Shown: one piece after another, positions 1 to 64,000 of the stretch | Position numbering within the stretch: position 1 is the stretch's first letter | Layout of the letters: each line of letters starts with the position of its first letter | Program-made: the position numbers and the translations under genes | The notes under the pieces: model-generated | Databases searched by the model: none | Seen by the model: only the letters and a program-made list of their open reading frames with translations | What the model was told of the DNA's origin: nothing | NCBI GenBank assembly: GCA_020348925.1 | Contig: CP070758.1 | Coordinates: forward strand, 1,010,469-1,074,468 | Direction: 5' to 3' | Origin: Gemmatimonadota bacterium | Lineage (GTDB): Bacteria; JBHIER01; G020348925 | DNA length: 64,000 nt

Positions 1-1603
1 CACTCAGAGTACCCCATCTCAGGATGACTTTTCCGCTTTCCACTTCGGTTATGATTTGCGGCTCAAAGGGGGGCTTTGGCACGATCCAGCCGGATTCGAA
101 TATTCCCCTGGCAACCTTGGCATTTTTGAAGAGATCGGCGCGACTTTCGCCCATAATCGTGGCGCAGATCAGGGTATCGGTTTCACCGGGATCTAATCGG
201 AAAGGACCGGTATTGATGGTCATACCGGCTTTATATCCATCATTGTACAGTACTTCGGAGCCCATCGGGAAAGGATACTCCCAGGTCCAGTTGTCTATCC
301 GATCGCCATCAGGATCATCCGGATCCGTGTTCCCCCCCCACTGGCCGGTATTGGCCACATTCAGCCAATAAAAATTTTCACAATAATTGCCGATCCCATG
401 AACCTCCCCACTGTTGGTGGCATCAAAAGCATCCCAGGCTGTAATCCCCAACTCCTCACCGGTCAAGGTATCCTTGGGTGTCTGTAAGAAAATCACCCCT
501 GCCAGGGCCACCCTGTCCACCGGGCTTTCATCGGTCAGCTTGGCTTTGATTCCCGAGTCCCACTCACCGTACGTAGCGCCGGCCACCTCCCCATCCCCAT
601 CCCAGCCGTAGCCGATTTTATATTCCTTCCCCCTCTCCTCATCAACATCATAGGTGTCAAAAGCAAAACAGTCCGTTTTGGAATAGCTATTATATTGGGC
701 ATAGCTGGCCCAGGGGAAATCGAAATCGGCAAACATTCCGACATAGGTAGTCTCAATGGGCGCAGTGCCGATATTGGTGACGGTAAATATCCAGAAGAGA
801 ACATCCTCGGCCAGGTCTCCTTTCCAGCTCAGTCCACGGAGTGCCGTATAGACCATCAAGTGCCCGCGTGAACTTGAATCGTCGTCCCGCGTTTTGGCAA
901 AACTCACAGTGAAGCTCTCTTGATCAGCGATCACTTTTCCAGGGTAATACAGGTCGGGGGGAGAGTATTTATTGGGCCCTGCACCAGGAAATCCCAGAGA
1001 AGTATCCAGAGGAAGGGGAATTGGATCGGCCCAGCCCAGATTGTATATCGTGGGATAGGTAGAGTCCGTTCTGTCCAGTACAGGATCGCTGGTCGGATAC
1101 GTCTCCGGCCAACCGCCCTGAGGCCAACCGCTGCTGTCGTCGCTCACCGCGACAAGATTAGTATTCTCCTCAGTTGAGAGTGGCGGAATGTAATCGGGAA
1201 AACCGTCAAAATGAAAGCCCTTATAGAACCGATAGCTGGCCTGATCACCGCTCTCCACCAGCGCCTTGTTGGCACTGTTGGGGTCTTTCATAGGATTCCA
1301 GTCTGGACTCAAGTCCGTAGAAAAACCACCGACGTGAAACGAAACCCCTGTGGCATAATAGATGTGGCGTCCGCCCAGTTCCGGATTGTACGGAAACTCG
1401 AAAGCCGGAAATTTGGTCAACTCAAGGTACTTCAATCGTCCGGAACCAATATTGTTGGTGTTGGACATTCTGGTGACCAATTTCCCGACGCCAAAATTTC
1501 CCCAACGCTCCCACTCCAACCGCTGCTGACCAATAACGACTGCGTTCATTGTCATTAGCAGGGCTGCAAAAAACAGGGTGCCACATATACTTCTTTTTTT
1601 CAT
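1..1603 (-). CDS. Large secreted protein downstream of TonB-dependent receptor (partial, runs off window)
   Basis: Own translation: ATG at 1603 with AGGAG RBS, signal peptide MKKRSICGTLFFAALLMTMNAVVIG; same frame near base 1 reads PKPPFEPQIITEVESGKVILRWG, an FN3-like motif typical of these proteins. Missing from ORF track, consistent with no stop in the window; only the two ends were translated. Confidence 0.8.
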   Translation of the reverse strand, partial: MKKRSICGTLFFAALLMTMNAVVIGQQRLEWERWGNFGVGKLVTRMSNTNNIGSGRLKYLELTKFPAFEFPYNPELGGRHIYYATGVSFHVGGFSTDLSPDWNPMKDPNSANKALVESGDQASYRFYKGFHFDGFPDYIPPLSTEENTNLVAVSDDSSGWPQGGWPETYPTSDPVLDRTDSTYPTIYNLGWADPIPLPLDTSLGFPGAGPNKYSPPDLYYPGKVIADQESFTVSFAKTRDDDSSSRGHLMVYTALRGLSWKGDLAEDVLFWIFTVTNIGTAPIETTYVGMFADFDFPWASYAQYNSYSKTDCFAFDTYDVDEERGKEYKIGYGWDGDGEVAGATYGEWDSGIKAKLTDESPVDRVALAGVIFLQTPKDTLTGEELGITAWDAFDATNSGEVHGIGNYCENFYWLNVANTGQWGGNTDPDDPDGDRIDNWTWEYPFPMGSEVLYNDGYKAGMTINTGPFRLDPGETDTLICATIMGESRADLFKNAKVARGIFESGWIVPKPPFEPQIITEVESGKVILRWGTLS

Positions 1604-1702
1604 AGTCGGACTCCTATCGTAATGTCGGAGTATTGTGAATGAACAATAGCGGAGGTAGAGGATATATTGACGTTCATTTGAAGTTCACCAATTCATATTT
1701 GT

Positions 1703-4303
1703 CTAAAAGACAACCTGCAATCCGATTCGTGCGATGCGGCCGTCTGAGATGCGTCTCGGATTGGCGTCGTGGGCGGGGGGCGTGTCGGCATCACCGTCAT
1801 CGTTCCATTTCCCCGTAACATCATACACCCAATAGATATTTTTTCGATTGAAGACGTTAAAGATCTGAAGATACAAGGTTTCCCTGAGACCGAAAAAGTT
1901 GAAATATTTGCTGAGTCTCATATCAACGTTAATATTCCACGGCATACGTTTCGTATTTTTTTGCTCGGCCAGTTCTGAATAGGGTCTTCCCGATTTCATC
2001 TTGCCGTTCAGGCTGACGGCCCAGTTCTTCGGATCGCTGATACGTATTAAGGCTGCCAGATCGTGAGTTCTATCCCAGTCAGCCAGCCACGTCTTGTAGG
2101 CAATGGGCTCGCTGGAAACGGTTTCGGCTGCCGTCATAGGGCTTGAGGTACTGATCAGGGTTTGAGATAAAGTGTAATTGACCCGACCCGAAAAATAATG
2201 ACTGAATCTTTTATCCAAAGTAAGTTCTAGACCCTTGGAATTGCCAAAATCGACGTTATCGAAATAGACATAACTCTCGGCCCCCTGGATCCAGGTAACA
2301 CCGGCAAGGTCGGCCAATTCTCTGTAGAAGGCCGTGAGGTTCATGGAAAGATTTTCCATAACATAACTTTGCACGCCGGCTTCATAGGTTATCGATTTCT
2401 CAGGTTTCATGTTTGGATTGTGTATGGCCAATCCGATGTCCTGGAGATTAGGACGGTCAGGGAATCGACCCTCTTCGTTGATGCCGGATAAAAGATTTAC
2501 ATAGCTGGCAAACTGATAGAAGTGACCGTAGGCAAAGTGGAAAGCTGCTCTGTCCGAAATGGGATAGGAAATTCCCAATCTGGGACTGAATCTTACTTTC
2601 GGTTCTGTCTCCAAAAGGATGGTATCAAAAGGAATCTGCGGGTCCAGCATATATTTTTCGTCGATGTTCCAGCTTTCCAAACGCAGTCCGGCATTCAGGA
2701 TCATTCCGATACTCTCAAATTCCATTTTATCCTGGACGTAAACAGCCCATTCAATAGGTCGGCTATTGGTATAGGCTTTATGATTCACATAAAATTCTCC
2801 ATCGATTTCACTGCCGGGCGTGGTCCACGCGTTCTCATACCGATGAAAAAGATCGATGTGACGAAAATCAACACCGGCTTTCAACAGATGGGTGGACGCC
2901 ACCTGGCTGGTCATGTTGAAAACAAGCTGGAACGTTCTCGTCGTATCCGCCCAAAAATCATTATAGGCCCCTGTGTAGTAAAAGCCATAAATATCCTCTT
3001 CCTCCCTGGATTCCATGGCGATTCGTTGCTCCCTGGTTTTGTGAACACCCATCCAATAATCTATTTTCTGATAGGAGGCTACCAATTCGTAGAAAGTGCT
3101 CGGGCTCAGTAGGTGGGTCAGCTTCAACGTCAGGCCACTGCTTTTCGTGTCGCTCCAAGGCATACCGTAAGGCAGGTATTTATAATCGTGGTAATATTTA
3201 ACCTTTTTGACGTGAGCGGCGACAAAACTTCCCATTATTTTGAAGGCCGGACTCGCTTTCCAGGTCAGTTTCATAAGAGTGTTCCATTCGTCTTTCCAAT
3301 CCGCTGCCACCTCCTCACCGAGGGGATTGCCATGTTCGTCCTCGATCGGGACCTGCCCTTTCGAGTCGGTCCACTTTGGGATCAGGTAGCTTTTAAATCT
3401 TCCATCAGTCGTGCGTATCTGAGCATTTGTAAAAAAAGTGAGTTTTTTCAGAGAAGGTACCGGACCGCTAAAGGTACCCTCAGCCTGAAAGGTGTTGCGA
3501 TCGTAGTCCGGAATGCCAAAGTTATCTGTGTAGCCACTGAATTTGCCACTGTATTTCTGTGAACCTTCTTTGGTAACCATATTCACCACGCCTGACATCT
3601 TGCCTCCGTATTCGGCGTTGAACGTTCCCAGGATGGTCATCATTTCAGTCACTGTGCTACCGGACGTGTTCTGTGTATAATTGGCCCCGCCCCATATCGG
3701 GTTGTCCACTCTTGCACCGTCCACCACAAAAGCCGTCTCATTTTCACGTCCCCCCCGGATATGAAGACCATCACCCGGTGCATTCCTGATAATGCTCGCT
3801 CTTTCAGTTGGTTCAACAGAGGAAAGGCCGGTCTGCGTTTCCAGTAGTTGAGGAAGATTTTCCACCGGTGCTTTATCGATCTCATCACCACCAAAGGCCT
3901 GAAGACTTGAGGTGAGATCCTTCTGAATAGCCGGTCGCTCAGCCACCACGGTTACTGCTCCCATCTCGATGACGGTTGGGGACAATTCGAAATCAACCTT
4001 GGTTGTCACATCCGTTACAACTCTCACCTGTGTTTTGCTCAAGGAGCCGTAGCCCACCATAGTGGCTTTGACCGTATATTCTCCTGGAGGGACATTGATG
4101 ATGTAGTAGAAGCCCTGTAAATTTGCGCTGGCTCCCATCGTAGTTCCCTCAATAATTATGTTAGCACCTGGGAGAGGTTCATCACTCTGGGTATCTCTTA
4201 TAGTCCCTGAAATCTTGCCTGTCGTTCCAGCAAAGAGACTTGTTTGAGAAAAAATAGCCAAAAGTAATATGAAACGAATCACAGTTTTCATCTTTCGCTC
4301 CAT
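1703..4303 (-). CDS. TonB-dependent outer membrane receptor with N-terminal carboxypeptidase-regulatory-like domain
   Basis: Signal peptide, GTTGKISGTIRD..PLPGANI domain, plug motif LHIRGGR..FNAEYGG, C-terminal Phe. Confidence 0.92.
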   Translation of the reverse strand: MERKMKTVIRFILLLAIFSQTSLFAGTTGKISGTIRDTQSDEPLPGANIIIEGTTMGASANLQGFYYIINVPPGEYTVKATMVGYGSLSKTQVRVVTDVTTKVDFELSPTVIEMGAVTVVAERPAIQKDLTSSLQAFGGDEIDKAPVENLPQLLETQTGLSSVEPTERASIIRNAPGDGLHIRGGRENETAFVVDGARVDNPIWGGANYTQNTSGSTVTEMMTILGTFNAEYGGKMSGVVNMVTKEGSQKYSGKFSGYTDNFGIPDYDRNTFQAEGTFSGPVPSLKKLTFFTNAQIRTTDGRFKSYLIPKWTDSKGQVPIEDEHGNPLGEEVAADWKDEWNTLMKLTWKASPAFKIMGSFVAAHVKKVKYYHDYKYLPYGMPWSDTKSSGLTLKLTHLLSPSTFYELVASYQKIDYWMGVHKTREQRIAMESREEEDIYGFYYTGAYNDFWADTTRTFQLVFNMTSQVASTHLLKAGVDFRHIDLFHRYENAWTTPGSEIDGEFYVNHKAYTNSRPIEWAVYVQDKMEFESIGMILNAGLRLESWNIDEKYMLDPQIPFDTILLETEPKVRFSPRLGISYPISDRAAFHFAYGHFYQFASYVNLLSGINEEGRFPDRPNLQDIGLAIHNPNMKPEKSITYEAGVQSYVMENLSMNLTAFYRELADLAGVTWIQGAESYVYFDNVDFGNSKGLELTLDKRFSHYFSGRVNYTLSQTLISTSSPMTAAETVSSEPIAYKTWLADWDRTHDLAALIRISDPKNWAVSLNGKMKSGRPYSELAEQKNTKRMPWNINVDMRLSKYFNFFGLRETLYLQIFNVFNRKNIYWVYDVTGKWNDDGDADTPPAHDANPRRISDGRIARIGLQVVF

Positions 4304-4452
4304 TGATTGAAGGCTATACTTGATGAATCAAATCATAGTTTGAGGTTCCTATATTTATTCACCTCATCTTTTTTTTCAACAAGAAGACATTTTTTGGGGA
4401 TTCCTTATAATATTTGAATGTTTCTACATAGAATTAAAAACACATATCAATC

Positions 4453-5466
4453 TTAGCACGATTTTCGAATTTTCAACTCTGTCTCAACTTCAATCGTATT
4501 AATATCTCCATCCTCTTTATCTTCTATCTTTTTTATCAACAACTGGGCCGCTTTTTCCCCAACTTCGAAAGCAGGTTGTCGCACGGTCGTTAACGGAACC
4601 TCAAAGCACTCGGCAGTTTGAATATCCGCAAATCCTGCAAGCGCAATATCCTTAGGTACTGTAAGCCCCATTTCCTTTATTGCCCTAAAAGCCCCAATTG
4701 CAGCAGGATCATTGACGGCAAAAACAGCCTGAGGACGGTCCGGGAGATTCAATAACTCTTTCATAGCCTGGTAGCCAAGATCCTCGTGGAAACCTCCCAT
4801 CACAATGTAATCTTCAAGTATAGGAAGTTTGTTCATCAATAAAGCATTTTTATATCCTTCAAGTCGATCCAGACTGATGGAAACATCAAGAGGACCTGAA
4901 ATGTGAGCAATTTTTTTATAACCACATTTGATCATATACTCGACCATTCGACATGCACCCTCCTCATCATTAACAACTACACGATTGGCATTAAATCCCT
5001 TTAAATATCGATCAAAAAATACAAAGGGAGTGCCATTGTTTTGTAAATGATAATAGGGAGTTGGATCCACCGTATCCTGGGCTATCGATACTAATATCCC
5101 ATCGACCCGTTTTGACTCTAAGGTAAGTATCGCTTCCTGCTCTCTTTCAGCTTTTTCATCGGAATGACAAATAATTATCTGATATCCGTTATTATAAGCA
5201 ACATGCTCAATACCTTTTAGGGCATCGGGAAAAAATGAGTGGCTAATTTCCGGGAAAATAACACCAATAGTATTCGTTCGCTTCTGAACTAAACTTTTAG
5301 CAATTCCGTCAAGGCGAAAATTCAATTCCTTGGCCAGATTTAGGACTCTGGCCTTGGTTTCTTTGCTAATATCGGGATGATCATTGAGGGCTCTCGATAC
5401 TGTCATCGTTGAAACATCGAGTCGCTGGGCCAATGTTTTCAAAGTTACTCTGTTAGATTTTGCCAT
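4453..5466 (-). CDS. LacI-family transcriptional regulator
   Basis: HTH TLKTLAQRLDVSTMTVSRALN plus periplasmic-binding-like domain; start moved to MAKSNR at 5466 because the longer ORF runs through the operator array. Confidence 0.95.
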   Translation of the reverse strand: MAKSNRVTLKTLAQRLDVSTMTVSRALNDHPDISKETKARVLNLAKELNFRLDGIAKSLVQKRTNTIGVIFPEISHSFFPDALKGIEHVAYNNGYQIIICHSDEKAEREQEAILTLESKRVDGILVSIAQDTVDPTPYYHLQNNGTPFVFFDRYLKGFNANRVVVNDEEGACRMVEYMIKCGYKKIAHISGPLDVSISLDRLEGYKNALLMNKLPILEDYIVMGGFHEDLGYQAMKELLNLPDRPQAVFAVNDPAAIGAFRAIKEMGLTVPKDIALAGFADIQTAECFEVPLTTVRQPAFEVGEKAAQLLIKKIEDKEDGDINTIEVETELKIRKSC

Positions 5467-5503
5467 TGAAATTGTCCATTCTAAGGTTGTTTGAAGTGTA
5501 ATT

Positions 5504-5551
5504 GTTATCGATACCGTTAGCGATAGTGTTATCGATACCGTTAGCGTTAAC
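5504..5551. promoter_or_regulatory. Four tandem 12-bp LacI-type operator units
   Basis: gttatcgatacc|gttagcgatagt|gttatcgatacc|gttagcgttaac, each a CG-centred quasi-palindrome. Confidence 0.75.
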
Positions 5552-5553
5552 GG

Positions 5554-5582
5554 AAGATATGTCACTATTCTCCGTTTGTCAA
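5554..5582 (-). promoter_or_regulatory. Sigma70-type promoter of lacI/TBDR cluster
   Basis: TTGACA-17bp-TATCTT on minus strand. Confidence 0.7.
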
Positions 5583-6103
5583 GGAAATTTTTCAATTTTC
5601 CTCAAACTTTTTATTTTGTTCTGTTCCCAAGACCATATTAGAAATATGTAATGTTTATTATAAATTAATTATTTACAAATGAATAAAATAAATTTTACTG
5701 TTTACTTTCATTTATTATTACCCTAAGGATTTTTCACATTCCTATGCCCTACTATCAATCAAAATTATAATAATTACTTCCTATTCTGAATAATATCAGA
5801 TTTGCATCGAGCTGGACGTTAGAGTTGTCTTAAATAGGTTAACTATAACTATCTATTGCCGTGTTCTTTCATACATTATCTGTTATGTAGAAAGTCAAGA
5901 GATTTCTTGACGATTTTTTCGGACAGGGTGTACTCCTTCCTGAGATGTTGGTGAGACATCGTCTGGTTTTTCTTGTTCTCTGAAAAGTGCAAACCCGCTA
6001 AGCNNNNNNNNNNNNNNNNNNNNNNNNNNNNNNNNNNNNNNNNNNNNNNNNNNNNNNNNNNNNNNNNNNNNNNNNNNNNNNNNNNNNNNNNNNNNNNNNN
6101 NNN

Positions 6104-8500
6104 ACGGCACTCGGCATCACCTGTCAGAGGAGTGATACCCAGGATGTGGTTGACCACAGCCAGCACGTCGAGCACGTCGGTGCCACCGTCGCCGTTGGCG
6201 TCCCCTCTCGTCCCCTCGCACGTACCGCCGCACAAGCCCGGCCAGGTGATGGTGGCGCGGATCGTCTCGTCAACAGGATCACCTCCCGATTCCTTCGCCT
6301 GCCATTCTCCGTCGACAAACTCGTAGGAATTCGAAGGCGGATCAGGATCCTCGGCAAAGGGCAGACGCAGCGGTGGATCCGTCTGATCGACGATCTCAGC
6401 CCAGGTCCAGAACTCACCCTCTAGACATCTGAGCTCCTCGTACCCCGAGAGATCGACACCGTACCAATCTCTCCACCAACGCGTCGGTCCGACATTGGGG
6501 AGAAAATCGTCGGGGATCGTCATTTCCACGGGCTCGATGAGATCTGGTCCCGGCGTGCTGTCCGTCCCGGCCGCCATGACATGGACCCTCACCGTCCCCT
6601 CACCGCTCGTAAACTGGAAGGCGGCTTCGACTACATTGAATGTCGGGATATCATCCGGTGGGATAAATTTCATGGCCGGCCCCTCCCCCACGCTCCAGCT
6701 CCCGATCCAGTGAATACTGTAATGGTGATCCATCAAAAAACCCTCATTCGGCGGACATACGTAGATCCAATCCGAATACATGCTATCATTGGGCGGCCAA
6801 TCGTCCGGGAGGAACTGGTAAGCCAGAACCCGATACACCCCTTCCTCCGCCGGTGTCCAATCGAAAGAGAACGTCTGCTGTGCACCAGTCGGAAGGAGAC
6901 CCTGAAAAGCCGTCGTCGGTGCTATAACGATTGTGTGAATGGAGTCACCGCCCAGGACGGTCCAGCTCGTATCCTCCACCTGATAGAAGAAGAAGGCGTT
7001 GATGTCCTCCAGACCGAAGTTCCACAGGAGTAAATGCACCGGAGTCGGATAGTTCGCGGTGTTCGGAAAGGGAACATCGACTCTTCGAACCCCTGCATCT
7101 TGTCCCGGGGCACCCCTTGCCTCAAGGAGCATATCGTCGAAGAACACCCCTTCACCGTTGCCACCGTCGTCGTTGTTATCCGAGGTCATTGAGATACGGA
7201 TCTTAATCGAATCTTCGGTAGCATACCGGGCTAAATCCAGGGTTCCGTTGTAAATGACATCCTCATTCAACTGCGCCCAGAAAGGATTGGCCGGAAAGCC
7301 CTCCGCAGTCGTATCAGCAGCAAAATCAGGGTACCTCATGTAATCGTGGGTCAAATGGGTCCAAAAACGACCATCCGTCGTGATTTCGACATTGTAGTAA
7401 TCATCCAGGGCATCGTCTCCGTCACCGTCCTGATCGGGCATATGGCAATAGACCATAAAGGTAATCCATCCGAACATGCCGTCGAGCTTCATCCACGGTG
7501 TTTCAACCCAGTTGACGTTACCAGCGTCGCGCATATCGTCGGCGTCTATGAAATAACTGTGGGATGGACTGTACGACCGAACATCTGTCAACGTCCAGTT
7601 GTCACCGATGGTCACGGCTCCCGGTATTAGATTTTCCTGGTCGTCGGCGTTATCGAAGAACAGATTGCCCTGGCCGGGATCATCGATGGAAAAGTCATCA
7701 ATGAGAAGACCGTACAGAGAAGGGTGGTCCGCCGGATCCGTACAATCGTTTCCGCCAGGCATATTGAATGTCGAAAAACACCAGTCGCTAAAAAAGGCCA
7801 CCCGGATCACAACCGCCTCCTGGCCGACGTAGTCGCTCAGGTCAAACTCCACATCGACCCAACCAAAGCTCGTATCGTTGAACAGCGGTACACCCCCATC
7901 ATAGTAAATACCGTGAAACTCTAAGGCTCTTGATGTATCGTTGAGACAGTTATACCCACCGACAGGAATGAGAAATTCATCAAAGCTCGCTCCGCCATCG
8001 GTTGAAACCCAGACGTTCCATCCATCCCAATCAACCGGGTTATCGACGGACGCGGGATCGGATTCCTCGATCGTCCAATTGCCCTTCATGGTGAGTGTGG
8101 GACCGGAGACTTCACGGAAATCGAGGACCGGAGTTTCCAGAACCTGGAACCACCAATCGCCGTATCCGTAAAGGATATCGCCTAAATCGTACCCCTGTCC
8201 AACCTCACCACACCACCACGCCTTCCCATCATGGAATCCATCCATAATCGTTGGAACGTCATCAGTTGTGTGCCATTTGATTCCCTGATCCGTTCCGTCG
8301 ACCGATTGCCATCCCTGAGCCCCATCCTCAAAATCAAAGGAGTACAACGTCTCCACCTGGGCCGGTTCCCACATTTTTCCGACGGGTTGCCATCCGGGCT
8401 GCACCACTTTCGGTGGATCGCACTGTTTCCTATCACGGGCATAAACAAGCCCAACGACACCCACACATAGAATGAGAGTCAACAGAAACTTTTTACTCAT
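6104..8500 (-). CDS. Secreted acidic multidomain beta-sandwich protein with C-terminal dockerin (truncated at gap)
   Basis: Signal peptide MSKKFLLTLILCVGVVGLVYA; two jelly-roll-like FDFEDG/FFDNAD modules, Ig/CARDB-like domain; dockerin GDANGDGGTDVLDVLAVVNHILG. Confidence 0.8.
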
Positions 8501-8560
8501 TGTTCCAACCCCCCCAATAAACATATTCCAAAGAACTCTTTCTCTCGCCCCCTCAGACAT

Positions 8561-8596
8561 AAAAAAAGGCCTGATAGTATGGTGCCTCAAGCCTTT
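8561..8596 (-). terminator. Intrinsic terminator-like hairpin inside 5' leader
   Basis: AAAGGCTTGA-12nt-TCAGGCCTTT followed by T-run, 60 nt before ATG at 8500. Confidence 0.6.
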
Positions 8597-8840
8597 CACA
8601 GCAAAATTGAAATGATCGCATCACCCCCTTTTCATGCATTCATTCATGTACACAAGCTGACAGGACTCCCCCCAAGTCCCAACACTGGATTGAAGTTTGA
8701 CCTCACCTCCTTTCACTGAAAGATTATACATCCATGACTGAAGCAGAAAATCTCATCTCGGAAAAATATTTGACAACAGAGGATCACATTCTCGTCCGCC
8801 TGCGTTCATACTCCACGGTCTATTGAGTGAACTGTCATTT

Positions 8841-8869
8841 ATTATACAAAGAAATTGCTACATTGTCAA
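8841..8869 (-). promoter_or_regulatory. Consensus sigma70 promoter
   Basis: Perfect TTGACA-17bp-TATAAT on minus strand. Confidence 0.8.
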
Positions 8870-9293
8870 GTCTTTTTTTCTCATTTCTGGACTATAATAA
8901 TTTTATCTGGCAAGTTAATGAAAGCTAAGCATCCATGAAGATGGAACACGAAAATATTTCTTTTTTCATCTTTGCAATAACGCAAGCGGCATGCCTAAAA
9001 TCATATTAAGAAATATAAATTTCTATAATATTAAATAACAGTGGGATGGATCGATTTTTCCGTGAAAAATTGAACGACGCAACCGTCTCGATGCAAATTT
9101 TACCAGAATTGAGAAAAGCTCTTATAGTCCAAACCATTCCACACATAGCGAACACGTCCAAATACCTTTCAGATTACGATTCCCCCCCAAAAANNNNNNN
9201 NNNNNNNNNNNNNNNNNNNNNNNNNNNNNNNNNNNNNNNNNNNNNNNNNNNNNNNNNNNNNNNNNNNNNNNNNNNNNNNNNNNNNNNNNNNNN

Positions 9294-10253
9294 TAAGAAA
9301 AGTAATAGTAAACCTAATGCGGTTAATGTAATTGATTGGAACCAGCCCATAATCTGGAAAGACAGCAGACAAATCAATAAACCCGGGAATATAATTTTGT
9401 AAGTACCAATTTTCTGAGAAAGATTTCCGGCAAAGGGTGCAATGAGTGCGGTAATTCCAGCGAAACTTATCCAACCTACATCACCCGATGAAAAGTGAAA
9501 AGGAGGTGCTATTAGCCTGTATGTTAAAAAAGTAACCATTCCGAGAAATCCAAAAATCAGACTGAATCCGGCCAGGAGCAGTGATAGAATTTTGGGGTTG
9601 AAAAAGAGCCGTATTGAATTTGCATATAACCTGGTTAACTTTTGATGATTTTTTGACTTTTCATCATGCTTTTCAACAAGAGAAAGAAAGGTTAACGCTG
9701 AAAGAAACAAAAGAACAAAAGAAACAATTCTAAATGAAAACTGCCAACCGATAGCGGATGTCAGAAGACCCATCGAAACTCTGCCGAGAATAACACCCAA
9801 CGTTCCAGCGGCAACAATTGACCCCATATAAATGCCGATTTTGTTTTTTGGAGAGGTTTTCGCTATGTGCGGGAACATTGATGCCGGTATTGATGCGGCG
9901 CAAATTCCCATCAAAGCCATGGCTATTAAAAACAAACTGAAACTTGCCGCATAGGATGAGTAGAAAACCGTCACAGCCAGCAAAAGAACTCCGGATACAG
10001 CAATTTTTGGTAAATCAAATTTATCAGCGGCAGGACCGAGAAATAAAAAGGATGCGGAGTAAAATAATGAAACAATGCTGAATGAAAACCGCGCCTGGGT
10101 GATGCTGATTTTAAAGGATTCAGAAAGTTCTAAAAAAATTGGTTGCGTCATAAATACAGTAGAAACTGCCAGCAGATTAATTGTGCATGCGATTAATATC
10201 TTCGTCCTGTTTATTTTTAGAGTTGATTCAAGCAAAACCGTTTTTCTTATCAA
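9294..10253 (-). CDS. MFS transporter, YnfM-like (integron cassette 4, truncated at gap)
   Basis: Hydrophobic TM pattern, GPAADKFD motif A; begins right after attC R' box. Confidence 0.85.
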
Positions 10254-10262
10254 TTATTTTAG

Positions 10263-10312
10263 TTCTAACGTTGCGGCTCAGCGGCTCCGTCCGTTGGAGC
10301 CGGTGGTTATGC
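10263..10312 (-). mobile_element. attC site (50 bp)
   Basis: GCATAAC..GGCTCCAACGG..CCGCTGAGCC..GTTAGAA; 11 bp after GNAT stop. Confidence 0.85.
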
Positions 10313-10323
10313 ATTTCATCGAG

Positions 10324-10902
10324 TCATGTTTGTGAATCTCTTAACATATATCGATTTTTGACACCGAAAATTTCGGACTCAGAAACAACTTTGAACCCGA
10401 ATTTCTCATAAAAACGTACATTTATATCCAAATCTGTTTCTAAGTATGCTTTTGCCATACAAGCATCCACTTCCTTACAAAAACGTTCCATAAGTATGGA
10501 GCCAATACCTAATCCTTGATGAGTTGGCAGCACACCAATCGGACCAAGATGCCAATGTTGTTCAACCGGATCATGCTTTGCCCATTCTTTAAACCAGACA
10601 GATTTCCTCCAATCGATATCATTTTCATCTTCAAATACATCGGGATCATCAATTACTTTGCCAATGCATGACTTCATCCTCATGACTCCGATGATTTTTT
10701 CATTTTCCTTTGCCAGAAAGACAACCCCGGGCAGGTTATTGAAGAGTTCGTAAAACATTTTTTCGATTTCCAGACGTTCCTTTTCGCCATTACCCAGAAA
10801 TACGCGAATATGGTGTGGATTGTTAAGCATGGCAATGCTCAGTACTTTCGCAGATTGTTGGACGTCATTTTGTTCCATAAAGGAAATTTGAAGGTTGCTC
10901 AT
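10324..10902 (-). CDS. GNAT-family N-acetyltransferase (integron cassette 3)
   Basis: HWHLGPIGVLPTHQGLGIGS, AYLET, NVRFYEKFGF motifs; start moved downstream of attC (10902; 10920 and 10941 also possible). Confidence 0.9.
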   Translation of the reverse strand: MSNLQISFMEQNDVQQSAKVLSIAMLNNPHHIRVFLGNGEKERLEIEKMFYELFNNLPGVVFLAKENEKIIGVMRMKSCIGKVIDDPDVFEDENDIDWRKSVWFKEWAKHDPVEQHWHLGPIGVLPTHQGLGIGSILMERFCKEVDACMAKAYLETDLDINVRFYEKFGFKVVSESEIFGVKNRYMLRDSQT

Positions 10903-10937
10903 ATTCAATCCGTGAGTCATTTGAGGTTTTAATCGAT

Positions 10938-11062
10938 GCATAACGTTAGCATCAGCTGCCCTAGGCTTAGGAACGCTGCGCGTTAAGATTAGATAGAACT
11001 CGTGCACTGACGGTTTGGATTTCACCGAACCGCTCTCGGGTCAACTGCATGCATTGTTATAG
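10938..11062 (-). mobile_element. attC site (125 bp)
   Basis: CTATAAC..GCATGCAGTTGACCC...GGGCAGCTGATGC..GTTATGC imperfect hairpin. Confidence 0.85.
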
Positions 11063-11137
11063 CGCTTGCATAATGAATCCTTTTTCAAGAAAACATTCCA
11101 ATTCTTATTGTTTACCCTTACAGGAAACCTACAACCA

Positions 11138-11938
11138 TCAAACCAGAATATCCTTTTTACGGTAAAAGACATAACTTAACATAATCAATAAACAAGACAT
11201 TCCAAAAAAATATATCAATCGCCAAGCATCGAAACCATAATCTGGAGAGTGTGCTTTAAGATTGATGTATTTAAATGGAGAAAGGTACAGGAGAAACTGA
11301 ACCCTGCCAAATATTCGAATCATCATGTCAAAAAAGTATGTGCCCAGGACGATCCCTATTCCAATTCCTGTAATGGCTTTCGCACGTTTCATGACTACTG
11401 TTATAAAAAAACCCAGTATCCCGAAAAGTAAACATATGAGACAGCCATACGTGTGCAGGATTATTAATGATTTTAAATTGATTTCCCACTTCGAAACGAT
11501 ACCGCTTCCAAATAAAGCGGTAATAAACGCCAGTATGTTAATTCCCAGTATATGAATAAAAAAAGTAAAAAGTTTGCTTGAAATAATCTGATTTCTTGAT
11601 AACGGTCGGGATAATAAAAATTCAGCAGTTTTGTTCTGTTCCTCCTTGGATAATAACTTTGTACCGAGAATAATAGAATAGCATCCAATAATAATAGGTA
11701 CAAAATAAACAAAATAGGTAACGTAATACCCTAATACCTTATCCCATTGACTAAAATTCATAAACACCCGAAGTGATTGCGGTAGGGTGTAATAAAAATC
11801 TGTAGCCTGCGAGATAATTGTCTTCATTGATGCATATATGAAAAACGTAAAAGCAGTATATAATACAACAACAAGACTCGTTATAACAGTCCCCTTAAGA
11901 TTATTTTTAAATTCTTTCAAAAATAAATTTAGATTCAT
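11138..11938 (-). CDS. ABC-2 type transporter permease (integron cassette 2)
   Basis: EEQNKTAEFLLSRPLSR motif, ~6 TM, ends YRKKDILV. Confidence 0.9.
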   Translation of the reverse strand: MNLNLFLKEFKNNLKGTVITSLVVVLYTAFTFFIYASMKTIISQATDFYYTLPQSLRVFMNFSQWDKVLGYYVTYFVYFVPIIIGCYSIILGTKLLSKEEQNKTAEFLLSRPLSRNQIISSKLFTFFIHILGINILAFITALFGSGIVSKWEINLKSLIILHTYGCLICLLFGILGFFITVVMKRAKAITGIGIGIVLGTYFFDMMIRIFGRVQFLLYLSPFKYINLKAHSPDYGFDAWRLIYFFGMSCLLIMLSYVFYRKKDILV

Positions 11939-12838
11939 TTAATTCTTCTCACGACGAGAATGACTTTCATAGTAATGCATAAAAACTTCCTCCAAGTCTG
12001 GCTCAGTAATGGTAATTTTTTCAATAGGTAACTGGGAAAGTTCTTTCAATAATAGAGGTATTTCCCCTTGATAAAGAAAGGATGTACCATCTTTGGTTTT
12101 TTCCAATGAAATAACACCTGGTGATCGTAATGTGGTTTCATCCGTCCCTTCCTTAAGTCGAAATGTAATCCGACTCAAGAGTTTTTCTTTTAGTGAATGA
12201 ATGTCATCCTCAATAATAATCCTTCCATCTTTAATAAAGGCTATCCTATGACAAAATTTTTCGACATCACTGAGAACGTGTGAAGAAAAAAAGATGGTAG
12301 TGCCCTTCTCATTCTGTTCATTGAGAATATCAAAAAGATGATTTTGTATAAGCGGATCCAACCCACTCGTCGGCTCATCCAAAATAAGTAATCGAGGTTT
12401 ATGAATCAGGCTTTGGACTACAGCCACTTTCTTCTTATTGCCCATGGATAATTCAACAATTTTCCGAGACAGATCGAGATCCAGCGCATCAACCAACTGA
12501 TAAAAGTGATGATCAAGAGAGATCTTGTAAAAGCGGGCAGAATATTCAATAAGTTCTTTAACGGTCATGGTTTCATAATAATTAACTTCTGTTGGTATAA
12601 AGCCAACAATCTTTTTGATTCTTGGGCCATCCTTTGCTATATCATAATTAAAGATCTTGCCGCTACCACTCGTTGGAAATAATAAGCTGAGAAAAAGACG
12701 AATCGTGGTCGTCTTTCCTGATCCATTGGGGCCAATAAATCCAAAGATTTCACCTTCGTTTACCTTCAGATTAAGATCTATGATCCCCCTATCTTTACCA
12801 TAGTATTTAGTTAGTCCTTCTGTCTCTATGGCATACAT
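11939..12838 (-). CDS. ABC transporter ATP-binding protein (integron cassette 2)
   Basis: Walker A GPNGSGKTT, LSMG signature, LILDEPTSGLD. Confidence 0.95.
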   Translation of the reverse strand: MYAIETEGLTKYYGKDRGIIDLNLKVNEGEIFGFIGPNGSGKTTTIRLFLSLLFPTSGSGKIFNYDIAKDGPRIKKIVGFIPTEVNYYETMTVKELIEYSARFYKISLDHHFYQLVDALDLDLSRKIVELSMGNKKKVAVVQSLIHKPRLLILDEPTSGLDPLIQNHLFDILNEQNEKGTTIFFSSHVLSDVEKFCHRIAFIKDGRIIIEDDIHSLKEKLLSRITFRLKEGTDETTLRSPGVISLEKTKDGTSFLYQGEIPLLLKELSQLPIEKITITEPDLEEVFMHYYESHSRREKN

Positions 12839-13065
12839 TCCAATTTTTCCTATCAATTGCTTGGGATTGTATCAAAATTATAATTCAGCATTTACAAGAA
12901 AACGTAAATCTTTTTACTGAGTATTATGAAGATCAAATTATATTACCAGGTTCTGTTCATAAACCGTACTGTTTTATAAACATTGAAAATCCCAAAGAAC
13001 TGGATGCTCTTCACATCTTTTGTAGTGGAACAATAATACTCATTTACAGACCTGAAATATTAGCA

Positions 13066-13121
13066 ATATAACGCCCGGGCTCAGCGGCGCGATTAGCGTC
13101 CGCTGTAGCCCATTGTTGGGC
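13066..13121 (-). mobile_element. attC site (56 bp)
   Basis: GCCCAAC..GGCTACAGCGG..CCGCTGAGCC..GTTATAT with one extrahelical base; 9 bp after deaminase stop. Confidence 0.88.
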
Positions 13122-13130
13122 ATCAAATTG

Positions 13131-14003
13131 TCAGTTCTCTACCTTTATTATCATTTCTTCACAGTACGGTTTAAATGGTCGCAAAGAATCATAATTTCGT
13201 TTGAAACGCAAGTTCGGATGGAGTTGTTGAAGTAACGCCTGAGTAGGCTCTTCGTTTAATTGTCTGCAAACATCACGAGTATCCAAACCCAATATTTTGC
13301 ATGCTTCAAGGGTAGGGCAAAAGTTTTTTGAATGAATCACTAGTTTGTTGTCCTGCTTGTCCACAATAGGAGCTTCTTCAGCACTGATGCCAAGCTTCGT
13401 AAGAAAAAGTTGATAAGCAGTATCCAAAACATCATCATTATCACACTGGATATTTTGATTTTTAAACCAGTTAATCCTTTTATTTCTTAATTTATCAGCT
13501 AAATGGGAAAGTTCTTTTGAATCCACATTTCTTAATTGTTTAATACTTTTTCTAACTTGATTGTTGTAGAGAAGACTACACTCCTCTTTTTTCACATCTG
13601 TTATAATTTCGATTGAGGCACCTGCACGTTCGAATAACTCGCTACAAGTCAGATTGATGCGCCTTCTTCCCTGGGCTAATGAGTCCTTAATTGAATACCC
13701 GAATGCAATTTGCTTAAGACCTGCCCAGACAATTGCCGTAGAGCACATAGGACAAGGTTCGTGAGTTGAAACAAGCATGCAATTACTAAAATCACTGTCA
13801 AGTTGAACAGACGCATGTCGTATCACATTGATTTCCGCATGTGCTGTTGGATCTTTTGAAGTATTATCTGTATCGTGTGCTTTTGAGACAAGGACATTGT
13901 CTTTTATGATAACTGCTCCAAATCCACTATTTCCCTCTTGAAGTGATTTTTTTGCTTCATTGATTGCAATGTCCATATAATCAAGCGGATTATTCATTGG
14001 CAT
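13131..14003 (-). CDS. Zn-dependent nucleoside/nucleotide deaminase with extra Cys-rich C-terminal domain (integron cassette 1)
   Basis: HAE and PCPMC motifs; C-terminal NFCPTLEAC..VC..YCEE domain. Confidence 0.88.
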   Translation of the reverse strand: MPMNNPLDYMDIAINEAKKSLQEGNSGFGAVIIKDNVLVSKAHDTDNTSKDPTAHAEINVIRHASVQLDSDFSNCMLVSTHEPCPMCSTAIVWAGLKQIAFGYSIKDSLAQGRRRINLTCSELFERAGASIEIITDVKKEECSLLYNNQVRKSIKQLRNVDSKELSHLADKLRNKRINWFKNQNIQCDNDDVLDTAYQLFLTKLGISAEEAPIVDKQDNKLVIHSKNFCPTLEACKILGLDTRDVCRQLNEEPTQALLQQLHPNLRFKRNYDSLRPFKPYCEEMIIKVEN

Positions 14004-14014
14004 TTTCCTATGTT

Positions 14015-14180
14015 GCCCAACAATGAATATATTGGTCAGAATAAGAACAGAGACCTTCCATTCCTGTCAGTATAAGACAGGAATTTTCTGTCGTTCATAA
14101 TCAAGGTTAAGCATCATGTTTTTCATGCTATTCTCCGAGACCAAATCATTTATTGCACCGTCTTATATGGATCCATATAA
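14015..14180 (-). mobile_element. Probable attI site and associated repeats
   Basis: GTTGGGC core at 14021-14015 matches R'' GCCCAAC of the first attC; no attC hairpin here; upstream repeated TCTTATA motifs and palindrome TTATATGGATCCATATAA. Confidence 0.65.
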
Positions 14181-14198
14181 AATACCCTCTCCTCTGTC

Positions 14199-14336
14199 TC
14201 ATAAATTAACCACTGGGCTGCGAATACTTTTCCCACCACGGTTTAAAACATGAGTGTATATCATTTTGGAATATCCGCCACTTGAACATTCGATGTCATG
14301 ATGAGTTTTTTCTGGTTGCTTAATCAGCTTAAGCAT
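14199..14336 (-). pseudogene. intI: Integron integrase C-terminal remnant (45-aa ORF)
   Basis: Own translation MLKLIKQPEKTHHDIECSSGGYSKMIYTHVLNRGGKSIRSPVVNL*; MIYTHVLNRGG..RSP is the canonical IntI C-terminus including the catalytic Tyr. Confidence 0.8.
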
Positions 14337-14472
14337 ATAAAAACTTCTGCAGAAAGTCAAGAGAAAAAAATTGACAAAAAATTGTCAATAATGAATTTAT
14401 GGACTCATGCGTGTATGCGAAAAGGTGAGTATATCCTAAGCTGAGCGATTTATGAACTCAATGTACCAGTTT

Positions 14473-14583
14473 TGTTATTCTGAATCCCGAATCAAGTTCG
14501 GGACAGGCTCCGCAAGGCGAAGTGAAGAATCTCACTCATGAGGTAAGAGATTCTTCGTCCGATAAATCGGACTCAGAATGACA
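14473..14583. repeat. REP-like palindromic element (GTCATTC...GAATGAC family)
   Basis: GTTATTCTGAATCC..GAAGAATCTC..GAGATTCTTC..CTCAGAATGAC nested inverted repeats. Confidence 0.65.
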
Positions 14584-14680
14584 TTCAAGTCATGTCGTTT
14601 GCCAAGAATCTTTCAATTTATGTATATGTAAATGTGAGAGATAAGAGGAAGACAGCTGCGGTCAGGTGTTGTGGTGTTGA

Positions 14681-14871
14681 ATGCCCTGAAACGTGAGCTG
14701 CTGGACCGTCCGGCGAGCGGAGTGGCCGTTTTTTCCGCTGTTTGAGGGCAAGCGAAGCGAAACCGAGTTCGGAAAAAACAGCGCAGCGAGCCGTCGACGG
14801 TCCCGGCGAACGTTTTTCGGGCTGGCCTTTCTTTTTGATTCTTTTTCTTTGGCCAGCAAAGAAAAAGAAGG
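14681..14871 (+). repeat. ~190-bp structured dispersed repeat, copy 1
   Basis: ATGCCCTGAAACGTGAGC..GTTTTTTCCG..CGGAAAAAAC..GGGCTGGCC..TTTTCTTTGGCCAGCAAAGAAAA. Confidence 0.9.
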
Positions 14872-15006
14872 ACTTTCCTCTCAACAAAGGGTTCGAAGAA
14901 AACTAGACCGCCCAGGAACTTAGAGGGAAGATTGTAGTTTCAAGATGCGACCCCTTCCTTATGAGAGATAAGAGGAAGACAGTTGCGTCAGGTGTTGTGG
15001 TGTTGA

Positions 15007-15197
15007 ATGCCCTGAAACGTGAGCCGCTGGACCGACAGGCGAGCGGAGTGGCCGTTTTTTCCGCTGTCTGAGGGCAAGCGAAGCGAGACCGAGTTCGGAA
15101 AAAACAACGCGGCGAGCCGTCGACGGTCCCGGCGAACGTTTTTCGGGCTGCTCTTTCTTTTGCTTCCTTTTCTTTGAGCACACAAAGAAAAGGAAGG
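15007..15197 (+). repeat. ~190-bp structured repeat, copy 2 (tandem with copy 1, shares ~45-bp 5' flank)
   Basis: Direct alignment with copy 1 including GAGAGATAAGAGGAAGACAG..GGTGTTGTGGTGTTGA flank. Confidence 0.9.
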
Positions 15198-15509
15198 GCG
15201 TACAGGAAAGGGTATAAATGGAATCAGAGTTTTCCGACCTCTGCGTTCCCAGACAGAGTTTTGGAACGAGAGCGTCTCTCCTCAACCTTCTCGAAAAGAA
15301 CGTATATCCCGTTTTACACAATCAATCGACTCTTTCGCAGTTCTCTTTGAACTTTCCTTTGTATCCGATTGAAAATAATATATATTTATATCTCTGAAAA
15401 AGTGAGCGAGACCAACCAATGTCGCGGCAGTCAGAGCTGTTTCTTGAACCTGCCTCATGTTCGTAACTTGATGTAATTTAAGAAGTTTAAATTTATTTTC
15501 TGAGGAATA

Positions 15510-16547
15510 ATGGAACACGTCATCGACCTCCGAAGCGACACAGTCACAAAACCCTCCCCCGAAATGCGTCGGGCCATGGCCGAGGCGGTCGTGGGCGACG
15601 ACGTCTTCGGGGAAGATCCGACGGTGAACAGGCTTCAGGAGAGGGTGGCCGCGCTTTTAGGCAAAGAGGCGGCCCTCTTCGTCCCCTCGGGAAGTATGGC
15701 CAACCTGGTGGCCATCAGCGCCCACACCGAGCGCGGGGATGAGGTCATCATCGAAAAGAACGGACATACCTTCAACTACGAAAGCGGCAGTGTGTGTGCC
15801 GCAGCCGGCATTCAACTCCACCCGCAGCAGGGAGAACGAGGTGTATTGGACGCCGCTCAGATTGAAGCGGCCATCCGGCCCCCGGACCACCACTTCCCCC
15901 CGACCCGGCTCATCGTCCTGGAAAACACGCACAACCGTGGTGGCGGCACCGTCTATCCCATCGAAAAGATCGGGGAGATCAGGGAGCTGGCTCTCTCCCG
16001 GGGCATACAGATGCATCTCGACGGCGCCCGTCTGTGGAACGCCTGTGTGGCCTCCGGTCGCCGCCCCAGCGAGTACGCTCGGTACTTCGACTCGCTCATG
16101 ATGTGCTTCTCGAAAGGACTCGGGGCGCCCATCGGATCGGTTGTTGTTGGCTCGAAGGACTATATCGAGGTGGCCCACCGCTATCGGAAGCTCTACGGCG
16201 GCGGCATGCGACAGGTGGGTGTGATCGCTGCGGCCGCCCAGTACGCATTGGATCATAACGTCGACCGACTGGCCGAAGACCACGACCACGCGAAAATGCT
16301 GGCACAGGCCCTGGCCGGTTGTCCGGGCGTTGCCCTCAACCCTGATCTCGTCGAGACGAATATTATCATCTTCGATGTCTCATCCTCCGGCCGAAGCGGA
16401 CCGGACATAGTCCAGGATTTCAGAGAACAGGGAGTCCTCATGCTTGCCACAGGCCCTGCCTCTATCAGAGCGGTCACGCATCTGGACGTGTCGAAAGAGA
16501 ACATTGAAAAAGCTATCGAGGTGGTACAACAATCCTTCAGGAAATAA
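15510..16547 (+). CDS. ltaE: Low-specificity L-threonine aldolase
   Basis: [32 protein letters not shown] motifs. Confidence 0.95.
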
Positions 16548-16599
16548 TCGTATGTCCGCTACAAATCCGGTCCATCACGTTCGACGCACGGCGCACGAC

Positions 16600-17316
16600 A
16601 TGGCGAAATCAATCATGACCAGAATCTTTGGCACCTCTCTCCTCTCCATAATCCTCATCACAGGCATGATCACCTCATGTCAAGGACCGCGTCAGGAGGA
16701 AGAAGCGGCAGGGATCTCTGAAAGGACGGCGATGCCGGAGCAGGAGATTCTGAAATTCCTGGATACGCTTTTTGTGTACGGTCAGGAGCACGAAATGTTC
16801 AACATGCCCCCTGGCGACGGTGAATTTCTCCGGCTCTGTGTGGCCGGCAGCGGCGTGCAACGGGCCCTGGAGATCGGAACCTCCAACGGGCTCTCGGCCA
16901 TCTGGATCGGCCTTGGATTATTGGAGTCGGGGGGAACATTGACGACCCTTGAAATCGACCACGAGAAGGCCGAGGAGGCAAAACGGAACATCCGGAAGGT
17001 CGGTATGGAGGATGTGATCGAGGTGATCGAGGGCGATGCCTTCGAAGTGATTCCAAAACTTGAGGGGACCTTTGATTTTGTCCATCTCGACGCCTGGAAA
17101 GAGGAATACAAAAGGTTTTTTAATACGTTCAATCCGAAACTGGAGCGCGGAGGCCTCATCGCCGCCCACAACGCCGTCCTCATGGCCAGCTACATGCAGG
17201 ATTACTTGGACGCCGTCCGGGCCGATCCCGAGTATATTACGGCCACCGTTCAAACCAGCAACGACGGTTTTGCTCTCAGTTATAAGAGAAATTCGCATTC
17301 CCGGGACAACGATTGA
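16600..17316 (+). CDS. SAM-dependent O-methyltransferase with putative lipoprotein signal
   Basis: LEIGTSNGLS, FDFVHLDAWK, GGLIAAHN; N-terminal hydrophobic stretch ending ITSC; start uncertain (16552 or 16600). Confidence 0.85.
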   Translation: MAKSIMTRIFGTSLLSIILITGMITSCQGPRQEEEAAGISERTAMPEQEILKFLDTLFVYGQEHEMFNMPPGDGEFLRLCVAGSGVQRALEIGTSNGLSAIWIGLGLLESGGTLTTLEIDHEKAEEAKRNIRKVGMEDVIEVIEGDAFEVIPKLEGTFDFVHLDAWKEEYKRFFNTFNPKLERGGLIAAHNAVLMASYMQDYLDAVRADPEYITATVQTSNDGFALSYKRNSHSRDND

Positions 17317-17846
17317 AAAGAGCCGTTCATCATTCTTTTATCGAACTCGTCCAGGGCGATATCACGGGGATGGAGACCGACGCCATCGTCAATGCGGCCA
17401 ATGAGCGCTTGGCCCACGGGGGTGGTGTGGCCGGCGCCATCGTTCGGAGGGGCGGTCGCGTCATTCAGGAGGAAAGCACCCGCTGGGTCCAGGAGCGCGG
17501 ACCGGTCACCGTCGGTACTGCGGCCATCACATCGGGCGGCAACCTCAAAGCGAAACACGTCATCCACGCTGTGGGTCCGCGAATGGGTGAGGGGGATGAG
17601 GACGCCAAACTGAAAGGGGCAACCCTCAGCAGTCTCGAGCTGGCCGACGAGTACGGTCTCAAAAGTATCACGTTCCCGGCCATCAGCACCGGCATCTTCG
17701 GTTACCCCCTGGAGCGCTGCGCCCCAATTATGCTGACAAATACATTTGCATACTTACAGGGAAAGACCAATCTGGAATTGGTTGTTTTCTGCCTCTGGGA
17801 CAAAGAAGCATTTCATACTTTCCAGCAGACGTTAGAAGAACTGTAG
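17313..17846 (+). CDS. Macro domain protein (O-acetyl-ADP-ribose deacetylase, YmdB-like)
   Basis: GDIT, AIVNAAN, GGGVAGAI, HAVGP, PAISTGIFGYP. Confidence 0.95.
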   Translation: MKRAVHHSFIELVQGDITGMETDAIVNAANERLAHGGGVAGAIVRRGGRVIQEESTRWVQERGPVTVGTAAITSGGNLKAKHVIHAVGPRMGEGDEDAKLKGATLSSLELADEYGLKSITFPAISTGIFGYPLERCAPIMLTNTFAYLQGKTNLELVVFCLWDKEAFHTFQQTLEEL

Positions 17847-17894
17847 AACCTTCATTCTATTTACTACATAAAATCCATCAAGGAGGTTTATTCT

Positions 17895-19526
17895 ATGTCC
17901 AACGGATTCATTCACGTTTCAAAACCGAAAAATGAACCTGTCCGTTCCTATGCTCCGGGTACACCTGAACGCGATTCGCTGAAAGCGAAGCTGGAGGAGA
18001 TGAGGAGCCGGGAAATCGAGATCCCGCTTCTCATCGGTGGTGAGGAGATCAGAACCGGGAAGATGGCCAAGTGCATCTGTCCCCACGACCATCAGCATGT
18101 TCTCGCTCAGTACCATAAGGCCAGCACGGCCGAGGTGAACCGTGCTGTCGAAGCAGCGCGCAAGGCCTGGGCCGAATGGTCGGACATGGACTGGCGCGAC
18201 AGGGCGTCCATCTTTCTCAAGGCCGCAGAACTTTTAGCGACGAAGTACCGGGATATTCTCAACGCGGCGACGATGCTGGGGCAATCGAAAACCGTCTTTC
18301 AGGCCGAGATCGACTCCGCCTGCGAGCTCATCGATTTCTACCGCTTCAACCCCTATTATATGAATGTAATTTACGAGCATCAACCCGATTCCTCCCCCGG
18401 CATTTGGAACTACATGGAGCATCGGCCCCTGGAGGGATTCGTTTTCGCCGTCACCCCATTCAACTTCACGTCCATCGCCGGGAATCTGCCGACATCGCCG
18501 GCCATGATGGGCAATACGGTCCTGTGGAAACCGGCCTCCTCAGGCGTCTACCCGGCCTATTTTCTCATGCGATTGTGGAGAGAGGCAGGGCTGCCGGACG
18601 GCGTCATCAACTTCGTTCCCGGTCCCGGCGGTCAGGTGGGCGATCCGGCCATGAACAACGAGGAGCTGGCCGGCATCCATTTTACAGGATCGACCCAAAT
18701 CTTTCAGGATATGTGGAAGACAATCGGCAACAACATAGCCAAATATCGTTGCTACCCGCGCATCGTCGGCGAGACGGGAGGGAAAGATTTCGTCTTCGTC
18801 CACGCCTCTGCCGATACCGAGGCCACCGCAACGGCTCTGATCCGAGGCGCCTTCGAATATCAGGGACAAAAATGTTCGGCAGCCAGCCGGGCCTATATCC
18901 CCGATACCCTCTGGCCGAACATCAAGGAGTCTCTTCTGGCACAGTTGAAAACGCTCAAGATGGGCGATCCCATGGACTTCACCAACTTCATGTGCGCCGT
19001 CATCGACAAGGCGGCCTTCGGTGACATCACCGGCTACATCGACTATGCTAAGGAATCAAACGAGGCCGAAATACTGCACGGCGGCAACTACGACGATTCC
19101 ATCGGTTACTTCATCGAGCCCACTGTCGTTCTGACGACGAACCCCAGGTTCAAGCTCATGGAGGAGGAGATTTTTGGGCCGGTGTTGACCGTCTACGTCT
19201 ATCCGGAAGCAAAATACGCCGAGACTCTTGAGCTGTGCGACACGACGTCGCCGTATGCCCTCACCGGTGCCATCTTCGCCACCGACCGGGCCGCCATTGC
19301 CCAGGCTTTCAAAGCGCTCCGGCATGCAGCGGGTAATTTCTACATCAACGATAAGCCCACCGGGGCGGTCGTCAGTCAGCAGCCCTTCGGTGGTGCCCGA
19401 GCCTCCGGTACGAACGATAAAGCCGGGTCGGTGCTCAATCTCATTCGCTGGGTCAGTCCCCGTTCGGTCAAGGAGACCTTTGTCCCACCCACGGATTATC
19501 GCTATCCGTTCATGGCGGAAGAATAA
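17895..19526 (+). CDS. pruA: L-glutamate gamma-semialdehyde (P5C) dehydrogenase
   Basis: EIDSACELIDF, ETGGKDF, EYQGQKCSA, QQPFGGARASGTNDKAG. Confidence 0.95.
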   Translation: MSNGFIHVSKPKNEPVRSYAPGTPERDSLKAKLEEMRSREIEIPLLIGGEEIRTGKMAKCICPHDHQHVLAQYHKASTAEVNRAVEAARKAWAEWSDMDWRDRASIFLKAAELLATKYRDILNAATMLGQSKTVFQAEIDSACELIDFYRFNPYYMNVIYEHQPDSSPGIWNYMEHRPLEGFVFAVTPFNFTSIAGNLPTSPAMMGNTVLWKPASSGVYPAYFLMRLWREAGLPDGVINFVPGPGGQVGDPAMNNEELAGIHFTGSTQIFQDMWKTIGNNIAKYRCYPRIVGETGGKDFVFVHASADTEATATALIRGAFEYQGQKCSAASRAYIPDTLWPNIKESLLAQLKTLKMGDPMDFTNFMCAVIDKAAFGDITGYIDYAKESNEAEILHGGNYDDSIGYFIEPTVVLTTNPRFKLMEEEIFGPVLTVYVYPEAKYAETLELCDTTSPYALTGAIFATDRAAIAQAFKALRHAAGNFYINDKPTGAVVSQQPFGGARASGTNDKAGSVLNLIRWVSPRSVKETFVPPTDYRYPFMAEE

Positions 19527-19537
19527 TTACGAGAAAG

Positions 19538-19620
19538 GGTTACGTTTGCGGTTGAGAAACCCGTATCTGTTTACGGTTACGTTTTTCGTCACGGAATTTC
19601 AGACGTAACCGTAACCGTAT
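19538..19620. repeat. GGTTACG/CGTAACC short-unit palindromic repeat (second copy ~25195-25254)
   Basis: Repeated GGTTACGTTT and CGTAACCGT units. Confidence 0.55.
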
Positions 19621-19776
19621 AACATATCCCCATAGAATCGGTAAGCCCTTGCCACCAGGCAAACTATATACTATCTTTAGTGCTCGATGTCCGAATCGTA
19701 TGACGATTTAGGGGCTGGGCTTGCTAAAATGAAGATTCTATATATGTGATAGTCTACCATTCATTCAGAGGCATCT

Positions 19777-20193
19777 ATGGAAATCAAAAGACTGAAAGTA
19801 TCACCGGGCAAGTGCAGCGGATGCCGATTGTGTCTGCAGATTTGCGCTATCAGCCATCATCATGAAACCAATCCCAAAAAGGCCAGATTGAAAATCGAGG
19901 CACGTTTCCCGCAGCCGGGAAAATACAAGCCCAGAGTCTGCGTGCAGTGCGGCAAGTGTATGGAGGTTTGCCCCGAGGGCGCCATCTCCCGCCGCGATGA
20001 CGGTGCCTATATCGTGCTCACAGAACAATGCACCAATTGCGGCGAATGTATCCCGGTCTGCAAGCCCGATGTGATATTCCAGCACCGTGACATAGGGCAT
20101 GTTTTAATCTGCGACAACTGTTTCAAATGCGTCGAGCTGTGCAACACCGGCGCACTCACAATGCAAACCAGGCTGGTAAAGGAGACCAAGTAA
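19777..20193 (+). CDS. 4Fe-4S dicluster (polyferredoxin) subunit of AOR
   Basis: Four CxxCxxCxxxC motifs; stop overlaps AOR start (TAATG). Confidence 0.92.
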   Translation: MEIKRLKVSPGKCSGCRLCLQICAISHHHETNPKKARLKIEARFPQPGKYKPRVCVQCGKCMEVCPEGAISRRDDGAYIVLTEQCTNCGECIPVCKPDVIFQHRDIGHVLICDNCFKCVELCNTGALTMQTRLVKETK

Positions 20194-22130
20194 TGGCGAA
20201 CGGCTCTACGAGTTCCAGGGGACTGGCCGGTACGACGCTGCGTATCGATCTCACCACCGGGGAGATCAAGAGAAGTCCCACCGATGAGAAGCTGATGCGC
20301 GAATGGTTCGGAGGACGGGGCGCCATCGCCAAGATTCTCTACGATGAGGTCCCCCGCGACGCCGATCCGCTCGGGCCGGAGAATCTTTTCATCATCTGTC
20401 CCGGCGTCATGAGCGGCTGCTTTATCCCGGCCGGCTCCAAAGTCGAATTCGGCTCGGTCTCCCCCCTGACAAACGGCCACGGCGATTCCAACATGGGCGG
20501 CCATCTGGGCCCGGCCCTCAAATTTGCCGGCTACGATATGGTGATTCTATCCGGCATCTCCCCCAGACCGGTGTATCTCTTTATCGATGACGATAGGGTC
20601 GAGCTTCGCGATGCATCTCAGTATTGGGGCATGGGGTCTTTGGAATGCGAACCTGTGATGAAACAGGATCTGGGCGAGGATTTCGAAATCGCCACCATCG
20701 GACCTGCCGGCGAGAATGGCGTTCGCTTCTCGTGTATCACGCACGATTTCGGCCGCCAGGCGGGACGGACCGGGCAAGGGGCTGTCATGGGCTCGAAGAA
20801 GCTCAAGGCCATCGCTATCAGGGGCAGCAGGGGCATCGTGGTGCACGATCTCGAGAAGCTGACAGAACATGTGACGGCCATCATGAAGCGGACGCAGACG
20901 CATCCGAACATGGCTCCGTGGCAAAAATACGGCACGGCCTTCTTCATCGAATGGTCCAACACGAACGCCGTCATCCCGACCCGGAATTTCCAGACCACAT
21001 ATTACGAGAACATCGAGGGCATTAGCGGCGAGGCGTTGGTGGAGAAGTGCCTCATCTCGCACAAAGCCTGTTTCGGATGCTGGATGAACTGCGGCAAGTA
21101 CACCAAGGCGGTCCTGCCGGGCAAACAAACGGTCTATCTCGAGGGTCCCGAATACGAGACCGGCGCGCTGTGCGGCTCGAACCTCGGCATGACCGACATC
21201 AACCAGGTCGCCTATCTCAACTGGCTGATGGACAATGCCGGCATGGACACCATGTCTGGCGGCGGCGTGGTTGCGTTTGCCATGGAGTGCTTTCAGCGCG
21301 GGCTGATCACCGCCGACGATCTCGAAGGGCATACGCTCAACTGGGGTTCGGTGGAGGATGCCGAACACTTCATCGACATGGTGGTGCATCGCCGCGGGAC
21401 CGGCGACTATTTCGCGGGCGGCACCAAGCGAGCCGCGGAGAAGATCGGACGGGGCAGCGAGAAATTCGCCATGCAGGTGAAAGGGCAAGAGATGTCGGGG
21501 TACGATGGTCGCTACGCCCCAGGAATGCTGCTTTCGTACATGACGTGCGACATCGGCGCGCATCACAACCGCTCGTGGACCATTACGGTCGACATGGCCG
21601 AGGGGCGCGACACCATCGAGGGGCGCGCCAAGGTGGTGATTTACCTGCAGCATATCCGATCGCTGTTCGACATCTGGTGCATCTGCCGCCTCTTCTGGGG
21701 CGAGCTCGATGTTGAGCCGGAGGAGATTGTCGAGGCGCTCAAATATATCACCGGGTGGGATGTCGATACCGCCGAGGCGCTGGTAACCTCGGAAAAGATC
21801 TGGAATCTGGTGCGATGCCATTACCTCGAACGCAACAGGGCCAACGGCCGCACGTTCGATTACCCGCCGGCGCGATCCTGGGAGGAAAAAATTCCGACCG
21901 GCCCCAGCGCCGGCAAGGGGCTGACCAAGGATCAGATCGAGGCGATGCTCGATGAATATTACGCCGGCCGCGGGTGGGATAAGAACGGCAACCCCAGCCG
22001 CGCGGTGCTCCATGATTTGAACCTCGATTTTGCGGCGGACAATATCGAAAAGATCGGGCTCCTGGGAAAACCGCTTTCCAATGGCATTCCGGCTGTCCGC
22101 GGCGAACGATATAAGCCGAAGGCGTTTTAG
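20193..22130 (+). CDS. Tungsten-dependent aldehyde:ferredoxin oxidoreductase family protein
   Basis: SPLT..SNMGG, IGPAGEN, GAVMGSKKLKAI, CxxCxxxC, EGPEYET, YYAGRGWD. Confidence 0.95.
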   Translation: MANGSTSSRGLAGTTLRIDLTTGEIKRSPTDEKLMREWFGGRGAIAKILYDEVPRDADPLGPENLFIICPGVMSGCFIPAGSKVEFGSVSPLTNGHGDSNMGGHLGPALKFAGYDMVILSGISPRPVYLFIDDDRVELRDASQYWGMGSLECEPVMKQDLGEDFEIATIGPAGENGVRFSCITHDFGRQAGRTGQGAVMGSKKLKAIAIRGSRGIVVHDLEKLTEHVTAIMKRTQTHPNMAPWQKYGTAFFIEWSNTNAVIPTRNFQTTYYENIEGISGEALVEKCLISHKACFGCWMNCGKYTKAVLPGKQTVYLEGPEYETGALCGSNLGMTDINQVAYLNWLMDNAGMDTMSGGGVVAFAMECFQRGLITADDLEGHTLNWGSVEDAEHFIDMVVHRRGTGDYFAGGTKRAAEKIGRGSEKFAMQVKGQEMSGYDGRYAPGMLLSYMTCDIGAHHNRSWTITVDMAEGRDTIEGRAKVVIYLQHIRSLFDIWCICRLFWGELDVEPEEIVEALKYITGWDVDTAEALVTSEKIWNLVRCHYLERNRANGRTFDYPPARSWEEKIPTGPSAGKGLTKDQIEAMLDEYYAGRGWDKNGNPSRAVLHDLNLDFAADNIEKIGLLGKPLSNGIPAVRGERYKPKAF

Positions 22131-22189
22131 CATTGTTATACAAAGCGTTATAGAATATGTTCACACGTATGATAGTTCTTCTTCTACAA

Positions 22190-22286
22190 CCCCCTCATTC
22201 CCCCTTTGACAAGGGGGACGTGCATTCCGCAATGGCCAAGCATGAATTCGAGTCTCCCCTATCAAGGGGAGATAACAGAGGGGTGT
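22190..22286. repeat. CCCCC..GGGGG REP-like palindromes (related copy ~26682-26720)
   Basis: TCCCCCTTTGACAAGGGGGA and CTCCCCTATCAAGGGGAG hairpins. Confidence 0.55.
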
Positions 22287-22375
22287 CACAACACAGTCTT
22301 TCATGCAAAGACTTCTGACGCCATGTATAAGAAAATGACTGTTTGAGATGACACACTTTTTTATTGGACTGAAAT

Positions 22376-22615
22376 ATGACAATCTTTCTTCGAGCTGGTG
22401 GTCAGCTTCGGGCCATGCTGAAACCTGACATCGATCACTACACCCGTAAGGTCGAGATCGACGGCGAAAAGACAATTGGCGAAATTCTCAAGGATATTTC
22501 GCTGGATCCCGCCTACGTCGCTCTTATTTACGTCGATGGCGTCATGAAGGACTTATCATTCAGACCATCCGACGGTCAGACAATTACTCTCCAGCCGCCC
22601 GTTTCCGGCGGTTGA
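22376..22615 (+). CDS. MoaD/ThiS sulfur carrier protein
   Basis: 79 aa, C-terminal PPVSGG. Confidence 0.9.
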   Translation: MTIFLRAGGQLRAMLKPDIDHYTRKVEIDGEKTIGEILKDISLDPAYVALIYVDGVMKDLSFRPSDGQTITLQPPVSGG

Positions 22616-22627
22616 GCATCGTATCCC

Positions 22628-23371
22628 ATGTCCCTTTCGACATCCGAAATTGAGAGGTACCAGCGTCAACTCACGGTTGACGGTTGGAACCAGGAGAGGC
22701 TCAAAAGCGCCCGGGCTCTTGTTGTCGGAGTTGGAGGATTGGGCGGGGTGAGTGCGACCTATCTGGCCGCGGCCGGGGTGGGGTATCTGCGTATATGCGA
22801 TAGCGACAGGGTTGAGCTATCCAACCTGAATCGCCAGATTCTGTTTACCACCGAGGATATCGGCAAACCCAAGGCGGCCCTGGTGGCACAGAGGCTCTCG
22901 GCACAAAATCCCGAGATAAAAATCGAGCCCCTGTCGGACAAGCTGACCGAGACGAACGCCAGCGAGTTGGCCTCAGGATGCGACCTGATCATCGATGGCC
23001 TGGATAATCACGCCGACCGTTTGAAATTGAACAAGGCATCATTCGATCTCAATATCCCCTTTCTCTACGGGGCAATAAATGAATGGCTGGGTCAGTTGAG
23101 CTTTTTCCATCCACCGGAAACCGCCTGTCTGGCGTGTCTTTTGCCCGAGGAGCTGCAAGACCCCAAGCCGACGCCGGTGTTCGGTCCATTGCCAGGTGCG
23201 ATCGGATCTCTTCAGGCGACGCTGGCGCTGCGGTACTTAATGACTGGTGAACATCCCGTTTCGAACACTCTCCTGGTCTTCCGCGCCGATACAACGGTGT
23301 TTGAGACGGTGAGGTTTGAGAGACGGCCAGGGTGTGGGGTGTGCGGGAAGACCGTGCCGTCAGGTCACTGA
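22628..23371 (+). CDS. MoeB/ThiF adenylyltransferase
   Basis: RYQRQL, GVGGLG, ELSNLNRQ, CxxC pairs. Confidence 0.93.
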   Translation: MSLSTSEIERYQRQLTVDGWNQERLKSARALVVGVGGLGGVSATYLAAAGVGYLRICDSDRVELSNLNRQILFTTEDIGKPKAALVAQRLSAQNPEIKIEPLSDKLTETNASELASGCDLIIDGLDNHADRLKLNKASFDLNIPFLYGAINEWLGQLSFFHPPETACLACLLPEELQDPKPTPVFGPLPGAIGSLQATLALRYLMTGEHPVSNTLLVFRADTTVFETVRFERRPGCGVCGKTVPSGH

Positions 23372-23463
23372 CACTGACGGCTTACATCTGTTACCAGGGG
23401 GCTGACCCTGCCGATCCAATCCGTTTATCCCAGGTTTTCTGTGGGACTTGATAATAAACTATT

Positions 23464-23727
23464 GTGTCGATTCATCTCATGCAGGATAAAAACTATCTTA
23501 AACGAAGGGAAACGGCAGTCACCCTTGACACCCCTGTCGAGGACCTGGCCCAACAGCACCCTGCAGCCGTCGATTTTCTCAACCGCCGCAATATCCGCTG
23601 CATTCGGTGCGGCGAGCCGCTGTGGTGCACCCTCGGTGAGCTGCTGCAGAAAGAGGGTGTACCGAATCTTCGGCAGTTCCTCGAGGAGTTGAATGACTTT
23701 TTATCTCAAAATGATGAGAGGAAATGA
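23464..23727 (+). CDS. Small DUF1858-like protein
   Basis: TPVEDLAQQHP..CIRCGE..TLGE pattern; start uncertain. Confidence 0.65.
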   Translation: MSIHLMQDKNYLKRRETAVTLDTPVEDLAQQHPAAVDFLNRRNIRCIRCGEPLWCTLGELLQKEGVPNLRQFLEELNDFLSQNDERK

Positions 23728-24000
23728 GAGAGATAAAGAGGAATGAGGTTATATTTAAAACATTATCGTTTTGAACAGTCTTTCTCTGCAATGATAAATC
23801 GTTGCACTCCGCCTTTTTTCTATCTTGTTTTCGCTTAAAAACTGATCCCGGAGTGGAGTGAAATGATTCATCATTTCAGAATGTTCGACAATCTCAGCTT
23901 CATTTCAAAAGGGGAGGCTCAGCGATGATGTTTAGAATTATATACTTTTCATATCCATGAACCAAAGGATTATATAATATCATGATGCCTTGACTCTTCA

Positions 24001-24190
24001 ATGCCCTGAAGCCTGAGCCGTTAGACCGACAGGCGAGCGGAGCGGCAGTTTTTTCCGTGTCTGAGTCCCCGAGAATCGGGGACGAGTTTGGAAAAAACAG
24101 CGCAGTGAGCCCTTGATGGTCTCGGCGAAGGATTTGGGCTGGCCTTTCTTTTTGTTTCTTTTTCTTTGGCCAGCAAAGAAAAAGAAAGGG
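24001..24190 (+). repeat. ~190-bp structured repeat, copy 3
   Basis: Aligns to copy 1; tip hairpin TCCCCGA-GAA-TCGGGGA. Confidence 0.9.
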
Positions 24191-24390
24191 AATGCTGGTT
24201 TTACTTCTTCAGGGAATTGATTGGTGCCCCTTGGTCAAATGTCTTTACGGGCCTGTTTTTCCGTCACCCATCGATCCAAGATTCGGGGTATTACAGAAAC
24301 GAATTCGATAACGTACGCATACATTCTTGCAATAGGACGAAAAGAGAAAAATCACGTCATATAACATACCGGAAAGTGAGGTGAATAACT

Positions 24391-25179
24391 ATGGATTGGG
24401 GGATGAAAAATCGCCTCTCACGGCTCGTGCAACCTGATGGACATTGTTTCTTCTTGCCCATTGATCACGGATATTTTCAAGGGCCGACCCGATGTCTGGA
24501 AAAGCCGGCGGAAACGATCGACCCGCTTCTCCCCTACTGCGACGCCCTCTTCGTGACGCGGGGCGTGCTTCGCGCTGTCGTCGATCCAGCTCTTCAAACA
24601 CCTGTCATTCTCAGAGTATCGGGCGGGACGAGCATGATCTGCAAGGACCTTGCCCACGAGGGGATCACGGCATCCATGAAAGACGCGGTCAGGCTGAATG
24701 TGGCCGCCGTGGGCATCTCGGTTTTTATCGGCAGCGAATACGAACACGAGACGCTCTTGAACCTGGCCAAGCTTGTCGACGAAGGTGAAGAGTACGGCGT
24801 CCCGGTTATGGCCGTGACCGCCGTGGGCAAAGAGCTTGAGAAGCGCGATGCCCGTTATCTCGCCATGAGCTGTCGTATTGCTGCCGAATTGGGTGCCAAG
24901 ATTGTGAAAACCTATTGGTGCGAAGATTTTGACAAGGTTGTCGAGGGTTGTCCCGTGCCAGTGGTCATGGCCGGTGGTCCCAAATGCGAGACCGAGCGCG
25001 AGGTCTTCGAATTCGTCCACGACGGCATGCAAAAGGGAGCCATCGGGGTGAACTTGGGCCGGAACGTCTGGCAAAACCCTCAGCCAGTCGCTGTGATGAA
25101 GGCACTCCGTGCCATCATTCACGAGAATGCTACAGTGGATGAGGCGCAGGAGATATTTGAGCAAGTAAAGGGCAAATAA
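24391..25179 (+). CDS. lsrF: LsrF-like class I aldolase/thiolase
   Basis: MDWGMKNRL, DHGYFQGPT, AAELGA.IVKTY, MAGGPK, GRNVWQ. Confidence 0.9.
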   Translation: MDWGMKNRLSRLVQPDGHCFFLPIDHGYFQGPTRCLEKPAETIDPLLPYCDALFVTRGVLRAVVDPALQTPVILRVSGGTSMICKDLAHEGITASMKDAVRLNVAAVGISVFIGSEYEHETLLNLAKLVDEGEEYGVPVMAVTAVGKELEKRDARYLAMSCRIAAELGAKIVKTYWCEDFDKVVEGCPVPVVMAGGPKCETEREVFEFVHDGMQKGAIGVNLGRNVWQNPQPVAVMKALRAIIHENATVDEAQEIFEQVKGK

Positions 25180-25264
25180 GCAAACTGTAACACTGGTTAC
25201 GTTTTGCGGTTAGGGTCACGAAGCCCGTTTCGTAATTCGGTTAGGGTTAGGTTTCAACAAAAGA

Positions 25265-25478
25265 ACGCCCTGAAGCCTGAGCCGTCAGACCGACAGGCGA
25301 ACGGAGCCCTTCGACTTCGCTCAGGACAGGCTCTGTTTTTTTAGTGTCTGAGTCCCCGATATTCGGGGACGAGTTTGGAAAAAAACAGCGCAGTGAGCCG
25401 TTGACGGTCTCTGCGAAGGCTTGGGGCTGCCCTTTCTTTTGCTTCGTTTTCTTTGGGCAAACAAAGAAAATGAAGGGG
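25265..25478 (+). repeat. ~190-bp structured repeat, copy 4, carrying an inserted small REP hairpin
   Basis: Aligns to copy 3 with extra CCCTTCGACTTCGCTCAGGACAGGCTC. Confidence 0.88.
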
Positions 25479-25492
25479 ATATCAGAAGCTGA

Positions 25493-25584
25493 GATCGCAC
25501 AGGATATGTATCCTGTGCGAAGGGATGGATAGGGATATATATCCCATTAAATATTTTCGCCCAGCATACATATACTGGGCGATC
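25493..25584. repeat. GATCGCACAGGATATGTATCCTGTGC repeat family (also 34586-34670 and 34699-34721)
   Basis: Near-identical ~85-bp triple-hairpin units on two contigs. Confidence 0.8.
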
Positions 25585-25646
25585 AAGTTTTTCCTTATTC
25601 TACGGGGCGGGCTTCGTTACCGTCACCGAACAACGAGGTCGAAAAT

Positions 25647-26669
25647 ATGCGCGTCGCCATGTACTACAACAACCAGGACGTGCGTCTCGAAGAGATGTCT
25701 GTACCTCAGATCGGACCCAGCGAGATCCTGGTGAAAGTGATGGCCAGCGGCATCTGTGGCAGTGATGTCATGGAGTGGTACCGTCTCAAAAAAGCTCCTC
25801 TGGTATTGGGTCACGAAATTACCGGGGAGATTGTCGAAGTCGGTAAAGGAGTAACATATAAAGTCGGTGATCGGGTCTTCGTCTCCCATCATGTTCCCTG
25901 TAACGAGTGTCGTTACTGTCAAGACGGACATCACACAGTGTGTGATACCCTCCGCTCGACCAATTTCGATCCCGGTGGCTTTGCGGAGTACCTCCGGGTC
26001 CCACCCATCAATGTCGCATGCGGTACGTTTTTACTCCCTGACGAAATCTCTTACGAGGACGGGACTTTCATCGAGCCTCTGGCCTGCGTTCTGAGAGGGC
26101 AACGCATAGCGCATTTCCAGTCCGGGCAGAGCGTCCTCGTTCTGGGCAGTGGCCTTTCCGGATTACTTCACATCAAACTGGCCCGGGCTCTGGGTGCGAG
26201 TCGGATTGTTGCAACGGACATTCATGAGTATCGCCTGGAGGTGGCGAAACGATCCGGAGCTGATGCCGTCATTCATGCCGAAGAATTTACTCCGGCATAC
26301 CTTCGCGAACAAAACAATGGTTGTCTGGCCGACCTCGTCATTGTGTGTACTGGTGCCATTCCAGCGATCCACCAGGCCTTTCATTCAACCGAGCGCGGCG
26401 GCACAATCCTCTTCTTCGCCCCGACGGAGCCTAGTGTAGAGATACCCTTTCCCATGTGGGATCTCTGGCGGGACCAGATCACCATGCTCTCGACTTACGC
26501 TGGCAGTCCTGAGGACATTATGCAGGCGATAGAATTGGTCCGCGCGCGAAAGGTAGACGTGCGGGATATGATCACCCACCGCTTGGGCCTGGCCGAGACA
26601 GGCCTCGGCTTTCAGCTCGTCCTCAAGGCCCAGGACTCCATCAAAGTCATCATCGAACCACAACGATAG
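25647..26669 (+). CDS. Zinc-dependent alcohol/polyol dehydrogenase
   Basis: GICGSD, GHE..G, CxxCxxC..C structural Zn, ITHR. Confidence 0.93.
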   Translation: MRVAMYYNNQDVRLEEMSVPQIGPSEILVKVMASGICGSDVMEWYRLKKAPLVLGHEITGEIVEVGKGVTYKVGDRVFVSHHVPCNECRYCQDGHHTVCDTLRSTNFDPGGFAEYLRVPPINVACGTFLLPDEISYEDGTFIEPLACVLRGQRIAHFQSGQSVLVLGSGLSGLLHIKLARALGASRIVATDIHEYRLEVAKRSGADAVIHAEEFTPAYLREQNNGCLADLVIVCTGAIPAIHQAFHSTERGGTILFFAPTEPSVEIPFPMWDLWRDQITMLSTYAGSPEDIMQAIELVRARKVDVRDMITHRLGLAETGLGFQLVLKAQDSIKVIIEPQR

Positions 26670-26816
26670 ACGGAGGAAATAAAAGTCCCCCTTTTCCAAG
26701 GGGGGGGAGATAGGGGGATTATTCAGATATTTTGCTCACCAACCCCTGACCACTGTTCCCTGACCACTATTCAAAAATCCATCATCAGAAAAAGCAGCCT
26801 GTCCCCTTTTATTCCG

Positions 26817-26912
26817 ATGCCCTAAAGCCTGAGCCGTCAAGACCATCCGACGCATGGAGCGGCCGTTTTTTCCGTGTCTGAGGACGAGCTGTGCGAGCCC
26901 GAGTTTGGAAAA
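26817..26912 (+). repeat. ~190-bp structured repeat, copy 5 (cut by gap)
   Basis: ATGCCCTAAAGCCTGAGCCG..GTTTTTTCCG..CGAGTTTGGAAA then N-run. Confidence 0.85.
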
Positions 26913-27012
26913 NNNNNNNNNNNNNNNNNNNNNNNNNNNNNNNNNNNNNNNNNNNNNNNNNNNNNNNNNNNNNNNNNNNNNNNNNNNNNNNNNNNNNNNN
27001 NNNNNNNNNNNN

Positions 27013-27340
27013 CGTCTATGATAAAAGGACCGCTGGCAAAACTGAGTACCCCACTGGTCGTGGAGATATTCACCAGATCGTACTGCTCATAGATCTTCGG
27101 GTCCCGAATGACCCACTCCGGATAGATCCCCACATTCACCAGGGCGAACATCAGCTCATAACCAGCATAGACAGCGGCCTCGCTCATGCCCGGATTGTTC
27201 GCCGTGACGTTGCCGCCAAAGGTCAGATCGATGATCAAATCACCCGCACAATAATCCTTCGTCTGGGCGAAACTCATGCCGAGATTAAAGAGAACCATAC
27301 TGAAAATAAAAAGCACAACATATACTGGTACGCGTTTCAT
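27013..27340 (-). CDS. Secreted protein N-terminus (truncated at gap)
   Basis: AGGAGG RBS, signal peptide ending SFA, GPFIID motif. Confidence 0.7.
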
Positions 27341-27772
27341 CCTACAACCTCCTTAGTTAGAGAAATTACAGAATACATAAATCCAGACATCTTTCAACCT
27401 GATAACGTACATTCACATAGGCAGATTTCTCATTACTCTTTTGCACAGCTTCATCACCGTATCGAGTTCGGGTGAGTCTTTCCAATATTGTTTGTTTTTG
27501 TTCAATGTGTCTTTGGTCCCTTTTGAGTGTCCATCATCTCCTTTTACCCTGGCTGAAGCCGACCCATGCCTCTGTTGCTTGCGATGACAGACAGGCGACC
27601 CATGGGCCGGTCATCAGCCGGGAAAAGTATGGAATGCAGAAAGAAGAATCGTACAATCATAATTTTGATTATAGAGTGCTTTAAGCATCTTCCGGTTAAG
27701 CTTAGCCATCCATTCGGGACAATAACCATGGCTGAAATCCGTTTCTGAGTGATCACAGATATGCGACTCAAT

Positions 27773-28186
27773 TCACCCTCCGTTCCTGACTGCCCCTCCA
27801 TTAACCTGCCTTTTTATTGATTCGGAACTGCCCACCAATTGCTTGCATATTTCTGTGACCCGTTCAAATTCGCAGGACTTGTCGAAAAAATAATCCGAGC
27901 CCGCTTCCATGCATCTCTTTCGGTACTGGTCTTGCGGATAGTTTGTCAAAATAATTATAACGGGGTTGTAGTTTTCCTGAACGATTTCCGACATCACCTC
28001 GAGACCATTTCGCTTCGGCATCCGGATATCTAAAATGACGACATCCGGTCGCAACTTCCTGGTCAACTGGATGGCTTCCTGCCCTTCCTGAGCTTCAAAA
28101 ATAGTCTCAATACCTTCCAGGTCAGAAAGCATATCAACAAGGCGCATGCGCACCAGATCCGAATCATCAGCAATAAGAATGCGCAT
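27773..28186 (-). CDS. Single-domain response regulator
   Basis: ILIADD, DVVILDIRMP receiver motifs, no output domain. Confidence 0.92.
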   Translation of the reverse strand: MRILIADDSDLVRMRLVDMLSDLEGIETIFEAQEGQEAIQLTRKLRPDVVILDIRMPKRNGLEVMSEIVQENYNPVIIILTNYPQDQYRKRCMEAGSDYFFDKSCEFERVTEICKQLVGSSESIKRQVNGGAVRNGG

Positions 28187-28486
28187 TCAACATGTTCCTT
28201 TCAACGATGAATTCTTGAGTTTCTTTTTTCTATTGAGCCGAGGGTGGCCTACGCGTTGTCGGCGCGATGAGAGAAAAGCGGTGGTAGGCCTCCCATCGGC
28301 TTTTTCGAGCGCAAAGATACCCTCACGATGAAAATCGCGGTATCGGCGGCTGTCTGATTATTATGTAGGGATTTGTCTTACAGTGTGGAAGGGTAATTTA
28401 GCAATGAGATTTCCTGGAATCCTTATCCTGTAGTCTCATGGCATGAGATTCCTGCCTGAGTCTGTCCCGTGTCCCCTAATCCTACC

Positions 28487-28587
28487 TGTCATTCCGGCCT
28501 GAGTGCCGGAATCTCCGCCTTATTGCCTCGTAGCTTGAGATTTCTTGTAATAAATACGAGACAGGCTCTGCATTCACAGGAATGACA
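28487..28587. repeat. TGTCATTCC...GGAATGACA REP-like element (related ~31855-32005)
   Basis: Terminal inverted repeat plus internal hairpins. Confidence 0.6.
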
Positions 28588-28595
28588 TTAAGATT

Positions 28596-29228
28596 TCACT
28601 CAACAAGCCCGTGCTTCATTGCATAGTGCATGATCTCTGCGTTCGTCTTCATTTTCATCTTCTCGAGAATACGGGTGCGATAAGTGCTCACCGTTTTCAC
28701 GCTCAAACTCAACTCGCTGGCGATATCTGTCATACGCTTGCCTGAGGCAATTAGACACATCACCTGAAACTCACGATCCGAAAGAGCTTCATGGAGCTCG
28801 TTGTCGGTTTCAAGATCTAAATCGAAGGCCAACTTTTCAGCAAGTGCGGTGCTGACATATTTTCGCCCGACAGAGACCTTCCGAATGGCCTCCACCAGCT
28901 CGTCCGGAGCGGTCTCCTTACTCATATACCCGGCGGCACCGGCCTTTAATACGCGCACCGCATACTGCTCTTCAGGATAAATACTTAAAATGAGAACCTG
29001 TGTATCGGGCTTTTCGCTCTTGATCTGTTTCAAAACGTCCAACCCACTTATGCCGGGTAGGGAAAGGTCCAGTACAACCACATCGTACCGGTTCTTCCTG
29101 ATCTTGCTCAAAGCTTCCGGCCCAGTACTCGCCTCGCCCATCAGGGACATATCAGGTGTATCCGTGAGGATCTGCTTCAATCCTTCACGGACGATACTGT
29201 GATCGTCGGCAATAAATACTTTGATCAT
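28596..29228 (-). CDS. NarL/UvrY-family DNA-binding response regulator
   Basis: Receiver plus LuxR HTH LSDREFQV..LSVKTVSTYR. Confidence 0.95.
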   Translation of the reverse strand: MIKVFIADDHSIVREGLKQILTDTPDMSLMGEASTGPEALSKIRKNRYDVVVLDLSLPGISGLDVLKQIKSEKPDTQVLILSIYPEEQYAVRVLKAGAAGYMSKETAPDELVEAIRKVSVGRKYVSTALAEKLAFDLDLETDNELHEALSDREFQVMCLIASGKRMTDIASELSLSVKTVSTYRTRILEKMKMKTNAEIMHYAMKHGLVE

Positions 29229-31348
29229 ACGACCCTCTCAAGCGTCTGGTGTGGGATGCGAGCCACAACCGTTGTACCCTGGCCGGCTGTACCATGGATT
29301 GCCAACTCGCCTCCGAAAAAGTGGACCCGTTCCCGCATACCGATGAGGCCGAAGGACTGATGATCGCTGCTCTCCTCATCAGTGATCCCCCGTCCATTAT
29401 CCTGAACTCTGAGCTCGACCAAATCTCCCTTCTTCTCGAGATGCACCATCACTCTGGTCGCCCCTGAATGCCGTGCTATGTTGGTCATAGTCTCCTGGAA
29501 AATGCGAAAGAGTGCGGTGGAACGATCCCGGTCCAGAAGAAAGTCCTCAGGATCGATAGTCAGCTCGCATGTCACTCCGGTCCGACTCTGGACTTCATTC
29601 ACAAGCCATTCTATGGCCGCCACAAGACCCAGATCGTCCAGGACCCCTGGTCTCAGCTCGGTCGAAATCCTCTTGACTGTTTGGATCGTTGTATTCACCA
29701 GTTCCGACATTGATTCTATCTTCTCGATCCACGGTTTCTGATCATCCCCAAGCCTCTTGTGGAACCACGAAAGATCCATCTTCAATGCGGTCAGGGTTTG
29801 GCCCAACTCATCGTGGATCTCGCGGGCGATGGTGGTTCTTTCCGATTCTCTCACGGACTGCAAATACATAGCGAGGTTGCGCAACTCCTCTTGCGAAACT
29901 CGCAGCTCTTCCTCGGCCTTTTGGCGCTCGACAATCTCCTGGCGAAGCTTCTCATTCGTATCTTTCAACTCGGCTGTTTTCTCATCAATCAACTCCTCAA
30001 GATGCTCACGATACTTCTCCAGTTCTTCTTCCGCATGGGTGCGTTCTATAATTCTTCCCAACCGTTCAGCAATGGCAGTGAGCAGGTTTCTCTCCTCCAC
30101 CAAGAAAGGTCCTTCATCACGTTGCGGCCTCTCTTCCATATAAAAGATTTCTATCGATCCCATACGTTTGCTCTGCACAACAATATCAGTAGCCTGCTGC
30201 CAAATTGTTTGTTGAAAGTTTTTCGTTCTGAATTCTTCTCCCTTCACGATAATACGAGCACAGGTAATGTCAGGATACTGCCACGCAGGCGGTATCAGAT
30301 CGACGCATCCTTGAAGGATCTCATCCAATGTGATATTCGGTGTCGCAACGAGTTTTGCAATGGAGTAAAGGCAATTCAATTCCTTGACCCTCTCGCCAAG
30401 CTCCTGCGTTCTCTCCTCCAACGCTTGGTGCGACTTGACCCGGTCTGTGATATTCGTCAAGGTCAGGACCAAACCAATAACTGTGTTCCCTTGATCCTTA
30501 ATGGGCACGAGGCTCCAATCCCAATAGGTCACCCCACGCTCTGGGTGTTCTGCGTATTCAAACGGTTTGGCCCGTGCAAAATAGGCCTCGCCGGTTTCAA
30601 CAACCCGCCTGAATATCTCCTTGTTCTCAGGATTGGGATACAGATCGAAATGATTCTTCCCCGGAAAAAAAGAGGGTTCTCGCTCGTCCGCCATGGCGTA
30701 GGCGCGGTTCACCTTAACAAAGTTGAAGTGATGATCCATATAGGCGACAAGCATGTGCGTGTGATCGAGGATTGTCTCGAGAAGCAGCGTGGACTCTTTC
30801 AGTGCCTCTTCAACCTGTTTGCGCTGCGTTATATCTATCACACCGGCAATTGCTCCGGCATAATTTCCATCCTTGTCGAAAATCGGGGCTGTTTCGAGGA
30901 GCGCAGAGACCGATGTCCCGTTTTTCTTGAGAAATGTGAATTCATGCTGCTCGACAATTCCCTGTTTACGCTTGTCTAAATTGTGCTTCGCAATCGCCCG
31001 ACCCTTTTCATCCATAAACTCAAAAAGATGTTTTCCCTGCATTTCATCCATTGAGTACCCTAAGAGTTCTGCCATGCGTGGGTTGACAAAGGTGGTGTAG
31101 GCGTCTTTATCAATTGCCCAAACACCTTCCTGCAGTGCTTCAAGGAGTTTATGATATTTTTCTTCGCTCTTTTGAAGAGCCTCTGCTATAGGAACATATT
31201 TTTCCGCATACGCCTCCAGCATAGCGATCCGTTTTTTCAGTTCTGTCACTTCGTCTTTTAATTGTGCTTTTGCCTTATTCTTCATCTTTTTAGATTCATC
31301 TCCAATTTTGTTGATGAATTCACTACTCTCTGGACTGATGACCAACAT
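29225..31348 (-). CDS. Cytoplasmic PAS-domain sensor histidine kinase (HisKA_3)
   Basis: Two PAS domains, IAREIHDELGQ H-box, DNGRGI, GLIGMRER; no TM segments. Confidence 0.95.
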   Translation of the reverse strand: MLVISPESSEFINKIGDESKKMKNKAKAQLKDEVTELKKRIAMLEAYAEKYVPIAEALQKSEEKYHKLLEALQEGVWAIDKDAYTTFVNPRMAELLGYSMDEMQGKHLFEFMDEKGRAIAKHNLDKRKQGIVEQHEFTFLKKNGTSVSALLETAPIFDKDGNYAGAIAGVIDITQRKQVEEALKESTLLLETILDHTHMLVAYMDHHFNFVKVNRAYAMADEREPSFFPGKNHFDLYPNPENKEIFRRVVETGEAYFARAKPFEYAEHPERGVTYWDWSLVPIKDQGNTVIGLVLTLTNITDRVKSHQALEERTQELGERVKELNCLYSIAKLVATPNITLDEILQGCVDLIPPAWQYPDITCARIIVKGEEFRTKNFQQTIWQQATDIVVQSKRMGSIEIFYMEERPQRDEGPFLVEERNLLTAIAERLGRIIERTHAEEELEKYREHLEELIDEKTAELKDTNEKLRQEIVERQKAEEELRVSQEELRNLAMYLQSVRESERTTIAREIHDELGQTLTALKMDLSWFHKRLGDDQKPWIEKIESMSELVNTTIQTVKRISTELRPGVLDDLGLVAAIEWLVNEVQSRTGVTCELTIDPEDFLLDRDRSTALFRIFQETMTNIARHSGATRVMVHLEKKGDLVELRVQDNGRGITDEESSDHQSFGLIGMRERVHFFGGELAIHGTAGQGTTVVARIPHQTLERVV

Positions 31349-31444
31349 GGCCCTGAAATGGTCTTAGCATGGGTAACGGCGACCAAGTTCCTTTAGGCGT
31401 TTCGGTTAGGATCACACCTCTTCCCGCTGAAGAATACAGAGCAG

Positions 31445-31633
31445 ATGCCCTGAAACCTGAGCCGCTGGACCATCCGGCAAGCGAAGCGTTGTTTTTCCGG
31501 CTTTATGAATCCCCGCTAAAGCGGGGAAGAGTTTCGGAAAAACAGTGCAGCGAGCCGCAGATGGTCCGGCGAAGGCTTGGGGCTGGCCTTTCTTTTTGCT
31601 TCATTTTCTTTGGCCAGCAAAGAAAAAGAAGGG
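31445..31633 (+). repeat. ~190-bp structured repeat, copy 6
   Basis: Aligns to copy 1; tip TCCCCGC-TAAA-GCGGGGA. Confidence 0.88.
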
Positions 31634-32015
31634 AAGTCATTTCGATCGTTCGGCATCAACTTTTTTTTATCTACAAGATATTCATTGTGTTTGAACCATA
31701 TCCCTCAATCAAATTTGAGAAGAACCTCTTTTTATAGCTCAGGAAAATGCTTTTTATTGCCTATTGAAATACATGTTTGAGTAAATATACGAGATTTCAT
31801 ACATGTGTCAAGAATCAATTCCAAAGGCTGTGAGAATCCAAATGAGAATATGCCTGTCACTCCTGTATCAGGCCGAGCAAAGGTGAGGGATGAATACAGA
31901 GTCTTCCCCGTATTTTATAACGGGGAATCCTTGTCCCTACGAAGGCAGGGATCTCCAGCCATGTGGCACCAACAGGGAGATTCCGGTACGGGGACCGGAA
32001 TGACATACCCGTGCT

Positions 32016-33075
32016 TCATCCCGGAGGACATGAACCGATTCCCAAAATAACATTGACGACACCGATCAAATCCAATATATTGACTATTCCATCCTGATTA
32101 CAGTCGGCGGCCTGAAGGTGTTCATTTGACGGCGTTACCAGCTCAATAATAATATTCACGATGAATAGAGCGTCAAGAATATCGATCTCTCCATCCAGAT
32201 TGGCATCTCCTGTTATGATAGCCCCGGGACCCACAATCAGAAAACCGTCCGATACGATTGAGGGTATAGAATCGGCTGTGTCATCCGACAGAACAACCCT
32301 GACAAAGTGAAAGAGCAGACTGTCCCCCGCAACAGCGTCTTCACTGATGTCACAGGTTATTCCAATTACAGCTCCTGTTCCCGGAGCGATGACATCGGCT
32401 GAAAAATCCGAAACAAGAACGTTGATACGGCCCGGCTCGGGTTCGTTCCAATTGAAGAAATCCATGTGATTCGTCCGTGATGTAGGATATAGATCGAGAA
32501 CGGTTAAAAGATCGAAAGGGAAAGTAAACTTGGCCTCGAGACCGGCAACAGGTTCGATGGCATGCTTCTCGTTGTCGAGATTCAGCGTCACATTGACCTG
32601 ATGGCCGGGCAACCCATACACAGTAGGAATAAAAAGTTCAACCAGTGCCGCTACAGGACGCTCTTCCACAGTAATGCTCAGATTCTTCATCACTGACTTC
32701 ATGTTGCTGTCTATTACCCGGACCGTAAAGTGAAATGTAGCGGGGGAATCCGGGACTCCGGAGATCACTCCGCTTCCGTCAAGGCTTAAACCTGGGGGGA
32801 ACTCTCCGCCCGCGACCTCCCAGTTGTACGGGGGCCATCCTCCCGATGCGTATAAGGTTTCCGCGTACACACTTCCAACAGTACCCTCACCGAAAGACAG
32901 AGTGAGAATTTGGAGAGGGGCGTTGTACACGATCTCGTCAAAAAATAGGTCAGACCAATTCCCAACGACATCTTTGAGCGTCGCATAGACTCTCTTCACC
33001 CCGGACGGATCGTTCCCTCCTGATTGCGACAGATCCCAATCGCTCCGCGATACTGCAAAAGGTTCCTCATCCGAC
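32016..33075 (-). CDS. Ig-domain + cohesin + dockerin protein, C-terminal part (5' end lost in gap)
   Basis: GGWPPYNW..LPPGLSL-type Ig; cohesin-like VAGLEAKFTF..IAPGTGAVI; dockerin GDANLDGEIDILD..ADCNQDGIVNILD. Confidence 0.82.
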
Positions 33076-33175
33076 NNNNNNNNNNNNNNNNNNNNNNNNN
33101 NNNNNNNNNNNNNNNNNNNNNNNNNNNNNNNNNNNNNNNNNNNNNNNNNNNNNNNNNNNNNNNNNNNNNNNNNNN

Positions 33176-34541
<1,366 letters not shown>

Positions 34542-34775
34542 ATACAATTTATTTCAAAGTACAAATTGAAAAATGTAAAAACAGGGATCGCACAGGATAT
34601 GTATCCTGTGCTGGGGGCGTGGAATGGGATATGTATCCCTATATCGCCCGGCATACATATACTTGGCGATTGGAGAAACTTTTTCTACTCATACAGGAAT
34701 CGCACAGGATATGAATCCTGTTCGAGCGGAGTCGAGAAATCTGTATAACAAACGACTCAGGCTTAGAGAGAAATT

Positions 34776-35066
34776 ATGCCAGATAAAACCTTCACCCTGA
34801 AAATCGTCACTCCAGAAGAGGAGATCTTCAACAGTGAGGTCGTCTCCGTCGTCGTCCCCGGCACTGGAGGCAGCTTCGGCGTCCTGGCCAACCACGCGCC
34901 GCTCATCAGTCAGGTTGAGTACGGTATCGTCAGTGCCATGCTCCCCGACGGATCGGAGGTCGTGGTTGATCAGAGGGGTGGGTATGTGAAGGTCAAGGAT
35001 AATGAGATGGTTTTACTTGCATCCTCTGCTACCATCGAAGCCGAAGTCAGCGGCGTCCCGAGATAG
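34776..35066 (+). CDS. atpC: F1 ATP synthase epsilon subunit (short form)
   Basis: IVTPE, GSFGVLANHAPLIS; follows atpD. Confidence 0.93.
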   Translation: MPDKTFTLKIVTPEEEIFNSEVVSVVVPGTGGSFGVLANHAPLISQVEYGIVSAMLPDGSEVVVDQRGGYVKVKDNEMVLLASSATIEAEVSGVPR

Positions 35067-35100
35067 AAATGTATCCGTATCTTCGTTTTTCACAGATTAA

Positions 35101-35246
35101 TCCCTTGCCCCTCTGTACCCCAGCACCTTTACATTTCTGCACATTTATCTTCCGTTCTCTCTTTTCCGCAGATCGCACCCCTGCGCCTCTGCACCCTTGC
35201 ATCTCGTCCCAAAACTATCATCTATCATCTACTATCTAATATCTGA
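35101..35246. repeat. Low-complexity CCCCTGCA / CTATC short tandem units (similar at 35632-35675, 37288-37325)
   Basis: Repeated GCACCCCT-like octamers and CTATCAT units. Confidence 0.5.
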
Positions 35247-35248
35247 TT

Positions 35249-35629
35249 ATGACTGACGAAACCAAAAAATTGCTTGAGCAAGGACATGATCACTTCGAAG
35301 GGGCCAGGATCCTTTTAAACAAAGGTTATCCTACAGATAGTGTCGGTTTGTTACTCCACCAGGCCTTGGGGGCATATTTCAAAGGACTCTTGGCTCATCT
35401 GGAAATCGACCCGCAGGAGAATGATGATTTAATTACTCTGTTCAGTTCAATTATTCAAAAGCATAGAGAATTCAAGAATTTTGAAAAGTTATGCGAGCGA
35501 GTGAACGGCTATTACGCTTTCGGCAAAGTACCCCCCGACCCTTTAAGCAAAAAAGCACAGGAGGAAATGAAAACTTCTTTGACTGAGACTGAAAAACTGA
35601 TTGCAAAGATAAACGAAAAACTCTCCTAA
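35249..35629 (+). CDS. HEPN-domain-like protein, degenerate, no adjacent MNT
   Basis: A..LL..GY...LHQA...FKGLL helical pattern. Confidence 0.65.
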   Translation: MTDETKKLLEQGHDHFEGARILLNKGYPTDSVGLLLHQALGAYFKGLLAHLEIDPQENDDLITLFSSIIQKHREFKNFEKLCERVNGYYAFGKVPPDPLSKKAQEEMKTSLTETEKLIAKINEKLS

Positions 35630-35753
35630 TCCTCCCCAGCTTCCCCGCACCCTTGCTCCTCTGCTCCCCTGCATTCCACCTTTACTCTGAGCCCAGTTGA
35701 AGGGTCATCCTGAGTCTATTATGTCGAGAAGCTTATCGAAGAGTCAAAAATAG

Positions 35754-35945
35754 CCCTTCTTTTTCTTTGCTGGTCAAAGAAAAAGAATCAAAAAGAAAGG
35801 CCAGCCCAATAAACCTTCGCCGGGACCGTCACCGGCTCACTCCGCTGTTTTTTCCAAACTCGTCCCCGATTCTCGGGGACTCAGACACCGGAAAAAACAA
35901 CACTCCGCTTGCCGGACGATCCCAACGGCTCATGTTTCAGGGCAT
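35754..35945 (-). repeat. ~190-bp structured repeat, copy 7 (inverted)
   Basis: Reverse complement aligns to copies 1-3; shares AGGTGTTGTGGTGTTGA flank to 35962. Confidence 0.9.
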
Positions 35946-36018
35946 TCAACACCACAACACCTAACTACAATTTCCCTCGTTCCTGAAATCTGATTCCTCT
36001 TATATCCTTTTCTGTTTT

Positions 36019-36169
36019 CCTTTCATTTTCTTTGCTGACCAAAGAAAGTGCAGCCCAATAAACATTCGCCGGTACCATCCACGGCTCGCTGCGTTTTTTT
36101 TAAACTCTTCCTCGATTCTCGGCGACTCAGACAGCGGAAAAAACTGAGCCTGTCCTGAGCGAAGTCGAA
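36019..36169 (-). repeat. ~190-bp structured repeat, copy 8 (truncated, fused to small REP hairpin)
   Basis: 3' two-thirds of element followed by GAGCCTGTCCTGAGCGAAGTCGAA. Confidence 0.82.
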
Positions 36170-36247
36170 AAACCTTTTCTCTTGACATGCAGTGGATGTG
36201 CCGATATATTCGTGTTCAGGTTTGCCTGCGTTGAGAGATAAAGAAAA

Positions 36248-36436
36248 ATGACCAATTCAATTCCAATAGAATAGAATCAAAAGCGAATCTATGAGATTCA
36301 TGGTGTAAAAGTAATGTTAGATTGTGATCTTGCAGAATTATATGGAGTCGAAACAAAGCAACTAAAGAGGCAAGTAAAACGCAATATGAAACGTTTCCCT
36401 GAAGGATTTAAAAAAATAGCCACACATCTTTTTTAA
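36248..36436 (+). pseudogene. Truncated ORF6N-domain gene
   Basis: [53 protein letters not shown]; in-frame TAG at 36272 and early end. Confidence 0.8.
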
Positions 36437-36463
36437 AGAGATCGTAGGAGAAGGAGAGAAAGA

Positions 36464-37054
36464 GTGAAAAAGGATATGAGCAAAAGCGTAAATGTGAGTA
36501 AGAATGAATTTCCGATACCGTTAGATATCGAACCACTTATTCATACTATTCGCGATCAGAAAGTGATCTTGGATTCGGACTTGGCAGCGATATATGGAGT
36601 TCCGACATATCGCTTCAATGAAGCCGTGAATCGTACTCATAACAGATTCCCCTCTTATTTCATGTTTCAGCTTAACAGTCAAGAGCTTACAACTTTGACA
36701 TCGCAAAATGCGATGTCAAAAACAGGACGAGGAGGGAGACGTACTCTTCCTTATGCTTTTACGGAACATGGCGCCGTTATGGCTGCAAATATCCTGCGGA
36801 GCCCCCGAGCTGTACAGATGAGTGTTTTCGTCGTACGGGCTTTCATGAAGATGAGACAGATGATAGTGGTTCAACAGGATTTGGCGAGAGAACTGGCTGA
36901 GCTTGAAAACAAACTCACGAAAAGGCTAAATGTGCATGAGAGCGCGATTGTGAAGGTCATTCAAGAACTTATACTTATACTCAATCCGCCACCAAAACAA
37001 ATCCCGATCAAAAAGAAAATCGGCTTTCAAGCTAAGCAGACCATAAGCAAATAG
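36464..37054 (+). CDS. ORF6N (KilA-N-like) DNA-binding protein
   Basis: KVILDSDLAAIYGV, RFP..FMFQL, PYAFTEHGA.MAA, KIGF tail. Confidence 0.92.
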   Translation: MKKDMSKSVNVSKNEFPIPLDIEPLIHTIRDQKVILDSDLAAIYGVPTYRFNEAVNRTHNRFPSYFMFQLNSQELTTLTSQNAMSKTGRGGRRTLPYAFTEHGAVMAANILRSPRAVQMSVFVVRAFMKMRQMIVVQQDLARELAELENKLTKRLNVHESAIVKVIQELILILNPPPKQIPIKKKIGFQAKQTISK

Positions 37055-37082
37055 GAAGAAAGAATATACTGTTCCATGAACA

Positions 37083-37276
37083 CCCCTTCATTTTCTTTGC
37101 TTGTTCAAAGAAGACGAAGCAAAAGAAAGAACAACCCAATAAACATTCGCCGGGACTGTCATCGGCTTCCTCTGCTGTTTTTTCCAAACTCGGTCTCGCT
37201 TCGCTCCTCCTCAGACAGCGGAAAAAAACAACACTCCGCTTGCCGGACGATCCCAACGGCTCATGTTTCAGGGCAT
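37083..37276 (-). repeat. ~190-bp structured repeat, copy 9 (inverted)
   Basis: Reverse complement aligns to copies 2 and 7. Confidence 0.9.
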
Positions 37277-37433
37277 TTACTCCTATACTCCCCTGCACCT
37301 TTACAACTCTGCTCCCTGCCCTTGGCATTCAACNNNNNNNNNNNNNNNNNNNNNNNNNNNNNNNNNNNNNNNNNNNNNNNNNNNNNNNNNNNNNNNNNNN
37401 NNNNNNNNNNNNNNNNNNNNNNNNNNNNNNNNN

Positions 37434-38269
37434 ATTTCTGGGCCGATTCCAGTTACATGGTTCTCGGGGACAATACGGTTACGACCAATATGGATTTTTT
37501 CGCTTCACCCTTTACCCCTGTTCCCTCCGATTATAAGCTCATATACACCGAAGATGGGGACACTTCCATCAACAGGGTCGTGACACCTTTTGAGATCTGG
37601 AACGTGACCGAGAACACGAAGCCCGATTTTACTGTGCAGGAGCATACATCCGCACGGGACGGTAGGTGGACCGACGGGGAACCCATTGGTCTCTGGGAAC
37701 CGTATCCCTTCAGTCCGACTTGGACCATCAACCACTTCGCCCGGCCAGATACGTTGGGGATCGAGGATATCGACACCATACCCGGGCCGGATTTTCACAC
37801 CGTCCCAGGTCCTGGGGGTGAGCTTGATACCATCTGGCATTACATGTTCGGGGATACGCTGCCGATGCACACAGGTGATGAGATCTTCATCAAGACCCAG
37901 AAACCCATTATTGCAGGAGACCGCTTTCGGATAAATACACAAGCGTACAAGGTTGAGACCACAGCCCATGATGTTCTCGATTCGATCAAGGTCGTCCCCA
38001 ATCCCTATGTCGTCTCGGCAGAATGGGAACTGAACAGGAACATCCGGGAAATCCACTTCACCCACCTACCAAGCGTGTGTGACATTCACATCTACACACT
38101 CACTGGAGAGCCCATACGGACGATCCATCACGAAAATGAAACCGTCGGGTGGGCGGCCTGGGATCTTCTCACTGAAAATCGCCAATTGGTAGCATACGGG
38201 CTTTACATCTATGTGGTGGAGACTCCTGATGGGCGAACATATTTGGGCAAATTTGCTGTGATTCAATAG
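37434..38269 (+). CDS. Large secreted protein, C-terminal part with T9SS-like CTD (5' lost in gap)
   Basis: IKVVPNPY..IHFTHLP..IYTLTGE..WDL..GLYIYVV..GKFAVI. Confidence 0.85.
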
Positions 38270-38319
38270 AGGATACGAGCAATGAACGACATGCTTTCCT
38301 TCCAATTAAGGAGGTCGCG

Positions 38320-39399
38320 ATGATCAAACGCGTAATTGTTTTTCTGATGGTAGCCACAGCCGTGGCGAGTTGCGTCTGGGCTCAGGGAACAAACTTGCCC
38401 TTCAATAAAGTGGCCACATCGGCGGCTCAGTTTCTCAAATTTGGTGTCGGCGGTCGAGCCGTAGCGCTAGGTGGATCACATGCAGCCCTCTCGGGAGATG
38501 CCTCTGCGCTCTACTGGAATCCTGCCGGCATCGCCTCAATGCGCCGGAGCTCTCTGTACGCCTCATACATGGATTATTTCGTGGGTATTTCCCACAACTT
38601 CGTCGGTTACGTTCAGCCAATCGACGTCGAGAGCTCCTTCGGCGTCAGTATCATCTACTTGGACAGCGGCGATATTGAAATAACAACCATCGATCAACCC
38701 GAGGGGACAGGTTCATCTTACGACGTCAAAGACTTGGCCATAGGTCTGACCTATGCCAAATACATTACGGACCGTTTCATGGGTGGTGTGACGGTCAAGT
38801 ATATTCAAGAGGGGATTTGGCGGGAAAAGGCCCATACGTTCGCTTTCGATATTGGGTCCATATTGGACACAGGACTCTTAGGTATTAAATTGGGAATGAG
38901 CCTTTCCAATTTCGGAGGAAATATGAAGCTCGCCGGACCGGATCTGGATGTCGAGCACGACCGCTATGATGAGAATCCGGGTGACCGTGAAGTGCCGTCT
39001 CGGCTTGAGACTGAGGAGTGGCCCCTGCCACTTATCTACCGCATAGGCCTTGCCACAGATTTAGTCGGCATCGGAGGTCAACTTGCCGAGAGTGCTGAGA
39101 GTCGCTTGACACTCCTCTTCGATGCGAATGATCCGAACGATGCCGAGCTCAGGCCGAATGTGGGACTTGAATATCAGTGGAAGGATATTCTGAGCCTGCG
39201 GACCGGGGGGCTTTTTCGGTATACAGACGAGTGGGATGACACGGCGCAGGCGACACAGTGGAATTCTCGTCTCTTCCTCAGTTTCGGAGTCGGACTCAAT
39301 TGGGAGACGGACTGGGGTCTGATGCAGTTCGACTATGCGAGAATGGACTACGATCTCCTGGGATGGGTTGACCATTTCTCCCTGGGAGTCGGCTTTTAG
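38320..39399 (+). CDS. PorV/PorQ-family outer membrane protein
   Basis: AAQFLKFGVGGRAVALG, LYWNPAGIA, C-terminal Phe. Confidence 0.88.
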   Translation: MIKRVIVFLMVATAVASCVWAQGTNLPFNKVATSAAQFLKFGVGGRAVALGGSHAALSGDASALYWNPAGIASMRRSSLYASYMDYFVGISHNFVGYVQPIDVESSFGVSIIYLDSGDIEITTIDQPEGTGSSYDVKDLAIGLTYAKYITDRFMGGVTVKYIQEGIWREKAHTFAFDIGSILDTGLLGIKLGMSLSNFGGNMKLAGPDLDVEHDRYDENPGDREVPSRLETEEWPLPLIYRIGLATDLVGIGGQLAESAESRLTLLFDANDPNDAELRPNVGLEYQWKDILSLRTGGLFRYTDEWDDTAQATQWNSRLFLSFGVGLNWETDWGLMQFDYARMDYDLLGWVDHFSLGVGF

Positions 39400-39432
39400 C
39401 CTCTCTGTCTGACTAAAAAATAGGATCACGAT

Positions 39433-39472
39433 AAGACCCGCCTTTGCATGGGATTGCGGAGGCGGGTTTTTC
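39433..39472 (+). terminator. Rho-independent terminator
   Basis: AGACCCGCCTTTGCA-loop-TGCGGAGGCGGGTTTTT. Confidence 0.8.
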
Positions 39473-39785
39473 TATCGTACGATGTGATCGAGGGGGGAGC
39501 GCTCTGATTCGGTTTTCGCCTCCACACCCCCGCAGTCCTCTCCGACCACTCCGAAAGAGTCCGGCGCCCTTCGGGCCGATCACCATCCTCGGTTCACCGA
39601 CAGAGGGAGATCCCGCTGGGAACTTCGTTCCCTCCTCTGTCTCTCCTATCCCAGGTGACAGTGAAGTACGCGGCATCCTTACTTTCATCACCCCCTATCA
39701 AGGTGAGACCAACCCAAGAGTCTGACTCACACTGGAAAGAGACTTGCTCAAAACCGTTCATACCATTTCCAATATTTTTAAGAAA

Positions 39786-40586
39786 CTAAGATTTCTCAAA
39801 ATCTTCCTGTGACGGGGAACATTGAGAGCGGAGCATGTGCAATACTCGAAGAGATTTGATGTCGCGGAACTCATCGGTGTGATACTTCAGGAAGGCATGA
39901 AGCAGATTGTCAATCTCCGAAGTCGCACCCTGCGGGGGGATAAGTTTGGTGGCATTTTCTGTCCGGACACGCTGTAAATGACGCAAAAAATCGAGGGATT
40001 TTTGGGAGAGGGCGTAAGCCTCATCATCCTTCACGGCGCATGGAGAACAGAGGACACCTCCCTTGGGCAGGCTGAAACCGACAACCGTTTTATCGGGTAT
40101 TCCTTTACAATGTGTACACATGTCGAGTTCCGGTTTGAACCCGAGAAAAGCCAACATGCGAAGCTCGAAGAACCATAGAAGAACTAGGAACTCATCCGGT
40201 TGCGCTCTCTCCAACTCGCCCAGCGTTTTGAGCGTCAATGCAAAGAGTGCCCGATTCTCGGCCTCCAGAGGGGTCAGGCGATCGACCAGCTCGCATACGG
40301 CACTGGCATAACTGAACCGTTCGAGATCGCCTTGGAGCATCCGGAAGGTCGTGATAATATCACTCTGGCTCAGGGTATGTACCTCCCGGCCCTCCTTCAT
40401 GTAAAAGACGATAGCGGCGTGTGTAGCCGGTTCAAGGGTACCACACATGGAGCTCTTCGGCCTCCGAACCCCCTTCGCCACCACAGCACATTTCCCGTAC
40501 TTTTTTGTATACAAAGTGACGACTTTGCTCGACTCGCTGAAATTGTGGGCCTTGAGCACAATCGCTTCTGTCTTGCAGATGGCCAT
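39786..40586 (-). CDS. recO: DNA repair protein RecO
   Basis: TEAIVLK, ESSKVVTLYT, AKGVRRPKS, Zn-finger CxxC..CxxC. Confidence 0.93.
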   Translation of the reverse strand: MAICKTEAIVLKAHNFSESSKVVTLYTKKYGKCAVVAKGVRRPKSSMCGTLEPATHAAIVFYMKEGREVHTLSQSDIITTFRMLQGDLERFSYASAVCELVDRLTPLEAENRALFALTLKTLGELERAQPDEFLVLLWFFELRMLAFLGFKPELDMCTHCKGIPDKTVVGFSLPKGGVLCSPCAVKDDEAYALSQKSLDFLRHLQRVRTENATKLIPPQGATSEIDNLLHAFLKYHTDEFRDIKSLRVLHMLRSQCSPSQEDFEKS

Positions 40587-40659
40587 AATACTCTCGAATA
40601 CCGTATCGAATCTTGATGAAGGTGCTGAGAAAATCTATGGATATTGTGAAGAATGCACT

Positions 40660-42021
40660 CTACCCAACGCCCGTCCACTTGAGAAGGAGCGAGGCCAGAC
40701 CAAAGTAGATGACGAGACCGGTTATGTCATTGGACATAGTAACGAACGGACCACTGGCTAAAGCCGGATCGACCTTCAGTTTGTTGAAGAAGATTGGCAC
40801 TAAGATTCCCAAGGTCGCTGCGACCGTGATGGCGCAAAACATGGCACCCCCAACAATGATGCCAAGCAGCTCATTCCTCAACCAGAGAAAGACGACAAGG
40901 CTTACGGCCCCGCCGCATATGATTCCCATTAAAATTCCGATACGAAGCTCGCGCCACAACCGCCTCATCAGATGATGCATGTCGATCTCACCTGTGGCCA
41001 ATCCTCTGACGGTCATGCTCGAAGATTGCAAGCCAATATTCCCGCCCATAGCCGTGATGACGGGTATGAAAAAGGCCAATGCCAGCAGCGGTCCCAAGGT
41101 CTCTTTGAATCGACTAATGATGATACCCGACAGGACACCCCCGCAGAGGCTCGTAATAATCCACGGCAACCGCCAACCTGCGACCTTGAGAGCCGATGTT
41201 TCACCGATTTCCTCCTCATCCGTTCCCACCATCTTTGAGATATCCTCCGAGACTTCCTCTTCCAGGACGTCAATAATATCATCGATCGTAATCCTGCCCA
41301 CAAGGTTCCCCTGGTTGTTCACAACCGGAACGGCGACGAGATCGTATTTGCCGACGATGTTGGCCACTTCCTCCTGGTCCATATCGCTCGTGACACTCAT
41401 GACATCGGTTTCCATGATTGCAGAAATCTTTGTGGTAGGAGATGAGATAATAAGCTGTCTTAAAGGCAACACTCCGGTCAGTATTCCGTGCTCATCCGTA
41501 ACGTAAACATTGTAGATCTCCGAAATCTCTTCGGCCGCCTTGCGTATCTGCTCGATGGCCTCTGCCACCGTAGCCGTTTGCTGGACCGACACAAACTCCA
41601 GAGCCATAATGCCGCCGGCGGACTCCTCGGGATACTTCAGCAGTTCCTTCACTTCATCGGAATCCTGCTTGTCGATGGATTCGAGGATCGCCTCGGCCAC
41701 ATCGGACGGCAATTCGCCCACAATGTCCGTCGCATCGTCGGAGTCCATTTCTTCGACAATTTCAGAGAGTCGGTGCTCATCCATCCTTTCCAGCAGACTC
41801 TCCCGGTGTGCATCCTCAACCTCCAGGATCACATCGGAGGCCACCTCAGTATCCAACAGTTCAAAGATGTACCGCCGGTTCTCCTCAGAAAACTTATCCA
41901 AGAGATCGGCAATATCGGCGGGATGAAGGTCGGTCAGCAGGTTGGCAATGTGGCCTCTGGCATTCTGTTCGATCAAATCCTTGACGTCATCGACCAAACC
42001 TTGTACCTCTTGTTCTGTCAC
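40660..42021 (-). CDS. mgtE: Magnesium transporter MgtE
   Basis: HPADIAD, CBS pair, GGNIGLQS, DPALASGPFVT. Confidence 0.96.
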   Translation of the reverse strand: MTEQEVQGLVDDVKDLIEQNARGHIANLLTDLHPADIADLLDKFSEENRRYIFELLDTEVASDVILEVEDAHRESLLERMDEHRLSEIVEEMDSDDATDIVGELPSDVAEAILESIDKQDSDEVKELLKYPEESAGGIMALEFVSVQQTATVAEAIEQIRKAAEEISEIYNVYVTDEHGILTGVLPLRQLIISSPTTKISAIMETDVMSVTSDMDQEEVANIVGKYDLVAVPVVNNQGNLVGRITIDDIIDVLEEEVSEDISKMVGTDEEEIGETSALKVAGWRLPWIITSLCGGVLSGIIISRFKETLGPLLALAFFIPVITAMGGNIGLQSSSMTVRGLATGEIDMHHLMRRLWRELRIGILMGIICGGAVSLVVFLWLRNELLGIIVGGAMFCAITVAATLGILVPIFFNKLKVDPALASGPFVTMSNDITGLVIYFGLASLLLKWTGVG

Positions 42022-42724
42022 AGTGCGGATCCTTTATTGGATTCTGTCGGCGGTGATTTCTTTATGATTGTGCTGCTCTCTTGGTCCCTCGTCGAGAGAG
42101 GTGAGGGTCATTTTTTCTTGGCCCTCTCTATTTTTATAAGGCACAACCGTTCCCCCGGAGATAACGAGTTTCAAGGCTTCCTCGATTGTCATATCAAGAG
42201 GTGTAATTTCGGTTTTGGGGACGAGGAGGAGAAACCCCGATGTGGGATTCGGGGTCGTAGGGAGGAACACATTGCACATCTCGGTTTCGGTTCTCTCCTG
42301 GACCTCCCCTTTGCTGTCTGAGGTTAAAAACCCAATGGCAAAAATGCCTTTGCGGGGATACTCAACGAGGACCGCTTTGCGGAAAACGGATCTCTTCTCT
42401 GTCAAGAACGCTTGACTGATCTGCTGGACCGCGGTGTATATTCGATTAAAAATTGGGATCCGGATCATTATGTTGTCGCCCAATTCTATAAACTTCTTAC
42501 CGACAAAGTTCCTGGTCAACATACCGGTAAAAATGATTAACAGCACAAGTGTCACGAAACCCAGTCCCGGGACCCTACGACCGATGAGATCGAAGAATCC
42601 CCATTCGGTGAGCAACCCACTCAGGAGACCATCGATTTTGAAGAAGAGCTGCCAGAAGACGTAGGCCGTGACGACGATGGGCGTCAGGACAACCAGCCCG
42701 GTAAGAAAATGGGTGCGCAGCCGT

Positions 42725-44466
<1,742 letters not shown>

Positions 44467-45046
44467 TCAGCTGTAAAAATCTTCATAATGTAGTAATAAC
44501 GTTGGAACTTGTCAAGAATGAAAGACGGAACTCGGAAGAAAGAAAGGGGTTTATCATTTGAATGATGAAAACAGTGACAGGCCACTCAGGGACAACTCCA
44601 GTCCGTATTTTTTCAAAATTTCCTCGCCTTCCCAAACGCTGTCTGGGAAATCACATGCGGGGATAATTGTGCTTTCCTCACAGCTTCCGTTGTCCAGCAT
44701 GAGTTTGGAAACGAAGGAACCTCAGCCACGGATCTCAACCGCGCCTGACCTGCCACGCCTGTTGAATCATCCATCGGAGGATCAAAACATCACGACGCTT
44801 CCTCATCTTTGGATCTTCTCTTTATCCTCAGAACAGAAAAGCATTCAGGTATGATTCTCCTTGAAAGCGAAGGTGGTTTTTAGTAATGATCACATCAACG
44901 ATTTCATTATAAATGAAAGATCGACTCATCCGACAGGGCCGGCAATCTGCAGGCTTGAGTTTGATCTCGCCTCTCCAATCTTAGGTTGCCGGTTTTGGAG
45001 CGGATGCCCACTTGAAATCAAAGTGTTCGGAAATTTCTCGATCCCC

Positions 45047-45739
45047 TTATTGCGTTCCACCGAAATAAAATTTTACTCCTGCTTCGAGAGTAGCAAATGT
45101 TGTTGCTTCGTCTTCCGTAAAGATGCCGTGCCCTTTGACTCCAACATGGAATGATGTCCTTGTGCTGACAAAGCTCTCAACTCCAAAGCCGGTGTTCAAC
45201 CCAAATTTGTTCTCCGAATCATACGTCTCGGTTATATCCGCCTGGTAAAGAGAGTCGGAAGGGCAATCGATCTGGAGGGATGCTTCAATATCGCTCCAGC
45301 TCAGGTTGTAGAGACCCAGTCCGCCCGAAAAGTACAGATTCGTTTTCCCCCCTTCTTGAATTGGCAAGCTGATAACTGCATTTGCTGTAAATCCTAATAT
45401 TTTTGAGTCATACCCATCAACAGAATAGTCCAAAACGTAGCACTCATCGCCGTCATCGTATTCGGGAGGCACGTCCCACAACTCCGACGTTTTCGCCTCA
45501 AAGGTATGATAGACATTATTCAATTCGATTGCCACCATGTCGGTGACATTGTACCTTACAAGCATTCCGAAGTTGTAACCCAATTTCCAATAGTCATTAA
45601 AAGAGTCAGGGTCTCCCGGGTAAGCGAGTCCACCCTTGAATCCTATACCAAAGGTTTTCGGTGTCATCTGGGCGTTGCCAACCGAAACCGTCAGTACAAA
45701 CACCGAAACAGTTAAGAAAGCGAATATCAAGCGCTTCAT
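45047..45739 (-). CDS. Outer membrane beta-barrel protein (OmpA-like transmembrane domain)
   Basis: Signal peptide, amphipathic strands, C-terminal GVKFYF; upstream TTGACA-17-TATATT at 45906-45878. Confidence 0.8.
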   Translation of the reverse strand: MKRLIFAFLTVSVFVLTVSVGNAQMTPKTFGIGFKGGLAYPGDPDSFNDYWKLGYNFGMLVRYNVTDMVAIELNNVYHTFEAKTSELWDVPPEYDDGDECYVLDYSVDGYDSKILGFTANAVISLPIQEGGKTNLYFSGGLGLYNLSWSDIEASLQIDCPSDSLYQADITETYDSENKFGLNTGFGVESFVSTRTSFHVGVKGHGIFTEDEATTFATLEAGVKFYFGGTQ

Positions 45740-46129
45740 TGATCCACCTCCGTCGGGTTAGTGTGAATGAAGAGAAGAATAAGATTGAATATTCAAATGG
45801 GAAAAAGTGTTCCCTTTTTCTCACCTCCTTTCTTTCGGGGGGTCTGAATACTACGACACAGAGATTTTTTCTCCCCCAATATATCATATTTACATGTGGT
45901 TGTCAATCATTTTAAAAATCCACACGCGTCTTTCAAGAGCTGCCCGAATGGCTCTAAAACGGTTCGCAGTAACCGGTCATTTTTTTAATTGGGGAGCGTT
46001 CAAATGTGCTGATGCTGATGCACTCAAACAGCATTTTGGCCTTATCCAAATGAGCGGGCCAACGTTTCTACCGCTCTCAGTGTTTGAAGTTTCAAGAACT
46101 CCAGGAATGTCATCGTTTCCCACAAGGCA

Positions 46130-46858
46130 TCAATGAAGCGAAATCCCGAAGTCGCTCATGATCTCGAAAATCTCACTCAAATTCCAAATTGTATAATCAG
46201 GAACATCCGAAGAGGCATCCGGAGAATTGGGAAACCAGATGGCCGTCATCCCCACGTTCTTCGCCCCATTGACATCCCGTTCAAGATTGTCACCGATGTG
46301 GATTGCCTCAGGTCCGGTGCACTGCGCCTTGGAGAGAGCCAGTCTGAATATCCGAGGATCGGGCTTCCAGGCACCGGCTTCCTCGGAACTGGTCAGCGTG
46401 TCAAAGTATTCGATAATCCCCAAGCGCGTCAATGCATCGGTCATAAAATCATGATCGATATCGCTGATTAAGCCTACGTGGAGTCCTTTTCCCCAGAGAG
46501 CCCGCAGCACACCTTCAGCCTCCGGATATAACCGCAGATACGTGTGGTGTTTCTCAAGATAGACCTGATGAAACCAAAGATATTCCTCCTCACTTGAAGG
46601 CAGCCCCAGATACCCCATGACGTGGTCATAAGACCTGCGTATGATCTCCCGTCCCAATAGAAGTTGTTTCCCCGGCGGTTTTCGATTCAGCGTTCCAATG
46701 AACCGGTTGAGTTCACCTGTCAACTCCTCAACACGCTCTTTCACACCGTATCTATCCCTGAAGGTTCTCATCATCTCCGTGTGCGCTTTCCGGTCACTTT
46801 CGTAATCCATAAGTGTCCCGCCGAAATCGAAAAAGATGGCCGTTTTCTTTTTAGACAT
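46130..46858 (-). CDS. HAD-family hydrolase
   Basis: FFDFGGTL, KPDPRIF, HIGDNLERDV.GA. Confidence 0.92.
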   Translation of the reverse strand: MSKKKTAIFFDFGGTLMDYESDRKAHTEMMRTFRDRYGVKERVEELTGELNRFIGTLNRKPPGKQLLLGREIIRRSYDHVMGYLGLPSSEEEYLWFHQVYLEKHHTYLRLYPEAEGVLRALWGKGLHVGLISDIDHDFMTDALTRLGIIEYFDTLTSSEEAGAWKPDPRIFRLALSKAQCTGPEAIHIGDNLERDVNGAKNVGMTAIWFPNSPDASSDVPDYTIWNLSEIFEIMSDFGISLH

Positions 46859-47161
46859 GATTGCTCCTTTCTACCCATTCGGGTTGTCCGTCATTGAAAA
46901 AGAAGGGTACAGTATCGAAAACTGAATGTCAAGACTTTTCGAAAAATTATCTGTTTGCATATTCAAACTGCTATCCCCTTTGCGACCATAAAGCTCTGCA
47001 CCGCTTTTTTAGTATCGAAACCATCATGTCTCATGCCCCCCCTTCTTTCGGCTTTTAAAAAACGGTTGACTCTTCTCGGTGTTTCAGTTATTTTACACGA
47101 ACCTTGAAAACGAATTCGCACTTGTTAGAAAGAGACCTGCTACAAAAGGATAGGGAGGCTT

Positions 47162-48472
47162 ATGGTTGATATGGACAAACTCGTTTCTCTCTGCAAAAGG
47201 AGAGGTTTTATTTTCCCCAGCAGTGAAATCTACGGCGGGCTGGGAAGCTGTTGGGATTACGGTCCCTTGGGTGTTGAGATGAAGAACAACGTCAAGGCGG
47301 AATGGTGGCGCTCTGTTGTTCGGGAGCGGAACGATATGGTCGGACTGGACAGCTCTATTCTGATGCACCCCAAAATATGGGAGGCCTCCGGGCACGTCGA
47401 GAGCTTCACGGATCCCCTGGTGGACTGCAAATCCTGCAAAGTCCGCTTCAAAGCCGACGATCTGGATGGTGATGTCTGCCCCAAGTGCGGGGGTGAATTG
47501 ACGGAACCGCGTCTGTTCAACCTCATGTTCAAGACCTTCATGGGACCGGTGGAGAACGACGCCTCGGTGATCTTTCTCAGACCGGAGACGGCCCAGGGGA
47601 TCTTCGTCAATTTTAGTAATGTTATGACAGCATCGAGACAGAAATTACCCTTCGGCATCGCCCAGATCGGGAAATCCTTTCGCAACGAGATCACTCCGGG
47701 GAACTTCATCTTCCGCACCCGGGAGTTCGAGCAGATGGAGATTGAATTTTTTGTCAAGCCGGGCACTGACGCCGAGTGGTACGATTACTGGGCCAGGGAG
47801 CGCTTCAACTGGTATATTCATCTTGGAATCAAGGAGGAAAATATCAAACAGCAAGAACATGGGAAAGATGAGCTCGCGCACTACGCCAAATCCTGCGTGG
47901 ACGTCGTCTACCATTTCCCCTTCGGTTGGTCCGAGCTTGAGGGCATCGCCAACCGGACCGACTACGACCTGAAGCAGCACGCCCAGTACAGCGGCAAGGA
48001 GCTCACCTTCTTCGATCAGGAGGCCAACGAACATGTCGTCCCCTATGTTATCGAGCCTTCCGCCGGTGTGGATCGTTCCATGCTGGCTTTTCTCTGCGAT
48101 GCGTACGATGAAGAGCCGGAGCGCGTGGTTCTGCGGCTCCATCCCAGGCTGGCCCCTTTCAAGGCCGCCATTTTCCCCTTGGTCAAGCGAGACGGCATGC
48201 CGGAGAAGGCCAGAGAGATCGAACGAATGCTCCAGTCCCAATTCAACGTTTTTTACGACGAGAGCGGTTCTGTGGGACGACGGTACAGACGCCAGGATGA
48301 AGCGGGAACGCCCTTCTGTATCACCGTCGATTCGCAGACGACTGAAGATGACACGGTCACACTGCGGGATAGAGACAGTATGGAACAGGTACGGTTACCT
48401 GTTGCAAATTTGTGTCAGGCTTTGATGGAGAGACTGAATCCCTCTCCTGTCTTCAGTACTCAAGAGTCTTAG
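47162..48472 (+). CDS. glyS: Glycine--tRNA ligase, homodimeric type
   Basis: [39 protein letters not shown]. Confidence 0.96.
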
Positions 48473-48540
48473 AGGGAGGATATTTTTTTTAGTATTCATT
48501 TGGCAATTTTCATTGTTCACTTTTCAATTGGACACTTTTC

Positions 48541-49299
48541 ATGAAAGGCGTTGTTCTTGCCGGAGGCTTGGGCACACGGCTCGGTCCTCTCACCCGAATT
48601 ACGAACAAGCACCTTCTGCCGATCTACGATCGGCCGATGATCTACTATCCCATTCAGACCCTCGTCGATGCCGGCATCAATGAAATCCTCATCGTCACCG
48701 GCGGTAACTGGGCCGGGGATTTTCTTCGTCTCCTGGGTAATGGGAAAGAATTCGGTCTGAGAAACTTGGACTACACGTATCAGGATGGCGAGAAAGGCAT
48801 TGCACATGCTCTGGCACTGGCTGAACATTTTGCCGATGAAGACTTCATTACGGTAATACTGGGCGACAATATCATCGATGGGAGCATCCGACCTTTTGTG
48901 GACAATTTTAAGAACAAAAACCGGGGAGCAAAGATCGTGCTCAAAAAAGTTGAACATCCCGAGAGATTCGGTGTCGCCCAGTTCGAAGGCGACACGCTGG
49001 TCCGGATTGTCGAAAAACCCATCGAACCTCCATCCCCTTATGCCGTCACGGGGATCTACATGTACGATTCCGATGTCTTCGATATTATCCGGGATCTGGC
49101 ACCCTCGGAACGGGGCCAATTGGAGATCACCGACGTCAATAATGCCTACATTGAAAGGGGAACCTTAACATACGACATCTATGATGGCTGGTGGACCGAT
49201 GCCGGCACCTTCGAATCCCTTTTTCATGCCAACACGCATATTGCCCGACAACACATCGCCTCGGAATCTGCATCTCCTGATAAAAACATACTCTCTTGA
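48541..49299 (+). CDS. Sugar-phosphate nucleotidyltransferase (RmlA/SpsI-like)
   Basis: LAGGLGTRL, KHLLPIYD, RGQLEITD, WTDAGT. Confidence 0.92.
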   Translation: MKGVVLAGGLGTRLGPLTRITNKHLLPIYDRPMIYYPIQTLVDAGINEILIVTGGNWAGDFLRLLGNGKEFGLRNLDYTYQDGEKGIAHALALAEHFADEDFITVILGDNIIDGSIRPFVDNFKNKNRGAKIVLKKVEHPERFGVAQFEGDTLVRIVEKPIEPPSPYAVTGIYMYDSDVFDIIRDLAPSERGQLEITDVNNAYIERGTLTYDIYDGWWTDAGTFESLFHANTHIARQHIASESASPDKNILS

Positions 49300-50930
49300 T
49301 GAGGAGTCCTTTGAAAAAGAAACCGCTATTTTTCAACCTCCTTCTTCTTTCCATCTTTTTTTCATCGATTGCGTCCCCTCAGTCGTACAACGTTCCGGGT
49401 GACCATCCGTCGTACGATTTTATCGAGCGTATGGAGACAAAGGGCGTTCTGAAGAAGCTCTTCGACGAAACGCGGCCCATATCCAGAGGGAACATGGCTG
49501 AAGCGCTCAAAGAAGTGATCGAAGCCGTGAACAGGGGAGATCCAAGAATAACGGCCACAGATCAAGAGGAGTTGAAATGGCTGAAGCGGGAGTTTTGGTT
49601 TGAACTTGATCGAAGGGGAATCGATCCTGAGGTCGGGGAGGAACGGCATGTCTATAAGTGGGCGGAAAATGATAATCATCTCACAGGGGACATCCTCTTT
49701 TCTCAGCAGGCCATATTCCGCCGTTCGCAGGGCCGCACGAACCGTTTCCTCGAAACATCGGGGGGAGGAAAGGTGCGGGGTGGCTTGAAGGACGGCCTCT
49801 TTTTCTCCGTTGAATTTCGGCATGCGCAGGTGAATTCCAACAAGGATGATCTCACCAAGGAGGACTTCGGCCATAAGGGTTTCTTCAGCCGGAGAGGCGA
49901 CTACGGCTACTATGATGTCACCAACGCCTCAGGCATCTTGAAGCTTCCCTGGTTCGAATTTGAGGTTGGCAAGGAGGCCCTCTCCTGGGGCCCCGGTGTT
50001 CGAGGCAATCTTTCTCTTTCGACAAACGTGCCGCCATTTGATTTTATTGCTTTTCGAGCTCAGTATGGAGCATTCAAGTATACCCATGTGACCGGATTTC
50101 TCAAGACAGATGTCGTCGATTCCCTCATGTCGTACCGAACACCTGAGGGCTTCGAGCGGGAGAACTACTCGAGTAAATATTTGGCCTGTCACCGTCTGGA
50201 GATGACGCTTCCCTGGAGGATTGATATCGGGGTTAACGAGGCCGTCATCTACGGAGAACGCGGTTTGGACGCTGCCTATCTCAATCCCCTCATGTTCTTC
50301 TGGTCGGCCCAGCACCACTGGGGCGACCGGGACAACGAGACCATGGGGGCGGATATTGAAGTCAATGCCTTCGACGGCTATAGCTTCTACGGAGCGATCT
50401 TTGTGGACGAATTGTATCTGAAAGGATTCTTCAACGGCGATCCGAGAAACAAAATCGGATTTCAATTGGGTGCCTTTGCCGTTGATCCCCTATCTCTTGA
50501 AAATGTGGATCTTCGTATCGAATATGCCAAGGTCATGCCGGCCGTCTACAGCCACAAATTTGCCATCAACACGTACGTCCATTACGACGAAGTTCTGGGG
50601 CACTGGTTGAGGGAGAACGGCGATGATCTTTACTTCGAGGGTCGATATCGATTATCCAGAGAGTTACAGTTTCTACTTTTTGCTGGACATACACGTAGCG
50701 GTGAACCGGCGGTGCAGCCCGACGCCCATTCCGATCCGAATAAGTTTCCCTTCCTCTATGGCACTGTGGAGCGAACGGACTATTCCGGCTGCCGGATTTC
50801 GTATCAACCCGTGCACAAAATTAATTTTGTATTCAATTATACTTACAGGGATATCGAAAACAAGGACCACATCTTCGGTGCAGACCGGATTGAAAATGAG
50901 TTTGTTGTAAGATTGCATATGGACTACTGA
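49296..50930 (+). CDS. Wzi-like (capsule assembly) outer membrane protein
   Basis: Signal peptide, SWGPG..LSLS.N.PP, HRLE, YLNP motifs. Confidence 0.7.
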   Translation: MMRSPLKKKPLFFNLLLLSIFFSSIASPQSYNVPGDHPSYDFIERMETKGVLKKLFDETRPISRGNMAEALKEVIEAVNRGDPRITATDQEELKWLKREFWFELDRRGIDPEVGEERHVYKWAENDNHLTGDILFSQQAIFRRSQGRTNRFLETSGGGKVRGGLKDGLFFSVEFRHAQVNSNKDDLTKEDFGHKGFFSRRGDYGYYDVTNASGILKLPWFEFEVGKEALSWGPGVRGNLSLSTNVPPFDFIAFRAQYGAFKYTHVTGFLKTDVVDSLMSYRTPEGFERENYSSKYLACHRLEMTLPWRIDIGVNEAVIYGERGLDAAYLNPLMFFWSAQHHWGDRDNETMGADIEVNAFDGYSFYGAIFVDELYLKGFFNGDPRNKIGFQLGAFAVDPLSLENVDLRIEYAKVMPAVYSHKFAINTYVHYDEVLGHWLRENGDDLYFEGRYRLSRELQFLLFAGHTRSGEPAVQPDAHSDPNKFPFLYGTVERTDYSGCRISYQPVHKINFVFNYTYRDIENKDHIFGADRIENEFVVRLHMDY

Positions 50931-51033
50931 ACAATCTTTTTAAAAAAGTCTCAACACATTCTTTTTGAGTATGAGCATACATAAATTGAAGGTTCTTCTA
51001 AGAGGAGAGTTCGGACAATTGCTAAGATTGGAT

Positions 51034-52152
51034 TCAGGGAAGTCGAAACTGTGACATAAAACGCGTGTCTATACGATGTTTGAGGCGAAAAGCGAGCCTC
51101 CCGCTCCAGACAAGATATTTCCCCGCATAGATGCCCCTACCGTCCCCCATGTTCATAATAAGCCCGTAATTCCTCCTCGAACGAAATGGTTTCACCGGTC
51201 TTGCAGTTCTGTACGAGAGGAGATTTTGAAAGAGGATGGGGGCCTGACGGACCGCATAGACGCCTATCCGCCGGAATGGATGTCCCTCAACAGTGATGCA
51301 GTCACCTCCCCCGAAAATCTCAGGATACTCCACTGACTGGAGATATGCGCTGACCAGGAGCGCACCGTCCTCCGAGGTCCTCAAACCCGACCGCGCAAAG
51401 ATGGTCGGCGGGACGACGCCGGTGGCCAAAACGGCGACGTCACAGTCAAGACGTGTATCGGACCGGGAAACGACCGCCTTTCGATCGATCGACTGCACCC
51501 GAAAGTTGTCCAAAATGCGAATACCGCGTTTTGTCAAGGATTTTCTGGCAAGCCGACGTGCCCTCTGATGAAAAGCAGGCAAGAGACGATCGCCTGAATT
51601 CACAACAGCAATGTCCGCTCTCCCCTGATTCTCCTGAACAAGTCTCCAGATATTGCCTGCCAGTTCAACGCCGGCAGGGCCACCGCCTATGACACATATC
51701 TTCGGGGCACCTTTTCTCATTGTGTCCAGAACAGCCTTACGAATATTTTCCAGGTTCTCGATAGGCTTCACAGCAAAGGCGAAATCTTTCGCTCCGGATA
51801 TTCCTTCCAGGACGACGCGACTGCCGACGTTGAAAGAGACGAAATCATAATCGATCCTCTCTCCGCTCTCCAGGATCAACATCCGTTTCTCCGGATCTAT
51901 CGAATCGACCTTTCCTTTGACGAAATCCCCTCCCCCGGATTCAATCAGTGCCTTGACGTCAAAACGGATCTGCTCCGGTTCATACGTTCCTGAGAGCATA
52001 CCAGGTCCCATACCGGAATAGTAATGATGGCGGCTCGGAGCAATAAGAGTTGTCTCCACGCCCAAAGGAGGAAACCGGTGTGCATGCTTTAATGAATAAA
52101 GGTGTGCGTGTCCCCCTCCCACAAAAACCAGTCGCTTCTTTTCACGTACCAT
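51034..52152 (-). CDS. FAD/NAD(P)-dependent oxidoreductase (SelD N-terminal-like / NDH-2 family)
   Basis: GGGHAH, YSGMGPG, GGGPAGVE, GGGDC, GVYAVRQ. Confidence 0.9.
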   Translation of the reverse strand: MVREKKRLVFVGGGHAHLYSLKHAHRFPPLGVETTLIAPSRHHYYSGMGPGMLSGTYEPEQIRFDVKALIESGGGDFVKGKVDSIDPEKRMLILESGERIDYDFVSFNVGSRVVLEGISGAKDFAFAVKPIENLENIRKAVLDTMRKGAPKICVIGGGPAGVELAGNIWRLVQENQGRADIAVVNSGDRLLPAFHQRARRLARKSLTKRGIRILDNFRVQSIDRKAVVSRSDTRLDCDVAVLATGVVPPTIFARSGLRTSEDGALLVSAYLQSVEYPEIFGGGDCITVEGHPFRRIGVYAVRQAPILFQNLLSYRTARPVKPFRSRRNYGLIMNMGDGRGIYAGKYLVWSGRLAFRLKHRIDTRFMSQFRLP

Positions 52153-52338
52153 AGTTGAGCAATTTTATTTGTGTGCAAAGATTCAAACGACTCCTTTGCT
52201 TCGTTTCGCTCGCCATAACAGTCCGTAGGTTCCGGCTTCACCGCTCTGAATATTTATGAGTGCCTGTGAAAAAAAGTGCTAAACAGATGCAAGACAAAAG
52301 AGAACATCTTACCCTCGCACCCTATCCGTACCTCCTTA

Positions 52339-52690
52339 TTACGGCACACATTGGCCGATGCCCAGAACGACGTTGACTATGCCCAACGCATCCAGAACAT
52401 CGATTCCAGCATCACCATTGCAGTCGGCCCACACGAGTCCGTCGCCGCTCAACGGAACCGTCCCCAGAATGTGGTTTATGGTGGCCAGCACATCCAGAAT
52501 ATTGATGCTGCCGTCGTTGTTGACATCCCCACGAACCCCCTCCAACCAGGAAGGACTGAAGGTGATCCCGATGTTCTCCTCCCAACCCTTGGTCACGCGC
52601 ACTATCTCAGGCTCACCGGCACGACCCTCTATGGCTCCACCGCGACTCCGAGAACTGCCCTCGGCATAGTACATCCAGTTGCGATGAAAC
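52339..52690 (-). CDS. C-terminal fragment of dockerin-bearing protein
   Basis: GDVNNDGSINILD..ADCNGDAGIDVLD..GIGQCVP. Confidence 0.85.
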
Positions 52691-52790
52691 NNNNNNNNNN
52701 NNNNNNNNNNNNNNNNNNNNNNNNNNNNNNNNNNNNNNNNNNNNNNNNNNNNNNNNNNNNNNNNNNNNNNNNNNNNNNNNNNNNNNNNNN

Positions 52791-54454
52791 ACAATACCGA
52801 TAGCGTCCAAGATATCAACCTGCCCGTCATCATTGCAGTCGGCACGGTCCATCGTCTCCTCGTCCAAAAGAACGTGACCCAAAATGTGGTTCACAAGTAA
52901 CAGCACATCCGTCACATCGATCTCGCCATCACCGTCCGCATCACCGCGCAACACCTCCGGTTCAACAGGACCTCCTTTCGGTTCGGAGTTCCCCACGAAC
53001 AGAACGTTCTGTTCCCCATAATTGGCGATAACGACATCAAGGACACCGTCACCATTGACATCACCAAGTTTGACTGCAGCGCTCACATCCTTGATAGCGG
53101 GCAAGTGATTTGCCACTTCTTCAGCATAAAAACCGGAACCGGTATTGACGAGGAGGTGATTTTGTCGTCCCTCTGACATGAATTTGTTGTTGGCCACGAT
53201 GATGTCCAAATCACCATCACCATCGACATCCCCAAAATCCGCACCTCCCATACTCACGTCCTGTACCAGCGGGAGCCTCACATCTGTCTCATCCTCGAAC
53301 ATTCCCGCTCCATCATTGATCAGCAAGAAATTTTGTGAACCGTCTCGGCCGGGCCACACTGAGGTCGAATCGCTCGCCCAAAAAATATCAAGATCATCAT
53401 CATTGTCGGCATCGAAAAAGATGACGCCTCTGGTGCTATTTCCTCTGTGAGAAAGCCTCTCATGGGATTGATCGGTAAACCTACCGGAGCCATCGTTCAC
53501 CAGGATGCGGTTGTGTCCATAAGGGTTCGCAACCACAATGTCAACATCGCTATCGCCATCGATATCCCCTACGTCAAACCCAACATCAGAATAGAATCCG
53601 AGGGGCATCCTGACCCCCGTCTCATCGACGAAGAACCCCGAACCATCATTGATCAAGAGTGTTCCTTGTCCCCCTGCAACGAAAAAACAGCTGCCAGGCC
53701 TGATACTATTCATTACAATAATATCCAGATCGTCATCCCCATCCACATCCACACATTTTGCATCCGTGCTGGCTGCAATGAACTGGGGCAGCCGCAATTC
53801 CGTCTCGTCATAAAATACACCGGTACCGTCATTTATCAACAGACGGTTGTGGCCGCTGAGTATTTCACAATCCGGCACCTGAAAGGCAAAATTATTGGCG
53901 ACGAAAATATCAAAATCCCCATCATTATCGACATCGCCAAATTCCACTCCCAAGCTGAAATCATCGTCCCGAGGCAATCGATTTTTCGTCTCATCATTGA
54001 AAATACCGAAGCCGTCATTTATGTACAAACGATTCTGCTGGCCGTCGGTATTCGCCATCAAAATATCGAGATCGTCGTCACCGTCAACATCGCCGAGTTC
54101 AATATCAGTACTGAAATCGATCAAAGCTGGTAGCCTGAATTCGGTTTCGTCCAGAAAGAGCTGTTTTTCATTTTGAGTCACAGGGGGAATGCTCGATGGC
54201 GCCTGACGAGTTGCCGAAGGCTTGAACGGCAACTCCGAGGGAACAACGCTAAGGGTACATTGATGTCCGTCTTGAAAAGTACAGATCTTCTTGGGCGCAA
54301 CAATCGGCACTTCCCACATACGATGTGAAGCCGAATGATCCGAGGCGAACGATCCTGTGCCAAAACACAGACTGGTGACGATAATGAGAGCTGTAAGCAG
54401 AGAAAAACTTTTTCCCCTATTTCGTTCATTGAAAATTTTCATGGCGCTTGCCAT
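52791..54454 (-). CDS. FG-GAP/VCBS beta-propeller protein with C-terminal dockerin (cut by gap)
   Basis: Seven GDVDGDxDLDI repeats; GDADGDGEIDVTD..ADCNDDGQVDILD; GAGGTG RBS before 54454. Confidence 0.88.
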
Positions 54455-54545
54455 ATTCACCTCGTTCGTCGCCACTCTTCGTTGGACAGCACTTCTCAAT
54501 CTTTCGGATATAAAAGAAAAGCCGAGCTGCAAGAAGTAACAATGA

Positions 54546-54628
54546 GACTTCGGCAACCCGGCCATCTCTGAAAAAGATCCGTTGGCTTTGTGCCCCCCGA
54601 TCACTCAGGGTTTACCTTTATCGAGTTC
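54546..54628 (-). ncRNA. Cyclic di-GMP-I (GEMM) riboswitch
   Basis: GGTAAACCCTGA-GTGA-TCGGGGGGCACAAAGCCAACGGATC..GATGGCCGGGTTGCCGAA matches GEMM consensus; followed by CTCGGC-TTTTCTTTT. Confidence 0.85.
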
Positions 54629-55277
54629 AATATCGACTCGTTATTGATGGGCTCTATTGTACTGATATCATTTTTTTGAACCCTGATCGAGAAGTGCTCC
54701 TGTGTCCGACAGCTATGCTCCTATTTCAGAAACCAATGCGATGATTTGGGGGGGTGACGAATATAAAGTGGTGGGAACTCCAAAAAACCCGGTCCTGCAT
54801 CTCATACGACCGACAACAGAGCAATGGTCTCAACTGAGATTTGTTATCAGGATTTTTTGGACATAAAAAATCCGCCCTTCTGTCATCGCAACGCCAAATA
54901 TACCTTCAGAATTCATCGGATCAAGAAAAATCTCACACTTTTTTTAAAATGGCATTGAAATAACTTCTTACATATAGAGAGAAAAAAGTTTAATTTCAAT
55001 AACTCATATAATATCAATGATTAAAAGAATACAAAGGAATATGCTCAGAGTGTCATATTTTGAACAGTGCCCTGGGGGGTTTGCCCTAATTGTGGTGAGA
55101 ACCCCGACAATCCGTTACAACAGTCCAATCATAATAATTCTGAAGTCCTACAGTGAAGAGAAAGTTCAACCTCGCTATCTTCATGGAGCTCATATTTATA
55201 TATCATTTTTTGTAACTCTGTGATGAACAAGCACCGGCATCTCCCCTTCTCCGAGTTCAGAAAAAATAAAAAACTTG

Positions 55278-55365
55278 TTGACAAAGGTTCTTTAATGATA
55301 TATTGTGTATCATTATTTCAGAGCTTTTGCAATGATATCTTGTGTATCATTATCTTAGAGCTTTT
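55278..55365 (+). promoter_or_regulatory. Promoter with two 35-bp direct repeats each holding an AATGATA-N7-TATCATT palindrome
   Basis: TTGACA-17-TATTGT; repeats at 55294-55328 and 55331-55365. Confidence 0.75.
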
Positions 55366-55401
55366 ACGTATCCTAAATATCCTTTTGGGGAGGGAAGACC
55401 C

Positions 55402-58400
55402 ATGAAAAGGGTAATGATTTTTTTGTTGATATTCGTGCTTTGTTCGACAGCAATATTCGGACAAGAGTTCGACAGAGATTACCTTCTTCAGAAGCGGAAA
55501 GTACGCGAACAAAGGAGAGAGACCCGCAATCAAATCCTCCAAAGGGCACTGTCTGAACAAGGACGATTGGTACCTGCTCAGGAAGATTATGACGTCAGAT
55601 TCTACGAACTCGACTTGAATATAGATCCTACTACAGAATCCATAACCGGAACGGTTACGATTCGTGCGGAAAGCGTAACTGATAACCTGACCCAGGTTGT
55701 CGTCAATTTATCAAATACAATGACAGTTACAGGCGTATCGGGAGATGGTTCTGGATTCACGCACGTCGACGAGTTACTAACAATTGATCTGAACAGATCT
55801 TATAATCAGGATGAGACATTCCACATTTCGATCGCCTACACCGGAAATCCGGTTGAAGCTTACAGGGGCCTGGGATTTCATTTCGACACATACGGTGGTG
55901 AACCAGCAATTTCCAATGACAGTTATCCCTATTTCGCCCGGAGTTGGTGGCCGTGTAAAGACGATCCCGCAGACAAAGCCGATTCAATAAGCATGATTAT
56001 TACTGTTCCCGACGGTTTGACCGTCGTCTGCAACGGTAGTCTGAGAAGTGTGACGAACAATCCAGACAATACGACAACCTATTTTTGGCACGAAGGATAT
56101 CCCATATCTACCTATCTGGTCGCTCTTGCTGCCGCCAACTATTCCACCTTCTCAGACATCTACTACCCCCAGGACGGCGATCCGCTGGAAATACTCTATT
56201 ACGTTTTCCCGCAGGATTTGAACGCTGCCATGGAAGATTTCAATATCAACGTTGAAGCTATGGAATATTTCGTGTCAATCTATGGCGAATATCCATTTCT
56301 TGGTGAAAAATACGGGATTACAACCTACCTGAGCCCTTTCGGCGCTATGGAATATCAAACCATAACTTTTTATACTCCCGGACTGATAACGGGCACCCAC
56401 GACAACGATGACGTCGTGGTCCACGAATTGGCCCACATGTGGTGGGGCGATGCAGTAACGAACGCGGACTGGCACAGCACCTGGCTGAACGAGGGCTTCG
56501 CCGTTTACTCCGAAGCCCTCTGGTTCGGATATCTCGGTGGCATGGATGTTTACCATGACTACATGGATATTACTGTGAATGCCTTGGGATATACGGAGCC
56601 TCTCTACCGGTACGATACCAGCGATCCTTGGGGAGTTGTGGCTGGTGTCGTCTACGATAAAGGTGCCTGGATCTTGCATATGCTCAGGTATGTGGTGGGC
56701 GATGACACATTTTTCCAGATTCTCCTCGAGTACCGAGCGCAATACGAATTCGGAAATGTCACCACTGAAGATTTACAGGCCGTCTGCGAGCAGGTCTCCG
56801 GTCAGGATTTGAACTGGTTTTTCCAGGAATGGATATACGAATCCTGGCACCCTGAATACTACTGGGGATGGCACATCGAGAATGTCGTGGGCAATGAGTA
56901 TGCCGTCAAAGGATTTATCGATCAAATTCAGGAGATTGGACCTATCTTCACGATGCCCCTGGATATCGGCATCGTCACGGCTGGCGGGGATACCCTGTAC
57001 GAAACCGTTTATTCTGACGAGCAGTCCGAGATTTTTCAACTCACTGTGAATGAAGAACCTGTTGAGCTGTTGCTGGATCCATTCAACTGGGTCTTGAAGG
57101 AGGCGCAGGGCGTCTTCACACCCCTGGTGAACTACGCGAGCTCCACCGTCCGGGACGACGGCGATAATGACGGTCGAGCCGATCCCGGTGAAGCGTTACA
57201 ACTGACCCTGGAGATTTTCAACGCCGGTGTTTTTGCCTACGACTTGTCAGCCGAGCTGGACACGGACGATCCCGATGTGACGATCACCTCAGGAGCAACA
57301 GATTACGGTGACGTTCCCCACAACAATACCGTTGGGAACGATCAAACCCCGTTTCTTCTCAGCGTCCAGTCCTCGGCCGAAACTCACCTGATTAAATTTT
57401 ACATCTCCTTCACGGCCTCCAACGGGTATACAGGTCTCGACAGTTTCTATCTGACCGTCGGCTCGCCGTCGCTTTTACTGGTTGATGACGACGGCGGTGA
57501 ACAATACGAGAGAATCTACCAAGCCTATCTGGCCTCGGATGCGGTGCCCTTTCAGGTATGGGGAGCCGACAAGGAGGGGACACCCGGCGATACGCTGGAC
57601 GATTTCGAAGTGGTGATGTGGTGTACGGGACGGACTCGGGAAAACACCTTGACGGCAGCCGACCAAACGGCTCTCTCCGCTTACCTGGACAACGGCGGAC
57701 GACTCTTCCTCAGCGGCCAGGACATCGGGTACGACCTGGTTGCGTTGTCCAACGGTGTCGATTTTTACACGAATTATCTTCGCGCTGAGTTTGTTGAGGA
57801 TGTATCACCGGAGGGCTTCTTACAGGGCGTCACCGGCGACCCGATCACAGGAGCGCTGGGTCTCCTTCTGGTGAGTCAAACAGTGAACAGCCCGGACGTG
57901 ATCGCACCCTCCGTCGGGGCAAACGTGGCCCTGCAGTACAGCCCTTCGAGGGCGGCGGCCGGCCTTAAATACGGTGGTGATTATCGTCTCGTCTACTTCG
58001 CCGTCGGTCTGGAGGGATTTCAGGCCATAACCGGAGATATCGAACCCGTAAGGGAAACAGTGTTGTCCAATATCGTTCAATGGCTGCAACACGATCCCCA
58101 AAAAGGAGACGTGAACGAGGACGGCGCCATCAACATCCTGGACGTGGTCTGGGCCATCAACATCATACTCGGCTCGATCGATCCAGGACCATCGCAACAG
58201 TGGTCCGCAGATTTCGACGACAACGGCTCCGTCAACGTCCTGGACGCCATCAAAATCGTAAATGAAATACTGGGGCCGGCGGGAATGAAGATGTTACCGA
58301 ACCTCGATAGGGAGAGAACGACAATTTGCGTTGAAATCGAGACCGACAAACCTCTTGCCGGAGCTCAGTTGAACATCGCCTTTGATCCCGAGCAGTGTAC

Positions 58401-58956
58401 CCCCACCGCACCACTGGTGAAAAGAGGTGCTCTCGAAGCAGCTGCCTCAATGAATGAGAACGAGATGACTGTTCTTCTCTACAGTCTCGAGGGAAGACCC
58501 GTTCCCGAAGGTGGAACGCTCGTCGAAATTCCCTTGACAGTTTTGGATAACCAACCGGGTGGTCCGAACATCTGGTTGCAGGAATCGACCCTGGCCGGTG
58601 TGGATGGGCAAGAGATCTCCGGCCGGGTTACTGTGATCCGCCCCAAGGCGGCTTTTGAACTTCCAACCGGATTCGAGCTTTTCCAGAATGTTCCCAATCC
58701 ATTCAATCCGGAGACCGAGATCCGTTTCGGTATTCCAGCCGGGTACGACGATGGATTGAGTGTTGTTCTGACAATATATAATGTCTTAGGCCAAAAGGTG
58801 CGTACACTTGTCCACGGCAAGTTTGAGGCCGGCTACTACACAGTCCGGTGGGATGGTTTGAACCATCAGGGCCATCCTGTGGCCAGTGGCCTCTATTTCT
58901 ATCTGCTGGAGACGCCCGATTTCAGGACCATGAAGCGCATGGTTCTGATGAAATAA
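55402..58956 (+). CDS. Secreted M1-family aminopeptidase with dockerin, cohesin-like domain and T9SS-type CTD
   Basis: GAMEY, HELAH-18x-E (NEGFA), VYDKGA; dockerin GDVNEDGAINILD..ADFDDNGSVNVLD; CTD QNVPNPFNPET..KRMVLMK. Confidence 0.92.
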   Translation: MKRVMIFLLIFVLCSTAIFGQEFDRDYLLQKRKVREQRRETRNQILQRALSEQGRLVPAQEDYDVRFYELDLNIDPTTESITGTVTIRAESVTDNLTQVVVNLSNTMTVTGVSGDGSGFTHVDELLTIDLNRSYNQDETFHISIAYTGNPVEAYRGLGFHFDTYGGEPAISNDSYPYFARSWWPCKDDPADKADSISMIITVPDGLTVVCNGSLRSVTNNPDNTTTYFWHEGYPISTYLVALAAANYSTFSDIYYPQDGDPLEILYYVFPQDLNAAMEDFNINVEAMEYFVSIYGEYPFLGEKYGITTYLSPFGAMEYQTITFYTPGLITGTHDNDDVVVHELAHMWWGDAVTNADWHSTWLNEGFAVYSEALWFGYLGGMDVYHDYMDITVNALGYTEPLYRYDTSDPWGVVAGVVYDKGAWILHMLRYVVGDDTFFQILLEYRAQYEFGNVTTEDLQAVCEQVSGQDLNWFFQEWIYESWHPEYYWGWHIENVVGNEYAVKGFIDQIQEIGPIFTMPLDIGIVTAGGDTLYETVYSDEQSEIFQLTVNEEPVELLLDPFNWVLKEAQGVFTPLVNYASSTVRDDGDNDGRADPGEALQLTLEIFNAGVFAYDLSAELDTDDPDVTITSGATDYGDVPHNNTVGNDQTPFLLSVQSSAETHLIKFYISFTASNGYTGLDSFYLTVGSPSLLLVDDDGGEQYERIYQAYLASDAVPFQVWGADKEGTPGDTLDDFEVVMWCTGRTRENTLTAADQTALSAYLDNGGRLFLSGQDIGYDLVALSNGVDFYTNYLRAEFVEDVSPEGFLQGVTGDPITGALGLLLVSQTVNSPDVIAPSVGANVALQYSPSRAAAGLKYGGDYRLVYFAVGLEGFQAITGDIEPVRETVLSNIVQWLQHDPQKGDVNEDGAINILDVVWAINIILGSIDPGPSQQWSADFDDNGSVNVLDAIKIVNEILGPAGMKMLPNLDRERTTICVEIETDKPLAGAQLNIAFDPEQCTPTAPLVKRGALEAAASMNENEMTVLLYSLEGRPVPEGGTLVEIPLTVLDNQPGGPNIWLQESTLAGVDGQEISGRVTVIRPKAAFELPTGFELFQNVPNPFNPETEIRFGIPAGYDDGLSVVLTIYNVLGQKVRTLVHGKFEAGYYTVRWDGLNHQGHPVASGLYFYLLETPDFRTMKRMVLMK

Positions 58957-59031
58957 GGCAATCGCGTGGACGTGTGTCCTGTGAAGCCAATGAATCGGTG
59001 ATGTATCACCATTTCAAAGGAGGATTGTAGG

Positions 59032-61944
59032 ATGAAACATCCAGTCACATTCATCGTCAGTTTTGTTCTAATGGCCTTCCTCGCTGGTTCTATCAACGGC
59101 GATACGTTATCTGTTGCCAGCGGTGAGGGTGAGCGCGGCAGTACGGGGAACATCATCTCAGTCGATCTGAACAATGATGTGGGAGTTTGGGGTGTTCAAT
59201 TCGATCTCATTTTCGACTCCTCGGTCTTGACCCTGGACGACGTCGATACGACTGACAGAGCAGAGCAATTCGATTTTTTTGTGTATAACAGAATCAATCC
59301 CAACAATGTCCGTTTCATTATGTTCTTCGGCAGTTTTGACGTACTGCTCCCTGGCACAGGCTCAATTGTTGACCTTTCATTTTCCGTAGCTACCGACGCT
59401 CGACCGGGTGAATACCCCTTAACACTCCAGAGAGTTCAAGTTACCGACACACTGGGAGCCATTCTGCCCTTCGACTTGGTCAACGGAATTTTTAAGGTGA
59501 CGGTAGTCCTCGACTCGCTGCGTATCACTCCGAGACCGGCCGAGGTGGCCTGCGCCGAGACGCAGCAGTTCACGGCCACCGGCTACGATACCCAAGGACA
59601 GCCCGTGGACCTTGACGCCCTGTGGGACGTCCTTCCAACCCATCTGGGACAGATCAACGCCACCGGACTCTTCACGGCTGACAGTCAGGGCACGGGGTGG
59701 GTCTATGCGACCTTTGAAACATGGGAAGATTCCGTTTCCCTGAACGTGATACCGGGAGAACCGGAAACAGTCGACGTCGAGCCGGACTCCGCAACCCTCG
59801 TTTCAGGAACACAACAGCTCTTTACAGTTGAGGGCGTCGATGAATGCGGTAACATGTTCGAACCCGCAGTAATCTGGGCCGTTCATCCCCAAGATCTGGG
59901 AACCATTGATCAAACCGGGCAGTTCACTGCCGTAAAGGCCGGCAGCGGTTGGATCGTCGCCTCCGGATCGCCTGAAGATTCATCTTTCGTCACCGTAGTT
60001 GTGGGGCCGCTCGATTCCATCGACATCTCCCCTGATGCGGGCACACTCGTATGCAATAATACCCTTCAATTCACGGCCCAGGGATTTGACGCCAACGGAA
60101 ACGACGTCACTGTGGACCCGGACTGGGCGGTGGTTCCTGAAGACCTGGGAGATATCGACACGACCGGACTCTTTACTGCTTCCAGAATCGGTGAGGGTTG
60201 GGTCTTGGTCGGACAGGATGCCATCTTCGATTCAGCCCATGTTGTTGTCGAAGGGGGCGCTCTAACCGTTCTTGATATTGAACCTGATGTGGCGGAGGTT
60301 GTATCCGGTGAAAACCGGCAGTTCACCGCCCTCGGCTACGACGATTGCGGAAATAGTATTACCTTCCAACCAGAATGGTCCGTCTCTCCTCCGGAGTTAG
60401 GGACCATCGATTCAAACGGCCTCTTCCTCGCTCAGGTTGAAGGTCAAGGATGGGTCATCGTCTCAGGATCAGCCCAGGATTCCGCTCAAGTCACTGTGCA
60501 ACATGGCTGGGCCACAAGCCTGAACCTGACTCCTGAAGAGGCTTTTGCTGCTCCCGGAGATTCGATTGTGTACACCGCCACTGCCAGTGACGGAATCAAC
60601 GAGTGGGACGTGACCGATCTGATCATTTGGTCGACCACGGATCCGAGCGGCGCATTTTCAGACAATATCTATATTGCCGGCACAGAGGGAGAATGGCTGG
60701 TTATTGCCACACATACGGTTCCGTTATCGGATACGGTCCACGTCACAGTCTCCATCACTGATGTTGCGTTTGCATTGCCACTCACTCCTGGTTGGAATAT
60801 GATCTCCCTGCCTATCGTTCCTGAGACACTGGACATAGATGTTTTATTCCCCAATGCTCTGGCCCAGTGGAAATATGCGGGAGGCTATCAATGGCTCGAC
60901 GACGTTGAACTGTGTACGGGGTTCTGGATATTTGTCGATGAGGCCGATACTGTGAATATTGTAGGGGAGCCTATCCGGACATGCTGTCTGGATATGCTGA
61001 CAGGTTGGAACTTGGTGGGTTCGGTGATTTGTGAGATGCCGATTGATGAGATTGTCGATACGACGACTTGGGAATTTCCAATATATGTAAGCCCCATGAA
61101 TGTTTGGGCCTGGCAGGTGGGTGGATATATGCCCGTCTCGGAGATCGATCCAGGTGCTGCTGTGTGGTTATTGGCAGAGAGCCCTGGAACCGTCTGTTTT
61201 TCGTGCGACAGCCTTGAGGCTCTGAAAACAACTTCCAACATGCCAAAACTTACGGATCCATCGTGGAAAGCATCCATCCATTTGGAAAGTACCGGTGAAC
61301 GAAAAACCCTCGAGTTTGGAGTTCACGAAGATGCGACAGCGGGGATTGATAGGGGCTTTGACGTGGCAGTACCGCCGCTCCCACCGGGAGACAATGTCCG
61401 CACACTCCAATTTGAGGGTGAAAACGATCTCGGGGTCAACTTTTGGAGGGATATCAGGGGTTCTGAGAATGCCAGATGGTCTCTCGTTTTTGACAGCGAG
61501 AGTGAGATCCTGCTATCCTGGGAGGTATCTGAAATTCCCCAGGACCTGTCTATTCTCCTGAAAACGGCGACGGAACAGATCGACATGAGAGCACAGACGG
61601 AACTGCAGCTCCACGAGGGATCATATAAATTCGAAGTAATATTGCGCCAGGGTCCGCAATCATTCACCCTGGAACAGAACTATCCGAATCCCTTTAATCC
61701 GAGGACGGAGATTCGATATCAGTTACCTCATGTTGGATCTTCCCTTCACACCACACTGACGATCTACAACATTCTCGGCCAGGAAGTACGGACTCTTGTG
61801 AATGAAGTCAAGGAGCCGGGCTATTACCAGGTGACCTGGGATGCCCGGGACGATTTTGGGTTTGAGGTTTCGAGTGGTGTATATTTCTATCAGATACGAA
61901 CAGAGAACTTTGTCGAGACAAAACGCATGCTCCTCATGAAATAA
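59032..61944 (+). CDS. Scaffoldin-like protein: N-terminal cohesin, ~5 Ig-like repeats, T9SS-type CTD
   Basis: GVQFDLIFD..PGTGSIVDLSFSV..PGEYPLTL cohesin; QQFTA.G.D..LG.ID.TG.FTA repeats; QNYPNPFNP..KRMLLMK. Confidence 0.85.
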   Translation: MKHPVTFIVSFVLMAFLAGSINGDTLSVASGEGERGSTGNIISVDLNNDVGVWGVQFDLIFDSSVLTLDDVDTTDRAEQFDFFVYNRINPNNVRFIMFFGSFDVLLPGTGSIVDLSFSVATDARPGEYPLTLQRVQVTDTLGAILPFDLVNGIFKVTVVLDSLRITPRPAEVACAETQQFTATGYDTQGQPVDLDALWDVLPTHLGQINATGLFTADSQGTGWVYATFETWEDSVSLNVIPGEPETVDVEPDSATLVSGTQQLFTVEGVDECGNMFEPAVIWAVHPQDLGTIDQTGQFTAVKAGSGWIVASGSPEDSSFVTVVVGPLDSIDISPDAGTLVCNNTLQFTAQGFDANGNDVTVDPDWAVVPEDLGDIDTTGLFTASRIGEGWVLVGQDAIFDSAHVVVEGGALTVLDIEPDVAEVVSGENRQFTALGYDDCGNSITFQPEWSVSPPELGTIDSNGLFLAQVEGQGWVIVSGSAQDSAQVTVQHGWATSLNLTPEEAFAAPGDSIVYTATASDGINEWDVTDLIIWSTTDPSGAFSDNIYIAGTEGEWLVIATHTVPLSDTVHVTVSITDVAFALPLTPGWNMISLPIVPETLDIDVLFPNALAQWKYAGGYQWLDDVELCTGFWIFVDEADTVNIVGEPIRTCCLDMLTGWNLVGSVICEMPIDEIVDTTTWEFPIYVSPMNVWAWQVGGYMPVSEIDPGAAVWLLAESPGTVCFSCDSLEALKTTSNMPKLTDPSWKASIHLESTGERKTLEFGVHEDATAGIDRGFDVAVPPLPPGDNVRTLQFEGENDLGVNFWRDIRGSENARWSLVFDSESEILLSWEVSEIPQDLSILLKTATEQIDMRAQTELQLHEGSYKFEVILRQGPQSFTLEQNYPNPFNPRTEIRYQLPHVGSSLHTTLTIYNILGQEVRTLVNEVKEPGYYQVTWDARDDFGFEVSSGVYFYQIRTENFVETKRMLLMK

Positions 61945-61991
61945 GAAATTCGATGTTGCGTCCGGCACCCACCGGACCTCAGTAGGTTTTT

Positions 61992-62026
61992 AAGCCGCCG
62001 GGAGTAGTAATCCCGGCGGCTTTTTT
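61992..62026 (+). terminator. Rho-independent terminator
   Basis: AAGCCGCCGGGA-loop-TCCCGGCGGCTTTTTT. Confidence 0.9.
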
Positions 62027-62207
62027 AAACCACCCACATGTCAGATCCTCCGAATTGCCGGCATATTCCTCTCTCCAACTCCTAATATTTTTGACTTGAC
62101 AGTGACGACAAAATCCACTATCCTTTCAAGTACTGAAAGCAGAACCAGGTTTGCATCCAATTCACCCTGAACCCGCGACGGCCGATCCTTTTAAAAGGAG
62201 GATGAAG

Positions 62208-63335
62208 ATGAAGGGGAAAACACTCATCCCTATTCCTTTTTGGGGAAAATTGGTGCTACTTGTAACCGCAGGGTTCACTCTCTTTCTCTTCAATAACATC
62301 TGGGGTCAGAATGCATTGATCGTAGAGAATGCTGACTACTTCAGGGGATCAATAGGTAATATTCTGACTATCACTATGGTTAACGAGGGTAATGTTGCTG
62401 GTATCATGCTTGATATAACTTTCGACCCTGACTGCTTTTCTATTGATCCTGAAAGTTGTTCAAAGACTGACCGAACTATAGATATGAATATTTTCGCAGC
62501 AGTCAATCCGGAGCCAGGACTTATCAGATTTACGGCGGCAAGTCTTGGCACATTCATTCCTCCGGGATCAGGTCCTATTGTTCGCTTTACTGTGGGCGTA
62601 TCCTCAGAATGTGAACTTGGGCAGTATACCTTTGCCTTATCGAACTCAAAATTTGCTGATCCGGCTGGTAGAGAATATCCTCATGATGTGGTGAATGGAA
62701 TCATAACTGTTTGGCCTCCAACGGTATTAAATGTTGAGGATCAGGTTGTCTTTCAAAATTCTCGTGATAATGTCATCAATCTTAATTTGGACGATGAGTC
62801 TCAAGATGCGCTAATATGTGCTGCAGAGGTTTCTATTTTGTACGATACAACGTGTTTTGAAGTGATCTCAGTAGAACCAACGAACCGAACAAGAGATCTC
62901 AATATTTTTCAATATGCTGATAGAGATAGTGGAATTCAAATCGCTATGACTGGTCTTGGTGCATGTATTTTGAAAGGAACAGGTCCTATTGCAAGAATTA
63001 ATGTAAATGTCAGTAATTGCCCGGAAGGTTTTTTTTCTTGGAATATATCCAATGCAAAATTAGCAGACGGAGGAGGCAATATTATTCCCTTCATCGAGGT
63101 TGATGGCAACATTGCCATCTATACGAGTCCTAAAGGGAATGTAAACGATGACGGCACAATCGATGCCCTTGATGTCGTCCTCACCATCAGAATTGCCATT
63201 GGTCAATACCCTGATCCAAGCGAGAGCGAACTCCAAGCTGCAGACTGCAATTTAGACGGACAGGTTGATGTCTCAGATGTCATCGGTATTGTCAATATTA
63301 TTACAGGACTTGGAATCTGTCTGCCTTTAAATTAA
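62208..63335 (+). CDS. Adaptor scaffoldin-like protein: two cohesins plus dockerin
   Basis: AGGAGG RBS, signal peptide, two ~135-aa cohesin-like repeats (FDPDCF/YDTTCF, T.RT.D.NIF, G.GPI), dockerin GNVNDDGTIDALD..ADCNLDGQVDVSD. Confidence 0.83.
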   Translation: MKGKTLIPIPFWGKLVLLVTAGFTLFLFNNIWGQNALIVENADYFRGSIGNILTITMVNEGNVAGIMLDITFDPDCFSIDPESCSKTDRTIDMNIFAAVNPEPGLIRFTAASLGTFIPPGSGPIVRFTVGVSSECELGQYTFALSNSKFADPAGREYPHDVVNGIITVWPPTVLNVEDQVVFQNSRDNVINLNLDDESQDALICAAEVSILYDTTCFEVISVEPTNRTRDLNIFQYADRDSGIQIAMTGLGACILKGTGPIARINVNVSNCPEGFFSWNISNAKLADGGGNIIPFIEVDGNIAIYTSPKGNVNDDGTIDALDVVLTIRIAIGQYPDPSESELQAADCNLDGQVDVSDVIGIVNIITGLGICLPLN

Positions 63336-63350
63336 TTATTGGAAGGATTG

Positions 63351-63668
63351 ATGTTAAAAAAATTGTTCATATTTTTTATTACAGTACATATCATCTTTGT
63401 AGCTGGGGAAATTTGGAGCCAGAATACATTTAGCGTAGAGAATGCTATTTTCTTATTGGGATCGACTGACAACATTCTGACTATCAGCTTGAATGTTGAC
63501 TCCTATGTTGCTGCCATTCAGTTTGATCTCTCGTATGACTCAAACTGCTTTATTATCGATCCACAAAGTTTAACACGAACCGATCGAACTGTAGATTTGA
63601 CTGTTTTTCAGGCCAGCAATCCCGAGCCAGGCCTGATCATGTTTGCAGGGACCGGTATTGGTACGACC
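63351..63668 (+). CDS. Cohesin-domain protein, paralog of upstream gene (cut by gap)
   Basis: VENA.F..GS..NILTI, AAIQFDLSYDSNCF, NPEPGLI shared with previous gene. Confidence 0.8.
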
Positions 63669-63768
63669 NNNNNNNNNNNNNNNNNNNNNNNNNNNNNNNN
63701 NNNNNNNNNNNNNNNNNNNNNNNNNNNNNNNNNNNNNNNNNNNNNNNNNNNNNNNNNNNNNNNNNNNN

Positions 63769-64000
63769 CTGCCCAACCCGAGTAATCCCCCTCATCATCG
63801 CCCAAGATAACCACGTCCTCATCATCATCCAGCCAGATTTCATCGATTTCATCCCCCAGATCCTCCGAGCCCAGAATGATGTACGTCTTTCCTTCCTCAC
63901 TCGGCTGTTCCGTATCAGCACCAGGAGCGCCGATGACGATGTCATCGATCCCGTCGCCGTTGACATCACCGGTGGCTAGGGCCGAGCCTGAATGGCCATA
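63769..64000 (-). CDS. Integrin-alpha-like FG-GAP repeat protein fragment
   Basis: Own translation SGSALATGDVNGDGIDDIVIGAPGAD..GKTYIILG. Confidence 0.75.

What the first reader, a model, noticed from the sequence alone, without database searches (positions are those of the whole stretch)
55402..63668. Cellulosome-like cohesin-dockerin complex carrying a peptidase, apparently exported via T9SS-type CTDs
Seen: four co-oriented genes on one contig encode an M1 aminopeptidase with dockerin and CTD, a cohesin + Ig stalk + CTD protein, a two-cohesin + dockerin protein, and another cohesin paralog. Known: cohesin-dockerin pairs assemble cellulosomes in Clostridium and Ruminococcus, and cohesin+dockerin proteins act as adaptor scaffoldins; T9SS CTDs route and often anchor proteins at the FCB cell surface. 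Inference: a surface-tethered, branched multi-enzyme complex for protein rather than polysaccharide degradation in a Gram-negative lineage. No glycoside hydrolase with a dockerin is visible in the window.
Basis: partly seen in the sequence, partly recalled or inferred. Interest (0 to 1): 0.9.

Follow-up and report, generated by a model that had tools for sequence, protein, structure and literature searches.

The report
Cohesin-dockerin surface system on T9SS cargo
An uncultured sediment bacterium fits peptidases and adhesin-like proteins with the plug-and-socket modules that cellulose-degrading clostridia use to build cellulosomes, on proteins tagged for export by the type IX secretion system, and it has more of these modules than any published genome I found.

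Summary
Four co-oriented genes lie on one assembly piece (window 52791-63668):
- an intact M1 metallopeptidase with dockerin, a divergent cohesin and a T9SS C-terminal domain (CTD);
- a protein with an N-terminal cohesin, a Big_2 stalk and a CTD;
- a protein with two cohesins and a dockerin;
- a cohesin protein cut off by the piece end.

Pfam, profile comparison and AlphaFold2/Foldseek support the domain calls.

The locus is one of very many. 277 of 300 tested dockerin modules pass Pfam, which gives at least 263 and up to 295 ORFs. There are 96 Pfam cohesin matches (174 with a genome-trained HMM) and 264 CTD ORFs. SprA and PorU are present, with a PorV-like gene next to PorU. GldK/L/M/N were not found.

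Among 289 cargo segments, the listed peptidase families (48) far outnumber glycoside hydrolase or lyase families (5). GH9 and CBM3 were not found, and the one weak GH5 hit is not on a dockerin ORF. Adhesin-like repeats dominate the cargo.

In 80 related loci the M1 homologue usually carries only a CTD, so the dockerin was added in this lineage.

No binding or expression was shown. A comparable cellulosome-like, CTD-anchored complex was already proposed for Cloacimonadota. I rate this a new variant of a known kind, notable for its scale and for the dockerin-cohesin-CTD cassette.

The parts
52793..54604 (-). Divergent upstream gene on the same assembly piece: six FG-GAP repeats plus a C-terminal dockerin. 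Its 3' end is cut by the gap at 52691-52790.
   Evidence: FG-GAP_3 135 bits in 6 stretches; Dockerin_1 33.7 bits at aa 554-601.
55402..58956 (+). P0001, an M1 metallopeptidase. Order of parts: signal peptide, M1_N, M1 catalytic domain, beta-sandwich, GATase-like alpha/beta domain, dockerin, divergent cohesin, T9SS CTD. The listed ORF starts at GTG 55342; the database protein P0009 has 1184 aa, which puts the start at the ATG at 55402.
   Evidence: HELAH followed 18 residues later by E, and GAME, are read directly in the translation.
55603..56832 (+). Peptidase_M1_N (aa 88-259) and Peptidase_M1 catalytic domain (aa 300-497) of P0001.
   Evidence: 65.3 and 108.8 bits; partial matches to leukotriene A4 hydrolase and PepN models, well below their equivalog cut-offs.
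57127..58098 (+). Recurring two-domain cassette with no Pfam family: a beta-sandwich (aa 596-706) and a class I glutamine-amidotransferase-like alpha/beta domain (aa 711-919).
   Evidence: AF2 model, pLDDT 90.3. Foldseek match to 2a9v, TM 0.66 on the target. BLAST finds it in 42-43 ORFs of the genome, 35-37 of them with a dockerin.
58102..58272 (+). Dockerin of P0001 (aa 921-977), with two D-x-N/D-x-D/N-G...D loops.
   Evidence: 38.9 bits; 44.2 bits at G000:C1:1068570-1068740. Helices at model residues 343-388.
58306..58641 (+). Divergent cohesin of P0001 (about aa 989-1100), the middle part of the dockerin-cohesin-CTD cassette.
   Evidence: Pfam 17.6 bits and 21.3 bits, both below the 24.1 cut-off. 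A profile of 33 such modules against the genome's other cohesins gives hhalign probability 99.6%, E 1.7e-24. The same profile hits solved cohesins: 3l8q at E 1.1e-5; 2jh2, 2w1n and 2xdh at E 4e-3 to 7e-3. The top Foldseek hit of the model is 2w1n, a cohesin + FN3 construct, E 1e-9.
58693..58956 (+). T9SS-type C-terminal domain of P0001 (aa 1118-1204).
   Evidence: FlgD_ig 36.9 bits, above its cut-off of 27. TIGR04183 19.5 bits, below its cut-off of 23. Beta-sandwich with pLDDT above 90.
59032..61944 (+). P0002, the putative anchoring scaffoldin: signal peptide, N-terminal cohesin (about aa 38-165; 59143-59526), Big_2 stalk (about aa 165-560), an unassigned region, and a T9SS type A CTD (aa 884-967; 61681-61941).
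   Evidence: Cohesin 23.8 bits, Big_2 68 bits. TIGR04183 36.4 bits, above the cut-off of 23. Cohesin 27.9 bits at G000:C1:1069623-1069913.
62208..63335 (+). P0003, the putative adaptor without a CTD: signal peptide, cohesin 1 (62367-62720), cohesin 2 (62778-63125), dockerin (63135-63305).
   Evidence: Cohesin 55 bits in 2 stretches, Dockerin 30.5 bits. AF2 pLDDT 90.9. Foldseek matches solved cohesins at TM 0.80-0.84 on the target. The database protein P0005 has 375 aa.
63351..63668 (+). P0004, the N-terminal part of a further cohesin protein, cut by the end of the assembly piece.
   Evidence: the translation runs into N. Cohesin 17.1 bits; 45% identity to P0003.

Best explanation
The four genes are a local module of a genome-wide cohesin-dockerin system that assembles proteins on the cell surface. 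The organism is an uncultured, phylogenetically isolated, diderm sediment bacterium.

Shown:
- The domain architectures, the cohesin and dockerin folds, and an intact M1 zinc site.
- T9SS-type CTDs on P0001 and P0002.
- SprA and PorU pass their cut-offs; a PorV-like gene (below its cut-off) sits next to PorU.
- At least 263 dockerin ORFs and about 100 cohesin ORFs.
- Cargo dominated by peptidases and adhesin-like repeats.

Inferred:
- The proteins cross the inner membrane by Sec.
- CTD-bearing ones (P0001, P0002) pass the SprA translocon. PorU removes the CTD and either links the protein to the surface or releases it.
- P0002 then stands on the surface as a stalk, with its cohesin at the far end.
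- P0003 plugs its dockerin into an anchored cohesin and offers two more cohesins.
- Dockerin-bearing cargo, such as the M1 aminopeptidase and the FG-GAP protein encoded upstream, docks there in a calcium-dependent way.
- Because P0001 and 32 other proteins carry dockerin, cohesin and CTD together, the product is more likely a cross-linked surface network than a strict scaffold-and-enzyme hierarchy.
- Its job would be to hold exopeptidases, endopeptidases and adhesins together at the cell surface, for attaching to and digesting proteinaceous particles.
For: Domains.

Folds:
- The P0003 model (pLDDT 90.9) matches CipA and ScaA cohesin structures at E 1e-14 to 1e-12, and single cohesins at TM 0.80-0.84 on the target.
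- The P0001 C-terminal model (pLDDT 90.3) has 2w1n, a cohesin + FN3 construct, as its top hit.
- The divergent cohesin class is homologous to the genome's other cohesins (hhalign 99.6%).

T9SS parts:
- SprA 568 + 135 bits (cut-off 200).
- PorU 738 bits (cut-off 420).
- A PorV-like gene 120 nt downstream of PorU, 190 bits.

Census:
- 153 Pfam dockerin matches when only 150 of 527 candidates were scored.
- A genome-trained HMM finds 309 modules in 295 ORFs. Of these, 127 of the 150 weakest and 150 of the next 150 pass Pfam at E <= 1e-3.
- 96 Pfam cohesin matches, 73 above the cut-off.
- 264 CTD ORFs. 77 of 103 cohesin ORFs and 104 of 295 dockerin ORFs carry a CTD. Up to 6 cohesins occur on one CTD protein.

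Cargo, in 289 segments:
- Peptidases: M28 10, C25 7, M14 6, S41 5, M1 5, S8 5, M6 3, C1 3, and M56, M64, M23 and DPPIV_N 1 each; 48 in all.
- Glycoside hydrolases and lyases: 5 (alpha-amylase, GH99, GH31, GH57, heparinase II C-terminal domain).

Lineage:
- The only same-family genome has at least 116-121 matches from 271 candidates.
- 63 other genomes sampled have 0-45.
- Of 80 related M1 loci, 54 have a CTD only and 2 have a dockerin.

Assembly: the locus is contiguous in public contigs.
Against: - No binding data of any kind.
- With hundreds of paralogous modules, the partners of these four proteins may be encoded elsewhere, and gene adjacency may only reflect tandem expansion.
- No RNA or protein evidence that the genes are expressed.
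- GldK gives only a weak sub-threshold match. GldL, GldM and GldN give none in this genome; GldL and GldN were also sought, and not found, in its one relative. The control genomes were also silent for GldL, GldM and GldN, so these blanks are weak.
- The CTD of P0001 is below the TIGR04183 cut-off.
- P0003 and 190 other dockerin ORFs lack a CTD, so their route across the outer membrane is unexplained. Only one secretin-like gene was found, and it is below the GspD cut-off.
- Most dockerin cargo is non-enzymatic, so 'protein degradation' is only part of the picture.
- The Pfam tallies show only the top 25 families per batch (25 of 31, 31, 58, 57, 56 and 48), so rare CAZyme families may be hidden.
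- ORFs are stop-to-stop frames in a fragmented MAG, not curated genes.
Confidence: 0.6

Rival explanations
1. The modules are real and bind, but the four neighbours are not each other's partners. The locus arose by tandem duplication and shuffling of a very large paralogous family, and the true partners of each cohesin and dockerin are encoded elsewhere. On this view there is no dedicated peptidase complex at this locus.
For: - 338 cohesin or dockerin ORFs make up 279,069 aa, about 16.6% of the 5.04 Mb, and are packed into 138 neighbourhoods holding up to 8 such ORFs each.
- P0004 is 45% and P0002 30% identical to P0003 cohesins, as expected of local duplication.
- Only 1 of 80 related M1 loci has a cohesin neighbour, so no conserved synteny supports an operon.
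- Only 1 terminator-like site was found in 54300-63668, against 8.2 expected, and promoter-like sites occur before three of the genes. This does not settle whether it is an operon.
Against: - The genes are co-oriented and tightly spaced (75 nt and 3 nt at two of the three junctions).
- Anchor-like, adaptor-like and enzyme architectures are complementary.
- Cellulosomal scaffoldin gene clusters are a known arrangement (recalled, not tested here).
Confidence: 0.22
2. Piggy-back export. Cohesin-dockerin pairing happens in the periplasm and gives CTD-less dockerin proteins (such as P0003, and the 153 proteins whose dockerin sits at the very C-terminus) a ride through the T9SS translocon on CTD-bearing cohesin proteins. 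The modules would then act first as a secretion adaptor and only afterwards as a surface tether.
For: - 191 of 295 dockerin ORFs lack a CTD, whereas 77 of 103 cohesin ORFs have one.
- 153 dockerins lie within 15 aa of the ORF end.
- Lipoboxes are rare: 3 of 178 by a crude rule.
- Only one secretin-like gene was found, below the GspD cut-off.
- T9SS is known to move folded cargo (recalled, not tested here).
Against: - No precedent that I know of for hitch-hiking through T9SS.
- The same numbers fit the ordinary model of free enzymes docking on anchored scaffoldins.
- Another outer-membrane route may exist but be unrecognised.
- The signal-peptide rule used is unspecific: it scored 55% positives in a background set.
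Confidence: 0.1
3. The dockerin-like and cohesin-like modules do not pair with each other here. They would serve as calcium-stabilised linkers and beta-sandwich spacers, or bind other ligands such as glycans or prey or partner cell surfaces, as has been discussed for non-cellulosomal modules in archaea and Omnitrophota.
For: - Dockerin and cohesin domains occur widely outside cellulose degraders with unclear roles (passages of PMC9012536 and of bioRxiv 10.1101/2023.11.21.568195).
- Much of the cargo is adhesin-like.
- 7 of the 150 weakest modules also score as EF-hand.
Against: - Both partner families are expanded together in the same genome, and in the same proteins.
- Multi-cohesin CTD proteins with up to 6 cohesins look like scaffoldins.
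- The dockerins keep both calcium loops.
- The cohesins match solved dockerin-binding cohesins closely.
Confidence: 0.06
4. Binning or assembly artefact. The large counts would come from mixing several organisms in one MAG, or the locus would be chimeric.
For: - The record is 206 pieces joined by N runs.
- GC varies from 0.37 to 0.59 along the window.
Against: - Contamination is estimated at 0.52% and completeness at 96.3%.
- The only same-family genome, from another record, shows the same expansion.
- One public contig spans 52791-63201.
- Paralogues share lineage-specific cassettes.
Confidence: 0.02

Closest known systems
Clostridial and ruminococcal cellulosomes (C. thermocellum CipA with its anchoring scaffoldins; Pseudobacteroides cellulosolvens; R. 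flavefaciens FD-1)
   Same: - Cohesin and type I dockerin modules.
- Multi-cohesin proteins, cohesin + dockerin adaptors and cell-anchored scaffoldins.
- The P0003 model matches CipA and ScaA structures.
- The repertoire is of the same order as, or larger than, the published record holders. [quoted passage not shown] FD-1 has 222 dockerin proteins (abstract of PMC2930009).
   Different: - Diderm host.
- Anchoring by a T9SS CTD rather than SLH or sortase. That those are the clostridial anchors comes from a passage of PMC9012536; I did not search this genome for SLH.
- GH9 and CBM3 were not found. The GH48 search also found nothing, but its control genomes were silent, so it is uninformative. 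The one weak GH5 hit is off the dockerin set.
- The cargo is peptidases and adhesin-like repeats.
- Many cargo proteins carry a cohesin and a CTD themselves.
Predicted cellulosome-like complex of Ca. Stygibacter (Cloacimonadota), PMC8542988
   Same: From the passages read:
- An uncultured lineage.
- Dockerins on S8 and C25 peptidases as well as on GH18 and GH57.
- A scaffoldin-like cohesin protein with a conserved CTD for surface attachment.
- The inference is purely genomic.
   Different: - There, a handful of dockerin enzymes and one 3,755-aa scaffoldin with CBM2/CBM3. Here, at least 263 dockerin ORFs, about 100 cohesin ORFs and no CBM3.
- Here there is a dockerin-cohesin-CTD cassette, and dockerin and CTD occur on the same protein in 104 ORFs.
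- I could not see that paper's Table 1 or its supplements.
Non-cellulosomal cohesin-dockerin pairs: C. perfringens NagJ/GH84C cohesin (2w1n, 2jh2, 2ozn) and the Archaeoglobus fulgidus cohesin (2xdh)
   Same: - These are the best structural and sequence matches of the divergent cohesin class.
- 2xdh matches the P0003 cohesins (TM 0.81 on the target).
- The modules sit on non-cellulolytic enzymes.
   Different: Those systems have a few modules per genome and no T9SS. Their biology is recalled from memory, not tested here.
Extensive dockerin/cohesin proteins of ANME archaea (PMC9012536)
   Same: Many dockerin and cohesin proteins in an uncultured sediment organism. Scaffoldin-like proteins carry a dockerin and up to 5 cohesins. 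A role in cell-cell or surface interactions is proposed (passages).
   Different: Archaeal envelope, no T9SS. I did not see the counts, which are in supplements.
T9SS cargo display in Bacteroidota (CTD cleaved by the PorU sortase, cargo attached to the surface)
   Same: - Type A CTD (TIGR04183) on P0002.
- PorU and SprA above their cut-offs, with a PorV-like neighbour.
- C25 gingipain-like and PAD_porph cargo are present.
   Different: - GldK/L/M/N were not detected.
- 16 PorV-like matches.
- The cargo is additionally fitted with cohesin and dockerin modules.
- The attachment chemistry is recalled from memory, not tested.

Membership tests
Cohesin (PF00963) | Sequence match to the family model at or above the gathering score | tested here: met
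   P0003 scores 55 bits against a cut-off of 24.1. P0002 scores 23.8 bits as a protein and 27.9 bits in the genome scan. P0001 (17.6 and 21.3 bits) and P0004 (17.1 bits, truncated) are below the cut-off.
Cohesin (PF00963) | Nine-stranded beta-sandwich fold superposable on solved cohesins | tested here: met
   P0003 model: TM 0.80-0.84 on the target and rmsd 1.9-2.7 A to 1g1k, 1aoh, 3ul4 and 2xdh. P0001's divergent module: the model's top hit is 2w1n, a cohesin + FN3 construct, at E 1e-9, and its profile scores 99.6% against the genome's other cohesins.
Cohesin-dockerin pair | Calcium-dependent, specific binding of the dockerin to the cohesin | not testable with these tools
   This needs recombinant modules tested by ELISA or ITC with and without EDTA.
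Dockerin type I (PF00404) | Model match above the cut-off, with two duplicated calcium-binding loop-helix segments | tested here: met
   P0001 38.9 bits and P0003 30.5 bits against a cut-off of 22.9. Both loops can be read. Three helices appear in both models. Genome-wide, 277 of 300 modules tested pass at E <= 1e-3.
T9SS type A C-terminal sorting domain (TIGR04183 / PF18962) | C-terminal beta-sandwich of about 80 aa matching the model above its cut-off | tested here: met
   P0002 scores 36.4 bits against a cut-off of 23. P0001 scores only 19.5 bits, but FlgD_ig gives 36.9 bits against a cut-off of 27, and the model shows a C-terminal beta-sandwich with pLDDT above 90. So P0001 is borderline.
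Type IX secretion system | Outer-membrane translocon SprA, sortase PorU and shuttle PorV | tested here: met
   SprA 568 + 135 bits (cut-off 200). PorU 738 bits (cut-off 420). The PorV-like gene next to PorU scores 190 bits, below its cut-off of 250.
Type IX secretion system | PorK/L/M/N (GldK/L/M/N) trans-envelope motor | tested here: inconclusive
   GldM none. GldK 95 bits against a cut-off of 350. GldL and GldN none in this genome or its one relative. The control genomes were silent for GldL, GldM and GldN, and the models were trained on Bacteroidota.
Cellulosome in the strict sense | Dockerin-bearing cellulases (GH5, GH9, GH48) and a cellulose-binding CBM3 on the scaffoldin | tested here: not met
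   GH9 0 matches and CBM3 0 matches. GH48 0 matches, with a silent control. GH5: one hit of 32.6 bits at 2757806-2758201, outside every cohesin or dockerin neighbourhood listed. No cellulase family appears in the listed tallies.
Cellulosome in the strict sense | Scaffoldins with several cohesins, and adaptor proteins with cohesins plus a dockerin | tested here: met
   Cohesins per ORF: one in 58, two in 28, three in 12, four in 2, five in 2, six in 1. 60 ORFs have both module types.
Peptidase family M1 (gluzincin aminopeptidase) | HEXXH-X18-E zinc site and the GXMEN exopeptidase motif (motif names recalled from memory) | tested here: met
   Peptidase_M1 108.8 bits. HELAH followed 18 residues later by E is read. 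The GXMEN position reads GAMEY (N replaced by Y), so exopeptidase specificity is not certain.

The most novel reading that the evidence does not exclude
In this lineage cohesin-dockerin pairing is an integral part of type IX secretion. CTD-bearing cohesin proteins carry CTD-less dockerin proteins (191 ORFs) through the SprA translocon. The same contacts then knit about a sixth of the genome's coding capacity into a combinatorial, self-assembling surface proteome. That would be the largest cohesin-dockerin interactome known, and it would be used for proteolysis and adhesion rather than cellulolysis.
Probability: 0.1. Interest if true: 0.85.

Novelty: new variant of a known kind. Interest (0 to 1): 0.62.

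Why it matters
Cohesin-dockerin assembly is the textbook device of Gram-positive cellulose degraders and a workhorse of synthetic biology.

Here the same device appears in a diderm from a lineage with only one other genome in its family among the held GTDB species; the other genomes offered as relatives share only the domain. Four things set it apart:
- It sits on proteins tagged for type IX secretion.
- It carries peptidases and adhesins instead of cellulases.
- Its module count exceeds the published record holders.
- It uses a dockerin-cohesin-CTD cassette that puts both partners next to the membrane anchor. Proteins of KSB1 and Zixibacteria MAGs carry the same cassette. I found no description of it in the papers searched.

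If binding is confirmed, three things follow. It would give hundreds of new, presumably orthogonal, cohesin-dockerin pairs. It would offer a model for how sediment bacteria organise extracellular proteolysis. And it would raise a testable question of how CTD-less partners leave a diderm cell.

Tried and rejected
- Complex prediction: P0003's two cohesins, P0001's dockerin and 2 Ca, with my own alignments. The verdict was 'no answer' (score 0.15, mark 0.32, controls not run). I count this as neither for nor against binding.
- The look-up of sequencing runs: no RNA holder is listed, so there is nothing to say on expression. The DNA holders are sediment metagenomes. The small shares were not used for habitat claims.
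- The signal-peptide heuristic is too unspecific to use as evidence: 89% positives in CTD-less dockerin ORFs against 55% in a background set.
- Single-linkage clustering of the cargo segments gave one giant component because of shared repeats. I replaced it with a stricter clustering.
- The promoter and terminator scan is uninformative: 17 promoter-like sites against 11.5 expected, and 1 terminator-like site against 8.2 expected.
- Synteny in the only relative could not be judged. Its M1 homologue lies on a 4,450-nt contig, and P0003's best homologue lies on a 2,537-nt contig.
- The GH48, GldL, GldM and GldN searches rang in no control genome, so their blanks are weak.
- I considered and rejected filing the locus as a cellulosome (see the membership test), and filing it as a MAG artefact.

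Full report
OBSERVATION

The region holds four + strand ORFs, which I translated as P0001-P0004.

Pfam and NCBIfam give the following.
- P0001 (1204 aa from GTG 55342; probable start is the ATG at 55402, because the database protein P0009 has 1184 aa): Peptidase_M1_N 65 bits, Peptidase_M1 109 bits, Dockerin_1 38.9 bits, a sub-threshold Cohesin match of 17.6 bits at aa 995-1085, FlgD_ig 36.9 bits, TIGR04183 19.5 bits.
- P0002 (970 aa): Cohesin 23.8 bits at aa 42-137, Big_2 68 bits, TIGR04183 36.4 bits at aa 884-967.
- P0003 (394 aa; 375 aa as called in the database): Cohesin 55 bits in two stretches, Dockerin_1 30.5 bits.
- P0004: the start of a cohesin protein that runs into N.

The zinc site of P0001 (HELAH, with E 18 residues on) is intact in the translation. 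The GXMEN position reads GAMEY (motif names recalled from memory).

The genome record is 206 assembly pieces joined by 100-N runs. The finding occupies one piece, window 52791-63668. In a public run that may be the source of this DNA, a 13,062-nt contig spans 52791-63201. Contigs of a second sample of the same study bridge the P0001/P0002 junction.

FOLDS

An AlphaFold2 model of P0003, built on an alignment of 39 rows, has mean pLDDT 90.9.
- Foldseek places it on the C. thermocellum CipA ternary complex (4fl4, 3kcp; E about 1e-14) and the A. cellulolyticus cohesin dyad (3l8q).
- It matches single cohesins at TM 0.80-0.84 on the target and rmsd about 2 A (1g1k, 1aoh, 3ul4, 2xdh).

A model of P0001 aa 590-1204 (65 rows, pLDDT 90.3) shows five parts in order:
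- a beta-sandwich;
- an alpha/beta domain resembling class I glutamine amidotransferases (2a9v, TM 0.66 on the target);
- the three-helix dockerin;
- a second beta-sandwich;
- the C-terminal beta-sandwich.
Its top PDB hit is the cohesin + FN3 construct of C. perfringens GH84C (2w1n, E 1e-9).

The sub-threshold cohesin of P0001 belongs to a class of 33 modules that always sit between a dockerin and a CTD.
- Their profile matches the genome's other cohesins with hhalign probability 99.6% (E 1.7e-24).
- It also hits solved cohesins (3l8q at E 1.1e-5; NagJ cohesins and 2xdh at E 4e-3 to 7e-3).
- On a FastTree of 170 cohesin modules the class is clustered: 5 label changes for 33 rows, against 30.4 in shuffles.
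I therefore accept these modules as divergent cohesins.

THE GENOME-WIDE SYSTEM

Pfam Dockerin_1 gives 153 matches in the genome even though only 150 of 527 first-look candidates were scored. Pfam Cohesin gives 96 matches at E <= 0.01, 73 above the cut-off, with all 141 candidates scored.

I built HMMs from the locus's own modules and iterated them over 34,336 stop-to-stop ORFs of at least 60 aa. They find:
- 309 dockerin modules in 295 ORFs;
- 174 cohesin modules in 103 ORFs;
- 264 CTD ORFs.

As a check, I scanned the dockerin modules against Pfam. 127 of the 150 weakest and 150 of the next 150 match PF00404 at E <= 1e-3. The 9 strongest were not sent. That gives 277 validated modules of 300 tested, and at least 263 dockerin ORFs.

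For comparison, from abstracts only:
- R. flavefaciens FD-1 has 222 dockerin proteins (PMC2930009).

The 338 cohesin or dockerin ORFs total 279,069 aa, about 16.6% of the 5.04 Mb.

ARCHITECTURES

- 104 dockerin ORFs also carry a CTD.
- 77 of 103 cohesin ORFs carry a CTD.
- 60 ORFs have both module types, and 43 have all three.
- 153 dockerins sit within 15 aa of the ORF end, the classical position.
- 61 dockerins are followed by a CTD, and 35 by a cohesin.
- One CTD protein has six cohesins.
- The region of P0001 between the catalytic domain and the dockerin is a recurring cassette, found in 42-43 ORFs, 35-37 of them with a dockerin.

CARGO

I cut the 295 dockerin ORFs into 289 segments of at least 100 aa lying outside cohesin, dockerin and CTD. 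They fall into 153 clusters, 119 of them singletons. I scanned every segment against Pfam at E <= 1e-5 in six batches. Each output lists only the 25 most frequent families, out of 31, 31, 58, 57, 56 and 48, so the counts are lower bounds.

Listed peptidases, 48 segments in all:
- M28 10, C25 7, M14 6, S41 5, M1 5, S8 5, M6 3, C1 3;
- M56, M64, M23 and DPPIV_N 1 each.

Also listed: Beta-lactamase 6 and PAD_porph 2.

Listed glycoside hydrolases and lyases, 5 segments: alpha-amylase, GH99, GH31, GH57 and the heparinase II C-terminal domain.

Non-catalytic families are the most frequent:
- FG-GAP_3 31, Laminin_G_3 30, PKD_4 26;
- HYDIN/VesB-like Ig 20, TSP_3 19, He_PIG 16;
- LVIVD 7, Fib_succ_major 7.

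Direct genome searches find no GH9 and no CBM3. They find no GH48, but the control was silent. The single GH5 hit of 32.6 bits lies outside every cohesin or dockerin neighbourhood. The system is not a cellulosome in the strict sense.

SECRETION MACHINERY

- SprA (568 + 135 bits; cut-off 200) and PorU (738 bits; cut-off 420) are present.
- A PorV-like gene follows PorU (190 bits, under the cut-off of 250). There are 16 PorV-like matches in all, one of them in the window at 38368-38928 (Pfam PorV 41 bits).
- GldM, GldL and GldN give no match, and GldK gives only 95 bits against 350. The controls were silent for GldL, GldM and GldN, so the motor is 'not detected', not 'absent'.
- A TonB-dependent receptor in the window, together with SprA and PorV, fits a diderm envelope.
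- One secretin-like gene exists, below the GspD cut-off.

LINEAGE AND RELATIVES

- Among 40 'relatives', only one genome shares the family. All the others are related only at domain level.
- That relative (3.7 Mb, 87% complete) has at least 116-121 dockerin matches from 271 candidates.
- The other 39 genomes have 0-20 matches.
- Among 24 further named genomes reached through loci, the highest counts are CSSED10-310 with 45, a Phycisphaerae MAG with 43 (150 of 205 candidates scored) and Zixibacteria RBG_16_43_9 with 32. The rest have 0-6.
- P0003 has only three relatives among 5.8 billion proteins, at 64, 48 and 41% identity.
- Homologues of the M1 peptidase in 80 loci of Zixibacteria, Eisenbacteria, Latescibacterota, KSB1, WOR-3, Marinimicrobia and other MAGs carry only a CTD in 54 cases, none of the three modules in 24, and a dockerin in 2: the same-family MAG and one Zixibacteria genome. 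Only 1 of the 80 loci has a cohesin neighbour. So a widespread T9SS-cargo peptidase acquired the dockerin-cohesin insert in this lineage.
- The dockerin-cohesin-CTD cassette itself is not unique. 890 proteins match P0001 aa 915-1204 at E <= 1e-3. Some cover 98% of the cassette at 30-38% identity and carry PF00404 + PF00963 + PF18962/PF13860. These include proteins named from KSB1 (among them an S8 peptidase), Zixibacteria and 'Deferribacteres' MAGs.
- The DNA occurs in sediment metagenomes.

MECHANISM

The best-supported reading is a T9SS-coupled surface assembly held together by cohesin-dockerin contacts.
- P0002 is a stalked anchor.
- P0003 is a CTD-less adaptor.
- P0001 is an aminopeptidase that can both dock and be docked.
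Every step after the domain calls is inference. That covers CTD cleavage and attachment by PorU, calcium-dependent docking, and which module pairs with which. Because so many cargo proteins carry a cohesin and a CTD of their own, I expect a cross-linked network rather than a strict hierarchy. Because adhesin-like repeats dominate the cargo, I expect adhesion to be as important as proteolysis.

The main rival is that the neighbours are products of tandem expansion and are not each other's partners.

One open problem is how the 191 CTD-less dockerin ORFs cross the outer membrane. Piggy-back export on CTD-bearing cohesins is the boldest reading that the numbers allow.

WHAT IS KNOWN

- Non-cellulosomal cohesin and dockerin modules are long known. 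Peer et al. 2009 is the usual reference; I saw it only as a citation.
- A cellulosome-like complex with dockerin-bearing S8 and C25 peptidases, GH18 and GH57, and a cohesin scaffoldin anchored by a conserved CTD, was proposed from MAGs of Ca. Stygibacter (PMC8542988, passages).
- ANME archaea have extensive dockerin and cohesin proteins of unknown role (PMC9012536, passages).
- Omnitrophota giant proteins carry dockerin repeats (bioRxiv 10.1101/2023.11.21.568195, passages).
- Amylosomes and mucinolysomes appeared in search listings.
- My searches were: cohesin + dockerin + type IX secretion, 10 papers; a six-term search for cohesin or dockerin in candidate phyla, 91 papers with 25 listed; dockerin + T9SS + metagenome-assembled, 4 papers; dockerin, peptidase, candidate phylum, cellulosome-like, 19 papers; KSB1 + dockerin, 2 papers, both on viruses. 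None of the titles or abstracts describes a dockerin-cohesin-CTD cassette, or a T9SS lineage with hundreds of dockerins.
- Supplementary files were not consulted, and they may hold counts that bear on this.

VERDICT

- Novelty: a new variant of a known kind. It stands out for its scale, its coupling to T9SS CTDs, its peptidase and adhesin cargo, and its isolated lineage.
- Nothing about binding, expression or export has been shown.

Noticed in passing
window 37076-39399: A CTD-bearing protein with no Pfam family (37076-38269) is followed by a PorV-like outer-membrane protein (38320-39399; Pfam PorV 41 bits). The genome has 16 PorV-like matches, an unusual number of putative T9SS shuttle paralogues.
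   Followed up: partly
window 57127-58098 and 42-43 other ORFs of G000: A recurring cassette with no Pfam family: a beta-sandwich plus a class I glutamine-amidotransferase-like alpha/beta domain. It sits between catalytic domains (M1, M28, C25 and others) and the dockerin. Its function is unknown.
   Followed up: partly
G000:C1:4277832-4283474, G000:C1:3287811-3292174 and the whole genome: SprA, PorU and a PorV-like gene are present, but GldK/L/M/N are not detected with the NCBIfam models. GldL and GldN were also sought, and not found, in the one family relative. Either the motor is very divergent or this T9SS-like system is built differently.
   Followed up: partly
G000:C1:4469627-4470763 and G001:C242:2191-3330: The only secretin-like (GspD-like) match carries one in-frame TAG at the same profile position in both genomes of the family. 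It could be two adjacent genes, a shared break or recoding.
   Followed up: no
window 32016-33074 (-) and 6104-8599 (-): Two further members of the system lie in the window on other assembly pieces. One has He_PIG + cohesin (23.8 bits) + dockerin (39.6 bits). The other is a protein of more than 830 aa with a weak InhA-like MAM hit, whose ORF carries a dockerin further on.
   Followed up: partly
window 58599-58961 and 61503-61865: Summed contig depth rises 1.5- to 3-fold exactly over the two CTD-coding stretches, with many loose ends at 61668-61701, in all four runs. The conserved CTD motif recruits contigs of many other genes and organisms.
   Followed up: no
window 10001-22000: GC swings from 0.37 (10-14 kb) to 0.55-0.59 (16-22 kb) within one assembly piece (9294-26912). 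This could be an island or foreign DNA.
   Followed up: no
genome-wide: The lineage is very isolated. Only one other species genome shares its family in the held GTDB set, and every other 'relative' offered is related only at domain level.
   Followed up: partly
dockerin ORFs of G000 (batches A3-A6): Unexpected cargo on dockerin proteins: Kazal-type protease inhibitor, LanC-like, rhodanese, alkaline phosphatase, peptidyl-arginine deiminase (PAD_porph), DUF362 and DUF3160.
   Followed up: no
G000:C1:4080164-4080334: One of the best-scoring dockerin matches (54 bits) has an in-frame TGA, so it may be a broken or frameshifted gene.
   Followed up: no
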